The notes under the pieces are model-generated. The model was given only the letters and a program-made list of their open reading frames with translations, was not told the origin of the DNA and ran no database searches. Positions 1 through 64,000 of a DNA stretch of 64,000 nt are shown piece after piece (position 1 is the stretch's first letter; every line of letters starts with the position of its first letter). Source of the stretch: Bispira polyomma (lineage: Eukaryota). The translations under genes were made by a program, and so were the position numbers. The DNA lies in contig OZ287756.1 in the NCBI GenBank assembly GCA_965649765.1, forward strand, positions 63,860,001-63,924,000. Direction: 5' to 3'.

Positions 1-730
1 ACAGTTTCACTGTTTACTAGAAGTTTGTCTCATACTTTATCTTTCAGACCTTCACCAAAAGATATATTCCAAATGCATCACTTGTTGTTCTTCTCTAAGG
101 CTTGTGACACATTGGAGGATCCAATATTATTTAGGGCCATTTTTCTAATAGCTTTCTTCGGCTTTCTTTGCATTACTAACATTGCACCCCATTCCAGGGC
201 TAAATATGACCCAACACGTCACTTTCTGAGGAAAGACGTGATATTTGGTATTCTGATACTGAAATCGGCCAAGAACCTTCAGAACAGGTCTCAATTTCAC
301 ATTCCCATTCTGAAAAATTTTACTTCATGTCCAGTCAGGGTTCTCAAGCACTTAATACAATCTAGGCCATTATCCCCTGATTGTCCACATTTTGCAAATT
401 TACTGAACCACACTTCGCCATTGATGAGTTTCATGTGTGTTCAGCCTTAGCTTCAATTCTCACACATGTGGAAATCCCACTTAAGGAGCATACCTTTCAT
501 ACTTTTACAAGATGAAATAAAAATAAAAATAGTACGTTTGTTATAGCACACTTATAGAACACAAGGTGATCTTGGGCAACTTTTGCCTTCAATAACAACG
601 TGTCCTTACAGAATATCATGTCCCATGGCCTCTGGAGATCATCTGCTGTTTGGTCATATTTACATCAAAATTCATAACCTACATCAGGTGCCCTCCTCAA
701 TTTTGCCTCTGCTATTCCCTAACTTATTAG
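1..730 (+). mobile_element. Degraded YR 3' part of a DIRS-order (Ngaro-like) retrotransposon, truncated by the window edge
   Basis: ORF 25-450 (FLIAFFGFLCITNIAPH...CPVRVL) continues out of frame into HTF-R..GATFAFNNNVSLQNIMSHGLWRSSAVWSY, matching the other YRs in the window. Confidence 0.85.
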
Positions 731-2480
731 TTTGGCTTGGGTGTTTTAAAATTTTTATAATTTAAAATTGCTTGTTTTTACCTTTTACTATACTTCATGA
801 TAATAAAAATATATACCAATTAAATTATTCTAAATTACACAATTGGTAATGTAGCCCAATTTGTTAAGAATTATGACAGTAAATCTAAAAAAAAATAAGC
901 CCCAAAACAAATTGGCATCGATATTGTCATATTTTAGGTTAACAATGGATAAAACGGCTTTTAAATATTTGTTATTGCTTAACATGGGCCAAGTTATTGG
1001 TTAAAATTATCAAGGCTCGTTTCAAAATATATACCAGTGGAATTTGATTTTACTTTTGTTTTATTTAAGCTACAACTTTACAAATTAATGTATTATCGTT
1101 CCAATCAATGTTCGTTCCAATCAATGTCTATAGGTGTAGAAAACATTCTATGAGAGTTTAAATACGTACATGAATCCGCTGTATAAATGAAAATTTGGGG
1201 ATTTTCTGTGATAAAGTAACTGATATACACCTAGGATCTGTTGACAATATCAATAGAATAGAGATATTACATACACTCATTGCATGGTTAACATAACCCA
1301 AAATGTTAAAAATATGATATATGATGTTTTGTCTTGTAGTTGCTTGCAATATGGCTTGGGGGGGGGGGGGGGGGGAGGCTATTATTGTTATAAATTGTTA
1401 TTTGTCTTATAGTTATATAGGTTTTTTTTAGATAATTGGTAACCAATATGCTGTATTATTGTCTAAGGTTATCTTACTCATTGTGTTATTTTATAATTAC
1501 TTATGTGATGGGTGTTTTGAAATTATTATATCTTAAAATTGCTTGTACCCCTACCTGTACATACCTTTTACTAACATGTATAGAAAAATAAATATATCAA
1601 ACGCTTACTTCATCATTAGTCTTCATCACAATGGCCACATTCACCTTTTATTTTGACCTTCACATTTACCAAAGTAGAACTGTGAAATTTTGTTGGGTCT
1701 TACGGCACTTTCAACAGCTTAGGTCATATAACAGCAGATTTAATGGTGTGAGAAATCAGTCCTGAAGCATTGTAAAACAGCAAACTAGCTGAAGTGCCTG
1801 ACAAACTTTTACCTCAAACATCAAGAAATGAACATAGTGAGAGACCAGTGAAGAGAGATAAGAGACCAAGCCGACAGCACAGTTAAAGACTGAGATGAAA
1901 GAAAAGCTTAATTACTGAAAGTATGTGATTCAGAACAATATATGTAAGCAAACCTTTACACATTTAGGTTTTTGTTATTATCTACACTCATATATATGTT
2001 TGACACTACCACTCCTTTAGCTAAGTTTTTTTACTTAAGTCACATTTTCAGCTATTTAAAATTGTTTTTAGCCTTAATATTTAATTAAGACTTTACTTGT
2101 TTTTTTCTATGTCTTGAACCACTTAATTAATCTTGCGTAGGGAATCTTTACCTGACAAAGTTCTAATTTTCGAGACAACAATATAAACTGTACATAAAAA
2201 AAATGGATGTCACAGTTCACATTAGTATCACTTTGGTTTGCATATGTCAATTTAGAAATTGATTTTGTGGTTGTTTTAGCTGCTCAATAAATACCTAATG
2301 TATCTTACAATTTACTGGTGTTTTCTTCAAACATTGATTTACTGGCTTTTCCTAGTTCTTTCAACACTAAAAAATGTATTATTGGAAAAATATGGTGAAA
2401 TTCCATCTGTTTTTGAACAGGAGAAGTACAACTTGAATTAATCAACAGATTTAAAAAATCAAAATATATAGAGTATACAC

Positions 2481-5070
2481 ATGTACGTCCTTCAGAAAAA
2501 GAGTAAAATGACACATAAATATCAGAGAATATGGATAACAATAGTCACATTTTCTGTGCTTCTTGTATATATCTGGAAAATTATTCATGGTAATTATCGT
2601 TATTTAATGATATGGAAACATAAAAAAAAAGTTTGTTTGGTAGTTTCTATGTACAATTTGGATTTGTCTTATTCTGCTTGGTAGTCGATTAAATCTGTCT
2701 GTTGGTCTGTTAAATAAATATTCAAGTTTATAAATTACAAATATTGTCTTTTTTAGATCAAACTATACCGATTCAGGAGAAAAATAAAAAAGGTAAAGTT
2801 GATCATTCAGTCTTTAGTCAGTAGTGAGGTAAATAAATCTAAGATACAGCTCTTCAAGGACATTCTAAAAGAGGGACCAGAATGGTTTTGTGAACATAAA
2901 TGTTGAAATATGGTTGGTAGATTCATTTTTGCAGCACAAAAAAGTATATTTAAAGGGGTAGGGGTCTGTGTGGAGGTACCAAGACACACCCCTCACACTG
3001 TATTACTTGATATATTTCAGGTTTCAGGTTTTATTATTCTTGTGGAGTAAGATAATAACAAAAATATTTCAAAGTGTGCAATGCTAAGTTTGATTGATGC
3101 ACACTCTCTTCCCCATGACTGGTTTATAATGACCTTGGAAGGTGGATCAAATAATTCGAAGGATATTTAGTAGCCTTCAAATTCATGTGAAGCTTGAAAG
3201 TTGTGAAAAACTGAAGGGCAACAGGTATGTTTTCTTTTATTCAGGCAACATTAAAACAGAAACAATAATATATCACAGTTAATGTACTCAAAGTACCACT
3301 GTATTCCACAGATCAACTGAACTTGTTAGAAGAGTACGAGATACGACAGATACTCAATTCCTCAGTAGATACAACATTTACAGGTGACAAGTTTAGTACA
3401 TTGTATATGTATACAGGTTACATGTGCAGTGGTCACAGGTATTGCCTAAAAGGGCTGAACATTTTACGTGCGCATGCACTTTAGCTAAAGCTTAGCAAAA
3501 ATAAGTTGTAATACAAAGACCACAGTAACAGTTCACACTATTTACAATTTAAATTGTGATAACCAAGTAAAATTATTTGATTTGATGAAATGAAATGAAA
3601 CTTATGGTGAATTTCTTGTTTACTATATATGTTGACAATATAATTGTACTGCACGATATATATATATCAAATAGTCCATGTATTTTTGGTTTCATCTCCT
3701 CTGTTCAGCAGTAAATCAAGTAATTCAAAAAGGAAGAGCCAAAAGGTTACAAACATTAATTAAGAAGTGAAGTGCTGACCATACTTACAATATTGAGCAA
3801 ATATAGTACAGAAATATTCTACTGAAAATAATGATAAAAATAATTGTTATGACAATCTGTGATTTAATAAACTGTGTTGTTGGTTGTCTCTCATACATTT
3901 AGATGAGATTGAGTTTATTCAAAAAGCAAGATCCCAGAGCTTACAAACATTCTGTAAGAATTGGAGTGCTGACCATACATACAATGAGTCTACTCTAATC
4001 GAGAAAATAGTGATGATTGATGACACACACAGAATCCTATTATTGTCCATCCCCAAATCAGGCTGTACAGTGTGGAAGTGGACTATCTACAACAGCACAG
4101 CCAAAGTAACAACAGATTTTGAAAAAGGCCAAAAGCTGAAATTTATTCATCAGCAAGACTTTCTGCAGTCTCAGGGTTTCCGAACCTTTATGACCTTGCC
4201 AGGACAGGAGAAAGAGAGACTACTGGACAATTACTTTAACATATTAACTGTGAGGCACCCTCTTGACAGATTAGAATCATCCTATGTAGATAAGATTGTT
4301 AACTATCAAAATGTAAATCACATGTATCGGACTCAAGTAGTAAAACATAAGATGAAAACTGAAGGTCGATGGAATAACACCAAAGTAGACCTGACCATGA
4401 AAGTTACCTTTGAAGACTTCTTATCTTATATTCTGGTCCACATCAATGAACATTGGGAGAATGTCATGACCCTGGCTATGCCTTGTATGGTGAACTACAA
4501 GTAAGACATCCTTCTATTTACACAAAACCTTGTTCAACTACCAACTGCTTTGATTCCCTCTCCCAGTAAATTGCTTGTCGTCATATGATGTGTTGACAGT
4601 GATGGTAAACCCAAATTAAACTAAGTAATAGAGTGCACTATTGATTAACAATTTTCCTTTTTATCCTTGGTGGTAATGATATTTTATTTTTTCCATAGCA
4701 TAACCTATATATTTTTTTCTAAACTCACAACTCTGAGACTGTGTGTAGTGTATATTTATTGGATCATTTTAGCTTCATATCCAAGACAGAAACCCTGAAT
4801 ATGGACATTGAATACATCATCAAATCCAGACTCTCTGGAAATGGAAAGACTAACTCTTTCAACAACAACCGAGAATCCAGCCCAATAACCCTCCACCAAG
4901 GCAAGCTTTTGACCTTGTTCTCTGAGCTCAGAGATCCAGAGAAGTGGATTTTGCAGTTGATGAGATTATACCAAGATGACATGGATATGTTTGGATATTC
5001 ATATACAGTGCATAAAGGAAAGGTGTATGCAAAATGTACTTCATATTTCAAAGAAACTATTTGTATTTGA
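2481..5070 (+). CDS. Carbohydrate sulfotransferase (Sulfotransfer_2, CHST8-14/CHST11-like), paralog 1, ~370 aa type II membrane protein
   Basis: Predicted exons 2481-2589 (TM segment IWITIVTFSVLLVYIW), 2757-2792, 3312-3383, 3903-4500, 4773-5070; all GT-AG and phase-compatible (1,1,1,2). 5'-PSB motif SIPKSGCTVWK, 3'-PB motif VRHPLDRLESSYVDK, C-terminal LYQDDMDMFGY. The small stem exons are less certain. Confidence 0.88.
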
Positions 5071-5229
5071 ATGGAGCGATTATATAGTTTTTAAAGTTTA
5101 AAATTCATGACACTACTGTACATATCTGCTATGCTGGGAAAGGTCACCCCTACTAGTCGATTCATTTAATACAAAAAGTAAGGCGTAGTGTTTTTAAGTT
5201 CTAGCATTTAAAATATTCAGAAATGAAAT

Positions 5230-5590
5230 TTTATTGACACCTGTCAGCTGTTCTTATTATAATAATATGTAAAATTTTTGCATGGCCTTGCACCTGACTA
5301 CATCACTAATCGCTTAATCCAATGTTGCCCTGCTCGTACCTTGCATACACTGCTATTAGTCCTAAGAACAAAAAGTAAAAACCTTTTAAAGCAGCACCAC
5401 AACTGTTGAATAGTCTGTCAATCAACATGATTTAAGACGTTTAAAAACAATTAAAAACCTACTTATTTAAATTAGTGTAAAACTTTTAACATGTCTTAAT
5501 TATTCTTTTGATACATTCTTATATACTTTGAAATTTTTTCAAGCACTTAGTAATAAGCACTATATCAATAAAATGTAAAGTGATATAAAT
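5230..5590 (+). mobile_element. L2-clade LINE 3' end fragment
   Basis: Degenerate HGLAPDYI...LLVPRTK...AAPQLLNSL...LKTYLF followed by an aagcact...aagcactata tail. Confidence 0.7.
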
Positions 5591-7899
5591 AATGGCGTCC
5601 AGTCCAGTTAAACGGTTACAATGAATTGTCAGAACACACTTTACCCTTTTGACTCATATATTTTATGTTGACAAGCAGCTGACAGCCTTAGTTACTCCCA
5701 GAACCTAATCTTCGGGCAAGCAGTCGACACCCCAAAAATATTATTTCATTTTATTCAATTCCTTGCAATACGAAATAGCTAATACATTGCACTGCCTCAT
5801 TTAAAATAATTGTACATGAAGCCATTATTGAATGCCAGAAGTATCCTGTGGTGTGTGTTTTAGCGACTCCAGCTATCTGTAACCTATTACCTGAAAATTA
5901 CCTTCAGTTCCTGATGATAGTTTACTCTTGATGTCTGAATGGGTAAGTGAGTGGAGATAATAAAAAAGTGGGTATAACCTTTAAGAAAAGTACTCTAGAT
6001 TAAATTGCCATGATGTAAAAGTTTATATATTGTAATTATACTGTATCTGGGTTTATTTTACTAGACCCTACAGTTTAACAGAAATTGAATTCACATAAAT
6101 TGTCAAGAAAATTCAGTCATTGAACATTTTTGTTTTTTGAGTCACAAAATTATAAGTCTTGCAATTCAAAAACGCACATCATTTTTGAAAGTTAAACAGT
6201 AAAATAATAAAACTCGATGCTACAATTACCAATAATCATGTGAAAATGGCTTACATTTGAAATAAATTTAGCAGCATTGATTTTATAGTCATTAATATTG
6301 AGCGTGTAAGCCAGCATATTATAGTGATTAAAAATAAAAACCTGTTATTGTGTTGCAAGTCAGTCTAACGGGAAGGCAAGATAGAAATAAAGTATGAAGT
6401 TTTTGACATTTGTAGTTTTTTTATTTGTATTAAAAATTTTAGCCCTACACATACATATTCCCCTAACAACCATTGTTTTTGTTAGTGTTGATATTTACAA
6501 TGGTTATCACATCAAACTGATTTTCTGTTGTTACACTTTTACTACAATAACTACATTACCCATATACATTACAGCTATGAAACGTCAACTCAACAACCAT
6601 CATATGTGATGTTGAATTGATTACAAACTACTGTTGTTTAAAGTGTTATGCTGTAATTTTAACCATAAGTTAAATATATAATAAAATAAAGGGCCAAAAG
6701 AACCCTTTAACAAGTAAAAATAACTAAAATAAAGAATGGATTGTGGATGGGTGGGTAAATTTTTGATGCTCTCCTGTTGTATAAATTTTACAACTTATTG
6801 GAATGTCCAACAAAGGGGAGAACAGAAGTTAGCCAGCTATGCACTTTGAGAGCTGAAGTCTTTACAGACATTTCTAGTGGGCTTTTTTTGAATAAAATTC
6901 ACTCACGACTTTTTAGTTCACCTTTATTCCATAACAAGGGCAGCACTTGGACATACGTTTAATCTGTCTTTACCAGACAGTTGTTTACAGGGCCACTTCC
7001 AAAAGAAGTTGTCTCTTGACTTTCAAGTACATTTTCTGGAACCACAAGGTCACCAGCATAGTATCTGTGAACTTTTTCTAGGCCACTTGTGGGTAAGTTA
7101 GTGTGCAATATCGACTGCCCTAGGACTGAGATGGTGTGCTATTTTTACGCATCTCCCACAGTAGTCACTGTAAATCTTTAAAAATAATAGGATTCCTGAT
7201 AGTTCAGTTTGTCAATAAAGCCATGAAATTTTCTTTATTTCTATTTTCCATTGATTTTTCTTTGGGCTTATGGACACATTGACATGTGGCCATTATTGTC
7301 TGTGTTATCACATTCTTTAAAACTACAGGACCTACATATTTATTAGGTAAAGCACCTTAAAATTTGAAAAATTCAAAATAAACTCTTAAAAGTTTGATAA
7401 TAATAATGCTTCTCTTTCATGTAATCCCCTAGTTTAACCGAGATGGACTGAGTCAGCCTGTTTCCGTTCTAAATTCTGAAACTTTAGTACCTGCTTCATC
7501 GATGAGCTGTGCACAAACTAAACAGGGTTGTCTTACTTGATAATCTCTGCGCAGGTTGTGCTGAGCTTGGACTAACTCCGGGCACCTAAATGCAACACCT
7601 GTCAAACTTGGGTCAACTCAAGATGGCTTAGTTTGGTTTCCTAACAATATCAGATGGAATCAAGCTGGGGTCAGCTTGGCTTTTTGGTCATAAATACATG
7701 CACAAGTTATAACAAATCCTGCCGAATGTCGAACATTTGTCACAAGGTTACACAATTAAGCCGAGTTGCAATTAGTTGTGCAGAGTTACCTGAGAGCCAT
7801 CAATGATATACAGTGCAGTATTTTATTACCTCAGATAAATAACTTTTTAGGACTGTGCAAGCTATCTCTTGGGCTTAGGAATTCTAGAGCACTTTCTGT

Positions 7900-8400
7900 T
7901 AAATTGTTCTTTGATACAATGCCATTAGTCTAAGTTTATTTTGTTTGGCTTCCTTGATGACCAGGTTAGTCTATTTATGGGGTTGGAGAGTGTGAGGGTT
8001 TTAGAAACACATGGATCATGACTGTCATCCATGGATGATCTGTTTATATTGCATACTGATGCTGTCCTCAATCTTGCATGGGTGCTAAATGTTGATTTTT
8101 CTAATTTTACAGCATTTGGTTACACCAGGGTTTTCTGACACATGTTTGGGCAAATGAAGATGGGCGAAAGTGGCAAGATAGTCTGATACTTCATTAGTGA
8201 CCCATTCATAATTTATCGTTTACGACTGTGGTCGATCAATGATGAGGTTTAGGATATGATTGGCAAGATGGGTAGGACTAAAGACAAACTATGTCAATTT
8301 GTAATTGCCTAAGAGGTGTGTAAATGGCTATCATATCAATCAGTAACTTCTGTTTGTTCGAGATCACACAAAAAAGCATTGCTGAAATATGTAAATTAGG
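7900..8400 (-). mobile_element. Highly degraded L2/CR1-type LINE fragment (endonuclease C-terminus/linker)
   Basis: Minus-strand remnants PTHLANHILNLIIDR and KPWCN with many disruptions. Confidence 0.4.
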
Positions 8401-8667
8401 TATTGGATCAAAAAAACACATGATAATCGATTTATCTTTTAGTTATTTATTTACAATTGAACTTTTTTATATCGAGCCTAGTGAACCAGGATAAATATCT
8501 ATACTTAAAAAGAATTTCCACTTAACAGGTTTAATTTTAACAGAAACAGTATTTGTGGGACTACAGATTTTTTCCACATAAAATGAAAGCCAACTTAACA
8601 GAGCTCCAGTTAATGAGGTTCAACTTGGAGTATATATACATTAACACCAGGTTCTACCCATATTGCT

Positions 8668-11600
8668 TTATATACAAATGTTGTTTTCTGTGTATGAAGT
8701 ACATGTTGCAAACACTTGTCCATCAACTATTTCATATGAATATCCAAACATGTCCATGTCCATTTTATATAGTGTCATTAATTTATTCAGCCAGCCTTCC
8801 ACATTTGGGAGTTCAGAGAACAGTGGTAGGTGGCGACCTTGTTGCTGAGGATATGCTTCATCTTGAACTCTGTTTGTATTCAAGTTCATAGGGCGACCTC
8901 TACCTGACAACTTGCGGCTGATGATATATTGTAAATCAATATTTATAGTCTCTGTCTTGGCAATAAAACTGAAACAAATACAACACAACAAAACTGAACT
9001 GAGTTGGATATGCATATCATGCTATTGTTTGAGCAAGAATGCCTTAGCAAAGGGAGAAAAAATAATTGTTGCATAAAATATACCTACAAAATCTTAACAA
9101 ATGCTATAATTGACTTCACGAGTAGTTAGCGGTCATATATAAAATTTACCACCGGACCTAAACCGATCCTCTCAGTATACACAGTTGAAATAGGTCATGA
9201 CCTCTTATAAAGAACAGGCAGGAACCACACAGCTTCATTACAAAATTGACCGCCATTAAGTAAACATTATCTAAATTTGTAAAAATTTATCCGGGATATT
9301 AATGTCATTTTGTTCCTATTTTTAAAAATGTTAACTATTTTTGATGATGAAATTTCTCCATCTCGAATGGACAAGGCTATTAAACACTTTACTTGTGGTA
9401 CTTTTCTGTCTAACTGGGACGGACATTGCTCCTGTCCTATTTGCAGGGTCTTTCTCAGAGGCCTAGATATTTGTATTGTACAAAGACCTGAAGATTTGCA
9501 AGTATTTCACCAGTGAACTACTTCAAATATGTATCAAACTGGAGAACATGGATGATGGCTTTGTTTGATAAATTCCTCATTTGTAAATTGTTCCATTGCT
9601 ACTTTGATTTATCAAGTCAATGTACTCTCATAGAATGGATCAGAGTTAAATCAAAGTTTACCCGTTAAAGCCATTGAAGGAGGGACAGGTATCCGGTACG
9701 GAACGAGAAAGACTGTCCCCCTGTTCCTGTTATATCTGTTATTTGCCATCACGTCAGGGGAGAAGTAAGAGTAATGCTTGAAATCTAACCTCTCTGGCAT
9801 ACAAAAGACTGTAGCACCTTCACTAGCTTCTTTGACTAAAAACGATCCTGATTCTATCAATTCCAGCTTTATCTTACTAATGACCATTATCTTCTATTAC
9901 CGTTTGAGGTAAAACACTGGTTCCTTAAAATATTATTATATGTGCATATATTTTATTGGATAAAAGTGGTGTTAGTTAGTATCTGTGAATTTGAACATTT
10001 CAACATATTCTGTTGGGGAACACAATTATGTAATAAAGACACATAGCTCCCATTTGTTCAACTCCGGATAATGGCCTCTAATTCTATATTGCCTAACGGC
10101 TCAGATGACCACTTAAAATGAAGGTCGTATGTCACTAAGTTCTATCTCCAGTGACAAGTTAAAGATTGTTGCAGACATTGATAAATGGGCATCTTCAAGC
10201 TTTGGGGCCTGATGGATGATACAGACCCAACTCAAATTAAAGTGCGGCCCAAAATTTTAGCACATACTACACTAAAGTATAATGTGAAATCAGTAACTGT
10301 TGCTAGGATTTTTTATTGAAGTCTGCATCATGTCTGAAAGTGGGGTAGATCGGTGTGATAGACCAGTGGTTTACATTGCTTCAGCACTGGTTTCCTCCAC
10401 TTTCAAATCTGGCCATCACAATATGACCTGAGTTTTTGAAAGTGACTATTTCTAAATTCAAATGCAGATATTACAGAAATTAATTACCTGTTAGGTAGGC
10501 TGCATGGATTAGCCAATGAGTTGATACTACTCCAGTGACGGTTCCCTCTTTTTAAAATAAAAGACACAAAGTCTTTAAATCTGACCTCTCTGTCTATATA
10601 AATATGTTTCTCTTGGTTTAAAGTCTGATTGTCATTGAGTTTTGAAGTATAACGTAAAAGCTCTCTCTTATATGACTTACTGGCTTTTTTGTTGTCATTG
10701 ACTAATTTGTCGACGAAAGCAGATTCGATGCGGTCCAACGGGTGTCTGACAGTGATTACTTTAAAATATGAATCCAAAATCAGTTTTCTTTTGTTATTAT
10801 CCAAGGCTAAAACAGACTGAAACCCATTGGTTTTCCACAATGAGGCTTGGTGTACAAGCAGCGTAGGTTCACATGTTACATTGGCCCCTTTGCTGTTGTT
10901 GAAGAAAGTCAATTTCCACAGAGTGCTCCCAGTTTTTGGGATTGTCAGGAGCAGGACCTTGTTGTCGTCATCGACTACATACATGTGGGATAGCTGTCCT
11001 CCTCTAACAGACCACATTGTTGCAGGTAAAGTGTCACAGTGTTCCTGGAATCGATTATGTCTTAACTGTTGTATTTTTTCTGCTGTCGCAAACATTTCGT
11101 GCTCTGAAATGATATGAAAATGTGTTTTTCCCACTGTATCTTATTCTCATTTCAGTTTATGGTAGTTTCTTGTATGTTATTGGCAATCTAGCAGCAAATT
11201 TAAGGGATATATATATAGTTTCATTTGGTTTATGTTTAAGTCACTTTGTGTCATCACTGGTGGAGGAAATTGCCTGAAAGCTCTGAAATCAATAGTAAAT
11301 TACATATGATAAAAACTCGACCAATTTTAAGGTCATTGAAGTGATGTTAAACATCTGTTTGATTCACCACTTCACTACTATGGTTATGCAATCCTACAAA
11401 GATATCACAGCAAGTTTATTGTCATTATAAGCCAAATTTTTGAGATATTACAGAGACAACAGGATATTTACAATTATGACCCAAATTTAACTTAATTTCA
11501 AAATATGTAATGTTCATGACAAACAAAAACATAAATATTTAATCTTTTGGGTCTTAAAAGTGACTTTGAAACATATCTGTGTGGTTCACAACATTATTAA

Positions 11601-13553
11601 TAATGTAAGATTATGAAGCCCTGCAATGATATCCTAGTAACTTTAATGTCATCACACAAAATTATTTTCGAGATATGACATGAAATGCTAGAAATTACAC
11701 TAAAATGTTAATAGGATATTTGACATTTTATTAGTCTGAAAAACAATTTAAAAATTCAGCACTTCAACAAAAAATCTGAGCGAAATGGCATGAACATTTA
11801 AAAAAATTAAAGCGGTAAGCTAAATGTTTGTGAAATTTTAGAATTATGCTTTCAGTGGTTTTGGACAAAAACATTATCAAAGAAAGCTCTGTTTGTACAC
11901 AAAAGATGGGAAATTTTTTCAACATGCTAGACACCGGATACTAACCAAATTCAGATGCCATGACCGATTTTTCATCCTTTGACTGTAAGGCACATGTAAA
12001 AAGATTAGGAGTCTGTAGCACCTGTAGTTTCAGAGAAGAAATTGCCATTGCGTACGCGTACAGTGATGCAGACAATAACAAAAAGGTAAATTTGGAAGGG
12101 AGGAAATGGGAAATCTCACTCGATATTTGAATTCAGGGTGAAAAGCTCTATTAAAATGAATGGTCACATGTATATTTTCAGGTACAATGATTTTCACATG
12201 GTCTATATTTGAGTTGAGTATGAGTTTAAACTGAGTATATGTTTGAGAATTCGGGCCCTTATGTGTTGGTTGTGCTACGTTGGTTTGCAGACCCAGTTGA
12301 CAGATGATAACAAAAAAATATATATATTTTTTTTTCTAGCAGTGCAAACTTGTCCAGATAGTATTTCAGGAACTACATTTGGCAGCAACAGTAACATAGT
12401 AGACCTTATGGGTTATTTGTTCAATGTCATGTGTTCTACTCGATATAGGCAAGTTTTCCGAGGCATTCAAGTGATAACCATAGAAAGTAGTTTTTGTTGT
12501 GCAACTTTCTGTCGCACATTTGTAGATCTAAAGGGTACTTGTTTATTCATTGTAAGGTTTTTTCTCAGAGCATATCTGTTTGATTTTGGCTATCAGGCAT
12601 CAAAACTATGCGGGTTTTCATAACAATCATCTGATATACATTTAATTAGTACATGTGCAACATTAATGGTCAAATTGCAGCAACTGTTAAGGTTTCCCTT
12701 ACCTTTGGATGGTGATGATCGAGTCTGTATTGAAGACATAATGTTTCTATCAGCTGCATAATGAAAGGAGAAATCTGGTTTACCTGAAAGCGTAAAAAAC
12801 ACGCAGCATTAAAATGTGATGGAGGGGTTGTTATTTAGTAGAGTTGGTGATAGTAAATTAGTATTGAAAAGGTTATATTATAGCTAAATTTACTAATGAC
12901 CTTAAAAAGGTAAAAATTAATCTCCTTTTAATAGGTATTTTTTTAAAAAAATTTGAGTGTTATTTTTGGATGCACAAAAGTCATGGCTGTCATAAACCAT
13001 TCTAAGCATGGACTGGCCTATGGGTATGGGGTGTAAATGAGTTCATGATGATTTTGTTATTTTTCTGAAACTGTCTCAAACTGTCCACTGTGGACTATCA
13101 GGCAGATTGGGAGGACTACTTCTCTTAGCCTCCATGTGTGTATATCAATAGAGAATTACATGTAAAGCTCAATACTAATAATAATAATTCATGACCGGTT
13201 AATCAAGGAAGCTCCTTAAATTGTGAAGAATATCTGATCAACTGGTTATATTGTATAATTGTCTATTTCCAGTACTGACACCAGAGAAATGGTGGAGACT
13301 GAAATCTAAGATCAAATAAATTGCAATTTTTAGTAATGGAACGAGTACAATCTATATAACTTAGATTACACATTACTATTTATGTTAGATTTTACATATT
13401 TGCTAAGAGATGAAAATGACTTATTTCCACACAAAAAAGATTTGAAAATATTTGAAACTTACCCTTCAATATTTTGAAAAAGATTATCAATAAAAGAAAT
13501 ACCACAAAAACCTGAACGAAAAACACCTTCGATATCATACTTGTAATTTCCAT
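8668..13553 (-). CDS. Carbohydrate sulfotransferase (Sulfotransfer_2), paralog 2, ~362 aa
   Basis: Predicted exons 13553-13463 (MEITSMISKVFFVQVFVVFLLLIIFFKILK, TM), 12783-12703, 11103-10488, 8968-8668; GT-AG, phases 1,1,2. Motifs TIPKTGSTLWK, VRHPLDRIESAFVDK, LYKMDMDMFGY. Confidence 0.87.
10340..10446 (+). repeat. SINE-like 3' fragment; a related reverse-strand fragment lies at ~1690-1740
   Basis: ggtttcctccac...ctggccatcacaatatgacctgag...ttgaaagtg resembles, from memory, the 3' part of tRNA-derived SINEs of molluscs; 1690-1740 is similar to its reverse complement. Confidence 0.4.
12113..12258 (+). mobile_element. Right half of the MITE family seen intact at 23368-23609
   Basis: Close match to 23460-23610, including the terminal inverted repeat (TIR) tttgagttgagtatgagtttaa.ctgagtata.gtt.gagaat.cgggccc. 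Confidence 0.85.
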
Positions 13554-14319
13554 TTGAAACAAAAATGTTAATATTTCATTTTTAGTTTTTTTTTGACAAA
13601 GTCTAGAGAAATTACTGGGAAAATCAATTTAAACATTGACAAAGCACCAACAATGAAGACAATTGATTTACTTATGACACTTTTGCAAAAGAAAATATTA
13701 TAATGAGGTTTTAATTTTTAATTAACGGTTTTTATATTGATAGAATCAATACCTGTGTTTCAAACAGCATAGAGAATACAAAGACAGACAGAAATAACAA
13801 TAATATATTTGAACCACAACATATATTTTTGGTAGGGCTACATCTCAACAATTAAAATATTCGTTAATATTTAATGTACTTTATTGCAATAAAAACAGTC
13901 AGAAACTACAATAATTCGTCTTTAACACCATATAATTATGACATTTGTAACAGCTATCGTTACTAAAATATAAGTCTTTCATCTTTAAAATGCTTTTGTA
14001 TGTCCTATATTAGAATTGGCGAAAAAATGGTACTTTCACCAAAGTTTAATGAGAACCTTTTTTTAAAGTCAATATTTTTTGTAAAGAAGTGATATTTTGA
14101 TTTATTATCCATTGTAATGTTTATGTGGCTGATATGGGTAGGCCGTATTAACCGGCGCCTGTGAAAAAGGATATAAAACTATATTACTTAATCTCAATTT
14201 TAAGCAATATTTAGTTAGAAAAGTGTGACTAACGTAGGATATAGACCTTAAGCAACATAATGGTATACTAAAGTCGATTGTTAGACCTGGCCAATGTTCC
14301 AGGTGTTTGAGCAATTGTG

Positions 14320-16270
14320 GAGACAGCGCCGCAGGGACCAGTCTTAGAAGTGGTCACAGACCTTTACACCCCATCAGGGCTCTGACATCAGCAACCAGCT
14401 GATGGAACACCTGGGCCAAATACAAAGCTGTCCAGTTTTGTGGTCGATACACATAAGCCTGAGAAGCCACAATCCAACAGGGCAGTGTTTTTTCGGTATC
14501 TGACTGGTGAGTTGTTGGATGTAGAAGATTTTCAGACATTTACGAATGAGACATTTTCCATACTCAGCAAGATACAGCGTAACAGAAGTCATCCATGTAG
14601 TACTTTACCAGAACCACACTCAGTTTAACACAGTCTATTTCATATTGGGTTGCAATCTGCTATGTGTCAATGGTGGGCCCCAAAATATTACATGTATGGG
14701 TGTTAGGTTCGAACCTTATGAAGTGTCTTTTGTGAGATGTGATTGGGTTAGGAAGTGAGTAGTATTAACAAACAGCTTTGTAATTGTTCTTGAAATATTT
14801 GGGTGGTTCTGAAAAGGACCTTTTTAGGTTACAGCTACATCCCAGTCTAGGAGTGGCTTCTCATCAGGCTCAGGTTGTTAGGCTCAGACTCGGGTCTTCA
14901 TACTCTATCATTGTGCCACGGAACTGTTCCTTCATTCATGATGTAGTCCATCAAAGTATCCCTTCGCTCTTTCACCGGTCCAGATGGATTTCTGTTTTAA
15001 TTGGGCTATGGACCCCAATCAGCTGCTTCTCAGGGTCAGGCAGATCATCTTGTGGATTTGGTTGCTCCAGTGCTTGATTCCACAGCGGCTTCTTGAAATG
15101 TTGTGAAACATAACACATGTTAACATAGTGTTTAAGGCAACTGGAGGATGTTGTTGCATAGTTGTCAGTAGAACCCTTAACCTGCTGACCAATATTCCAA
15201 AGGCATTCTCAACGACCTTGGATATTCTGTTGTTGCATATCATTTGATTGTTAGTGAGTGCACGCCTGGAATAAAGTTTCATCAACCATGGGTTCAGGAT
15301 GAAGGCGTCATCACCAGGAGGAAGCAGTTGACATCATGTCTGAACCTTCAAGTAGTGGTTCAGGTCTGCACAACTGGATGAAACCATCCTCCAACCTTTG
15401 TTTCAGTTCTGAATGGTTAAAAATTGGTTTTTAACCAGGGCTAATAGCACAATTGAGTGAAAACCTTGGTAGTGTTAAAATTCACTTTGGAGGTTTCTTG
15501 ATGGCTACATGATTTTCGTCAATGAAGCCCACAGCGTGAAGGATGTCCCAGCTGTTTCTGTATACTTCCATGTGGGTGGGGTAGGGCAGGAGAGAGTTTC
15601 TGCGTCATATTTTTGACTAGTAGCCTTGCAAATCTCTGGGACAAACTTGGTTATTATTGATTTCCCCACCCTGAATTGGTACGCCAAGGAACTGTAACTG
15701 TCAGTTTGAGTCCCACATTCAAGGGTTTTCTGAAAAAGGTTGTGGTTTTTTCACATGGGGTGTGGTCCTCTCCTTGATTTTCAGGAATAGATCTGAAGGC
15801 AACCCAAAGAAGTTCCTGTATGCAGGTCCACCCCCATCCCTTTATTGCAGCATTAAGGTGCTGTGATATCCAAATGTCTCTCTACTGCCCATCCAGGGCC
15901 TGACCCAGTGGAGGGGTGACGTTATTGGAAGCTGGACCTTCTCCAGCAGGCCTCAGGGGCAGGTGGTGGTTTTGGGTTTAGTTCCTCTTGTCTTACGTAA
16001 GCCTGAGCCAGAGCCTGAGTCTTAAAGCTTAAAAGGCTATACATAGCATCAGATGGTGTCGGCATAGCAATCCAGACCTTGATTTTTAGAGGTTCTATCC
16101 CGAAGGTCGGGGGTCCAGATCGGTCAGATCTTCTTGCTTATGTGGTCGATCCTGGGGTGATACGTCAGATCCTATCGCCAATATGTTTGATCCCAACCAA
16201 GTTGAAAAGGTCAGGGGACGTTTGGGTTCAAAGTTGTACAACCTTGAAGGTCGATCGGGTTTGATGTCAA
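14320..16270 (-). mobile_element. Degraded PIF/Harbinger DNA transposon (transposase on -, probable partner-gene C-terminus on +)
   Basis: Minus-strand fragments WVRPW, YQFRVGKSIITKFVPEICKA, VVENAFGILVSRLRVL, LTCVMFHN; convergent plus-strand RAVFFRYLTGELLDVEDFQTFTNETF (14440-14628). Confidence 0.8.
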
Positions 16271-16969
16271 GTCAAAACAGGACGAAAGATCAAAAATTGA
16301 AACAAATTGATTTTTACAAAAATTGAAATAAATTGAATTTTTGTAGACCCAGCACTTTAATAAGTATAATAAATAATAGCAAGTGTCACATCATACTAGA
16401 ACAGTATTGTGTTATCAAGGTTCAGCAGTAGTTTGTGTTGTAATAGATATTTTAGTATTAATAGCATGCCCACTATGAATTCTGGAAAAATGGTCGCCCC
16501 TAGTAAATTATATAATTTCAGCTAGATTGTTTTAAATATAGATCATTTGCGATAGTATACATGCTTTAAATGCAATAATTGTAAGAATTCACCATAACAC
16601 TGCAAATACCCTTCTCTGTGTACTGTCTTAGACAATAATATCCCCATATATATGATTGTGTGTCCGGAAAGGGCTAGCTAGGTCAGTGCTCCCAGTCTTT
16701 TTTGTAAAACTATTCTTGTCTGGTTGACCTCTTCTCTAATTCATTGAAGATGCACTAATTAACCACAAGTTTTCCGCTAATTGTGCGGATCTCTCATTAC
16801 AAACAAATTTGTCTAAGAGGCAGTGCCACCATCTTAAATATTTGATCCCATCCAACTCCCCTACTTCCGCTGTGGTTTTAGCTATGCATATTCTGAGGAG
16901 CCATGTGCAGACAGAGTGGCCCATGATGTCTCACTTAACACCATTGCACAGGGGGGTGAGGGGGTTGTA

Positions 16970-17108
16970 AGTCCTTGAAAGGCGTTGGTGGTGAGTCCTT
17001 GAAAGGTGCTGCTGGTGAGTCATTGAAAGGTTCTGGTGGTGAGTCTTTGAAAGGTGCTGGTGGTGAGTCCCTGAAAGGTCATGGTAGTGAGTTTTTGAAA
17101 GGTACTGG
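16970..17108. repeat. 24-bp minisatellite, ~5.8 copies (agtccttgaaaggtgctggtggtg)
   Basis: Directly visible tandem units. Confidence 0.9.
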
Positions 17109-17229
17109 CTTTCACCGTTGCATCCTCTTGGGGACCATGATAGGTTCCTCGGTCTTGTCTCTGCCATCCCTACTGGGTAAAAAAAATTTCTAATTTTCCT
17201 TACCTTAATTTACAACTAATAATCAATTC

Positions 17230-20170
17230 TCTGTACATAGTTTAGTACGTAGAAATAAATTTATATATATCCCAACTGCTGTTTTCAATACAAGGTCAAA
17301 TAGTATGACTTACTTACTCAAGGTCAAAACCTTAAAGGCTTAAGACAATACACTGGTACATACACACCCTAATTCTGCAATATCGAAATTTACAATTAAA
17401 GATTTTGCAGGGTCATTGAATTTGCAGCTCTAGTTTGACGAGAGAAAATGGCAGAGTTTTGAATTTGTGTATATGTGTTTCTGTGCATTTAACCTCTATC
17501 TGTGTCTATGACTCAATATTAGCATGCAGCATACTGCCAAAGAAGTGATAGCTCCTGGCTAGGAATCATTATGAAATTATATAACTACTATTCTCTAAGG
17601 TGACTGCTAGGTAGACCCAACGGGGGTAGTGAGTTCAGTGCAGACTTTAAACTCTTTTATTAAAATCATTCTGTTTCTTTGAACTTTTCGTTTATTGGAT
17701 GGCAGTTGGCCTAGATTCTATAGCAATTCCCGCCAAAAGCCATAGAACCTCACTTCAAATTGAGAAATTGAAAGGGCAGAACGCCATTTTATAAACTTTT
17801 AGATTTTCTTCATCCCCCACTAGGGCTTCAACTCAATGATTACTATATTGATACATGCCTGCCATTTGGCTATCGCCACGGCAGTGCTATATTTCAAAGA
17901 CTCAGTGACGCAATTTGATTTATGATGATGTCACAAGGTTATGACGTTGTAAATTACATAGATGACGGCATTAGTTATGGTCTTCCTGATACAACTGGTG
18001 ACTCATTTGAAAAATTGAAAGAACTTTTCCAAAAATTAGGCTTTGCTATCAGTCAGAAAAAAGTGGTTCCACCTAGCACTAAAGTAGTCTGTCTTGGGGT
18101 TTTAGTGAACACAGAGGACTTTACTGTCTCCATACCGGACAATGAACTCGCTGAGATAAAAGAGATATGTCTCTCGTGGACTAACAAAAAAGTGTGCACC
18201 AGAAGACAGCTTTAATCACTACTGGGCTCATTATTATATATTTCGAAATGTGTGAGAACTTCACGAACTTATCTTAATAGAATGTTAGACACCCTGAGGG
18301 GTTCACAAAATGCTCAAGAAATTAAGCTTGATATAACATTTCATCAGGACCTTAGTTGGTTCAATACTTTTCTTACAAGTTTTAATGGTATGGCTTTCTT
18401 TGAACACAAACCAGTCAAAGAACAAGTTCACCTAGATGCATGTCTGCAAGGCCTGGGTGCCTGCAGCAACAATGAAGTCTATACCAAAGAAATTCCACTT
18501 GGCTATCGAAATTATACCATACTCCATCTCAAAATGGTTAATATACTAGTCGCAATCAGAGTTTGGAAAAATAAATGGGCTGGACGCAAATTGCTAATAC
18601 ACTGTGATTATCAAGCAGTTGTATCTATTCTAAAAAGCAGACAAAGAATTAAGAACTGTACACATCTTAGGCAAAAGAAATGTCACAGCAGACTTACTCT
18701 CCAGGTGGGCTATCACCCCTAATGATGAAGAAAAATTAAAGGGCCTTATGCAAAATCCTACTTGGATACAGGTCAGTGATGACCTTCTAGAAATAAATTG
18801 GTCAGTCTAGATTTAAATTTTTTCAGGCTCTCCAACCTGGGTGTCAAAGCTTGCAGAAAGAGCAGCCAATAGAGCACATCAGGCATTTCGTCCTTCTACA
18901 TATAAAGCATACACAGCCATGTTCAGAGTATTCTTAGCTTACTGCTGTTTTGCCAATATCTCAGTTTACAACATTACACCCACTTCACTCCTTGCCTTCT
19001 TGGAAGTACTAGTAGTGAACAATATTTCACATATTTCAGTATCAAATTACCTCGCTGCCATTAAGGCCAGCATGTCATTGTATGGGCTCCAGATTACAGC
19101 CTTTGCAGACCAGAGAATAAAATATTTTCAAAAAGCCCTGGTACTACAGAAACTATTTAAAGCCAAAATAAATGGCATTATTGATATTGATCTACTGCAA
19201 AATATTGCCCTTATCCGCGACTCCATGTATATGGGACAAATTTATAAAGCAGCTTATCTGCTTGGATTTTTCTCTTTCCTCAGAATTTCTAACTTTGTTC
19301 CACACTCACAAGCTACTTACTCACCACTGCACCAGTTAGCTAAGGCTAACGTTATTTTTGACCCTCCAGGTGCCCACATCATCATAAAATGGACAAAAAC
19401 TTTACAAGCTAGAAACACAATAAAGGTCATTAAAATTCCTAAAATAAAATTATTTGCCCGGTAACAGCTCTAAAAAATTTGCTGGCAATTACGCCTGGCC
19501 ATAACAATACTCCTTTGTTCCAAATTAAAAGTAATTCTTAATGGATCACCCTTACTGACACCAAAATATGCAGAAATCTTAAGGACATCTTGAATAGACT
19601 AAATAAATCACAAGCTAATATCACCTTCCATACTTTTAGGCGTTCTGAGGCGACAATGACCTTTAATGCCCATGTGCCCCTCCAAGACATTCAAAGTCAG
19701 GGCATCTGGTCATGTTAGTGTGTTTGGAGATATATCACTCAGGACCATGCCGCCTCTGACCAGGTAGCCCTAGCTCTTCAATCCCTGCTCAACCCTAGTC
19801 CTACTTCCTAGTTGGGCCTCCTTGGTGGTTATTGTCTTTTTACTATCATTTATATGCTATTATTTTTAAACTTTATTATATGCTTAAGGCCACCTTATAG
19901 GATAAACATTTGGTAACTTTAACTAGACTAAGGCCAGCAGAAATTGTGTAACTTGTTAAGGTTACCTTAAATTTTGGTCAACTTAAACTTTAACTTATGT
20001 TAACCTTAAACTATTAGTTGAAAATTCTTTTAAGGTGGCCTCAATTATTTCCAAAAAATAAATTTTAACCAATTGTAACTGTATGTGTAGTAATAGATTA
20101 AATATATATATCCCAACTGCTAGTCTTTCTTACAAGGTCAACTTTTAAAACTCAAAGTCAGGGCACTGTA
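17230..20170 (+). mobile_element. Internally deleted Ngaro-like YR retrotransposon (family B)
   Basis: RT remnant YYIDTCLPFGYRHG...YIDD (from ~17840), RNase H (HLDACLQGLG), YR 18827-19810 (FLRISN, HTFRRS). No methyltransferase between RNase H and YR; gag missing. Boundaries approximate. Confidence 0.88.
18841..19810 (+). pseudogene. Tyrosine recombinase of the family B element (frameshifted)
   Basis: ORF 18841-19464 plus out-of-frame continuation with HTFRRS and the VWRY tyrosine region. Confidence 0.85.
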
Positions 20171-20653
20171 TCACATTCTTCTTTCACATTTCTGACAGAG
20201 CCACTGACCTGCTGTAAAACATTAAGCTGGTTATATGAGAGTCTTGTATTTAGGGAGTGCAAACAATGCTAAAGTTGTTGTTTGGTGTTTTCAAAAGTTC
20301 TTGAGAATTTATAACTGAATCTTACAACTGAATATTGTTGTGTAATATTATGTAATACTTAAGAATCAGTGGAAGAAGTACTTGACATGGACATACTGCA
20401 TTTGTTTACTGTTATGTTGTAACCATCAGAAAAGTTTCCAATAGCATCGGAATTGTGTTTGTTGCAATGCAGGGGCCTATCAACAACCTTCCTCCTAGAA
20501 ATAACAGTACTCTGTGGCTGTTCCATTACAGTGATAATATCCCTGATTAATTGTAACTGACTCAATAGTGAATTTTATTGAACATTATTTATAGTTTGTT
20601 TGACACTATAATCTTGACTTTTAACATTTTTGGCAGAACATAAATTTATTTAA

Positions 20654-21516
20654 GGGTTTAGTAACGTAAAGACACATATACGTCCCCGATAAATCATACT
20701 GCATTTGTGCTAGTTCATTTTCACCTATGTACAGACTAAAGTAGCTTTAAAATGCTTCTCTAGTGATGTTTTAAACTATTTTTGGTATGCCCACATAATT
20801 TAAAACATAAGTGGTTTGCCATAAAGTGATTAAACACCCATACCACGACTTTTGTATTGTGACGTCACACAATTTGAAATCCATGTAGGAACGTCATATT
20901 TATAAACAATTCTCGCAGTGAAGCCTTTCTATTGTGACACAATACTAATACTTGATCCAACACATTTGCAGACATTATATATACTAAACAACTTCAGAAA
21001 ACATGTATATATATATATATGTATATATGTTTCCTTATTTTTTATAAACAAAGAATATGAAAAAATCTTTCTGTTTGGAAGAGTGTAACTTAAATGTTTT
21101 TTTTAAAAATTATTCCCGTTTTTGTGCTTTTTTTGAAAAAATAATTCATTTAAAATAATGCTGATGTTTTCTATTCATGTATAATAATTTAGTATTGATC
21201 CCTTCTTGGTATGTGAATTGTGTCACGTTTGTGAAGCATGTAATTTAAAGATATTACCCATTTTAGTTACAATTTTACACACTGCTATATGCAGTGTATG
21301 AATCGATACCTATTAAAATGACAAATAAAATATATGAATTAATATATAATTAAATTATATGTCATTCTTTCTTATTTCTACTCATAAAAATGTAAATATG
21401 TTATCCATAAATCGAGTTTAAGACCACAAAAGAAAAGTTGTGCAGTTTCTGAAAAGCTGGAGCACACATAACGTGGTTCAGCGGTGATCGTTTTTTGTGT
21501 TTACGTCACTAAAGCC
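20654..21516. mobile_element. Non-autonomous TTAA-specific DNA transposon (Kolobok-like MITE)
   Basis: TTAA at 20650-20653 and 21517-21520; imperfect TIR gggtttagtaacgtaaagacaca / tgtgtttacgtcactaaagcc. Confidence 0.7.
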
Positions 21517-21596
21517 TTAAGAAATTGTGTTTAGAATACAGAGCGACTTTATTTGGTAGTAGGCTTTGTAACATTACTTGTACTGTTGAGCCTTAA

Positions 21597-22122
21597 ATTT
21601 GTTTGCTACGATTTTTTCCCCGAAAAAATTAATTTTAATATATTTTTATGAAAATTGCAGAAAATGTGCTTTGTTAAATTGTCTATTGGGAATTATGTGT
21701 CACTTTGCCCTTTTATAAGTCACTCTCAAATATAAATATAAGTTATTGGGCCCTAAAAATCTGAACAAACTGAGTTTCTAAAATATTTTGCGCGGTGGCC
21801 CCCTGTTTTTTGCTCATATTTAGTTACAGTTTGTAATTTACTACAACTGGGGAGAAAAAAATAAATTCTGTGGGTTGAAATTTAAAAAAATTGAAAATGT
21901 AAAGTACCTTTTTATGGATTTTTTTCTTCCCAAAACAGGCTTGTTCATTGAAACCATTTAGCAAATAAATGGAAATACATACCATATTCAAAGCTCTGTA
22001 GGTTTCGATAGAGCCTGATGTGACATAGTGTTTTTGATATATTTGTTCAACACATTGATCAAGCTTTTCACAAATTGTTTTTTTGAAAATCTGTTTGATA
22101 GAACAAATGGTAGCGAACAACC
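21597..22122. mobile_element. Second TTAA-flanked MITE (Kolobok-like)
   Basis: TTAA at 21593-21596 and 22123-22126; imperfect TIR atttgtttgctacgattt / aaatggtagcgaacaacc. Confidence 0.55.
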
Positions 22123-22369
22123 TTAATTAAGTGTCAAAGCTATCTTAGCTATCAATTTTGTCAGAATCTAATCAAAGATTTAAACTTTAGTAGGATCTAA
22201 GGCATATTTATCGTAACGTTTTTGTTTCTAATGAGATACCAAAACAAATATGTAGCTAGGAAAGAAGCGAAAGGCTTGGCAAATAAATATATCTTTAATT
22301 TCTTCTAAAATATGACAAGGTATAAGTAACATATTTTTTTTGCAGCAGACAATCTCTTGAAGTTAAACG

Positions 22370-22565
22370 ACCTAACAATGGGTTCTTAGAGTAGTCCAGT
22401 CTACTGCTAACAAGTCTGTAAACCCCCTTGGTAGCATTAATCCTGGATACATGCTTTTTAATCATTCTAATAGCCCTGATTTTGTCATAACATCATCTGC
22501 CTATAGCTTTAACATGTTTAGTGAAGGAAAAGTCAAATAGAACACCCGGATTTCTCACAACATTT
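22370..22565 (-). mobile_element. L2 LINE RT C-terminal fragment; a second L2 fragment lies at ~23700-23850 (-)
   Basis: VRNPGVLFDFSFTKHV...SRLDY; second fragment VTPYLKKLHLLPINYRIMFK. Confidence 0.65.
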
Positions 22566-23367
22566 ATTGGCGGCCCAGTCCATAAAACCAAGTGATGTGG
22601 ATTGTGAGGACATATGTAAAACCACTTTTTACAATAAAAACAACTTTATTTAAAACATTGGTTTTTGGGCAGACACTAACAATTACAATACATCAACGTT
22701 AGCACTACTGTAGTGGGTTAGTTAGAACACTTTTTACATAAATTTGCGGACAACTTTAGGTTACCTTATCTTAAGCCTAATTTCTTAAAGGCTACCATAC
22801 CCTGTACTTAAGCCTATCTGCAACCTGAACTAGAGGTGAGCTATGCTTCTACCCCATTATAAAGTAGGTAAGCTGAACCTAAGCTAGGAAGCCCAAAATA
22901 AATAAAGATGAGTATACTACTTAGGAAACTAACTATGAAGTGTACCTAGACTTGCCTACCCTTAAAACATTTAACGTTACAACTATTCAATTCTTGCATT
23001 TTAAATCCCTATATGGGATATTTGTTTAACCTAAAGTTCCAGTGCCGTGAAAGGCTTACAATTTTAAAGTTGTACTAAAAACCTCTAATTTCTATCAACA
23101 AACTCCCAGATTGCGTAAATATGGGGCCTTATATAGACAGTAAATTTTGCGGGAACTCTGCAGACAGTTCAATCAACCGAAGATCTCACAGCCCATGCAC
23201 AAGACAGTTCAGCTCACAGCTCACAGTGTTTAATATGATTACCTTGGACAAATGAATGAACTAGCCTAGTACCTAGCCTTACTTAAGCTGTAACTTTTAT
23301 TCCTATATGTACTGACCTATATTGCTATTACATACCCATATATTTTCAGAGAAGGCTCTAAATCCAG

Positions 23368-23609
23368 GGCCCGTATTCTCGAATGTATACTCAGCTTAAA
23401 CTCATACTCAACTCAAATCTGGATTCTCTATAACTTGGGATACGGTAAATATATCTAAAATCTGACTTGATATTTGAATTCAGGGTTAAAAGCTCTATTA
23501 AAATGAATGGTCACAAGTATAGGTTACTTCCATGTACAATGATTTCCACATGGCCTATATTTGAGTTGAGTATGAGTTTAAGCTGAGTATACGTTCGAGA
23601 ATACGGGCC
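23368..23609. mobile_element. Intact 242-bp MITE with ~50-bp TIRs and CAG target-site duplication (TSD), PIF/Harbinger-type CWG target
   Basis: ggcccgtattctcgaatgtatactcagcttaaactcatactcaactcaaat ... atttgagttgagtatgagtttaagctgagtatacgttcgagaatacgggcc; cag at 23365-23367 and 23610-23612. Confidence 0.9.
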
Positions 23610-24129
23610 CAGCTCTCTCAGGTTTTACAGAGGAAACAGAAAGTTGCTTTTCCCTTTCAAAGGTTGCTGAAGGAAAGACGAGTAGCAAGCTAGTAAGGGT
23701 GTCGAGAGAAATCAGCTATAAAGGTGGTTATGTGCACTTTAAACATGATTCGATAATTAATAGGAAGCAAGTGTAGTTTTTTGAGGTATGGAGTGACATC
23801 AGTAAGGATTCCCAAACGAAATCTGACTCTACATAAATAGTTTAAAATGGACAGCAACTTGTTTGTTTGGGACTTGTTATTTCCAAATAGAAGAAATGGT
23901 AGTCAAAAGAGCTACAAACAAGAGCATTCGTCACAGTGATAGCAGCATCTAGTGACAGATAATTTTTTATTCTTTTGATATCATAACTGTGATAGTAACA
24001 GGAGCGGCAAATGTTGTCCAAAGCCCAATTGACTGTAATACATCAATTCCAAGCAGTAAACTATCCAATGGTACTCTTTCCAGTCTTTAAGCTGCTAGTA
24101 AAAAACTTGAAAGCCACTTGCTTAAGAGT

Positions 24130-24563
24130 AGCAAACCAGATAAAAAATTTGTACCAGATTAGGCAGGTGCAAATACTACCCACTCATCAACCAGATAAGA
24201 GAAGCATACTCTGACATGACTAAATCTAAAAACCCAGTCGTTAATTTACCCAAACACATCACCTGTGAAATTAATAACATTATTTATTTCAAACACTGTA
24301 AAAAATGTGATAAAAATTATGTGGGTGAGACTGGATGAGAATTTAGAAAAAGAATGTATGAACATAGATTCTCAACTAGGAACACACCTGTTTCTAGACA
24401 TTTCACTTCAGATAATCACAATCACAGTCACATGAAATTTAGTGTGTTAGAATGGTGCAAACCAAAATTTAAGAATCATGAGACTAAACGCAGGAAGTTG
24501 GAACTCTTATGGATCTTTAAATTACACTGTTCAACACTATTAGGAATCAATCAATATGTCTAG
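24130..24563 (+). mobile_element. Penelope-like element GIY-YIG endonuclease fragment
   Basis: ITCEINNIIY..CKKCDKNYVGETG*EFRKRMYEH...PVSRHF..NH...RRKLELLWIFKL...GIN. Confidence 0.8.
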
Positions 24564-25737
24564 ACATGGGTGTATTCTGCTACCTATAGCACTCAGGGAA
24601 GCCCTTACATATACAAAGTATAGATATGGTGTATATTATCTATGATGATTATTTTTTAACTATGTTTCCACCGTTCAATTTGTAATATATTAGTTCATGA
24701 CATTACTTACATGTTAATATAATGTTAAAAAAAATATTTAAAAATCGTTAGAATTGAACGTAAAATGCATAAAACTGTACTTTAGTTGTTATTCGTGCCC
24801 CTTTATTGAAGATCTTTTGATGATCAATCAAGTTGCGTGATAGTTTTATTTTACCATTAAAAAACCATATTTCCACAAAAAGTGCCATCAATTTTAAATA
24901 ATATGTTATTGTAATTTTCACATGTAGCTCACATTTGAGAGCTGCTAATTTACATTATCTGTAAGTAATTTATCAGCTGCATTAAAGTATTGTGGCACTT
25001 TCAGTGAGCTATTATTATTCAATCTCGAAACACTTCACCAATACTATGTTTGCTTACATTGACTTCCAGTTCTCTTACAGAATGATCTGAATTGTTACTA
25101 GGTTAAGTTTACCTATACCTAATCATCCTTGTTCTATGAGACATCTTTTCATCCAAGAATATCTTTGTATATTTGAATGAAGAAATGTCTAGATATGGGT
25201 GACTCCTAATGCATTTATCATAATTTTGGATCATGCGTTAGATTGTAAAAATCTTCTACAGTTATAGCTGTCTTGCTTTTGTAACTACAAAGGTAAAATG
25301 TCTACAAATCATTTAATAGCCTGTGGGTTGAGAGGGTAACCCATTAAAATTCATTGATCATCAGAAAAAAGTACATTTTTTTGTTCACCTAATATCGAAA
25401 TAATTTTTTAGCACACAAGTATTGAACTAAAAACTATATAAGATATATATGAGGCATATTAATCAAGTTTTGACAATTGTGTTTATGTTACTGTGGCCAT
25501 AGTTTACAGCTTCATATATATATCACTGTGATACTGTTTATTAAGTATGTTGAATATACTTTGATTATAGAAGAAATTTCTGTATTTTTTTGCATTACAA
25601 ATGGACTAAAAGTTTGCCCTTTTTAAAGATGATGATTCAATCTAATTTGAATAAACCTCAGAGAAAATTTTTTTGATCACGAAAATTGACTTATTTTCAG
25701 TTAATAATCAATATATTAAAATGCCAGAACCTTAAAC

Positions 25738-28700
25738 ATGAGTGAACCAGTGTATGTATTCCACAGGAAAAGTAGAGACATGGCATGTACGTCTAAGCGC
25801 CTGTGGCTAACAAGTTTTACACTTTCTACTATCCTTGTATTTATCTGGATATTTAGTCAAGGTAATTATGTCTGTTTGATAATAACCAAACTACAATTTC
25901 TTATTATGAAGCAAGTTGTGTCACAGCCATACACATTGTCGGTAATTTTATATGATTATTTATTTGTGGAGGCGATTCTTAAAGCGAAAAGTTTTCTTCT
26001 TGGGTAGAAAAATTTTAGGGCTGATGCAGTTGTCAGTTTTAGTAATAGTCGAATAAAAATCAAAATCAGTGCACTGACTTTACACATCCAAACTTGTGAT
26101 TGCAAATGACAATATTAACATAGTTGTTTAATAATCTACAGTTCTAAACTTCACTGGCTTCCTATTCACTGTAGAAAAATCCTGTTTAAAATGCATGTAA
26201 CCATTTTTAAAGCTGTTGTCTTTGATACCTGTGTATATACTATTGACTATTAATTTAGATGTAGAGATATATTAGTAGACTAGATCTTAATATGATCGTA
26301 TAATGAGGGGATATGTCCCTTTATCAGATTTCAGGCAAGCATGTACACAAGACTCAAAGTATGAGTACAAAACACCACTGTAGTCGTGACTTCATCTATA
26401 GTGTCCAGAACGTCTGTGTGATCAATCCCAAATATAGTTAGATAGCACAACATGAATAGTTCCAGAGACTTAACGAAAATTAAAATCACAAACAAAATAA
26501 AGTAAAAAATAAAAATGGCGGTGTCGCCCTTTGGACTTCAATACTAAAAGTGATATCCCAACAAAAACGGCGGGAAGACAGGGGTCAATTAGTGCAAAGT
26601 TCACCAATTAGCTTAGGGGTTAAGACCCTGGACTAAACAAATTACTGGCAGCACTGATCTAGCTAGCCCCTGCGGGTCTATCTCTCATAATAATACATAC
26701 ACTGTCTTTATTTAAATATTTTCTAATGGCCTTCCACAGGTTATTATTTGACAAAGTCCAACCATTAACATTTAATATTTTGGCTCCTGTGCGATATTCC
26801 ATTTAGGAGCTAGTGTAAAAGTGTACCAAAATTTAACTCTGCTAGACGTTCACCATGGGGTTTGGAGGACCTCAGAAAAACTCTTCGACATTCTCGGTGG
26901 TCCGTCAGGTTTCTCTTATTTCTTAAATGTAAAATTTTGTCGAAGACCGTCTCTAACACAATTTTACAAGTCTAGGGTATTAATTTCTACTAGTTAGCTG
27001 TTTGGCTCTAACTGTTTGCATATCTGGAATTCTAGCACCTTCCTGAATCAATGTTTTTCCAATTTTAATTATAAAACTAGAAATATTATTATATTTATTA
27101 AAAACATTTCATCAATTGTATCAATTTGGGTCCAAAATTTAATATTTTTCACAGCTTAATGCAAAAATCTACAATGCTGTCCATTGTTTTTTCAAAATCA
27201 ATATAAAGCAAAATTCCTTCTAAATTGTTTTGTTTTGTGTAGTCCATCAAATTTTGTATAATTTAGATACTATCAAATATATTGCTCTTTCTAACAAGCC
27301 ATGTTTAATCTTCATTGATAATATATGGCAAAACATTTTTCAGTTGTAAAAGGGTGCCTTTAATCTAATTTTTTATCTACATTTAATAACGAGATTGGAC
27401 GAAAATTTTATTTTTTTAGCCTTAGTCTTTTTTCAGTCAATGTAATAATAGCTTGACACAGCCACAGAAAGTTTACCATATTCAAATGCATAGTTTTACG
27501 AATCAGTACCACAAACTTTAGCCTAATTTACAACAAGGTGTGGCAATGGATTTTGCTCCAATTTGAGTTCAATTTCATTTAATTTTCTTATTAGTTCTGT
27601 TTCAGTGTTTGTAATTTTTTGTTTCTTTTTAGAGGTGTGATTTAGAGTAAACTTCCTGATTTCTTAGTTTATAATGTCCCACAAAATTCTATTATCTTCA
27701 ATGTTTTTGTACTTCTTACTCTACACATTTATAGCATTTGAAATCTGATTTATAAAGTCCCAATCATCCAATAAAGAACAAAGAACAATTGAACTTCCAA
27801 AATCCATTACCACCTTGTTTTTTCTACTATATCTTAAAGTTTCAATATTATAATCGAATGATCAGAAAAACACCAGATGTGATATCAACCATTGTAACTA
27901 TATCCTAAATATTGGTTTAGTTTAACCAGAAGTCTTACTTACATTGAATTATATGCCATTTTTGTCGCCATGTAAACCTTTTACTAACATGGTTTAATAT
28001 TCTCCAAATATCTTGCATGTCATATTGTACTTTAATTTTGTTGAAGAATTTAAGGGACCCTGTTTAGCTAAACATTTGCATGACATTACAATCACCTCCC
28101 AGTATAATTTTTTTATCTACATTTATATTTTGTATCTGGGAGGAAACACTGAAATCCTCCAAAATTAAACTTGATCCTTTTGCTTATCCGGGGCATATAT
28201 GTTGATTACAATACAATTTGTCATTTAAAGTCAAAACACATAAAATGAACCGTCCATCTTTATCTTCATAACAACTCTAAATTTCAACATCAATAACTCT
28301 TTTTAATAATACCATTACCCCTTTGCCATGATTTGTACCATGAGCATAAATGATATAATTACCCCATTCATTTGTCCATCTGAACTCAAAAGAACTTCTT
28401 CCTTATTGTAGGTTTCGTGAAGTAATATTACATCCAAATGTGTATCTTTTATAAATCTGATAACAGATTTCTTTTTAATTTAATCATTAATACTTTGTAC
28501 ATTTCATGACATGAATGAAATATCATAGGCAATTCCAATACACACAACACTAGTTTTATAAAACAATAGTTTAGTCCTGTACACAAATACACAGTACAAA
28601 ATACCACATATAAGTAGACCAAAAAAATTACAACAATAATATTTTTCAACCCTAAAAGTGAGGAGAAAAACCACCAAAAAACATATAACACAAAAGCCTG

Positions 28701-31700
28701 TTTTAAGAGGCTTCTGAGAACTTAAGTTCTTAATAAAAAATGTTCTCCATATATCAATAATTAAGTTTATGTTTAAATTATCTTTTTTATGTTAAATCTC
28801 AAATTCGCTTATCCTGAGATGATTTGAAGATAGTTCTAGTCAGATGTTATAAACATTAAAGTGGCTATTTACTTAACCTTTACTATTTCAAAAATGACCA
28901 CTGTATGTCTGTTTGTTGGAAGTATTGTTTTCAAAATTTTACAGTAAACATCTCTTATTGTAGTTTCTTTCGTTTATCCATAATTTTGATTACTCATGGT
29001 TATCTAATAAATTGTTCATAAGATAAATAACTATTTTGGGATATGTATTGTTCAAGAAAATGAATCTTTTTAAATTGTTGACATTTAAAAATTAAAAAAA
29101 AAACAATTCTGCATATTTGTGCCTAACATAACCTGCTTTTGTGTATGCTGTAACTTATCCCATTGGAATTGAATGCATCTGGCTATAGAAGTCAACAATT
29201 CACCAAAAGACTATTTTAAAACTTCATGATATTCCAATACATTCTGAATTTGGGTTTTAGGCATCCTACATACCCATCCGATACATTTAGTGGGATTTTT
29301 GCATGCACAACCAGAAAATAACGACATCCTTTATTCTGAATTTATTAACATAATTTGAGTGTGAAAACCCCCCATATACCACTACAGTAGTCTGTTATAG
29401 GTATGATGCCAATTTCATATAATTTGGAAAAAAAATTTAATCCAATATTTTCATATTGTTTAAATTTTGATATTAATCCACCTTGTGCTCGCCCACCAGT
29501 TACTGAGAGTTATTTTGAGTTACTTCATAATCTAGATTTTCATGCAAAGATACACCTATATACTTGTATAATTAACAATCTCAAGATTTGATGAACCGGT
29601 AACACATTTACAACAAGACTGTGGTTTTCGCTTTTACAGAAATGTACTATTTGACTTTTTGATTTGTTTATTAAGAAATGCCATTTTCACACCACTGATT
29701 CAGTTTAGTCAGTAAAAGCTGTAATTGTTCTTCGTTTAATTACAATCCCTAAGTCTTTTATAAAAATTCCAAACAATGCTGGGGACAAATTGTCACCTTG
29801 TATTAAACCTTAATTTACCACAAACCAGTTACTAAGTGAGTTGTTCAGCTTAATACAAGACTCATAACAATTATATAAAGAGTTAAATGCACAATACAAT
29901 TTACTTGTTATGTTATGGTTAAGAAGTTTGTACATTAACAAATCTTGGTTTACCCAGTCATTTTTTTTTTTTTTTTTTTGTTTTGCATAATAATGAAAGC
30001 AACAAATATATCTCTGTTATCATTTAATTGTCTTCTAATAATTTTACTAAGTGCTAAATTGTGATTTTCACAAGATTTACCTTTGCGGAATCCATTCTGC
30101 TCATTGCATAATAAGCCTACATTTTTGCAATAATTTATTAGAAGGTTATTCAATAATTATGAGTGTACTTTACTAACATGTGGAAGTAGCGAAACCCCTT
30201 TGTAAGAGGAAGGTGTGTACGGATATTTTAATGAACTTTTTAAAATGGGTGTTAGAATGGCCTTTGACCAATGTGATGGGACTTTACCACAGGAAAAGTT
30301 AAACGAAAAGTTGGCAGTGTTTATCTTTGAGAACTCTATTCTAGATTTGATCAAAACCACAACCCTTGTTCGTGTTTGATGTATCAATAACCTTTCTTAC
30401 CTCCTCATATGCCATATGTCACCATTTATGTATTTATTAGCATGATTGAAATTTACAGTGTTTTCCAAATTTATTTTATTATTTAACAGTGCAATGATAT
30501 TGTCACCTGTTGACAATAGTAAAACAAATGTATCAGAGACTTTTTATAAAGACAACATAACCAACACTTATCATTTGATTCAATCGTCATTTTATGTCAT
30601 AATTTTTTAGTTCCCAAGCAACTGTATATTACTTTGTATTGGAACCAAATATATGTGTTTTCAGTGACCACATTAAAGCAGGCTATAAATATCCAAATTC
30701 AACTCATTATTAATGTGCTCACGTTACACATGTGCATACCTTTTAATTAAAAAAATACAGTGTAGTTGTTTTGTTGTATTTTTTTCTGATGCAGATGGAA
30801 GCGAGTAGTGTGCAAATGTTATTCTGATTTTTTGTTATTTTTTAAAAGAATGTCTGAATCGTTTTTTATTTTTCCAATATATCATACTGTGTGTGATGGT
30901 ATAATTAACCCCTGATGGAGGGTTGCTACCCTCGCCATCCCAGGGTCTTTCAACTTTGTTGAAAAAGGTTAAATAAAAATCATATTGGGGAAAATCAAAA
31001 TTTAAAAAATCAAAAACAACACTGGACCATTTATACTTTTCTATCTCAATTACATGATCACTTGATCAATGAGTTTCAGTGCCCTAACAGTGAAGTTGGG
31101 AGTTGATTTGGAACACAATAAAAGAGGCAAAGTGGGGATATTAGTTTTAATGACTATATTAATCTCTAACATTTATTCATATACTGAGTAAAGGGGCCAC
31201 TCTAGCATTACGAGTTTAAGTGGATGAGATAAGGTGACCTTAAATTAAGGGACCGAAAAATTAAGTTAAAGATAAGGTGACTTTAAATTGTGAACAACTT
31301 AAGGTGACCATAAAATTTCGAAAAAGTAAGGTAGCCTAAACTTTACAATGAGGCTAGCTTAAAGTGTGTAAGATTTTGAATTTAAGGTGACCTTAACTTT
31401 TTGTTTAGGTTACCCTTAAGATTTGATAACAAGTTGTGAATTAAGTTCAAGGTTTAAAAGTAGAGTGGTAAGGTGGCCCCACACTTTATTATTTAGACAT
31501 TTAACAGTTGTATAATATATAGTAAGGAATAAATGTAAATAAAGAACCCCAAAGCCCAACTAGGTGGTAGTGGAGTGTGAAAGGAGAGTCTGGAAAGCCA
31601 AGACCACCTGCTGGGAAGCATTATGGTCTTGGATTATATATTTCCAGACGCAATCCGACGTCCAGGTGCCATAACTCTGTATATCTTGAATAGGGACATT

Positions 31701-34700
31701 ACTGTTGAAAGCGAGGGTGGCACCAGAACGTTGGAAGGTATGGAAGGTAATATTAGAATGTTGTAGTCCCAAACGCTGGAGTATGCTCGACAGGTTGGCT
31801 CGAACTCAAGTATCAGTCAATGGTATCCAGGTATTGTTCTTCTTAAACTGGAAAAGAGGGGAGTCTCTATGGCCTGGTGTAATGGCTAGGAAGGCCCTAA
31901 CTGCTGAAACTGGGCAGAGGGGGGAGGAAAGTAAGGCAGGAATTTTTATTACCTTGGCAGTATTTTTGGACTGCAGTGTCTTAGCCCACTTTATTATGAG
32001 GTGGAGGCCGGGAGGTGCGAAAATGACGTCACCTCTGGCCAATTGAACTAGGGGAGAAAAATGTGAAGCTGCATGGGGGACCAGCTTAGAGATCCTGAGG
32101 AAAGAGAAGAATGCTGTCAAATACAATGCCTTGAAAACCTGGCCCATGTACATTGTGTCACAGGATTGGATGATTTGGGTAAGAAGGGGGTATATCAATA
32201 ATTCTTTTTATTTTGCCCCTGAAGGGGCTATTAAGCAAGAGTGATTTTTGGTAATACCTGATTCTGGGGTCAGAGAAAGCAGAAACGTTTAGGCCAAATA
32301 ACGCCATCTTGGCTTTAATTGCAGAAAGGTAGTTTGAAATGGAGGAAGCAGAAGCGTGGTTAACCACTAGCGCTTCCAAAAATGATAATAATACAAGTGG
32401 GGAAATATGGTTGGTATTTATATGTGCAAAACAGCAATAAGCTAGGAAAATTCTAAACATGTTGGAATAGGCTTTCTCAGTGGAGGGTCTGAAGGCCTGG
32501 TGAGCCCTGTGTGATGCTTGCGGGGCTATCTGTCCGAGGTGAGAGGACACATCTACAATTAGATAGACCAATCTATTTTAAGCATACTATTACTGATTTT
32601 TACCCATTGTCGATTAGGGACTAGGCTTGTAAGTTTTTTATTTCTATCCTGGGTCAGTTTCCATCTGGACAGCAAATCTGCCACATGATTATCTCTACCC
32701 AGAATGTGAATGGTTCTTAAGCTGATGTCAACAGCAGCTATTTCCATAAAGATGTTTCTGGCTATAGCTGCGAGTGTTAAGTCTTTAGTTCTACCCGAAC
32801 CCAAGATTGTTACGACTGCTGCATTATCACACTGAATTACCAGTCTTTTGCCTGCCCATAGGGACTTCCAGGCCCGTACAGCTAATAATATGTTGAGCAT
32901 TTCTAAATGCACAATAATAAAGTCAAGGTAGCCCAGGGGAAGGGAATACTCATATACTTGGTCATTACACCTGCCCCCGAGTCCTTCAAGACAAGCATCC
33001 AATTGGATGCAGTCAGTGGTTGGGTCATGCTCGAAGAATGCAGTTCCATTGAACACAGGCAGAAATTTATTGAACCAGTTGATATCTTGTCTAAATTCAG
33101 TTGTGAGTGTGATTTTTTTGCTATTACCTGCTACTCTAAGGACGTCTAACATACGGTTTATGAAGACATGTGATACTCTGACACACTTTGAAACGTACAG
33201 TAGTTTACCTAGAAGTGATTGGAGTTCCCGTTTGGTACAACTTGGTTTTTTCTGCCAATCTTTAACTAGGGCGATGGTTTCTGCTAGTTTTTCTTGGGGC
33301 AGTGATACAGTAAAGTTTTCCGTGTCTACCAAGACCCCGAGACATGTAACTTTTGTACCAGGATATACTAGTTTCTTTTCACTTATTGCAAAACCTAGTT
33401 CTTGTAGCAAGTGGTGCAATGTATTAAATGAACGTCTGCTCTCTTGGGCGTTATCGTAACCGATTACGTCGTCTATGTAGTTAGTGACGTCATAACCCTG
33501 GGATTTCATAATGTATCTGACGCCATTGCTGAGGTGTTGAAAAATGGCCCTCCCATGACGAAATCCAAAGGGGAGGCAAGAGTCCACATAGTATTTGTCA
33601 AATTTGAGGCCTAGCAAGTGGAAGTCAGCGGGGTCCATCTTTACGTGACGGAACGCCCGACTGATGTCAATCTTATATATGTGAGTACCACGACCCAGGC
33701 GCCGAATTTTGCTGGTTACTGTGTCAATCGTGGGAAGTGTGAGTACAAAAGGTGTGTTTAAATATCTGTCCTTTGCTACAGTAGTGTTAACTGACTCACC
33801 GTGTGAATAACTTAAGTCAATAATAACCCGCCTGTGAGAGGCCCCCAGTTTTTCCCTCATCATAAATGGGGACACATGGAGGTTCTGTATGGGAGCATTA
33901 TCAAACGGCCCTAACATAGCCCCAAATTTAATTTCCTCTTTCAAATAGGCCTCAATGTCACTAGGGAAATCTACCGCTGATCTGTGGTTTTGTTCTACAT
34001 GGGAGAGAGGACTGTCTCGCTTAATGTCCATGGGGAAACCATATCTGACTAAAAAGGGTAGTTGGGAATCCCAATAATTATATTTTTTGAGGTATTTTTC
34101 CCAGACATCAGGTTTAAGTTCTGACTTGATCTCAATTTGAGGGCCTATAAAGTTGGGACATTTAGCTGAACTAATAATAGTATGTAACTCAATTAATGTA
34201 GCCTGTGAGGTAACCCCTTTATCTGACTGAAGAACCTCAATTTCACCTAATGGAATAAAGCCATACTTGTCTGTTGTCTGTGAATTCCATTGCTGGAATA
34301 TGGGGACATTATGGGCATCCCTTATAAGGTCCCTGTGTTTAGGTCTAAGTTGGAGTTCTAGATCATATTTGTCAGCCTCCAGTGTACTTGTTTTACCTAT
34401 GGGAGTTTTGGGTGAGCCCTTGCTTTTGCCTTAGCTGAGGCCTTTTGTTTCTTTCTCAGTATCAAGAGGTTTTGTTATGGGAATATTCCCATTGTCAATT
34501 ACACCATGTCCCACAGAAAGAGGGGAAAACCTATTGTATGCGGGGACAAAATCTTTGGCACCTTCTCGCAGGTGTGAAACAGGAGGAGGAGGCTTTGTAT
34601 AATAATGTGTTTTCACACCTTTTCCCCCATCCCCATTACTGCAAGTTTTTGTTGCTTTTCCCATACTGACAGATTTCACACCAATTATAGGGGAAGGGAC

Positions 34701-37700
34701 AATGGTACGTGATTTACCCCTAGCAACCACTTTGATTACCTGTTTGCTGACAGAGCTGTCAGACTGTCCTGAAAGGTTGGTAAAACATGCATGGTTAATA
34801 CTTTTTTGTGAAACAGTACTGTTTTTCATTGTTACATTACACATAGGAAATTTCACATTTTGGTTAGTATCTGAGTCGTGTGCACTGGGGGACATGTGTT
34901 TTCCCTGATTTTGTTTTGATTTACCATTTTTTAAAATGTCCGCACAGGATTTTTTTTTTAACCGAGCCCAGTCTGTCCTCCAGTGCGCACTGGCTTGAAT
35001 GTTAGCAAAAGTGTTATATACAATTCTACCATGAAATTGTTTTTCACTATACCTCTCAGTACAAAGTTCATTGTTCATTGTTTTATCATTGAAAACTATG
35101 TTTTCACTCCACCTCGTGCTTTTGTCAGAATAACCTTAATCACTATGACTTGATAAGGGCACTGCATTGCTGCAGTGCCTTACTCGTTTTTTGCATTTGT
35201 TCTGCAATCCTTTGCAGGGTGGGGAAACGACCGCCCATTCAATATACAATTACTACACACATGCAGATAAGTGGTTCTTTTAGTTTCATGGTCCCCTTTT
35301 TGGGGGCAAGTACACTTTTGGAAGAACCTGCATGGAGTACCCTTGTCATGACTTTTCCTGGAGGGGCCTTGTGTTTGACTAGAGTTTTGGCTGGAATTAA
35401 TTACCCGCCTAATTCTGTCGAGTTTATGGGACTCGTCCCATGACACCTTCCCCTCTTCCATTTTACAGGATAGAACTGAAATAAAACTGACTTTACACAT
35501 CCAAACTTGTGATTGCAAATGACAATATTAAAATAGTTGTTTAATAATCTACAGTTCTAAACTTCACTGGCTTCCTATTCACTGTAGAAAAATCCTGTTT
35601 AAAATGCATGTAACCATTTTTAAAGCTGTTGTCTCTCAACAGCCTCACTACCTCGCTACTTAGCTCTCCTTCAGCAGCCTTAAAAGGGGAAAAAGACTCT
35701 GTTTCCTCTAAAAACACACCAAGAGGGTTGGATTTAGAGCCTTCTCAGTCGTCGCCCCTATGTTATAAAACAGTCTTCCAGTTGAACTCAGACTGCTCAA
35801 TACACTTTCTGGTTTTAGGAAAAGGCTTTAACCTATCTCTTCAGGCTCGCCTATCCGCTGTAGTCCTTCTCTTAGGCGTTGACGCATCCATCCTTACGAC
35901 CTGGATATGTTTTTTCATATTTCTATTGGCTGATTGATTCTGATGTTGCACCGTGGAAGATACCTAGCATCAATAAGGCGCGTTAAAAATGCACAGTACA
36001 ATACAATACAATAGAAAAGTTAGCTTTGCAGTCTGGTAACTGAGGTGTTATATGTCAGTAGATAGACATATATCAGCAGACACTTGCTATCTGGGGTACT
36101 AGGTTTGTGCTCTTATCTATCATTTCTGCAAGGAAGAACAATCACTTTACGTAACCTTTAACCTATAAACTTTGGTCTTTAAAAAGTTCAAGCAATGTCA
36201 AAATGCTGTGAGTGTGTCCGTCAAACTTTTATGTTTATCTATCTTGCTCAACAAAAATTTCAACTCATTTGATTTAAAAACTTACAACATCTAATATAGA
36301 CTAGTTATGCATCTGCAAGTTTTAATATCCAACTTGTTTAGTTATGCTTTTCTTTTTTATCATGTTAAAATGAACATTAAAACTGCATTAACAAAACAGT
36401 AATATAGAGTAAAAAATCCTGGGGATGTTAGTTGCTGTCAATTTCACTACAAATATAAAATTATATACTAGTTAATGTGTACAATTTCCCATATATTCCA
36501 CAGAGTCCCAATGGCTGTCAGAAGAACACAAGATCTGGCGGTTACTGAATTTCTCAGTACATGAAACCTTTACAGGTGACAGTTTATCTATATGTTTTGG
36601 CTCCTCTACTACATCTATACAAAGTGTATTCTTACATAAGATTGTACTTTAACTTGATTTTAATGTTGCTATCAGGAATGTATATTGTGACTAGCAATTG
36701 TACTAATTTAGAGGATTTTACATAAATATTTTGACACTGGATCAAATAACACAAAGCAAAAGAAACGATAAAACAATGCTTTTCTATTGAATAGTTTAAT
36801 TTTTATTTTATGCACAAGCAGACACTTGGGTCCACATAATGAAATATTCCATTCATCTGACCAATTTATTTATGTCACCGGGAACGTTCAGATAACATTA
36901 TGATTCTACACATAGTAAATGGTTTCAGAACATAAAAAGCAACAAATCGTACACAGACTTTAACCATTAAAAATATTTTAACATTGAAAATGTTATTATA
37001 CTTCTATTTTAAGAATAATATTTAATGGATATTGTTGTGTTTCAGAATGTATAATTTTCAATTTGACATTGCTCAAATATAGCATAGAAATTTTACTAAA
37101 ATGGTGATAAAAAAGTAATTGCAATAACAGTCGTATAAAAGAAAAAATGTTGATCACTTATCTTTTTTTTTTCTTCTTTTTTTTTTGTGAGCACAATAAG
37201 TTTATTTCCATTTATATATATACAGAGTGTAAAGATTTTACATACATTTTATACAAAATATAAAATGTAAATATACTAACTGCATTTCCTCTTCATTTTT
37301 GTAAAGAATTTATTACTTTTTATTTTTATTTTCTTTCTCTACAATTTATCGTAATTTATAGTTGGAATACTGTTTAAGTGAGCATATAGATCTAAACCTA
37401 GAAGTTTGAATTCACATGTTGTGAATATTATATTAATATTAGATGAATTGATATACTAGCTACACAATACAACACCTAAAAGAAATCAGCCCAGCATAGA
37501 TTTAACAAGAGCTCATTTACAAGTCAGTAGCTTTTCATTTATAAACTCTTTATGATGTAATTTAGGAGACCACTTACTCTATGATAGTTTGAAACAGTGT
37601 CAATTAGGTCCATAAGTTGACATTGGTAATCGTCACCAATCAGCCAATTTTTTTAAAAAAATAAACATTTATTATATAAAAGTTATACAAAATGTACGTA

Positions 37701-40700
37701 CAAACTATTCCCAAAAAAGTTTAGGGTTACAGTACTGGGTAACATCAACAAAACTGACATAGAACTTTATGAAATACACGAACCACATAATTAACAGGCC
37801 ATGTATATTACATAGATTAATACATAGTACCAGAGTACATTATTAAATTACATCAGTACATCAATTCACACATTAGGTTAATAAACCCAACTCCATAACT
37901 CAAATCATACCAGCACAGATTATCGAATTACAAGCTAGCCACATAGCTTGGATTAATATGTAAAAAAGCATACATTATCATATGTTAAGGAAACAACACA
38001 GATTAATGTGTATAGCAAGAGCACATTATCATAGCTTGGATCATTCAGGCCAAATGAAAACATTTAGAGACAACATGTTTGACAATATTATATATCACAT
38101 ATTTATCTAATAGTTACAATCATGCATATATTTAATCCTTATTCATCAGGCTACTGAATTTGGACCATTGTTTAGTAAACATTTCTTCTTTGCAGTTTAA
38201 TTGTGCTAACAGAAGTTGTTCAGTGTACGTCTTTCTTAGTTTTGGTTTTAACAAGTGTAATTGTGGATTTTTATTAACACGGGAGCATTGGAAAATGAAG
38301 GCCTTAGTAACTGTACAAATGGTGTTTCTGGGCAGGAAAGTTTCATCATATTCTAAATATCCCAAAATAATGTTGTATGAGTTTATGTCCAAAGTAACAT
38401 GTATTGACTCATAAATCCAATGTTGTAAAGAATTCCAAAGGTCTATTACAACAGGACATTCAGCAAATAGGTGAATTATTGTTTCAGGCAAACTTTTACA
38501 GAAAGAACAAATAGGAGATCCTTTGATAGACATATCATACAGTAATTTATTGGTGCCTAGTATTCTGTGAATTATTCTATATTGAAGCCATATTAGAAAG
38601 TTATCCTTTAAGGTTTTAACATTATTGAATTGGCTGTATATAGGCTTCGTTCCTCTTTGACTTTGCAGCAGAATTGAAAACTGATAGGGGTATATTGGCC
38701 TTTCCATAATTAGGTTTTGATTATTATTGCCAAATCTTTCTATTAATAAAGAAACTCTTTTTTTAATTTTATAGTATTCTAAAAAGTTTATCGAAACAAG
38801 ATTGTATTTTTGCTTCAAATCGTTCTGTGACAAAAAACTACCATTTCTATCAAACATGTCACCAATAACACAAATTCTATTTTTGTACCAATTTGCAATA
38901 GGTGGAATATTACCAAGTTTCACATTATACCAAAGTGGTATGGAGATAATATGATCATTCCTAATCTTTTCACCTTTATTAACTAAATCACACCAGGCCA
39001 ATATGACATCCTTCCAAAATTGGTTCTTTATTCTGCCACATAATAATTTCAACCAGCCACGACCAAAATCCATTAGCTTACTTACTGGTGAAACAAGTTT
39101 TTCAAACAGTACTGCCCAGTCTGGAGAATTAGATAGTAATAGTTTTCTGATCCAAGTACATTTTAGAGATTTTATAAATATTCAACATTATTCATTTGTA
39201 GACCCCCCTCTAGATAGTCTTTACATACTAAATCTCTTTTAATTTTATAAGGTTTTCCATTCCACAGAAATTTAAATAACATTGTATTGATTTCCTGTAA
39301 AATCTTGATATCAGGTGAGGGTATTGATAAAAATAAATGGGTAAACTTAGATAACAAAAGAGTTTTCATGATTGTTACTTTGCCAAGTGGTGTTAGATGC
39401 TTTTTTTCCCATTGTTTAATAGTTTCCTTTATTTTTAAAACAGCTTTTTCATAGTTTTCAGAGGGGATTTTCTCAATGTCAACATGAAACAAGATACCCA
39501 ACAGAGAGAATTCATAGTTTTAGATGTATTCATTTTTAAGCCGGATATATTACCAAAAATTTCTAAAACATTTAATGATGCCTGCAGAGATTTTTCAGAA
39601 CCATCAAGAATTAGGGTTGTGTCATCAGCATATTGAGTAATTTTGAATTCTTTACCTTCAATAGTGACCCCTTTAATGTTTATGTTATATTTGATTAATA
39701 GGTATAGTATATATGCACATATTATAAATAGATTAGGTGATACAGGATCTCCTTGCTTACAGCCTCTTTTTATTTTTATAAATTCAGAAGTAAATCCAGA
39801 TTGTAAAACAGTTGCATAAATGTCAGCATTAAACAATTTTATCCACTTTACAAAATTATCACCAAAGCCTAAGTAGTTAAGTACATTATACAAAAATTTC
39901 CAAGACACACAGTCAAATGCTTTTTCAAAATCTATCATCATTAATAAACCATCTAACTGCTTTATATCTGTACACTCCATTATATCATAAATTAAACATG
40001 CACTTTCTCCTATGAAGCGCCCTTGTATGAAACCTGTTTGGGAAGGAAGTATAATTTTAGTGAGTATCGATTTTATTCTGGTGGCTAATACCTTAGATGC
40101 CAATTTATATATGACACTCAATAGAGATATCGGTCGCCAATTTTTTAATTGATCCCTAGGTTTGTTTCCTTTTGGTATACAGTTTATTATACATTGTCTC
40201 ATACTATAAGGTAATTTACCAGTTTCATAACTTTCATGTAATGCTCTCAGTACAAAAAATTTTATCTTCACCCAAAAAACTTTATAAAATTCTACTGGAA
40301 GACCATCAATACCAGGGGTTTTGTTATTATTCATGGTTTTTATGGCAGTTTCTATTTCAGTGATTTTGATTGGATCACCTAAAATTCTGCAGTTTGAAAT
40401 ATCTAGGTTTGTAATCTCAGTGGAATTCAACATTTCATATAAATTCACATTTTCAAGACTATCATCACGGCTTGTAAAAAGGGTAGCATAAAACTCCTTA
40501 ACATAAGACAGTATTTCTTTTTGATCTGTTATATAACTACCATTATCCAAATGTATTCTTTTTATTGTTTTGTTAACATAGTTATGTTGTTCTAGGCCTA
40601 GAAAATATTTTGTTGATTTTTCACCTTCTGATAGATCTTGCACTCTGGCTCTAACCTTTTGGCCTGGCATTTTTTGATCTCGTATTATATTCAATTCAAG

Positions 40701-43700
40701 CCTTTTTTGGTCTAAAATAGAAAAATTATTTGCATCATTGCTGTTTTCCAGCTGCTGTATATCTTCAACTAATAATTTTTCTTTTATGCAGTCTTTTCTT
40801 TTTAGATTTGAAGCAAATTTTACAGTAGCTCCTCTAATTCCTAACAACATAACTTCCAAGAAGGTTCTAATTGATATAGTAAACTGAACATTCTCATTCT
40901 CAGGGTTATCAATATATTCAGGACTATATACGGGTACCATATACTGTAATCTTATGTTTTCTATGACCTTGTTTATTGTTTTGATATAATCATGGTTTTG
41001 TAAGAGACTGCAGTTTAGAGACCATATTCCTTTACCTCTTGTAAATCTATTAATTACAATACTAAGTTCTAGGATCGAGTGGTCACTTCGATATCCTGGC
41101 TTTATTTTACAAGTATCAACAAGGTCTATTAGTGGGTTTGACAAGATAAAATAATCTAAACGGGCTTGCTTAAAGGGGTTTTTTTTTCTCCATGTATACG
41201 TTTTACTTTCTGGTTGAAGATGTCTAAAGACGTCTATTAAGTTGTACATACTTATAGTTTCCTTAAACACCTCTCTTGCCTTTGGCTTATTAATGCTGAC
41301 ATAATTGCACGAGTCCAAATTGGGATTCAAAACTAGATTAAAATCTCCACATACTACTAAGTGTGTTTCAGTATTATCTTGTATAAATTCCCTTACCTTG
41401 CGAAAAAATGATGGATTGTCTGAATTTGGAGCATACAGATTGATGAGGCGCATTGATATATCATTTAGATCTAAATCTAACACAATTAGGTTCCCTGATA
41501 AATCTTTTTGTACATTTTTAATTTTGTATTCAAAGGTATTTTTAAGCAATATTGCTACACCGCGAGAACTTGTCTTAATACAATGTACAATAGTCTCACA
41601 TTTTGAATAATTACGCAAAATATTTTCATCTTTTGAAGTAAGGTGGGTATCCTGTAAACAAATTATGTTACAATTAGATTTGATCAAATACTGAGCAACA
41701 TCATATCTTTTCTTTTTATCCTGTATCCCTTGAACTTTTGCTGATGACACATTTAGATTATCACTAGAAGAAACCATTTGACATGTTTCTCAATTTGACA
41801 CATTTTAGAACAATACCACAGTACAGAGTCCTGTTTAAGATGTTAGAAGTAAAAGTACATGCATATTTTATAGTCATCAAATAATGATATCTTAGGAGTA
41901 TGTAACAGCTAAGTACAAAAATGGGAACCGTTTGGTACACACAACAATATACAGAACAAAAATGAAACAAGAAAAAAAAAGTAAATACAAAAAATATATA
42001 CATGACAGCGATAGCTGGCAGTATCTACGGTTTTTGATGTGGATAAGCACCTTGTTAAATGTTTGTTGTATAAACCATTGTGGCATCATTATGTTATATC
42101 TGATATATCTACATGTATATATTTTTGGAACAATAATACACATATACATATATATACCTAAACATACTTTTTAGTGGACTTATGATTTACTTACCTATTA
42201 GTGTATTCTGTAATAAATTCTCTTTTACTGTATTAATCCAATAGAAATACTCCATATCAAACTACATAACTATGTCACTTGGTTTAACACTATCCATGCA
42301 TTTATCATCATACAAGTAAGTACATGTTTATCTGATGAAACTCCAAATCTTGAAAATAATATAAAAAATAGTGGTTTCAAAAATATTTGTGAGTATTACT
42401 TTTTGGAAGAATAAAACATGCATCAGCATATCCTACAAACTAGACTAAAAACACACAAAACACACTGCCGAAAGTGTGACACACTGTGACTTTTAATATC
42501 ATTGAATGTGTACTTGTTTGTGTATTGGGTGACACAAAGAAAACCTATTGGTATTTGCAACCCACTTTTCATTGAGATTTGTTCTTGGAAATTTGTATAA
42601 AAAAAATATATAATCATAGGGAGTCTGTGTATTTGACCCCTTTTAGGGTTGATAGTAAAGGTTTACAAGGTGGGAGAATGGACAGAGGCTTTAGTCTAAT
42701 TAAATCTACACATTTAAAGATACATTATATAATTTGTATTGAGTCTACATTTATGATACACACATTTGGGATTATATATAATCTAACATTAAAAGGAGAC
42801 TTTTAAATAATAAATTTTAGTTTATCATAAATACATTATACATATATAAATACCATTATTGTCATATCAGTTATTCAAAGAGTTTTTTCTGTGAGTGTAA
42901 AAGGTCTAGTTGGTTTTAATTTCCTCCCTAATTCTCCCCATAATTAATTTCCCCATAATGTTTTTGCCTTTCCATTTAGCCTGGTCCCACAGTTCAGAGT
43001 CTCGAAGTGAGAACCTACATCCCCAAAAGTTATCGGTTGGGCTAGCCTCTGCGATAACAGTGCTTCCTGTTTTTAGAAGTGCTTTTGCTAGTGCATCGTT
43101 TTGGGTGAATTTGGATTTCAAACCTTTATATGCTATTTCTTCAGACCTTTCCAACCACACTCCCTTATTATATCCATGTATCTGTTTTCCTAGTCTTTTC
43201 TGCTTAACTGGGTCTTGCTCCTGTACTAATAAGGTCACTGATTCTTGGTCGTCAAATACTCTGGCCTTTTCTATCATCAGATATTGTTCAATACAGTTAA
43301 ATAATTCACCGTTCACTTTAAACTTACATGGGTGGTGGTTTGAAAGTGGGCTATCACAACCAAAGAAAGCTGTGATTTCATTTTGAGACGGCGTGCAGAT
43401 TGAAGTGGGTTGAAGAACAGATGGGAGTTTCCCAATGTACTCAACTGTGAATTTTTCTCCATTAAGTATCAGGAGATCCCCGACTAATTTAACGTTAGGT
43501 CTATGTCTGGGGTTTGAGGGGTTCTGTAGGTGCTTCAGTGCAGCTCTGTATATGGGATACAGACGCCTTCTATTCTGATCTGTTTCTAGTTGAAAGTCGT
43601 CTGCTGTGGTTACCCTACTTGCATTGTACTGTAAGTTGCGTAGGCTTGTGATTTTTATCTTATCTTTAAAATGGTGCACTTTTGCTAGAATGGGTCTTGT

Positions 43701-46091
43701 TTTTCCTGGAATTTTCGGTCCTACTCTGTGAACCCTTTCGAATGTTCTGTCATTTACACAATATATCAAGGGTTTCAGCAAGTTAACGAGAGTGTCTTCA
43801 CAACATTCTTGCGCACTTTCTTGGATGCCAAAGAAACGGAGGTTATTTTTTCTTTGGTGGGTTTTGTTTTTGAGAAGTCTTCTTCGTAAGGCAGTATTTT
43901 CTTTTTGTAAGGATTCTACCTGTTCAGATAAGGTCTTCATGGACGGAATGAAGACACCCTGTTCTAGTTTATCAAACCGTTTACTGAGGGGCTCTATAAT
44001 GTCATGATTTGATTCCTTAATTTCCTCTTTAAGAGTGTCAACTGCTTTCTTTATGGAAGTATTGATTAAGGACAAAATTTCACTGGAGGTGTAATTGGCC
44101 ACTGGGCTTTTGTCTACTTCCTCGAATTTCCTCACTTTACTTGTTACTGGGGTTGACATGTTTGTTTACACTTGTGCACAGTACAGTGTATGGCTGATCA
44201 CTTATCTTTTACTATTTTTATTGTGTACATTGTTGTAGACATCTACCCAGAAATAATTTTATTTATATACATTTTAACAGTGGAACAATATTCGTTTACC
44301 ATTGCAAATATTGTACTACATGATATAATTATGTCATACCTCTTTTTATTGTTGTCTCTTGGCCATTTAGATGATAATGAATTCATTCAAAAAGCCAGAG
44401 CCGAGAGGTTACAAACATTTTGTAAGAAGTGGAGTGCTGACCATACAAACAATAAGTCTACACTAGCTGAGAAGAATGTAATGATTGATGACACAAACAA
44501 GATCTTATTATTGTCCATTCCCAAAACAGGCTGTACAGTGTGGAGGTGGACCATCTACAACAGCACAGCCAAAGTGACAACAGATTTTGAAGATGGTCAA
44601 AAGCTCCATTTTATTCACACCAAAAGTTTTCTGCGGTCTCAAGGCTTCCGAATATTCCTCAAGATGCCAGAACAAGAAAAGACTAAACTGCTAGACCATT
44701 ACTTTACGATTTTAACTGTGAGACATCCTCTCGACAGACTAGAATCGGCCTATGTTGATAAGTTTGTTAACCACAGAAGTGAAAATGAAAATTTTCGGGC
44801 AGCAGTAATACAACACAAGATGAATAGTGAAGGTCAGTTGGATAACTCCAAAGTAGACCTGACTATAAATGTTACTTTTGAGGACTTCTTGTCATATGTT
44901 CTGGTCAGCTTTAATGGTCACTGGAACAGTGTCATGAATCTAGCCATGCCTTGTATGGTAAACTACAAGTAAGTAATCCTCTATTTTACCACTAATAAGT
45001 AGGGTTGTTGGCAATATCTTTTAAAACTGTGTTAAGTATTTGAATCCCAAAGTGTAAAAATCTATTGTTCTTGCCTCTAATGTTAGAACTGCTGGCGACA
45101 TGTGGTCTTTGTGTCAGTTATTCTACAGCTTTAATGGACATTCAACAAAAAATTTAGAAAATATGTAGAGGAATGTAATATAAAGCTGATTTGAAAGTAG
45201 AGATAAACACCAACAGTTAACGTGTTTTACACATAATCACAATATGAGTATACTTATTTCTATTATGAATAACGATTTACAAATATACACCAATTGAGTC
45301 CTACATTTTGTGGAATGTTACTGCTATTCCTTGGCATAAATATTTTCCTATTACAAAAGATTGCATCTCATCTAAACCATAGTGTTATTTGTGACCTATT
45401 TTTAGTGATACAGTATTTATCATTTCTCTGGTTAGTTCTTGAATTGGCAGTAATATTTCTAAGTCACTGTCTCTTTTTTAAAAATCTCTTAAAGGTTAAA
45501 TTACTACTGCACTAAACTCATTTTACATACTTTCGGCAAATTGTTTGTGTTACTGACCTGTAATCTTTTCCAGTGTTCCCTAAACATTAAAAAAATGTAA
45601 TAGACTACTAGGGCTTATCTTTTGGTGTCCACTTTTACTACATTGCTCAACGGGTAAACAAACTGGTATTTATAACCCCTTTATGTTCAGGTAATTTTTT
45701 GTGATGTACTATTGATTTATACAAATCCTAAACCACTCTTTCAAGTGAAAATTTTATCTAATGCTCTGTGTTGTTTAAATATGAATATTCCAGATATATC
45801 TCCAAGACAGAGACCTTGAATAACGACCTTGAATACATTATAAGATCCAGACTTTCTGGAAATGGGCAACCTCAATCCTTCAACACCAACCGAGACTCCA
45901 GTCCAATTACCCTCCACCAAGGCAGACTTTTGACTGTGTTCTCTGAGCTTAAAGATCCACAGAAGTGGATTAAGCAATTAATGGATATTTTCCAGGATGA
46001 CATGAACATGTTTGGATATTCATATTCAGTACAGAAAGGCAAGGTGTATGCACACTGCACTTCATATTACAAAGAGACTATTTGTATTTGA
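25738..46091 (+). CDS. Carbohydrate sulfotransferase (Sulfotransfer_2), paralog 3, ~363 aa, with transposon-expanded introns
   Basis: Predicted exons 25738-25861 (TM; homologous to 2481-2589), 36504-36575 (homologous to 3312-3383), 44371-44968, 45794-46091. Exon lengths 72/598/298 match paralog 1. Motifs SIPKTGCTVWR and VRHPLDRLESAYVDK. Confidence 0.85.
26073..26221 (+). repeat. 149-bp direct repeat, left copy
   Basis: Matches 35486-35634 with one visible mismatch. Confidence 0.95.
27020..28480 (-). mobile_element. Degraded L1/Tx1 ORF2 (endonuclease plus RT start); inverted copy of ~47540-49000
   Basis: AHGTNHGKGV, DKDGRFIL, IILGGDCN, GFWKFNCS, RPISLLNVDKK, YIDFEK. Confidence 0.75.
29211..30420 (-). 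mobile_element. Degraded non-LTR RT region of the LINE that hosts the family A YR element
   Basis: VPSHWSKAILTPILK, YKGVSLL, EQNGFRKGKSCENH, QGDNLSPALF, DYCSGIWG. Confidence 0.75.
31560..32571 (-). pseudogene. Tyrosine recombinase of family A, copy 1 (frameshift plus stop)
   Basis: FLRISKL, KWAKT, HTFQRSGAT, GTWTSDCVWKY. Confidence 0.88.
32559..35078 (-). pseudogene. Pol (RT-RNase H) of the family A element, ~840 codons with one premature TAA at 34431-34433
   Basis: ORFs 34431-35078 and 32559-34031 share a frame and the 133 intervening codons are open. RT motifs RVIIDLS, KIDISRAFRH, LPFGFRHG, YIDD; RNase H motifs LDAC, HLEMLN, CDN, NHVADLLSR. Confidence 0.88.
35486..35634 (+). repeat. 149-bp direct repeat, right copy
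   Basis: Matches 26073-26221. Confidence 0.95.
35550..36012 (+). mobile_element. 5'-truncated L2 LINE with (TACAA)n tail; a related tail lies at 57005-57080 (-)
   Basis: LHWLPIHCR..LFKMHVTIFKAVVSQQPHYL...GFRAFSVVAP...NSLP...YLFRLAYP; tail gcatcaataaggcgcgttaaaaatgca. Confidence 0.8.
38132..41777 (-). pseudogene. L1/Tx1 ORF2 (APE endonuclease, RT, CCHC domain), broken into three ORFs
   Basis: CLQDTH, NLYAPN, GDFN, RLDYF, SDHS; PGIDG, WRPISLL, DFEKAFD, QGDPVSP, YADD; CSFCKSLPETIIHLFAEC. Frameshifts near 39500 and 39170. Confidence 0.92.
42906..44159 (-). CDS. LINE ORF1p (coiled coil, RRM, CTD) fused to a C-terminal NADAR/YbiA-like domain, 417 aa
   Basis: ORF1 motifs RKNNLRFFGIQE, FERVHRVG..RPILAK, DDF...NRRRL, LLILNG. 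NADAR motifs from ~aa 265: FFG.DSPLSNHHP, EQYLMIEKA..F.D, P..QKRLGK, SKFTQN..L...LLKTG, AEASPTDNFWG, WKGKNIMG. Confidence 0.88.
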   Translation of the reverse strand: MSTPVTSKVRKFEEVDKSPVANYTSSEILSLINTSIKKAVDTLKEEIKESNHDIIEPLSKRFDKLEQGVFIPSMKTLSEQVESLQKENTALRRRLLKNKTHQRKNNLRFFGIQESAQECCEDTLVNLLKPLIYCVNDRTFERVHRVGPKIPGKTRPILAKVHHFKDKIKITSLRNLQYNASRVTTADDFQLETDQNRRRLYPIYRAALKHLQNPSNPRHRPNVKLVGDLLILNGEKFTVEYIGKLPSVLQPTSICTPSQNEITAFFGCDSPLSNHHPCKFKVNGELFNCIEQYLMIEKARVFDDQESVTLLVQEQDPVKQKRLGKQIHGYNKGVWLERSEEIAYKGLKSKFTQNDALAKALLKTGSTVIAEASPTDNFWGCRFSLRDSELWDQAKWKGKNIMGKLIMGRIREEIKTN

Positions 46092-46157
46092 AGAGATAGA
46101 TTATATATGTCTCAATAGAGTCAATTTCTTAGCTGTAGGCAATCTGTTTTAAAATTT

Positions 46158-46162
<5 letters not shown>

Positions 46163-46198
<36 letters not shown>
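46163..46198. repeat. (TA)n microsatellite just downstream of paralog 3
   Basis: Directly visible. Confidence 0.9.
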
Positions 46199-46201
<3 letters not shown>

Positions 46202-47539
46202 TGCAAAGATAAAAATGATCATAAAAGATGGATTTCAATACATACGTTGATTTGTCAGAGGTATTTTGTATGTAGTGTCAATTTTCATGGTAACCTGCTC
46301 TTCTGCAGAGACAACCTGGGTAAACGTTTAATGAACTTGATGTTTCTGTTATGTAATTGACTTACTTAGCAATAACCACGATCTGTGTTTGGCCTGAACC
46401 TGGGATAAAAACATGGTGATTCACTGTAGTAGGGTCCTGTTCCCATGGCATTCTGTGGGTACTACAAGAACAACCTAATGCAGATTAAATTTCATTTAGG
46501 TTTTTCTGGTTGGTTGAAATGGTTGTCTAATCACTCAGTTGCCATTTCATCAGTTCTAGTTCATGTATGCTTCTAGGGATTCAATTACAAGGTCGGATAT
46601 TATCAATCTTAATACATGTAGTTAAAACAAGTAACTTTTTTACTTAATACAAATTTTGATTTGAAGTCACAAATACTAGAATGAATATTTTCAAAAGTTT
46701 GAAACAGACATACATTATAGATACTTCCCTTTCTGGAACATATACTGCCTTCAAAATGAAAAACTAAATTAAGTAACGACATTGTTTTTTAAAATAAAGG
46801 TATTGACTCTTTTGGTGAATTGTTGACTTCTATAGCCAGATGCATTCAATTCCAATGGGACAAAGTTACAGCATACACAAAAGCAGGTTATGTTAGGCAC
46901 AAATGTGCAGAATTGTTTTTTTTTTAATTTTTAAATGTCAACAATTTAAAAAGATTCATTTTCCCGAACAATACTTATCCCAAAATAGTTATTTATCTTT
47001 ATGAACAATTTATTAGATAACCATGAGTAATCAAAATTATGGATAAACGAAAGAAACTACAATAAGAGATGTTTACTGTAAAATTTTTAAAACAGTACTT
47101 CCAACAAACAGACATACAGTTGTCATTTTTGAAATAGTAAAGGTTAAGTAAATAGCCACTTTAATGTTTATAACATCTGACTAGAACTATCTTCAAATCA
47201 TCTCAGGATAAGCGAATTTGAGATTTAACATAAAAAAGATAATTTAAACATAAACTTAATTATTGATATATGGAGAACATTTTTTATTAAGAACTTAAGT
47301 TCTCAGAAGCCTCTTAAAACAGGCTTTTGTGTTATATGTTTTTTGGTGGTTTTTCTCCTCACTTTTAGGGTTGAAAAATATTATTGTTGTAATTTTTTTG
47401 GTCTACTTATATGTGGTATTTTGTACTGTGTATTTGTGTACAGGACTAAATTATTGTTTTATAAAACTAGTGTTGTGTGTATTGGAATTGCCTATGACAT
47501 TTCATTCATGTCATGAAATGTACAAAGTATTAATGATTA

Positions 47540-49000
47540 AATTAAAAAGAAATCTGTTATCAGATTTATAAAAGATACACATTTGGATGTAATATTACTT
47601 CATGAAACCTACAATAAGGAAGAAGTTCTTTTGAGTTCAGATGGACAAATGAATGGGGTAATTATATCATTTATGCTCATGGTACAAATCATGGCAAAGG
47701 GGTAATGGTATTATTAAAAAGAGTTATTGATGTTGAAATTTAGAGTTGTTATGAAGATAAAGATGGACGGTTCATTTTATGTGTTTTAACTTTAAATGAC
47801 AAATTATATTGTTATCAACATACATGCCCCGGATAAGCAAAAGGATCAAGTTTAATTTTGAAGGATTTCAGTGTTTCCCCCCAGATACAAAATATAAATG
47901 TAGATAAAAAAATTATACTGGGAGGTGATTGTAATGTCATGCAAATGTTTAGCTAAACAGGGTCCCTTGAATTCTTCAACAAAATTAAAGTACAATATGA
48001 CATGCAAGATATTTGGAGACTATTAAACCATGTTAGTAAAGGGTTTACATGGCGACAAAAATGGCCTATAATTCAATGTAAGTAAGACTTCTGGTTAAAC
48101 TAAACCAATATTTAGGATATAGTTACAATGGTTGATATCACATATGGTGTTTTTCTGATCATTCGATTATAATAATTGAAACTTTAAGATATAGTAGAAA
48201 AAACAAGGTGGTAATGGATTTTGGAAGTTCAATTGTTCTTTGTTCTTTATTGGATGATTGGGACTTTATAAATCAGATTTCAAATGCTATAAATGTGTAG
48301 AGTAAGAAGTACAAAAACATTGAAGATAATAGAATTTTGTGGGACATTATAAACTAAGAAATCAGGAAGTTTACTCTAAATCAAACCTCTAAAAAGAAAC
48401 AAAAAATTACAAACACTGAAACAGAACTAATAAGAAAATTAAATGAAATTGAACTCAAATTGGAGCAAAATCCATTGCCACACCTTGTTGTAAATTAGGC
48501 TAAAGTTTGTGGTACTGATTCGTAAAACTATGCATTTGAATATGGTAAACTTTCTGTGGCTGTGTCAAGCTATTATTACATTGACTGAAAAAAGACTAAG
48601 ACTAAAAAAATAAAATTTTCGTCCAATCTCGTTATTAAATGTAGATAAAAAATTAGATTAAAGGCACCCTTTTACAACTGAAAAATGTTTTGCCATATAT
48701 TATCAATGAAGATTAAACATGGCTTGTTAGAAAGAGCAATATATTTGATAGTATCTAAATTATACAAAATTTGATGGACTACACAAAACAAAACAATTTA
48801 GAAGGAATTTTGCTTTATATTGATTTTGAAAAAACAATGGACAGCATTGTAGATTTTTGCATTAAGCTGTGAAAAATATTAAATTTTGGACCCAAATTGA
48901 TACAATGGATGAAATGTTTTTAATAAATATAATAATATTTCTAGTTTTATAATTAAAATTGGAAAAACATTGATTCAGGAAGGTGCTAGAATTCCAGATA
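47540..49000 (+). mobile_element. Degraded L1/Tx1 ORF2 fragment (donor copy)
   Basis: Same endonuclease and RT remnants as 27020-28480. Confidence 0.75.
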
Positions 49001-49831
49001 TGCAAACAGTTAGGGCCAAACAGCTAACTAGTAGAAATTGATACCCTGGACTTGTAAAATTGTGTTAGAGACAATCTTTGACAAAATTTTACATTTAAGA
49101 AATAAAAGAAACCTGACTGACCACCGAGAATTTCGAAGAGTTTTTCTGAGGTCCTCCAAACCCCATGGTGAACGTCTAGCAGAGTTAAATTTTGGTACAC
49201 TTTTACACTAGCTCCTAAATGGAATATCGCACAAGAGCCAAAATATTAAATGTTAATGGTTGGACTTTGTCAAATAATAACCTGTGGAAGGCCATTAGAA
49301 AATATTTAAATAAAGACAGTGTATGTATTATTATGAGAGATAGACCCGCAAGGGCTAGCCAGATCAGTGCTGCCAGTAATTTGTTTAGTCCAGGGTCTTA
49401 ACCCCTAAGCTAATTGGTGAACTTTGCACTAATTGACCCCTGTCTTCCCGCCGTTTTTGTTGGGATATCACTTTTAGTATTGAAGTCCAAAGGGCGACAC
49501 CGCCATTTTTATTTTTTACTTTATTTTGTTTGTGATTTTAATTTTCGTTAAGTCTCTGGAACTATTCATGTTGTGCTATCTAACTATATTTGGGATTGAT
49601 CACACAGACGTTCTGGACACTATAGATGAAGTCACGACTACAGTGGTGTTTTGTACTCATACTTTGAGTCTTGTGTATATGCTTGCTTGAAATCTGATAA
49701 AGGGACATATCCCCTCATTATACTAGCATATTAAGATCTAGTCTACTAATATATCTCTACATCTAAATTAATAGTCAATAGTATATACACAGGTATCAAA
49801 ACGCGAGTGTTTTTATATTATTCAAAGAAAA

Positions 49832-50695
49832 ATGGCTCCGAGAAAAACATATGATTGCCTTAAATGTGGCACAAACCATCAGAAACCTATCGACAGTAAC
49901 TGTAAATTAGCTACACTGCTTGCTGACGACGAGGATGTGCCGAACTCTGCTTCGACTAGTGAAAATCAAAGTCCTGGTGATATTAATATCCAGATACTAA
50001 ATGAACTACGTGCTCTAAGTGGTCGAATGACCAAAGTGGAACGCCAGGTAATTCACAGTCAGCATGGAGCCCCGACTTCTCCAAGTCGGGGGACATCTGT
50101 AATGACCAGTCCTGCACCCCGACCTGCTGCACTGCTGCCTGATCCGGAAGATGTCCTCGTACCCACCATAGACACACTTAGATCCTCACAGAGCCTACAG
50201 ACTGCCGTGGACACACGTCTCAAGGAGTTAGCTATGATAAATGAGACAGGTACGTTCAAGTCCCAGAGGGGGGGTAGTGATACGGTCTGGGTGAGGAAAC
50301 TGGTCCCTTGGCAACAGAACTTTATTCTAGGTGGACATAGTAAATCTAGTCTCTCGTATGACTCATTAACAATGCCCCAATGGGTCGCTGGTTTTTCAAA
50401 CATCATTAGAGAAGAAAGTAATGTTGCAACCAAAAATTTAATGTATTTATCAGACCTCATGGAGGACGCTCATGACTTCTCCTGGAGTGTGGCCAAGGGA
50501 AGTCATGCAGTTCTATCCTGTAAAATGGAAGAGGGGAAGGTGTCATGGGACGAATCCCATAAACTTGACAGAATTAGGCGGACTCATGCCCAGAGGGTAA
50601 CTAATTCCAGCCAAAACTCTAGTCAAACACAAGGCCGCTCCAGGAAAGTCATGACACGGAAAACTTTACTGTATCACTGCCCCAAGAAAAACTAG
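49832..50695 (+). CDS. Gag-like ORF1 of the family A element (C-terminus lost by deletion)
   Basis: N-terminal C-x2-C-x3-H-x6-C, FKSQRGG, W.QNFIL, QWVAGF..II, YLSDLMEDAHDFSW..AK..HAVL; homologous to 61694-62464. Confidence 0.8.
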   Translation: MAPRKTYDCLKCGTNHQKPIDSNCKLATLLADDEDVPNSASTSENQSPGDINIQILNELRALSGRMTKVERQVIHSQHGAPTSPSRGTSVMTSPAPRPAALLPDPEDVLVPTIDTLRSSQSLQTAVDTRLKELAMINETGTFKSQRGGSDTVWVRKLVPWQQNFILGGHSKSSLSYDSLTMPQWVAGFSNIIREESNVATKNLMYLSDLMEDAHDFSWSVAKGSHAVLSCKMEEGKVSWDESHKLDRIRRTHAQRVTNSSQNSSQTQGRSRKVMTRKTLLYHCPKKN

Positions 50696-51407
50696 CAGAA
50701 ACCATCTCCCTAGTTAAAGATTGGCAGAAAAAACCAAGTTGTACCAAACGGGAACTCCAATCACTTCTAGGTAAACTACTGTATGTTTCAAAGTGTGTCA
50801 GAGTATCACGTGTCTTCATAAACCGTATGTTAGACGTCCTTAGAGTAGCAGGTAATAGCAAAAAAATCACACTCACAACTGAATTTAGACAAGATATCAA
50901 CTGGTTCAATAAATTTCTGCCTGTGTTCAATGGAACTGCATTCTTCGAGCATGACCCAACCACTGACTGCATCCAATTGGATGCTTGTCTTGAAGGACTC
51001 GGGGGCAGGTGTAATGACCAAGTATATGAGTATTCCCTTCCCCTGGGCTACCTTGACTTTATTATTGTGCATTTAGAAATGCTCAACATATTATTAGCTG
51101 TACGGGCCTGGAAGTCCCTATGGGCAGGCAAAAGACTGGTAATTCAGTGTGATAATGCAGCAGTCGTAACAATCTTGGGTTCGGGTAGAACTAAAGACTT
51201 AACACTCGCAGCTATAGCCAGAAACATCTTTATGGAAATAGCTGCTGTTGACATCAGCTTAAGAACCATTCACATTCTAGGTAGAGATAATCATGTGGCA
51301 GATTTGCTGTCCAGATGGAAACTGACCCAGGATAGAAATAAAAAACTTACAAGCCTAGTCCCTAATCGACAATGGGTAAAAGTCAGTAATAGTATGCTTA
51401 AAATAGA

Positions 51408-52410
51408 TTGGTCTATCTAATTGTAGATGTGCCCTCTCACTTCAGACAGATAGCCACGCAAGCATCACACAGGGCTCACCAGGCCTTTAGACCCTCCACT
51501 GACAAAGCCTATTCCAACATGTTTAGAATTTTCCTAGCTTATTGCTGTTTTGCACATATAAATACCAACCATATTTCCCCACTTGTATTATTATCATTTT
51601 TGGAAGTGCTAGTGGTTAACCACGCTTCTGCTTCCTCCATTTCAAACTACCTTTCTGCAATTAAAGCCAAGATGGTGTTATTCGGCCTAAACGTTTCTGC
51701 TTTCTCTGACCCCAGAATCAGGTATTACCAAAAATCACTCTTGCTTAATAGCCCCTTCAGGGCCAAAATAAAAAGAATTATTGATATACCCCTTCTTACC
51801 CAAATCATCGAATCCTGTGACACAATGTACATGGGCCAGGTCTTCAAGGCATTGTATTTGACAGCATTCTTCTCTTTCCTCAGGATCTCTAAGCTGGTCC
51901 CCCATGCAGCTTCACATTTTTCTCCCCTAGTTCAATTGGCCAGAGGTGACGTCATTTTCGCACCTCCACCTCATAATAAAGTGGACTAAGACACTGCAGT
52001 CCAAAAATACTGCCAAGGTAATAAAAGTTCCTACCTTACTTTCCTCCCCCCTCTGCCCAGTTTCAGCAGTTAGGGCCTTGCTAGCCATTACACCAGACCA
52101 TAAAGACTCCCCTCTTTTCCAGTTTAAGAAGAACAATACCTGGATACCATTGACTGATACTTGAGTTCGAGCCAACCTGTCGAGCATACTCCAACGCTTG
52201 GGACTACAACATTCTAATATTACCTTCCATACCTTCCTACGTTCTGGTGCCACCCTCGCTTTCAACAGTAATGTCCCTATTCAAGATATACAGAGTCATG
52301 GCACCTGGACGTCGGATTGCGTCTGGAAATATATAACCCAAGACCATAATGCTTCCCAGCAGGTGGTCTTGGCTTTCCAGACCCTCCTTTCACACTCCAC
52401 TACCACCTAG
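51408..52410 (+). pseudogene. Tyrosine recombinase of family A, copy 2 (disrupted)
   Basis: FLRISKL, HTFLRSGAT, HGTWTSDCVWKY; contains a frameshift and a TGA shared with copy 1. Confidence 0.88.
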
Positions 52411-54899
52411 TTGGGCTTTGGGGTTCTTTATTTACATTTATTCCTTACTATATATTATACAACTGTTAAATGTCTAAATAATAAAGGTGTGGGGCCACCT
52501 TACCACTCTACTTTTAAACCTTGAACTTAATTCACAACTTGTTATCAAATCTTAAGGGTAACCTAAACAAAAAGTTAAGGTCACCTTAAATTCAAAATCT
52601 TACACACTTTAAGCTAGCCTCATTGTAAAGTTAAGGCTACCTTACTTTTTCGAAATTTTATGGTCACCTTAAGTTGTTCACAATTTAAGGTCACCTTATC
52701 TTTAACTTAATTTTTCGGTGCCTTAATTTAAGGTCACCTTATCTCATCCACTTAAACTCGTAATGCTAGGGTGGCCCCTTTACTCAGTATATGAATAAAT
52801 GTTAGAGATTAATATAGTCATTAAAACTAATATCCCCACTTTGCCTCTTTTATTGTGTTCCAAATCAACTCCCAACTTCACTGGTAGGGCACTGAAACTC
52901 ATTGATCAAGTGATCATGTAATTGAGGTAGAAAAGTATAAATGGTCCAGTGTTGTTTTTGATTTTTTAAATTTTGATTTTCCCCAATATGATTTTTATTT
53001 AACCTTTTTCAACAAAGTTTAAAGACCCTGGGATGGCGAGGGTAGCAACCCTCAATCAGGGGTTAATAATACCATCACACACAGTATGATATATTGGAAA
53101 AATAAAAAAAGATTCAAACATTCTTTTAAAAAATAACAAAAAATCCGAATAACATTTGCAAACTACTCATTTCCATCTGCATCAGAAAAAAATACAACAA
53201 AACAACTACAATGTATTTTTTTTAATTAAAAGGTATGCACATGTGTAACGTGAGCACATTAATAATGAGTTGAATTTGGATATTTATAGCCTGCTTTAAT
53301 GTGGTCACTGATAACACATATATTTGGTTCCAATACAAAGTAATATACAGTTGCTTGGGAACTAAAAAATTATGACATAAAATGACGATTGAATCAAACG
53401 ATAAGTGTTGGTTATGTTGTCTTTATAAAAAGTCTCTGATACACTTGTTTTAATATTGTCAACACTCCCAAAATATTATCACTCAGTCTTGTTGTAAATG
53501 TGTTACCGGTTCATCAAATCTTGAGATTGTTAATTATACAAGTATATAGGTGTATCTTTGCATGAAAATCTAGATTATGAAGTAACTCAAAATAACGCTC
53601 AGTAACTGGTGGGCGAGCACAAGGTGGATTAATATCAATTTAAACAATATGAAAATATTGGATTAAATTTTTTTTCCAAATTATATGAAATTGACATCAT
53701 ACCTATAACAGACTACTGTAGTGGTATATGGGGGGTTTTCACACTCAAATTATGTTAATAAATTCAGAATAAAGGATGTCGTTATTTTCTGGGTGTGCAT
53801 GCAAAAATCCCACTAAATGTATCGGATGGGCATGTAGGATACCTAAAACCAAAATTCAGAATGTATTGGAATATCATTAAGTTTTAAAATAGGCTTACTA
53901 GAATGGACAATGAGAGACTAACATATAAAATATTTGAACATGATCTTCAGAACATAACAAATAAAAGTTGGAGCGGAGACCTAAAAAACATTTTAGACCA
54001 GATAGTCTGGCAAGAAAAACTTCTCATAGGAGAAGACATTGATTGAAATACCGCAGAAAAGAAGCTTTTTTGTTTAAATGATCTCGAATGGCAAGAATCT
54101 ATATGTACCAAATCGAAATTAAGATTGTATGTTAAATTTGAAACTCATATTTATACAGAAGAATATGTATTACAGAATCTTTATGGAAATGAAAGGTCTC
54201 CCATTGTCCAATTAAGACCTGGAATACTGCCTCTAGCCATAGAAACTGGAAGCTGGTTTATATGCAGTCATAGACTGCTTCAACAAATCAGGTAAATTAA
54301 AACCTTTAAATTTTTGGCTTAATTGTTGTGTTACTATAAGAAATTATTTGATCTGGTCCAGATATAATCCATAGCATCCCAAAAGCGTAGATAAATACTA
54401 TAGATTCTAAAAATCTTACACATTCAGGTAATTTTACAAGTCCTACTTTATGTTGCGATTGTGAAACGTGCATCAATATACTCATTAATGCAGAAAAAGG
54501 TATACCAGGGGTATGTAAACAGATGTAGGATAAATTGTAAAGCCCACCTATTTTAAGTAAATATAATTTTGAAGAAAATGACTGGCAAAAACAGAAAACC
54601 TAGATATTGAACAAGATATTGAACATTTGTCGAGTATTGTTTTATTGTAAAAATATTTGGTTACATTTTGTTGATGATTACAATCATGTAATAAACTAAA
54701 TATATAAATTGACTAAAAGAGAGATAATGATAGGTTTTGAAATTGAAAATCTAAATTATATTAGCTATAAGAAAGAATTTAATTGTTTAATTCTGTTTGG
54801 AGTTTTGCTCGGGTAAGGGATTGGACATGGAAAAGTGAAGAAGAGGTTTTCAATCTCCTAGGAGTACCTTAAGTTTCAATGTGTGAACCCCCAACCCCG

Positions 54900-56250
54900 A
54901 GGTAGAACTGTCTACCAAGCTAAGAGATAGACTGGTCACGATGCAGGACACTAGTCTCAGATTTTCTCCATGCCAGCAAACTCAGTGTTGAGGGACCCAG
55001 GGGAAATTTGTCAACTGGTTGACATTAGAGGCCGAGAAATTGGCAGAAAAAAACATTTTAACCACTTTAGAAGGGGGAGATTCAACCTTGTGAAAGCTAT
55101 CCTCCAGGACCAGGCCACCACACCACAAGCAATGCCTCAGTCCCAGCAGGATCAGCAGTACCAGGCATAACCCCAGATGCAATATCAGATGGCTCCACTC
55201 ACCCATGTATATCAACCGCAACAACCACAGTTCATGTACCAGCAACCCCAGCTAAGAGTGTCATGACCTATTCAGCCCACACCTGTCAGGCCACACACTG
55301 CACCATGTATTAAAACAAACCCAGCATCAGTGGAATCAGACATACAGGATGCTTCGAAATGCTCATCTCTTATCAAAGGTTTTGAGAAAGTGCATGTTAA
55401 TCTCAGCTACCAGAACATAGACACTCCTGAAAAGTTCTCACCTCTCAATCTAGATGAGTGTAGACTCAATCTCGGTCGTTTTGTCAGGGCACTTCCCCCT
55501 CAGTGGTAATATATTGCATGAGTAGCTCCCTTTGTTCTTCTGCTGCGCTGCTGGGTTTTCTACAGTTGGGTGGGTTGTTTTCTCCAACACATGCTGCTAT
55601 CAATGGGACAGGTCATCTTCTGGACTACCTGGATTAGGCATGTTTATCACATTGTGCAGGGTCACACATGCTAAATCTATGGTGTCCACTACTGATGGTT
55701 CCTGCTGCATCATTGAAAGAAGAATCTAATGTCTGCACTAAAATCCCAAATGCATTTTCGACCATCTTTTGGCCTCTGTTGATTTTATAATTGTATAACC
55801 TTTTGTTCATGTTCATCCCACTTAGCAGTAGGGTTTCACCAACCATATCTTTAGGGCAGACATGTCAGGATGATACAGGGGACAGGGGCTCTGACGGAAA
55901 TAATGGTTTCAGGGGGGTAGTTGATTGACTGGTCCTCTATTTTCTCCTTCAGTTCGGATTTGTTAAAAATCAGGGCATCTGAGCGTAAGCCGCTTGAACC
56001 AATGTTTCACCCAGAGGAAAGGTTATCGCTATCTACCTATGCAAGCATGATGATTGGGTGTTTGCCGTCTATGGTCCCCATGGCATAATAGTAACGTTCC
56101 ACGTGTTCCAGATTCGACCTTTTTCCAGTCATCGGGGCTGGTGGCACATGAGAGGAATTCTTTCTAGTACAAACTTAGTTACTATGAATGAGTACTGCAG
56201 CAATGTGGCTATCTTAAGTCCAGGGCCAGTATCTCCCTGTACTAAGTAGT
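54900..56250 (-). mobile_element. Second degraded PIF/Harbinger transposon
   Basis: Minus strand: IDGKH, IFNKSELKEKIED, YNYKINRGQKMVENAFGILVQ. Convergent Q/P-rich plus-strand ORF 54970-55170. Confidence 0.75.
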
Positions 56251-57326
56251 ATGTCTTTGTATCCTGTGCCCCACCATCCTCTTCTAAAGATGAATCGATC
56301 ATAATGTTAACAACTTATCGAGGAGTTTGTACTACTTATTTTACAGCTTGTGGTGACACATTTTTTCTGTTTTTTTTTAAAACATCGTTGGGAAATGCCA
56401 AGGATTGCTCACAATCGCATAATCAGGGCCTCTCCCCCACCCTTTATGATAGTGGAACAGCACCATTACCAAAGGACCCTGAGTTGCCAGAATATTACAG
56501 ATAAGTCCAATGACCTCCCTGATTATATCCCTGAGGTGGCCCTAATTGCACAATCATAATGGTCGGGGCTATGATCAGCACAGTGAAACAGGGGTATTAT
56601 AAAGTTATGATGGGAATAAACATGTTTACGTTAACTTTACACTATTCTCCCCAATTGGTTCACCTTAAAGATGTTGGCCCTATTGTCGTTATGTGTTTGG
56701 ATTAAGTTAATTTCGTTACCTAAATGGCAAGATTCATTAAACTGGTGAGAAATTATACAATTAAATTGTTCCCTTTATGTTCTCACACTCTCTGATAGTT
56801 CTTAAAACTTGATGGCCCAGTCCTATGGGAAAGAAGCCAATAAGTGAAAAGCAGTATATAAAACATATTTGGAGTTTATTTTAAAACATTGATTTGTTAC
56901 CCTTTTTGTTACAACATTAACATGTTAGCATTACTATACACCACTGTCTGTTAACACAACTACTTTGACACATTACTTTTGTTAGGATTATTAACAGCTT
57001 TTGTTATAATAATAATAATAATAATGCATTTTTAACACGCTTTATTGATGCCAGGCATCTTCTAAAGCGCAACAGACATGACATTAATATTAATCTACAT
57101 GTTAAAACTCTACTACTGACACCTATAATACAATATAGCTGGGAAGCGTTTAGCTCATGGAGCATTCTAGCTTACATCTTTTATAGTTACTAATCAGGCA
57201 TGCCATTTACCTACAGTGTTAAGCTATCGTTAACCATAGTTGAGGAATGTCTGGAGATACTAAAACTTAAGTATCAAAATTTTAAACAATTGTAAAGGGC
57301 CAAACCCCAAATAAGTTGTAGGAATT

Positions 57327-58295
57327 TTAAAACATTAATTTTTGAAAGGTAGTGGGTACTACACTCGAAGCTTTTGGAGTTGAATTTAGGTATGTCCACA
57401 CTGCATCACTCTTCCAATTTCCATGGGTTTTAATATTTTGCAAATTAACATTGCTGTCAAAAGCAAGAGAAGCACCGCTTCTACGAAATGTATGAAATCC
57501 AAAAGCTTTGGGAGAAAGTCCAATCTTAGTAATAGCCAGTTTAAGAAAAGATCCAGCTTTAAAGGCTGTAAGAGGTACTATACCAGCTTTAGTTTTAATT
57601 AAAAATAGAGGAGACTCTTCATGAGCAGAAATTTTTTTACACATTTGTCGAATTGCTTTTACCGGGCATATCAATTTGTCGGATAATAAAGGCAATTGTA
57701 CTACATGGTATTGATCTGATACGTGCATATTTTTTGCACAAGTCATTACAATATGTATACCTGGATTAACCCATATGAGATCAGTCCTAGTGGGAAATCG
57801 TGTCCTATCAAATTCCTTTACTGAATTTGGTACTAAGGAAGCAAGCCTAAAAAAGCCAAAATAAGCACTTAGAAAGAGAGCTACATATGTTTCTGCATTT
57901 AATAAACCTTGTATTGCTTTAATCAATTTTTTCAGTTGGTTTACGGTTAGGACACCCTTTACCTTAGGTCTGATTGGGGCATTGATCTTAACTGATTTTA
58001 TTAACATTTGCACTTTTCTAGAAGTAAGACCATTTTTAGGCCAATCAAAAAGCCCAAAGTAATGGGAGAGTCGACATGTGGTTGCTGATAGACGCAGCTC
58101 TGAGTCCTTGTTGAATGAGGTACTCTACATAGCAGACGAGAGTCCGTGGGCAGTGGGGAACTGTCAGCTGTAAGAAGGTCATGAAGGCCAGGAATAAGTT
58201 AAACGTCGAGTCATAGGATTTCCTGGTACGAGGTCTCAAGGCCGTAGGTATGCTCTCCATAGCTTGGTGTTTCAATCTCTCAGCCATTGATTTGC
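57327..58295 (-). pseudogene. Tyrosine recombinase of family C (frameshifted near 58040)
   Basis: FFRLASL, CAKN, HTFRRSGAS, HGNWKSDAVWTY: complete R-K-H-R-H-Y catalytic set. Confidence 0.9.
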
Positions 58296-61200
58296 CTAGA
58301 AACATATTACAAAGCAACGCAGTACTATGCTCTAGCATGTCATATGACATGTATTTTGGGCTTTAATGAGACTATAAATCTTCCACATTCTTATTCTGGT
58401 CTATGTTACAGGAATCTTTGTAATTTATAAATTTATATACATATACTTATGCTGTGATCTTTGAGCAATTATTACATAATTTATTTCATTATAATGACAC
58501 TATATATAAAAATTTGGCATTAACATGTCACCATGTATAGGTAACCAAGTACATTTATTCTTTAGGTAATTAACTGTTGAAATATTGACATCTTGATAAA
58601 CATGCCACCAAGACAAAATGTCTGCATAGACATTATCGACTTCTGGTATATGTAGCACCTGCAACTCAATATTGTGCGCAGCTACATAATACCAAGTTGT
58701 ACGAAGGCAGGCCATAAGCCATGGATGTTTAGCCTTTTTTGAGGTAAATAGCTGGACCACAGCAAGGTTGTCACACCACAGTGTAACTTTAGTATTCTAC
58801 CATTCATGAGTCCATAGCTTGAGAGCCAATAACATAATGGCTGCCTCAAAGTGGACAATAGATCTATAGTTTTTAACTGACATGGGGATATCTGCACTAT
58901 ACACTTGTCCATTAAAATAACCACCCACTTTCTCCAATGAAGCATCTACATATACTACATGATTAATGGGATTTTTAGTATGTATTTCCACTACCCCATT
59001 AAAAATCTCCAGAAATTGGTTAAACCATTGAATATCCTTAAAAAACATTTCCGGTAGTTTAATACTTCCTCTCATAGGAGCAGTACGTAAAACCTACCAA
59101 ATACGATTAATGAAGATACGTGCTGGTCGCACACATCGATGTATATAAAGGAGCTTTCCAGTCAGCCTCTGCAATTGGTTTCTAGTAGCAGTGTTTTTAC
59201 AAAGCCAATTTCTACATAACTCTTTTACTTCTTTAATTTTCTGACTAGGAATAGTTAACGTACCTGTACTGGCATTGATATTTATATCCAAACAATTAAT
59301 TACAGGAGCTGGAGATTCCAGCTTTTTACTATTAATAGGAAGGCCTAATTCTGTGAGCAGATTTTTGCTGATAAGAATTGCGAGTTAGCTACGTGGGGAG
59401 GAGCGACCCCAATAAAATCATCTAAATAATTCATTATCCAGACGTTACGTTGACGCAACGTTGACGTTACAGCGTCAGTACATAACTGGCAAGCGGCTGC
59501 TCCCGTATGAAACCCGAAGGGTAACCCTATATTGATATAAGTATTATCTTGCCATTGTAGGCCCAATACAGGATAGTTCTCTGGAGATCAATTTTATATA
59601 ATAACACTGTAGGACCATACATTCGAATTTTTTCAACCACTTGGTCAATAGTAGGATATTTTAAAGTGAAAGGTATATTATCATATACATCTATGGGGAC
59701 ACAACTATTTACACCCTGGCCTAAAGGCCATGACAGGTCCACTATTACCCTGGTACCCCCATCTGGCTTAGGCCTAGCCATGAGTGGAGAAAAGTGTATT
59801 TTCGAAAGGTTTACCTTTAATGGGTCCAATCATAGCCCTATGTTTTACCTCTACCTCAAAGTATTCGTTTACCCCTTTATGATTGTATAAAGCCGACTTA
59901 AGATTGGCCACAGAAGAATTAAAAACAAATGTACCATAATCAATATTTAAAGGGAAGCCAAATTGTATATATTCTCCCAATATTTCGAGTTGGTAGCACT
60001 TTAGCATCTGCCTCCAAGCTGGAATCTTAAGGCCAGAGGGAACTGTAATTCTTGCTCCCTTGTAGTTAGGTACACCCTTACTTTTAACTGCATTGTGAAT
60101 TGTATTTAACCACTTTACTGTTGGCTCGAATATAGTAGTGCAACTTGGTAAATTCAAACTTTTTGGAAGAGGAGCATGAGGGAGAAACCCAAAGTCACGG
60201 GGTTCAGTCACCATCTCCTTTTTTTTTCAATAAACCAGCTAGTAGCTTTAACTTTATTAAAATCATAATCATTATGATTAGCCAACGTGTGTACATTATG
60301 GACTTTTCTATTAAGGTGACTGCCATTCTGAATGTGAACATCATGATCACACGTGTTTTTACACATAGCATCCTGCCATATTTTATTTACACTGCTATTG
60401 TAGTATGATAGTACACTATGGTGTTCCATTTTTGTTTTACATCTACCACTGTTTATATTCTTCTCTGAACACCTGCTGTCAAAACAAGTTTTACCACCAC
60501 CCCATAAGTCCTTTACCCCTTGTGCAATTTCAAGAGACGATTCAAGTGTTGAACAAGGGTCAAGGTACTTATTATTGTTGCAGTATCTAGAACTTACCTG
60601 GCAGCAATTTAGTGCAACGTGTTCTAATGTACACGTAATTAGATAACTGTACCTATGGACCAAGGACGACAGGGTGTTCAGGTCATTAGAATCTACAGTT
60701 ATATTGGCCATACTAGTGTTATTGTTACTTACACCGACACATACGTTACTAGCTTTAACAAAAGTATAACTATTTCTGTCACTTGTACTAACTATGTGAC
60801 TAGTCACACAATAAACACTATTGCTAGAATTATTCTCTTGTGACATTAATAAATTAACATCGCTTCCATAAACTCTCTTATAAGAGCTCGATACATTTGT
60901 ATTCATTACTAAGTTGTCACTAAGTCTATCAACATTTGTTTTAGGACTATTAATATATTCCATTTTTTCAGCTAATACTTTGCACCGGGAAGACGTTTTT
61001 TCTGTATCATGATTTTTGTACATAAACACAGTGGCCAACAGGTTCAATTGGTTTCCCATATTACCCATATTAGGGTCTTTGTTACAACTGATACCATGGT
61101 CACGTTTTTTAACACGAGCACCTTGTTTTGGGCTAAACTCACTGGGCAACGGGTTCAAGGTGATTTTATAATTTCTAACACCTTCATTCAATCTATTTTT

Positions 61201-61693
61201 AGGCATATTATTACATGATTTGGTATAAACATACATACTATTAGAACGAGTATCATGTTGTAACCATTTACTATCAGTATTACAAATTTCTTGTCTAAAA
61301 ATTTTTGCACGTGGATTTAATTTAGTTTTATTACAAATACCTTCCTTATGATAATAATTGTGTCGTTGTAATTTAAGCCAAGGTTATTATAACTTTTCCC
61401 GCCGTTGTTAACTTTAGACACATTACAACTAATAGGGTTAAACTCGCTGCTCAGTTTTCTGTCCCTTACTATCATTTTTCATTCGCATACACTTGCAAGC
61501 GGGGTGATCATGCTTTTTGCCACGTGTCTCTTTGTAGCAGTAAGTGCAGTAGTGCTCATATTTGAAACCTTTGGACACGTGGTCCTTGTCTAGCTTACAG
61601 GTACCCTTATTAAACAAGGAGCAGACACGACTTTCTGTGTTCCTGTTTTCACTACTACCTGTACCACCGTTATAGGGAACCCTTTGGGCATTT

Positions 61694-62464
61694 CTAGCTC
61701 TGATTTTTTTCTATCAGTTCGATTTTGTCCCATGTGACCCGGCCTTTTTCTATTTCTTGAAGTACTGCAGCATGCGCTTTCTTAGCTTCTTCTAATCCCA
61801 ACTCGACAGCATCTTGCATTAAGCTAACGTGGTAATTAAGCATAACCTGCCTTTTCTCAAGATCACATTCCTCTAACACGCAACAAAGCAACTCCTGTGC
61901 CCATTGTATGGAAGACATTTCGTCGTATGTCGGTTGTTTGTTGGTATGAGCGACGGTGCAATAATCTTGGGGCCATGAGACCTGGACTTTTACTTTATGT
62001 ACACCCGCTCTATACCGGCCAGATTTTAAAGTGGAAGTATTTTTACCTTTATAGTCGAGACGTGAAGCTCCTTCGTAATCACGCAATCTCTTCTGAACTT
62101 CGGCTTGGATACGGGAGTCACTTTTGAGGACTTCAAAAGAGGGTAGCTTTGGAACTGCACTCTCTGGAACAGCCGTTTTCTGGCCCATAGCCTTTGGTGA
62201 ACTTTGGGCCGATGGAAGCACCGAAATTTCATTTAAACTCACTCTGTCCTGATTATTTAATTGCACACCCATACCTTTCCCCACCATTAATAGTTCAGTT
62301 AATTTGTCCGACATGGACTTATTGTGCGTATTTGTTATTTCAGCTTCTTCACCCTCCACATTATTAGTAACAATATCAGTGTCTGGTACATTATTTTCAC
62401 TTCTTTCAACAGTACTTTTATTCGTACTTTTACTGTTCTTGTTAACTCCCGGTTTAGGCCCCAT
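61694..62464 (-). CDS. Gag-like ORF1 of the family C element
   Basis: LKSGRYR, WPQDYC, YDEMS..QW, LMQDA..LG...AKKAHAAVL..IE.G...W. Confidence 0.78.
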   Translation of the reverse strand: MGPKPGVNKNSKSTNKSTVERSENNVPDTDIVTNNVEGEEAEITNTHNKSMSDKLTELLMVGKGMGVQLNNQDRVSLNEISVLPSAQSSPKAMGQKTAVPESAVPKLPSFEVLKSDSRIQAEVQKRLRDYEGASRLDYKGKNTSTLKSGRYRAGVHKVKVQVSWPQDYCTVAHTNKQPTYDEMSSIQWAQELLCCVLEECDLEKRQVMLNYHVSLMQDAVELGLEEAKKAHAAVLQEIEKGRVTWDKIELIEKNQS

Positions 62465-63245
62465 TTTGTAAAACACTTGACTCTGGAAAGACTTTTGCCG
62501 GCTTGACTGTTGGGAATTTAAAAAGGTAATTCTAATTCTAACTAAAATTGAATTTCCTATGTAGTCAAGCAGACAGGAGTCCAATTTTCCAATATGGCGC
62601 TCAGCCCTCTAAACTTCCAACTGACTTTGAACCCCAAGTGTGGAGGTATTTATGCACATTGATTTCAGCAAGCCCCCATGTGCTTTAACAACTCACAGCC
62701 TCAGTATCAGAAGGCCTAGTTGTATGCAAGAAATGGGTAGACAGCCACCATGTGATTTAATATCTCAAGCTTTGCAGACACCTTGTGGTCTGGTTATGTG
62801 CAGTACATACAGGCCAACCTAGGGGTGACCTTCCGCTTTAACCATTGAAACCCAAAAACTAATATTGATACGAAAATAGCAAGGCCACTTGTGTTTAATT
62901 TTATGTTTTTTAAGCTTTCCCTAAGACTGACACGGTTTGCTACTTAAATTCTGCAACACCTATTAAATGACCAGCTTCCTAACTGAATGATTAACGATTT
63001 TTCGGATGAAATTTGCCTTGACACATTTGACCTCGGGATGGATGTTCTCTTTGTCTAGTGTACAATACCAATGGTTACATATGTTCCGGCACAGACTATG
63101 GTCAGCGCTGCCACTGCCTAGTCCAATATTGGTTCACACTACACTTCATTAACCAGTCATGTTGATAGTCTTGATTAAACACACAGCGTCTTGTTACTCT
63201 AGATGGAGCATGTAATATATGTTAGCCATCTAAATGCTATTCCAC

Positions 63246-63500
63246 TATAGATAAGGTGTATATTATCTATAATGATTATTTTTGACCTTTCCTAGTTTGA
63301 AAAAAATATGCATATCATTCACTCTTCAATTTGTAATATATTAGCTTATGACATTTGTTATAGGTGACCTGTATCACATTTATAAAGCATTTACTTGAAC
63401 ATTTATTTACATGTTGAAACAATGTTAAAAAAAAATATTAAAAACAGTTTAAATTGAAACTTAAAATGTACAAAACTGCACTTTAATTGTTATTTATGTA
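63246..63500 (+). repeat. Dispersed non-coding repeat shared with 24619-24795
   Basis: tatagata.ggtgtatattatctat.atgattattttt ... ttcaatttgtaatatattag ... aatgttaaaaaaaatatt ... aaaactg.acttta.ttgttatt in both places. Confidence 0.8.
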
Positions 63501-63544
63501 CCTTGTTATTTTTTGTTATTTTGGTTCTATATGTCTCAAATTCT

Positions 63545-64000
63545 TTTAGTAACCTTAACTATCGATGATAGCCAAAACATAGCCAGGTAAGATTAATGTC
63601 ATACTGAAAATGGAAGAGATTTGACTGATTTAAAATACTGGCGCCCTTTTTTATTTTATATACTGACAATAAAATTTTAGCCAGGGTACTCAGAAATTGG
63701 TTACAGGTAGCATTAAAAAAAATTATTAGCCTAGAACAGGTGGGATAAGTGGAAAATAGGTTTGTGTTGAAAAGAAAAGACTGATTTCTGATATCATAGA
63801 CTATTGCCTTTATCACAAAACCTCTTATGTAATTCTTCTCGCTGACTCTGAGAAAGCTATTGACATAGTATAATTTTTGAAAAAAAAAAAAAAAATAGTG
63901 AAACACTGTGGTTTTGGAGTTAATTTTGAAAAATGGTTATCAATTTTATACAAAAATTAGGAAAGCTGTGTTACTAACAATGGTTATTTATTGTCATATT
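63545..64000 (+). mobile_element. Degraded L1/Tx1 RT fragment running off the window
   Basis: DLTDLKYWRP, TDNKILARVL, EQVG, RLISDII, LADSEKAID, GFGVNFEKWLSILY, CVTNNGY. Confidence 0.8.

Follow-up and report, generated by a model that had tools for sequence, protein, structure and literature searches.

An inverted, permuted 9.3-kb copy of neighbouring DNA in a sulfotransferase gene intron: a repair scar that does not by itself prove a DNA circle

Overview

The first intron of an intact sulfotransferase gene carries an insert of 9,257 bp, which is an inverted, order-swapped copy of a neighbouring stretch and consists of a block A' followed by a block B', flanked by direct repeats of 149 bp. The analysed DNA is a single stretch of 64 kb (the window), to which all coordinates refer (Table 1). 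The insert is a known kind of DNA-repair scar, whose formation may, but need not, involve a DNA circle. Tentatively, local copy-repair at a staggered break, involving no free circle, is favoured here over the capture of such a circle; the permutation does not prove that a circle existed.

Anatomy of the insert and its host gene

The inverted, permuted structure and its coordinates, as well as the direct repeats and the filler, were all recovered by self-BLAST and global alignments. A chance origin is excluded by the self-BLAST E-values (0.0 for three long blocks and 9e-71 for the direct repeat). The preliminary description of a 9.3-kb duplication was right in structure, but the two donor pieces sum to 6.4 kb, as 2.9 kb of insert-only sequence had been overlooked. 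In A', Tx1-type matches mark an APE-RT fragment of Tx1/L1 type that has decayed; the block also holds the 5' end region of a YR element, which is similar to the corresponding region of a second YR element. B' (29211-35478) runs along the donor from 53892 down to 50508. Its second part comprises an RT-RNase H end, a tyrosine recombinase frame, a YR 3' region and a Tx1-type zf-RVT remnant. An ORF with RVT_1 (32559-34430) overlaps the insert-only block of 2,014 bp, across which relatives align in one piece. The two direct repeats differ at one of their 149 bases.

The pre-insertion allele is defined by the tail of a LINE ORF2 that reads across 35634/35635, as had been proposed: query residues 6-97 match relatives as one stretch, and a relative within the window (23624-23779) also spans this point. 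The sequence labelled 'L2' matches the C-terminus of LINE ORF2 proteins, and a motif in the remnant suggests, more tentatively, that it is L2-like. A perfect palindrome close to the start of the duplicated target was noticed post hoc, and 0.47% of the window positions lie within 2 bases of the centre of such a palindrome.

The host gene belongs to the Sulfotransfer_2 family, with a frame of 349 codons that is open over four exons and introns that are all GT-AG. Exons 1-4 follow one another in order, with no inversion of the middle segment. A paralog that shares the same four exons confirms that the insert lies within a gene intron; intron 1 measures 10,642 bp in the host gene versus 722 bp in the paralog.

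Table 1. Positions of the insert, its junctions, the host gene and the donor locus in the window
Feature	Positions	Strand	Remarks
Exon 1 of host gene (start codon, membrane anchor)	25780..25861	+	matches paralog exon 2508-2589
Perfect palindrome, 12 bp	26066..26077	.	centre 1 base from start of duplicated target
T1, left copy of duplicated target	26073..26221	+	junction J1 at end, 1-bp microhomology
A', inverted copy of donor 46808-49799	26222..29210	-	41/2,989 aligned bases differ
J2, inner junction, donor 46808 to donor 53892	29210..29211	.	blunt
B' part 3, LINE RT, common with donor 53484-53892	29211..29621	-	7/409 differ; ends at J2
LINE RT block, 886 bp, insert-only	29622..30507	-	P0272 residues 560-830 match here only
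B' part 2, common with donor 50653-53464	30508..33326	-	49/2,810 differ
YR block (gag end, ORF2 start, RT), 2,014 bp, insert-only	33327..35340	-
B' part 1, gag middle	35341..35478	-	abrupt start at donor 50508
Filler at outer junction J3, 7 bp	35479..35485	.
T2, right copy of duplicated target	35486..35634	+
LINE ORF2 C-terminal remnant	35556..35831	+	reads through 35634/35635
Exon 2 of host gene	36504..36575	+
Exon 3 of host gene	44371..44968	+	Pfam Sulfotransfer_2 E 2e-19
Exon 4 of host gene	45794..46092	+
Donor block A	46808..49799	+
X, donor stretch not copied, 708 bp	49800..50507	+	single copy in window
Donor block B	50508..53892	+	two later or allelic deletions
Host LINE beyond copied unit	53893..54259	+

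Donor locus, direction of copying and age

The direction from donor to insert is fixed by three frames (LINE, gag and LINE tail) that are cut at the insert junctions and continue at the donor or target, by which the ancestral and the derived copy can be distinguished; the polarity proposed earlier is thereby upheld. The locus is identified as the donor because its host LINE carries on past 53892, again as first described: residues 832-1076 of relative P0272 align to 53537-54259 in one HSP (E 3e-34), while at the J2 side of the insert the match ends at residue 954. A first query with the LINE stretch across 53892 found no homolog among 167 candidates; a second LINE query gave one match among 68, and the relative then settled the continuation. 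At the other end of the unit, the gag frame (49775-50695) continues through X, which holds 32 bp upstream of the gag ATG (49832) and the N-terminal part of gag. Relative P0052 matches from residue 1 at the donor, but only from residue 48 at B' part 1. The length of X agrees with the loss of about 0.7 kb at reopening that had been noted.

The present donor lacks 2.9 kb of the insert (YR reverse transcriptase and LINE RT), and neither insert-only block has a second near-identical copy within the 64-kb window. Relatives show that these blocks are deletions on the donor side, of which the one of 2,014 bp occurred at a 4-bp microhomology and the one of 886 bp left about 20 bp of filler (53465-53483). 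The source was therefore an older or allelic version of about 10 kb. The distance between donor and target is 11.2-18.3 kb.

A and B are equally diverged (41/2,989 versus 56/3,219; Fisher p 0.26), which supports the earlier reading of a single-event permuted duplication and leaves two separate insertions of different age unsupported. The body differs at 97 of 6,208 bases (1.56%; 60 transitions to 37 transversions), a rate that leaves out the 138-base block 35341-35478 with its 5 mismatches. Comparing the divergence of the direct repeats with that of the body, a check proposed beforehand, does not discriminate (1/149 versus 97/6,208; P(at most 1) = 0.32). Decay has been neutral, with a pN/pS of 0.78 in B' part 2 (8 synonymous and 21 non-synonymous differences) that does not differ from neutrality (p 0.51); the RT-RH tail alone gives 0.44, on 5 differences. 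Two independent insertions of an active YR family were rejected on the shared flanks and the near-neutral pN/pS. CpG enrichment was discarded as proof of real mutation, as the 19 of 97 substitutions that touch a CpG in either copy are about the counting expectation.

Junctions

J1 and J3 are inverted and J2 is not, all within 28 kb and with two copies. J1 has a single base of microhomology and no similarity nearby. J2 is indeed blunt at base level, as described before. Even so, the two donor ends have a 10-mer in common nearby, which stops 1 base short of the B end and is found again 11 bases upstream of where A begins (p 0.008-0.010, post hoc; nothing with 15-base flanks). Besides its filler, J3 shows in-register similarity over the break, with 10 of 11 bases common to donor and target (p 0.006-0.008, post hoc; a longest-common-substring comparison with 25-base flanks showed nothing). 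The longest shared words within 25 bases are 5, 10 and 6 bases at J1, J2 and J3, respectively. The differences closest to J2 lie 14 bases away on the B side and 54 bases away on the A side. The window is gap-free, with no N, and the 30-mer over J2 is unique in it; neither a tandem remnant nor a second J2 was found within the 64 kb, nor a poly(A) tail at J1 or J3.

Four other origins or signals were set aside on these junctions. A back-spliced RNA would fit the minus-strand GT after the A end; against it stand the lack of a tail and the position of the closest AG ahead of the B start, which misses by one base. A Helitron circle would fit the AG/TC junction, but the LINE frame runs through 53892. 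The L1-endonuclease-like TTTTAAA near the junctions has 96 occurrences in the window. Finally, LINE-mediated transduction by target-primed reverse transcription was rejected given the missing poly(A) tail, the 149-bp repeat and the same-orientation permutation.

Routes to a permuted copy

Under the model that is tentatively favoured, a single local germline repair event would have copied about 9.3 kb of the neighbouring stretch of about 10 kb into intron 1. We infer the staggered break, the template use and the order of events as follows. A staggered break at the target, or else the end of a re-replicated fork, would have left both ends with the 149-bp segment T. These ends may have engaged the donor 11-14 kb off, at points separated by 708 bp and in diverging directions, the first copying 3.0 kb leftwards (A') and the second 6.3 kb rightwards (B'), after which the two newly made ends would have been joined at J2. 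The template would have been an older or allelic donor form that still held the blocks of 2,014 and 886 bp. Alternatively, one polymerase with three template switches could have made the identical product; template switching, which gives this product be it two-ended or serial, had been allowed for at the outset as an alternative to a circle. A single free-jumping polymerase would, however, have a chance of only 3-14% (six assumed length distributions) of ending at most 708 bp from its first landing, whereas two ends that were held together would account for the closeness of 49800 and 50508.

Several published patterns agree with such copying. A 'cycle of templated insertions' (PMC7025897) is defined by a re-replicated target and a string of templates that leads back to the host, which describes the T-A'-B'-T string with its retained donor. 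Local templates with inverted and non-inverted junctions are the 'local n-jumps' of the same study, matched here by a cluster of one non-inverted and two inverted junctions with a low copy gain. Those cycles are somatic events of human tumours with templates typically on different chromosomes, whereas the present insert is aged (1.56%), apparently heritable and built from two back-to-back neighbouring templates. Two-donor repair duplications by two-ended strand invasion are known in the germline: PMC2671141 reports 20 of them among 1,136 insertions, five having their two donors separated by 289-3,432 bp, and places 824 of the 1,136 donors no more than 5 kb from the target. The chimeric duplications in this study, attributed to two-ended SDSA, resemble the insert in their position in a transposon remnant near the donor, their closely spaced donor pieces, their scars (microhomology, filler, target duplication) and the lack of a poly(A) tail. 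They are far smaller (at most 619 bp, with donors within 5 kb and target duplications of 4-21 nt, versus 9,257 bp, 11.2 kb and 149 bp here), and diverging two-ended copying on the present scale was not found described in the literature searched. Local copy-repair further gains from the equal divergence of A and B, from the in-register homeology with filler at J3 and from the shared 10-mer near J2, even though these junction statistics are post hoc; J1, with its single base, is weak as a priming site. The donor distance also sets the insert apart from the 16 human circle-type pairs, which lie 0.09-58 Mb apart or on other chromosomes. Nonetheless, a broken circle captured by end joining yields the same letters.

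Such a free circle is a possible origin, albeit one we regard with more doubt. A piece of 9,965 bp from the sister chromatid or homolog would have been excised, closed at J2 and captured in the intron; the circle would have broken in X, with 708 bp lost by resection or a later junction deletion, and would have been end-joined into a staggered break. Circle-mediated duplications are called from a flipped order of blocks that keep one orientation (PMC7450558, PMC7188851 and, for tilapia vasa, PMC3245284), and with them the insert also shares blunt fused donor ends (0-2 bp at the closing junctions in PMC7450558), the lack of long junction homology, breakpoints in unrelated repeats and a non-tandem site. 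Cattle KIT Cs29/Cs6, as cited in this literature, belongs to the same group. A circle would directly explain why 49800 and 50508 are so close, for which the chance is otherwise 3-14%; the absence of a tandem remnant and of a second J2 in the window fits as well. Deletions of kilobase size, of which the donor has two, are common here, so that the gap could be secondary. Permutation had been put forward as the signature of a circle, a view that the literature backs (PMC7450558, PMC7188851), but the clean opening and target that go with it are not seen: resolved human cases gain or lose 1-27 bp at both sites (PMC7450558), compared to 708 bp lost and 149 bp duplicated here. The insert is also small (10 kb, versus 22-3,918 kb in PMC7450558 and about 20-130 kb in PMC7188851) and near (11 kb, versus at least 0.09 Mb in PMC7450558), and landing 11 kb from the source demands a tight coupling to the donor that is inherent to templated repair. 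The insert also sits in an invertebrate-type genome, and a physical circle cannot be seen in an assembly.

The outer junctions also admit an inversion-haplotype reading, which is absent from the preliminary description: J1 and J3, the latter as its reverse complement, coincide exactly with both breakpoints of an inversion of about 14 kb comprising T, the intron with exons 2-4, and A. A staggered break would have duplicated T, with X being lost; the window would then follow the inversion haplotype forward to 46808, pass J2, continue along the same haplotype backward from 53892 and, somewhere within 35635-46807, change over to the standard haplotype. This follows logically from the junctions, and the 1.56% divergence and the two large indels would become allelic differences. 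Drosophila commonly shows staggered-break inversions accompanied by inverted duplications (17/29; PMC1885836), where the breakpoints and the duplicated segment correspond to J1, J3 and T; here, however, the middle segment is not inverted and there is a third junction, J2. B' moreover ends just 409 bp past the last large indel, and the direct repeats show a lower divergence (1/149) than the body, a difference that is not significant. Molluscs are reported to have widespread hemizygous regions, which is relevant only if the DNA comes from a mollusc. Overall, we consider an inversion or haplotype chimera unlikely. The version in which J2 is an assembly join at a heterozygous inversion is improbable: the window has no N, differences approach J2 to within 14 (B) and 54 (A) bases, so the arms have no long identical ends, and the shared 10-mer (p about 0.01) hints at a biological join. 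The version in which J2 is a real rescue join is more improbable still, as it requires three rare steps. An inversion haplotype would also break the gene, which is intact here.

Very unlikely, too, is that a tandem donor duplication or third copy already held the 53892/46808 junction and that 9.3 kb across it was copied into the intron. Tandem sources are the main false positive for circle signatures (PMC7188851), and the present donor haplotype is demonstrably not the source; yet no tandem remnant lies beside the donor, J2 occurs once in 64 kb, and the copied length would have to fall just below one unit by coincidence.

The YR element as cargo

In the cargo element, a gag-like frame is followed by an RT/RNase H frame and then by a recombinase-like one, as in DIRS-order YR retrotransposons. 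RVT_1 scores above the cut-off and an integrase SAM-like domain below it (E 6.5e-4); a tyrosine recombinase is presumed from its catalytic motifs. The element has 458 relatives, the best being 56% identical, and Rfam gives 0 matches in 25000-56000. DIRS-order elements are marked by inverted terminal repeats with an ICR, or by split direct repeats (PMC6681497); no 5'-3' repeat above shuffled scores was found in this element, the ends of which may be decayed. Since the element accounts for 56% or more of the copied unit, both cuts are internal to it (its 5' region reaches at least 49329 and gag reads through 50508) and J2 lies outside it, in LINE and unique DNA, its link to the opening is probably a coincidence, as had been suspected, and the element is probably incidental cargo. 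Nor is the inserted unit bounded by YR termini.

It is highly improbable that proteins of the element itself produced the intermediate or opened it, taking the flanks along. Both outer donor ends do fall in the element, one of them lying 32 bp ahead of the start of gag. A lone in-frame stop interrupts ORF2 in the insert, which implies that the family was intact until recently, and circular double-stranded intermediates have been proposed for DIRS elements. Recombinase integration is expected to be conservative, however, unlike the loss of 708 bp and duplication of 149 bp observed, and by eye both copies lack a catalytic-motif residue kept by the neighbouring YR element at 57327-58124; the element's share of the unit and the positions of the cuts and of J2 also speak against it. 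DIRS-1 has a single-stranded cDNA that is for the most part linear, and no amplification of circle junctions was obtained (PMC7192593). Hardly more credible is that a recently active YR retrotransposon nicked or opened the DNA at its own gag start and moved itself with kilobases of flank, permuted, into the neighbouring intron; no description of YR-driven flank transduction was found in the literature searched.

Implications

As the class is known, one further case changes little. The value of this insert is that of a fully base-resolved example from an apparent invertebrate germline, with scars that lie between three described classes; a non-exhaustive literature search yielded no comparable invertebrate germline case. 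A permuted copy should not be read as proof of a circle, because two-ended copying, a broken circle and an inversion haplotype with one join leave identical letters. Should the allele be real, it offers a natural reporter: recombining the 149-bp direct repeats would bring back the empty intron and free a circle of 9.4 kb, and a crossover involving the two inverted 3-kb copies would reverse exons 2-4 and thereby knock out the sulfotransferase gene.

Anatomy of the insert

Self-comparison recovered all the blocks of the preliminary description (see table). Inverted copies (A' and B') of two donor blocks (A and B) lie between two copies of a 149-bp target segment (T) that differ by 1/149 mismatch, while 708 bp of the donor (X) are absent from the copy. 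Three junctions have to be accounted for: the outer junction T|A' (J1), the inner junction 29210|29211 (J2) and the outer junction with the filler (J3). Each occurs once in the window, which contains 0 N; the target ends are separated by 149 bp and the outer donor ends by 708 bp.

Coordinates of the insert and its donor
Feature	Position	Description
T, left copy	26073-26221	From self-comparison of the window
A'	26222-29210	Plus-strand reading is the reverse complement of donor 46808-49799
B'	29211-35478	Reverse complement of donor, 53892 descending to 50508
Filler		7 bp between the end of B' (35478) and the right T
T, right copy	35486-35634	
Other sequence between right T and donor		11.2 kb
Donor A, X and B	46808-53892	

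Donor and insert differ by 97 substitutions in 6,208 bases outside the 138-base block 35341-35478 (1.56%; 60 transitions and 37 transversions), with 41/2,989 in block A and 56/3,219 in block B (Fisher p 0.26). The longest identical tract, 50810-51279 (469 bp; P 0.048), might stem from gene conversion of one inverted copy by the other, or from chance.

J1 shows a microhomology of 1 base and no further similarity. J2 is blunt, and a 10-base word that stops 1 base short of the end of B is also present 11 bases upstream of the start of A (GC-matched p 0.008-0.010 with 25-base flanks; undetected with 15-base flanks). Next to the 7-base filler of J3, donor and target match in register at 10 of 11 bases over the break (p 0.006-0.008; 0.04-0.07 when register is not required, and 0.39 by longest word with 25-base flanks). 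T starts 1 base off the centre of a 12-bp palindrome; 0.47% of window positions come within 2 bases of such a centre. The junction and palindrome tests were chosen post hoc, and their results are suggestive only.

Donor, target and host gene

Three frames that are interrupted in the insert are continuous at the donor or the target. The host LINE does continue beyond 53892, as had been described: a LINE ORF2 relative (P0272) spans 53537-54259 in one HSP, and at J2 its match ends at residue 954. The gag-like frame 49775-50695 is uninterrupted at 50508, and a gag-like relative (P0052) matches the donor from residue 1 and the insert from residue 48. The LINE remnant said to run on past T is likewise borne out, as its ORF2 C-terminus begins inside T and reads across 35634|35635; a 105-residue query aligns as a single stretch over its residues 6-97 (2,258 matches, the long ones bearing RVT_1), and a relative within the window, 23624-23779, covers the equivalent point. 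This tail is presumably L2, a name based on a motif.

The reported 9.3-kb duplication holds for the insert (9,257 bp) but not for its donor, whose pieces total just 6.4 kb. For two blocks of the insert, 33327-35340 (2,014 bp) and 29622-30507 (886 bp), the window contains no second near-identical copy. Donor and insert contain a tyrosine-recombinase (DIRS-order) retrotransposon, the YR element, whose ORF2 relatives number 458 among 7,999 candidates scored. These relatives (six of 120 fetched proteins tried) align unbroken over insert 34373-32562, and their donor match starts at about residue 574; for residues 560-830 of P0272 the match is confined to the insert. Judging by these alignments, both blocks are native portions of the elements containing them. 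Because relatives align to both, the donor haplotype shown carries a deletion at a 4-bp microhomology and another with ~20 bp of filler. The copied unit spanned ~9,965 bp at the time of the event, and its template was an older or allelic donor form.

The insert lies in intron 1 of a Sulfotransfer_2 member with four exons, GT-AG introns and a 349-codon open frame, whose protein shares 239 of 349 residues with a paralog at 2508-5070. Intron 1 measures 10,642 bp, versus 722 bp in that paralog. Since the host exons are colinear, the stretch separating the inverted copies keeps its original orientation. No gene was gained or broken by the insert. The YR frames common to both copies differ by 8 synonymous and 21 non-synonymous changes (pN/pS 0.78; p 0.51), a seemingly neutral divergence that would be expected of a segment copy and not of two insertions by an active family. 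The window holds three Sulfotransfer_2 paralogs, at 2508-5070 (+), 8668-11140 (-) and 25780-46092 (+); open four-exon frames are present in the two checked, and the start of exon 3 has a degenerate duplicate at ~3643-3792.

Alternatively, J1 together with J3 read in reverse complement could mark both breakpoints of a ~14-kb inversion that comprised T, exons 2-4 and A, duplicated T and removed X; such an inversion would belong to the staggered-break type described in PMC1885836. The window would then follow the inversion haplotype forward, pass J2, follow the same haplotype backward and switch to the standard haplotype, so that the 1.56% divergence and both indels become allelic and J2 is the sole extra join, biological or assembler-made. 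Yet the window has no gap, differences come as close to J2 as 14 bases on the B side and 54 on the A side, a 10-mer is shared near the junction and the host gene is intact, and we regard such an inversion as improbable. A tandem array, named in PMC7188851 as a false positive for circle signatures, could also have been present before copying; it has left no trace within the window and is very unlikely.

Mechanism of duplication

For a single, freely jumping polymerase, the chance of the 708-bp closeness is 3-14% under six assumed length distributions; the outer donor ends were therefore presumably held together by something. A cut circle would do so, and two-ended invasion equally. In the latter, the two break ends would enter the nearby donor in diverging orientation and copy 3.0 and 6.3 kb, after which the newly made ends would be joined; long staggered break ends would yield the target duplication at no extra step. 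Such copy-repair, templated at a break without a free circle, is our tentative preference, held with somewhat less than even confidence. The excised and reintegrated circle proposed previously is a possible but weaker candidate, ranked lower because of proximity and scar size. The 16 human circle-type pairs characterised in PMC7450558 are 22-3,918 kb long and at least 0.09 Mb apart, with scars of 1-27 bp where resolved, and its authors invoke MMBIR for the insertion step. The insert behaves like circle-type duplications but without their clean scars. Among the repair duplications of PMC2671141, the donor lies within 5 kb in 824 of 1,136, two-donor chimeras occur (n = 20) and the proximal class reaches at most 619 bp. 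The structure of the insert agrees with the descriptions in PMC7025897 of "cycles", template strings re-replicating a host segment (1,467 seen), and of local clusters or "n-jumps".

The YR element makes up at least 56% of the copied unit. From 49329 on, the 5' region of the element is similar to the corresponding part of a second YR element (score 71 versus 40 for the best shuffle). Position 49800, 32 bp upstream of the gag ATG, therefore falls inside the element, as does 50508. A search for its terminal repeats, which would have assigned it to one of the subgroups defined in PMC6681497, found none scoring above shuffles. DIRS-1 cDNA is described in PMC7192593 as single-stranded and mostly linear, with a circle junction that could not be amplified, although a short-lived circle is nonetheless entertained there. 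The earlier caution that the opening inside the YR element may be coincidence was well placed, as a causal role of the element is scarcely credible.

Other elements in the window

The YR element sits between the APE-RT and zf-RVT fragments of a Tx1-type LINE (47500-48960 and 53300-53464), the middle of which is missing. Four near-palindromic 20-bp motifs cluster in its 3' non-coding region (52572-52744 and 31227-31399), resemble motifs at ~19880-20040 and could be recombinase or replication sites. Two further YR retrotransposons, ~16600-20200 (+) and 57327-62608 (-), and a recombinase remnant, 100-720 (+), are present. The former lacks gag and the RT start and carries a 24-bp tandem array (16963-17108) and a ~90-bp direct repeat (17220-17310/20066-20152; score 71 versus 38 for the best shuffle), the repeat possibly being left over from split direct repeats. 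A decayed frame at ~24230-24560 (+), read by eye, resembles what we take to be the GIY-YIG endonuclease of Penelope-like elements. A palindromic MITE-like element of ~244 bp (23367-23610) adjoins the LINE-tail relative at 23624 and has a partial second copy at 12111-12258 (88%). A DDE_Tnp_4 transposase remnant at 15022-15333 (-) falls just under the cut-off (E 2.5e-5), with weak similarity to it at ~55476-55970. Intron 2 of the host gene harbours a near-full Tx1/L1-type LINE, 38132-44165 (-), whose ORF1 (42909-44165) has a terminal NADAR domain (E 1e-37), known in Tx1 ORF1 from Pacific oyster families (PMC12477816). Mollusca is the commonest taxon in three of the five Atlas rows listed.

Precedents

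Established cases of permuted duplication come from yeast, tilapia (PMC3245284), cattle (Durkin et al., via a citing paper) and human and other mammals (10.1101/2022.06.22.497135); no invertebrate case was found in the open-access literature searched. The insert in Bispira polyomma looks like a real and well-resolved further case of this already known kind of duplication.

Follow-up and report, generated by a model that had tools for sequence, protein, structure and literature searches.

Why would a LINE carry, on the protein that probably coats its RNA, an enzyme domain of the kind that strips ADP-ribose from guanine bases? The question is raised by a single open frame of 417 amino acids (P0001; 42906..44159) in the window, a stretch of 64,000 nucleotides of the Bispira polyomma genome, in which coiled coil, RRM, CTD and NADAR follow one another. 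This ORF1 and all other features of the element lie on the minus strand. The element is a dead copy from a large group of L1-clade LINEs, parts of which are still young, and its L1-clade marks are a poly(A) tail, a target-site duplication and 5' truncation. The whole insertion measures 7032 nt (37167..44198) and is framed by a 16-nt duplication (AAAAGATAAGTGATCA), with the 5' copy at 44195..44210 and the 3' copy at 37151..37166. Within the window this 16-mer occurs exactly twice (44210-44195 and 37166-37151), and the last 4 nt of the 5' copy overlap the element start. Alignments to sibling copies all start at 44198, so that the window copy is truncated 39 nt 5' of the ORF1 ATG; a longer 5' end is common to eight siblings. 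The opposite strand at the 5' cut reads TTTT/A, the preference of the L1 endonuclease. This insertion site adjoins a sulfotransferase exon.

Downstream of ORF1 follow an AT-rich spacer of 1128 nt that is also present in siblings (41778..42905), ORF2 with APE endonuclease, RT and zf-RVT (38132..41777), and a 3' UTR (37167..38131) in which AATAAA stands at 37206 and an A-rich tail precedes the second duplication copy. Two frameshifts, near 39510 and 39180, spread the endonuclease-RT over three frames and render the copy inactive, as the first-pass annotation had suspected. The WGCR in place of WGxG, which it had listed as a further sign of decay, is mostly though not wholly specific to this copy, with Gly at 382 in 11 of 12 sibling loci (L003-L014); an extra Gly408 is absent from all 12.

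The same annotation had read the frame as an L1-type ORF1p fused to a NADAR domain, and both parts of this reading hold. Residues 270-414 match Pfam NADAR PF08719 (E 1.1e-37, 130.2 bits versus a cut-off of 35.1); the ORF1p half goes unrecognised by Pfam. The C-terminal, YbiA-type NADAR (aa ~262-417; 42909..43376) has sequence matches to PDB 8BAU, an ADP-ribose-bound NADAR of Phytophthora (E 3e-17), and to 2B3W, the YbiA of E. coli. A Foldseek search with an AlphaFold2 model of ORF1p (mean pLDDT 90.6, pTM 0.76) returned the same two structures (8BAU, E 2.4e-10, TM 0.75 by target length; 2B3W, E 3.5e-7) together with the human L1 ORF1p trimer 2YKQ (E 2.9e-6). The coiled coil (aa 25-102; 43854..44087) is one helix in the model and matches 2YKO, 2YKP and 2YKQ, and the RNA-binding module of RRM (aa ~103-188) and CTD (aa ~189-256), together 43392..43853, matches the human L1 RRM-CTD structures 2LDY and 2W7A, with RRM/CTD boundaries drawn from the secondary structure of the model. 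The window element thus resembles human LINE-1 in the coiled coil, RRM and CTD fold of its ORF1p as well as in poly(A) tail and duplication, but the two ORF1p sequences share only ~17% identity and vertebrate L1 has no NADAR.

Within the enzyme domain, window residues E291, K298, K321, W335, E371, D376 and W379 correspond to 8BAU E43, K50, K75, W89, E125, D130 and W133, and the catalytic set E43-K50-E125 is intact (E291, K298, E371); at 8BAU R79, D86 and R93 the window copy has K, K and S. E371, aligned to E125, is the last-strand Glu that marks the YbiA subfamily, a position held by Asp in BC4488/DarG1 and by His in phage gp30.3. The Phytophthora nicotianae protein (8BAU) and YbiA agree with the LINE domain in fold, in these seven residues and in the last-strand Glu, but they are stand-alone proteins with no RNA-binding fusion, and the LINE NADAR does without the D86 and R93 contacts. 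With Glu rather than Asp at the subfamily position and ORF2 rather than DarT1 as the neighbouring gene, the protein is no DarG1. Neither is it a RibA/RibD-fused N-glycosidase, as its N-terminal partner is L1 ORF1p and hence not a riboflavin-synthesis domain; the JGI label that four homologues bear is the name of a family.

The fusion is a family-wide trait, as the annotation had supposed. A NADAR search of the B. polyomma genome gave 2147 first-look candidates, and ORF2 lies downstream of ORF1-NADAR in all seven families examined in this genome, a recurrence that rules out a chance or artefactual fusion in a single copy. Spacers between the two frames vary from 0.9 to 2.7 kb. A set of loci (L015-L018, L022-L023; no ORF2 within 1.5 kb) was suspected of being an ORF1-only, non-autonomous family, an idea given up when a more distant ORF2 was located in L015, L016, L018 and L022. 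The idea that ORF1-NADAR might be part of a Gypsy element (L017/L032) was likewise dropped, the Gypsy being a later insertion into the spacer. Both frames are open in four copies, and a young family represented by L033 combines an intact ORF1, an intact ORF2 (1272 aa) and the catalytic Glu-Lys-Glu set. In the intact relatives L033 and L031, ORF2p comprises APE endonuclease, RT and a C-terminal zinc motif and is closest to L1 ORF2p; that of L033 matches the human protein along its length (E 8e-89). Insertion into a specific repeated target is a habit of many Tx1 families; here the 5' flanks of seven copies from one young family are unrelated to each other, and the 14-nt 5' leader that marks the L025 family gave no matches when a donor-site counterpart was sought. 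A metagenome scan found two loci with NADAR matches, with no ORF2 match at either.

The evolutionary study of the active site informs us on which parts of the enzyme have been maintained. We surveyed 167 near-complete fused NADARs from the host genome and public collections, with a mean pairwise identity of 37%. In 8BAU numbering, E125 is invariant (167/167), W89 is kept in 166 and E43 in 164, D130 in 153 with N in another 11, and the W133 position is aromatic in 161. K50 is retained in 151 fusions (90%) and the full Glu-Lys-Glu set in 150, which bears out the expectation that catalytic residues persist in most lineages. Other contacts to ADP-ribose are relaxed: D86 is kept in 13/167, R79 is K/R in 104/167 and the pyrophosphate ligand R93 in 22/167; E. 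coli YbiA, which is active, also has no D86 equivalent. K50 itself is missing in 15 of the 167 proteins, corresponding to 10 changes on a weak FastTree tree, and 14 of these 15 retain both glutamates. It is also missing in three of the seven families of the host genome, one of which comprises 12 copies of 99-100% protein identity, one copy having an intact 1273-aa ORF2. The phosphate-binding lysine has been lost repeatedly, a very young family included; C7 NADAR of E. coli requires the lysine at this position.

Purifying selection on the NADAR, a further expectation of the annotation, is evident from pN of 0.23-0.44 against pS of 0.67-0.88 in 21 pairs and from dN/dS of 0.16-0.25 in the five unsaturated pairs. 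Copy-to-copy dN/dS within families was set aside, the changes being few and mostly due to post-insertion decay. Among the seven host-genome families the NADAR is the most conserved part of ORF1 (48% identity, compared with 41% for the RRM, 33% for the CTD and 29% for the coiled coil), and because it is the slowest-evolving domain there is no arms-race signature.

ORF1 has also moved: its RRM-CTD and NADAR travelled together between two lineages of ORF2 (AU p <0.001). The NADAR tree, built from 33 LINE rows versus 7 others after degenerate and redundant rows were dropped, is mostly unresolved, and a single origin is neither shown nor rejected by it (p-AU 0.52). Tandem-NADAR proteins appeared nested among the LINE domains, but this nesting lacked support. 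Viral NADAR structures are only 18-33% identical to the LINE NADAR and therefore indicate no viral donor, and a donor search through shorter stand-alone relatives scored none of seven candidates. The 188-protein set was gathered with NADAR-containing queries and so gives no measure of NADAR loss among close ORF1 relatives; a search with RRM-CTD only returned one protein, which has a NADAR. Upstream of three ORF2 sister loci (~53-55% identity) we found one NADAR remnant, the other two loci being without an ORF1 match within 3.2 kb.

The grafting of an enzyme onto ORF1p has a parallel in the esterase accessory domain reportedly found on non-LTR ORF1p, an enzyme of other fold and chemistry, and the ORF1 evolution of non-LTR elements is said to be modular. 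Phage orphan NADARs, for their part, reportedly counter ADP-ribosylation. The first-pass annotation knew of no NADAR in an ORF1, a statement contradicted by PMC12477816, which describes a YbiA-family NADAR in the ORF1 of several Repbase Tx1 families from Crassostrea gigas. The bare fusion is thus already in print and a retroelement NADAR is not new; what our analysis adds is the movement of ORF1 as a unit between ORF2 lineages and the repeated loss of the lysine. The oyster ORF1s are alike in having a NADAR in a LINE ORF1, in YbiA subfamily and in L1/Tx1 clade, a likeness drawn from their published description. That account gives two sentences besides an alignment figure, and its text passages are silent on the order of the domains, on residue conservation, on selection, on breadth and on ORF1 swapping (PMC12477816). 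The same source reports a YbiA-type NADAR in the Pol of an Ectocarpus Gypsy lineage and proposes that such domains take part in RNA processing; this retroelement differs in being an LTR element with the NADAR N-terminal on Pol, not on an RNA-coating protein, and its closest hits are bacterial. Invertebrate positive-strand RNA viruses offer another parasite-encoded NADAR, located in polyproteins, largely exclusive of macrodomains and proposed to counter ADP-ribosylation (PMC9503650).

What might the fused enzyme do? The reading we put forward, to which we give an even chance, is that the NADAR acts as an N-glycosidase that removes base-linked ADP-ribose from element RNA or cDNA. By analogy with L1 ORF1p, whose fold it shares, ORF1p would trimerise through its coiled coil and coat its own RNA through RRM-CTD. 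The NADAR sits at the C-terminus, forms one confident model with the CTD, and has been inherited and swapped together with RRM-CTD, which may provide nucleic-acid targeting, the role played in DarG1 antitoxins by a basic extension. To judge from conserved residues and family biochemistry, the two ribose-contacting glutamates of the NADAR would cleave the N-glycosidic bond that joins ADP-ribose to an exocyclic amine of a base, guanine N2 and perhaps cytosine N4. According to PMC11125620 and PMC11833690, all NADAR subtypes tested, YbiA included, strip guanine ADP-ribose from DNA and RNA, and higher activity is suggested to stem from greater nucleic-acid binding; less favourably for the reading, activity in vitro was no predictor of protection in cells (PMC11125620). 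Such erasure would leave the element RNA fit for translation and copying, or rid the new cDNA of the modification. The conservation of the catalytic set, purifying selection and the young, intact L033 with its full set argue for base-linked ADP-ribose erasure, as do the separate capture of a NADAR by the Ectocarpus Gypsy and its presence in RNA virus polyproteins. Against it stand the absence of K50 in 15/167 fusions and 3/7 families, the relaxed R93 and R79, and the missing arms-race signature, to which the blank searches for a guanine-type writer in the host genome have to be added.

The writer could be a host enzyme that restricts retroelements, or a genotoxin or microbial toxin that the element merely suffers. 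NADAR removes neither the guanine-N1 ADP-ribose made by PARP15 (bioRxiv 2026.03.31.715305) nor phosphate-end ADP-ribose (PMC11833690), and host PARPs, with 44 exon-level matches in the genome, are therefore not an obvious opponent. Guanine-N2 writers do occur in animals, a point in favour of erasure, in the form of CARP-1 homologues, mainly of bivalves (PMC12945103). Searches of the host genome for Scabin-like and DarT transferases were blank, with the controls also silent. Three cholera-toxin-like ART (ARTC) genes on contig 14 have an E-x-E loop, which goes with arginine targets, and not Q-x-E as in ScARP. We hold it as a tentative and rather doubtful proposal that some invertebrates restrict retroelements by guanine ADP-ribose on RNA or cDNA and that the LINE radiation answers with an RNP-loaded eraser. 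The writer would then be a CARP-1-like or other transferase, many eraser copies would ride on each RNP, and the eraser ORF1 would be of enough value to have changed hands, as a cassette, between deeply separated lineages of ORF2, with separate captures by Gypsy and RNA viruses. We found no literature report of enzyme-level counter-defence in a LINE.

The residue pattern also bears on other functions. The distal-ribose residues (E43, E125, D130, W89) are near-invariant while those for pyrophosphate and adenosine (K50, R79, R93, D86) are relaxed, as might be expected of an active N-glycosidase on another riboside, be it a ribosyl or phosphoribosyl adduct, a product of RNA repair or processing, or a reactive metabolite of the RNP. 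The glutamates that outlast K50 point the same way, and so do the known substrates of YbiA, riboflavin-pathway phosphoribosides, and the possibility that physiological targets of stand-alone NADARs differ from guanine ADP-ribose. Such an enzyme would mean housekeeping of the RNA intermediate rather than counter-defence, near the RNA-processing suggestion of PMC12477816. We nevertheless consider it unlikely, with K50 kept in 90% of fusions, an aromatic W133 position in nearly all and no such substrate known in LINE RNPs.

We attach a similarly small probability to a NADAR that chiefly binds, its ligand being ADP-ribose, poly(ADP-ribose), a nucleotide or a protein. During target-primed reverse transcription it would bring the RNP to PARylated nicks, or else it would tether the RNP to RNA-processing machinery. 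Human L1 integration is promoted by PARP1/2 acting at the nick (review PMC8535693), the C. elegans NADAR protein SNA-3 acts in trans-splicing (PMC11125620), and young families persist without K50; an ADP-ribose reader, however, would be expected to keep the pyrophosphate and adenosine contacts and to relax the catalytic glutamates, and the opposite is seen. That the domain was captured once and kept solely to cap the CTD structurally or to help assemble the RNP, its enzyme site vestigial, would fit the near-invariant Leu-Pro of the linker, the whole-chain pTM, the position of the NADAR within 20 aa of the C-terminus in 171/172 fusions and the unrejected single origin. Yet among these divergent proteins no polar positions are better conserved than the active-site Glu and Asp, which a scaffold would not need, and we regard this explanation as highly improbable.

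With the bare fusion already published, the value of the locus lies in a testable mechanism rather than in a first sighting. Within one genome, young families that keep the essential lysine and others that lack it form natural test pairs. Many proteins from marine samples labelled 'YbiA-like' or 'ribA/ribD-fused' are probably LINE ORF1s and may confound surveys of host NADARs. Little is known of what NADARs do in animals, and endogenous guanine or cytidine ADP-ribosylation in eukaryotes is not excluded but not yet found (PMC12945103). That purifying selection maintains a NADAR on the RNA-coating protein throughout a large radiation of LINEs suggests that cellular RNA in these animals bears, or lies close to, a substrate of the enzyme, and restriction by a guanine mark, if true, would be a sign that animals ADP-ribosylate guanine endogenously.

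The 417-aa ORF1 protein of the window LINE (P0001) carries a NADAR domain (PF08719, E 1.1e-37) at residues 270-414, its sole Pfam domain over the cut-off, and the nearest solved sequences are the Phytophthora NADAR 8BAU (E 3e-17) and E. coli YbiA (E 1.8e-4). In an AlphaFold2 model from a 42-sequence alignment (pLDDT 90.6, pTM 0.76), one helix of 78 residues leads into three compact units. The Foldseek matches of this model include 8BAU (E 2.4e-10), YbiA (3.5e-7) and trimeric human L1 ORF1p (2.9e-6). These results bear out the first-pass annotation, which had proposed an L1-type ORF1p in the N-terminal part and a NADAR in the C-terminal part. It knew of no description of NADAR in ORF1, but a passage of a 2025 paper (PMC12477816) already notes that the ORF1 of several Crassostrea gigas Tx1 families appears to hold a YbiA-family NADAR. 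The window element therefore belongs to a briefly described kind and is not a first sighting. Passages of the same paper report NADAR on Pol in one Ectocarpus Gypsy lineage and suggest that retroelement NADARs may process RNA intermediates. Among the papers listed by our searches of freely accessible literature, no further report on NADAR in retroelements was found, and none on DUF1768 with retrotransposition or on retrotransposition with ADP-ribosyl, macrodomain and ORF1p. For three additions made here, namely the survey of active-site residues, the swap of ORF1 and the young family without the lysine, these searches turned up no earlier report.

ORF1 occupies 44159-42906 on the minus strand as a single open frame and is followed, after a 1128-nt spacer, by an endonuclease-RT-zinc ORF2 spread over three frames; the copy, already suspected to be inactive, is dead. 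Truncated 39 nt above the ORF1 ATG, the 7032-nt insertion is flanked by a 16-nt duplication with exactly two occurrences in the window, has AATAAA and an A-rich tail at its end, and has the cut site TTTT/A, the preference of the L1 endonuclease. Another AATAAA, at 37673 and followed by a short A run, lies some 500 nt ahead of this tail; it possibly marks the native 3' end, in which case the remainder (37673-37167) would be a 3' transduction. The odd residues of P0001 are largely copy-specific: of 12 sibling loci, 11 retain Gly382 and none shares the extra Gly408. The LINE is antisense to an adjoining host sulfotransferase exon, starting about 130 nt from it, in a cluster of Sulfotransfer_2 paralogues at 3863-4504 (plus), 10484-11140 (minus), 44157-44972 (plus) and 45762-46091 (plus). 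LINE and neighbouring exon recur about 164 kb away (L002, G000:C9:64065097-64069347; 99.88% over 4251 nt), either as a recent segmental duplication or as an assembly haplotype. Degenerate elements at about 18200-19500, 32500-35100, 49800-52000 and 57300-62600, with RT/RNase H-like and tyrosine-recombinase-like frames, are probably DIRS-type retrotransposons.

The Bispira polyomma genome (1.035 Gb, 75 contigs) holds a large radiation of NADAR-LINEs. Searches with P0001 and with a NADAR profile gave 2240 and 2147 first-look candidates, figures that are not copy numbers; 100 P0001 candidates scored yielded 103 matches, many of them outside its own family at 33-45% identity across RRM and NADAR, and 150 of 150 scored profile candidates exceeded the cut-off. 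An ORF2 match lay inside the 1.5-kb flank at 22 of 30 NADAR loci; among the other eight, four had ORF2 further on and one was interrupted by a Gypsy element. Each of the seven families examined has one or more copies with a downstream ORF2, and the fusion extends beyond the single copy in which it was noticed. Two families look recently active. L033 has an intact ORF1 and a 1272-aa ORF2 that matches human L1 ORF2p across 1200 residues (E 8e-89), and its family includes four copies with both frames open, judged by coordinates. The L025/L031 family comprises 12 copies at 99-100% protein identity, nine without stops, with a 1273-aa ORF2 in the single copy fetched.

Several structural details accompany these families. 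At G000:C3:30896884-30899166 (L040 upstream), a window-family copy with an open 1273-aa ORF2 is truncated in the spacer and lacks ORF1. Inter-ORF spacers measure about 0.9-2.7 kb, several with degenerate tandem repeats, and at L032 (G000:C6:43652000-43658000) the spacer is occupied by a Gypsy LTR element that has frames for gag and pol and terminal repeats of 203 bp, 98.5% identical. The young family L024-L030 has at least two different 5' ends about 750 nt upstream of ORF1: three copies show a splice-acceptor-like pyrimidine tract, then GATGGC, and two on separate contigs instead share a 14-nt leader beginning ATCAGT, as if spliced on. A 20-mer over the leader junction occurs exactly twice in the genome, where no donor-site version of the leader was found.

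Outside this genome, a word-indexed search returned 48 proteins, and a profile run against 1.84 billion representatives at least 150 down to 360 bits, nearly all full-length fusions. RRM-CTD and NADAR occur together in 172 of the 188 proteins examined (P0001-P0049, P0097-P0235), a set chosen with NADAR in the query and therefore silent on the rate of domain loss; of the other 16, five are short and probably fragments of ORF1, and 11 have one NADAR or several in tandem but lack RRM-CTD. Because of their RRM-CTD match, the collected fusions, whose records come without genomic context, are read as putative LINE ORF1s; at the two metagenome NADAR loci obtained, no ORF2 was seen. In the ESM Atlas, the closest clusters come from eukaryotes, and from annelids where a phylum is recorded (four records in all). 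Two to seven tandem NADAR domains without RRM occur in P0097, P0098, P0102, P0116, P0145, P0159, P0169, P0176 and P0180, with many catalytic positions replaced in P0098, P0116 and P0169 and intact and degenerate domains mixed in P0097 and P0102. The JGI label 'ribA/ribD-fused uncharacterized protein' on P0005, P0010, P0018 and P0037 is likely a systematic mislabel, since their alignments with ORF1p-NADAR cover 65-87% of the query.

We compared six families for which ORF1 and ORF2 residues 211-445 were both at hand, in two of them from different copies 97-98% identical. ORF2 groups the window family with L023 and L033, and L017 with L025 and L034 (identity 43-60% within, 27-36% between groups), whereas ORF1 groups window, L017 and L023 against L025, L033 and L034. 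The split seen in either partition is rejected by the other (p-AU 0.00015 with ORF1, 0.008 with only its RRM-CTD, 0.011 with only its NADAR, 9e-5 with ORF2), in a test of six taxa with groups named after the identity matrices had been seen. The most important pairing, that of the L017 family, was seen in three copies. By these comparisons, RRM-CTD and NADAR have a common history and were exchanged between ORF2 lineages that diverged deeply. Other LINEs are reported to exchange ORF1 in modular fashion, so the swap demonstrates co-inheritance of the two domains and not necessarily selection on NADAR. A single origin of the LINE NADARs was neither shown nor rejected by the tree test, and no donor was found among viral structures and shorter stand-alone relatives.

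Across the seven families of this genome, conservation within ORF1 is highest in NADAR (48%, compared with 41% in RRM, 33% in CTD and 29% in the coiled coil). The dN/dS check called for by the annotation indicates purifying selection, with pN far below pS in 21 of 21 family pairs and a roughly estimated dN/dS of 0.16-0.25 in the five unsaturated pairs. Residue roles (taken from parts of PMC11543638) were transferred via the 8BAU alignment to 167 near-complete fused domains. E125 (167), W89 (166), E43 (164), D130 (153), K50 (151) and K75 (139) are largely kept; K or R stands at R79 in 104 and at R93 in 22, and 13 retain D86. By these counts, the half of the site predicted to hold the distal ribose and break the N-glycosidic bond is nearly invariant, and the putative pyrophosphate/adenosine half looser. 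The catalytic core (E43, K50 and E125) is intact in 90% of sampled fusions. K50 is absent in 15 of 167 (both glutamates present in 14 of those), which takes 10 changes on a tree of weak resolution, and in three of the seven families here, including the youngest examined. According to a passage of PMC11543638, E. coli C7 NADAR cannot do without the corresponding lysine, and its loss is therefore the chief finding that speaks against a simple eraser.

Which enzyme could such an eraser oppose? The portions of the literature consulted describe NADARs that take guanine-N2 ADP-ribose off DNA and RNA, some also cytidine ADP-ribose (PMC11125620, PMC11833690, PMC12945103), and no action on thymidine, phosphate-end, 2'-OH or PARP15-made guanine-N1 linkages (the same papers and bioRxiv 2026.03.31.715305). 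Given this specificity, a writer resembling pierisin, CARP-1 or DarT1 would be required. Scabin-like and DarT profiles found no matches in this genome, their controls being silent too. An ART profile found three intronless genes (L043-L045, G000:C14:20.79-20.92 Mb) with ankyrin-like repeats and a cholera-toxin-like ART bearing R, S-x-S and E-x-E motifs. They are candidate intracellular mono-ADP-ribosyltransferases and not evident guanine writers, because ScARP has Q-x-E and CARP-1 Y at the E-x-E place (a section of PMC12945103). A PARP profile matched 44 places of 89 candidates; at G000:C1:70.79-70.86 Mb, three tandem open frames (1640, 1988 and 2326 aa) form an unusual intronless multi-PARP cluster in which every frame has a pair of PARP-domain matches. 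CARP-1 homologues, mainly bivalve and also found in cnidarians, sponges and other bilaterians according to part of PMC12945103, are obvious candidate writers.

Architecture, domain co-inheritance and purifying selection are established for the fusion, and several functions have to be weighed against them. A binding role is improbable in our view; in its favour, PARP activity at the nick promotes human L1 (in part of the review PMC8535693) and SNA-3 acts in trans-splicing (in part of PMC11125620). Action on another N-riboside substrate or in RNA processing has a similarly small chance, and a structural role is very unlikely. By analogy with L1 ORF1p, the fusion protein would trimerise and coat RNA, and family biochemistry suggests that its NADAR would be a hydrolase. 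We give an even chance to the NADAR erasing base-linked ADP-ribose from the element's own RNA or cDNA; the annotation's full claim, that it would counter a dedicated host defence against retroelements, is doubtful.

What the first reader, a model, noticed from the sequence alone, without database searches (positions are those of the whole stretch)
50240..51440. Conserved phase-matched splice sites predict that Ngaro-like elements express YR as a spliced Gag(N)-YR fusion
Seen: all three families with a visible YR start have a YAG acceptor directly before it, each in phase 1. Family A: ctaattgtag|at at 51426/51427 (also in copy 1). Family B: tttttttcag|gc at 18826/18827. Family C: atgtttctag|gc at 58296/58295 (-). 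Both gag genes that retain this region have a phase-1 donor at the same protein position, just before KSxR: family A acag|gtacgt at 50249/50250 (after codon 139) and family C aaag|gtaaaa at 62047/62046 (-). In families A and B the first in-frame ATG lies downstream of the conserved AFRPST..AY segment, so YR has no suitable start of its own. Inference: a subgenomic mRNA removes gag-C and pol and joins the Gag N-terminus to YR, which could explain both YR translation and its packaging.
Basis: partly seen in the sequence, partly recalled or inferred. Interest (0 to 1): 0.72.

Follow-up and report, generated by a model that had tools for sequence, protein, structure and literature searches.

The report
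Spliced Gag–recombinase fusion in Ngaro-like retrotransposons
These jumping genes appear to make their integration enzyme by splicing the front half of their structural protein onto it, a route predicted here from splice signals conserved across many relatives but not yet confirmed in RNA.

Summary
All five reported splice sites are present and in phase 1. The signal extends well beyond this window. In 62 anchorable Gag proteins, 59 keep a Gly at the donor position, followed by K/R/T in 59 of 59. It is preceded in 58 of 59 by a residue whose codon can end in A, the footprint of MAG|GTRAG. In 36 YR relatives whose ORF call runs far enough upstream, a phase-1 acceptor model wins in 29 (0 of 1000 shuffles reached the score), mostly 18–21 codons before the A[FL]RP motif. 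The pol–YR spacing varies (6, 16, 204 nt, differing frames), which argues against the −1 frameshift proposed in a review. Predicted folds place both sites at structural boundaries, and the retained Gag part is modelled as a self-associating coiled coil. Missing: RNA junctions, DNA of relatives, and any fusion protein in databases. Family C has its own AUG, family A's acceptor is weak, and all window copies are broken. Verdict: a probable spliced Gag(N)–YR mRNA (about 0.78); the packaging role is more speculative. Not found in nine literature searches.

The parts
49832..50249 (+). Family A gag, predicted exon-1 coding part (139 codons + 1 nt): zinc knuckle, coiled coil, linker, conserved helix pair
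50247..50255 (+). Family A predicted splice donor CAG|GTACGT, phase 1
   Evidence: rank 1 of 83 GTs; footprint in relatives
50250..51426 (+). Predicted intron in copy 2: gag C-half joined by an internal deletion (about 50653) to RT-C/RNase H; about 3.2 kb in an undeleted element
51409..51428 (+). Family A predicted acceptor, phase 1, 6 nt after the pol stop; weak score
51427..52410 (+). Family A tyrosine recombinase coding region (broken by a frameshift and a stop); first ATG at codon 31
32535..32570 (-). Family A copy 1 acceptor (32553/32552), same sequence at the AG
32559..34430 (-). Family A copy 1 pol (RT, RNase H-like; ends without a methyltransferase domain)
35158..35192 (-). Gag end in copy 1: in-register A AAA AAC heptamer, 6-nt spacer, hairpin; candidate -1 frameshift signal for gag-pol
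   Evidence: z -3.8, 0 of 200 shuffles for the 81-nt stretch
18809..18828 (+). Family B predicted acceptor, phase 1, 16 nt after the pol stop
18827..19812 (+). Family B YR (broken); this copy lacks gag
62047..62464 (-). Family C gag, predicted exon-1 coding part (basic N-terminus, no zinc knuckle)
62041..62049 (-). Family C predicted donor AAG|GTAAAA, phase 1
   Evidence: rank 4 of 114
58294..58313 (-). Family C predicted acceptor, phase 1, 204 nt after the pol stop
57327..58295 (-). Family C YR (frameshifted), with its own in-frame ATG 3 codons after the acceptor

Best explanation
These are decayed Ngaro-like retrotransposons (gag, RT/RNase H, YR, no methyltransferase). The unspliced RNA serves as genome and gives Gag, and probably Gag-Pol by a -1 frameshift at the gag end (inferred). 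A subgenomic mRNA is spliced from a phase-1 donor in mid-gag (after about 140 codons) to a phase-1 acceptor at the start of YR, removing the Gag core, the C-terminal zinc fingers and pol. It encodes a protein of about 465 aa (arithmetic): Gag N-terminus (coiled coil plus a conserved helix pair) fused to the full recombinase. Shown: the sites, their phase, their conserved footprints, their positions at fold boundaries. Inferred: that splicing happens, that this donor pairs with this acceptor, and that the coiled coil ties YR to Gag assemblies.
For: Donor: 59 of 62 anchored Gags (of 66) have the Gly; next residue K/R/T in 59 of 59 (the residues with A-N-G codons, apart from Met); previous residue compatible with an A-ending codon in 58 of 59, while 18 and 29 of 59 are incompatible at the two positions before. 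On a 52-row tree that position changes 16 times but leaves the compatible class once (8 of 16 and 12 of 17 changes at the neighbours). The footprint spans two deep clades with different Gly-to-KS spacing. Both DNA examples use GGT, and A uses the rare ACG (8 of 107 Thr codons). Acceptor: phase-1 model best in 29 of 36 upstream-extended YRs, mean 4.64 vs shuffles 1.91+-0.50, 0 of 1000; phases 0 and 2 not above null; best offsets -18..-21 in 30 of 36, matching -21, -21, -20 in the window. Model-free: [TPASILV][GDE] there in 31 of 36, and 17 of 20 after de-replication at 45%, vs mean 0.15, max 0.56 in 34 control windows. Fold: in the Gag model the Gly lies 3 residues after helix 126-144 and before the helical core; in the YR model a confident helix begins 3 residues after the acceptor, the best match is Cre (Z 13.2, rmsd 5.9, 148 aligned, model 6-156 vs Cre 21-314), and the first Met at 31 would cut one and a half helices. 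Gag-N 30-150 modelled as a trimer: score 0.62, best control 0.08, pLDDT at least 57, runs agree in at least 40% of contacts; the mark was reached by 21 of 30 solved pairs and 0 of 23 single chains in microbes, 17 of 29 and 0 of 30 in eukaryotes; this three-copy job is outside the calibration.
Against: No RNA evidence. No Gag-YR fusion among 150 YR and 64 Gag hits, nor in a search of longer proteins; the hits look like unspliced ORF calls, so this is weak. Relatives were seen only as proteins, so GT/AG was not read in their DNA. 28 of 84 anchored YR calls begin at -16..-18, 18 of them with 'MA', start codon unknown, and C has a real ATG there. 48 of 84 anchored and 66 of 150 unanchored YR hits could not be tested. 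5 of 46 comparably variable Gag columns pass the same A-ending filter, the donor column among them, so that test alone is modest. The A acceptor is weak, with stronger out-of-phase AGs 19 and 23 nt downstream; the C donor is outranked. No branch point was found at a usual distance in B or C. The -21..-18 window was chosen.
Confidence: 0.78

Rival explanations
1. The acceptor is real, but YR is made without the Gag N-half: from a leader or other donor, or an internal promoter, starting at its own AUG about 17 codons before the RP motif.
For: C has ATG-G at -17 and three upstream ATGs; 28 of 84 YR calls start at -16..-18, 18 with 'MA'; other good donors exist (62274, 60597, 33799).
Against: A and B have no ATG until codon 31; only 2 of 36 extended relatives have an internal Met at -21..-13; a non-coding first exon would not need phase 1, yet phase 1 is preferred; it leaves the donor footprint in Gag unexplained.
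Confidence: 0.12
2. YR is made as Gag-Pol-YR or Pol-YR by a -1 ribosomal frameshift in a short pol/YR overlap, as proposed for Ngaro by Poulter and Butler 2015.
For: Quoted in PMC13003380. Family A does overlap in the -1 frame by about 6 codons.
Against: B is in the same frame behind two stops; C is 204 nt downstream with a stop in the YR frame inside the spacer; no slippery heptamer lies in the A overlap; no stable structure at the A junction (z +0.96), whereas the gag end has both signals. Fungal Ngaro YR is in-frame or shifted in all groups (PMC3783388).
Confidence: 0.04
3. No splicing: the Gly-Lys motif and the hydrophobic-Gly pattern reflect protein constraint or chance in AT-rich DNA.
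For: GK is a plausible linker motif; the A acceptor and C donor are not outstanding; 5 of 46 columns pass the codon filter.
Against: The YR upstream pattern lies where reading frames are closed by stops in the window copies (5-24 codons upstream); it is phase-specific and positioned; no other route gives A or B an intact first helix.
Confidence: 0.06

Closest known systems
Ngaro-like YR retrotransposons (order DIRS)
   Same: gag, RT/RNase H, YR on one strand, YR after RNase H, no methyltransferase.
   Different: The only expression model found in print is a -1 frameshift for YR; here splicing is predicted. Split direct repeats could not be shown in these decayed copies; no SGNH hydrolase ORF was seen.
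MLV SD' RNA and P50/P60 (PMC10496198, passages)
   Same: A donor inside gag joins the Gag N-terminus in frame to a downstream integrase portion; the product is packaged.
   Different: P50 has only the last 116 aa of a DDE integrase and is accessory; here the whole tyrosine recombinase would be made this way, apparently as its only route in families A and B.
Drosophila errantivirus env, idefix subclade (bioRxiv 10.1101/2023.08.03.551782, passages)
   Same: The third ORF is expressed from a spliced subgenomic RNA, with its start supplied by a Gag peptide.
   Different: The product is an envelope protein and the leader is called a peptide; here it is about 140 aa with folded parts, fused to the integrating enzyme.
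Plant Ty1/Copia shGAG splicing (PMC5580714, abstract and outline)
   Same: Conserved alternative splicing sets the ratio of retrotransposon proteins.
   Different: There splicing makes Gag alone; here it removes half of Gag and all of pol to reach the last ORF.

Membership tests
Ngaro-like retrotransposon | gag, RT/RNase H and YR ORFs in that order on one strand | tested here: met
   RVT_1, RT_RNaseH (below cut-off) and Phage_int(_SAM) matches (below cut-off); layout; YR model matches Cre
Ngaro-like retrotransposon | No methyltransferase domain after RNase H | tested here: met
   pol stops at the RNase H end; YR begins 6, 16 or 204 nt later
Ngaro-like retrotransposon | Split direct repeats A1-ORFs-B1A2B2 | tested here: inconclusive
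   None above null in A or C; one 76-80 nt direct repeat (17220-17299 / 20066-20141, score 63 vs null max 34) around B; copies are old and rearranged
Ngaro-like retrotransposon | RT/RNase H groups with reference Ngaro elements in a tree | not testable with these tools
   No named reference sequences were available; hits carried no names
DIRS1-like / PAT-like | Methyltransferase domain after RNase H | tested here: not met
   No coding room between RNase H and YR; feature per PMC4157794
DIRS1-like | Inverted terminal repeats with an internal complementary region | tested here: inconclusive
   No inverted terminal match above null, but the termini are not defined
U2-type spliced subgenomic mRNA | GT donor and YAG acceptor in matching phase, conserved across families | tested here: met
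   DNA for 2 donors and 4 acceptors; protein footprints in relatives
U2-type spliced subgenomic mRNA | Junction present in RNA | not testable with these tools
   No transcript data; no fusion protein among hits

The most novel reading that the evidence does not exclude
Across at least two deep clades of these elements, the essential integrase is a spliced Gag(N)-YR chimera whose trimeric Gag coiled coil co-assembles with full-length Gag and so delivers the recombinase to the cDNA. Annotated Ngaro 'ORF3' proteins would then be missing about 140 N-terminal residues, and one RNA would use frameshifting for pol and splicing for YR.
Probability: 0.5. Interest if true: 0.85.

Novelty: new variant of a known kind. 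Interest (0 to 1): 0.74.

Why it matters
How YR retrotransposons translate their third ORF and bring the recombinase to their cDNA is untested; the one proposal found in print is a frameshift. This finding names exact junctions that RNA-seq can confirm or reject at once. If right, it changes the protein that should be cloned for biochemistry of these eukaryotic Cre-like recombinases, corrects repeat-library annotations, and offers a reason why gag could influence Ngaro insertion preference (ORF1 loss coincides with changed targeting in Cafeteria, PMC8547959; the link is my inference).

Tried and rejected
Search for longer YR relatives (fusions): none among 739 candidates; cross-search of Gag and YR hit sets found no fusion. 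Two scans of prokaryotic genome contigs for stray DNA copies found none. Names and accessions of the protein hits stayed unknown, so their hosts and DNA are unchecked. Gag fold searches gave nothing clear (best Z 4.5; no E<=0.001; PDB sequence search), so 'capsid-like core' is not claimed. PDB sequence search with the YR alignment: none. Rfam: no match in the window. A possible zinc knuckle upstream of family C gag was dropped: C-like relatives align from 62464. Five YR hits joined in frame to RT/RNase H pieces have different junctions and are read as deleted copies, not a conserved Pol-YR fusion. The deletion in copy 2 ends in short microhomology, not at the splice sites, so it is not a retrotransposed spliced copy. 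The LAP2alpha paper concerns an acceptor near DIRS1 gag, not YR.

Full report
Setting. The window is AT-rich eukaryotic DNA (29-44% GC) with intron-containing sulfotransferase genes and five pieces of YR retrotransposons: family A twice (49832-52410 + and about 31570-35480 -), B (about 17820-19812 +), C (62464-57327 -) and a YR fragment at 1-700. All are broken by stops, frameshifts or deletions. The order is gag, RT/RNase H, YR, with no room for a methyltransferase, which fits Ngaro-like elements as described in PMC4157794 and PMC9210276 (passages). Terminal split repeats could not be shown and no reference tree was possible, so 'Ngaro-like' rests on gene layout.

Observation. The acceptors lie 21, 21 and 20 codons before the Arg of A[FL]RP, although they are 6, 16 and 204 nt from the pol stop. 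The AG therefore tracks YR, not pol. With a rough splice model built from recalled frequencies, the A donor is the best of 83 GTs in leader and gag, and the B and C acceptors are the best of 21 and 22 nearby AGs. The C donor is 4th of 114 and the A acceptor 3rd of 22. Two likely host acceptors in the window also have short pyrimidine tracts (judged by eye). Copy 2's 1,177-nt interval is a deleted form; copy 1 lacks the donor region; B lacks gag. Only family C holds both sites with an apparently undeleted 3,751-nt interval.

Donor in relatives. Two searches gave 64 Gag relatives. With the window's two, 62 of 66 could be anchored on the Ser of KSxR; 59 of the 62 have a Gly 4 or 7-9 residues before it. 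A phase-1 donor MAG|GTRAG forces Gly, an A-ending codon before it and an A-N-G codon after it. Observed: K 50, R 6, T 3 after it, and only 1 of 59 residues before it that cannot be coded with a final A, against 18 and 29 of 59 at the two positions further up; background before other glycines is 18%. After de-replication at 50% identity the count is 0 of 14. On a quick tree of 52 rows (those of at least 160 aa) the position changes 16 times and leaves the compatible class once. The two clades, A-like and C-like, are far apart and share the site. Limits: 5 of 46 equally variable columns pass the same filter, and a Gly-Lys linker could be kept for protein reasons. Both available DNA examples use GGT (34 of 81 Gly codons in these ORFs) and A uses ACG (8 of 107 Thr codons).

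Acceptor in relatives. A profile search gave 2,400 YR relatives at E<=0.001; the best 150 were examined. 84 could be anchored and 36 extend at least 22 residues upstream. These look like gene-caller ORFs that run into non-coding DNA, so an acceptor should appear as T-rich residues, an N-Y-A codon, then a G-starting codon. A phase-1 model scored best in 29 of 36 (shuffles: mean 15.9, max 25); mean score 4.64 against 1.91+-0.50, 0 of 1000 shuffles; phases 0 and 2 were not above null (852 and 153 of 1000). Best offsets were -18 to -21 in 30 of 36. Mean pairwise identity is 34%. A model-free count gave 31 of 36, and 17 of 20 after de-replication, against at most 0.56 in 34 control windows (window chosen). 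Against this: 28 of the 84 calls start at -16 to -18, 18 with 'MA'; the start codon cannot be read from protein, and C has a true ATG there, so some families may have their own start. Among the 36 extended proteins only 2 have an internal Met in -21 to -13.

Structure. In a Gag model of relative P0002 (mean pLDDT 77.7) the order is zinc knuckle, long helix 40-75, disordered linker, helices 119-144, the donor Gly at 147, a loop, a helical core 168-266 and zinc fingers. The splice would keep everything up to the helix pair. No known fold matched the core. In the family B YR model a helix with pLDDT above 90 begins 3 residues after the acceptor; the best match is Cre, aligned from model residue 6 to Cre 21 (Z 13.2, rmsd 5.9, 148 aligned). 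Starting at Met31 would remove the first helix and half the second. Three copies of Gag 30-150 were modelled as a coiled-coil trimer: score 0.62, best control 0.08, pLDDT at least 57, runs agreeing in at least 40% of contacts; calibration 21 of 30 pairs and 0 of 23 single chains in microbes, 17 of 29 and 0 of 30 in eukaryotes, on two-copy jobs. This supports self-association of the retained part; it does not show packaging.

Mechanism. Most likely the full-length RNA gives Gag and, through a -1 frameshift, Gag-Pol: copy 1 has an in-register A AAA AAC, a 6-nt spacer and a hairpin at the gag stop (z -3.8), and 15 of 28 complete Gag relatives have KN in their last 16 residues; family C shows no such structure (z 0.02). 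A spliced RNA gives Gag(N)-YR. The sites and footprints are shown; the splice, the pairing and the role of the coiled coil are inferred. The printed alternative, a -1 frameshift from pol into YR (Poulter and Butler 2015, seen only as quoted in PMC13003380), fits A's overlap but not B (same frame, two stops) or C (204-nt gap), and A's overlap has no slippery heptamer or stable structure. PMC3783388 reports the YR frame as variable in all fungal Ngaro groups (passages), as expected if frame to pol is irrelevant.

What is missing. No transcript data could be searched. No fusion protein was found. No DNA of relatives was obtained, and the hits' names and hosts are unknown.

Novelty. Nine full-text searches and passages of PMC7192593, PMC9341512, PMC6681497, PMC8547959, PMC4157794, PMC3783388, PMC13003380, PMC9210276 and PMC13465315, plus two of three parts of PMC4495291, showed no report of spliced YR expression. 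Other listed papers were seen only as search listings. The primary Ngaro paper (Goodwin and Poulter 2004), the 2015 review, Repbase entries and all supplements were not seen and could hold an earlier remark. The logic has precedents in MLV P50 and idefix-type env (passages) and Copia gag splicing (abstract and outline), so I rate it a new variant of a known kind. Confidence in the spliced fusion 0.78; interest 0.74.

Noticed in passing
window 26073-35634 vs 46808-53896: The copy-1 segment is an inverted, circularly permuted duplicate (97-98% identity) of 46808-53896, opened inside gag and flanked by a 149-bp direct repeat (26073-26221 / 35486-35634, 99%). It includes decayed LINE-like DNA, so it is larger than the element; it suggests re-insertion of a DNA circle, or an assembly artefact.
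   Followed up: partly
window 35158-35192 (-): Slippery heptamer plus hairpin at the gag stop: candidate -1 frameshift signal for gag-pol; KN near the end of 15 of 28 complete Gag relatives.
   Followed up: partly
window 52576-52741, 31230-31395, 19885-20043: Clusters of the palindrome TAAGGTNACCTTA just after YR in families A and B (16 matches with up to 2 mismatches in the window vs 5.0+-2.1 expected); 52560-52700 folds well (z -4.2). Possible recombinase-binding or RNA structure sites.
   Followed up: partly
window 49350-49377, 26650-26671 (-), 16669-16696: A 28-nt motif shared by the 5' regions of families A and B; possible terminus, promoter or priming element.
   Followed up: no
window 34431-35135 (-) and 60208-61383 (-): Long, low-complexity reading frames of 234 and 391 aa between gag and RT, unrelated to each other by tblastn; probably a variable N-terminal part of pol. 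60597 holds the strongest donor-like GT among the element regions scored.
   Followed up: no
window 42906-44165 (-): 419-aa ORF resembling a LINE ORF1 by eye, with a C-terminal NADAR domain (E 1e-37), upstream of a 784-aa endonuclease/RT-like ORF at 39435-41789 (-).
   Followed up: no
window 3863-5086, 10484-11140 (-), 44157-46107: Three host sulfotransferase-like genes (Sulfotransfer_2 match for two of them), with short-tract acceptors.
   Followed up: partly
window 16939-17130: 24-nt tandem repeat, about six copies, inside the 5' region of family B.
   Followed up: no
YR hits P0017, P0066, P0089, P0094, P0114: RT or RNase H pieces joined in frame to parts of YR, each at a different point; read as internally deleted copies.
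   Followed up: partly
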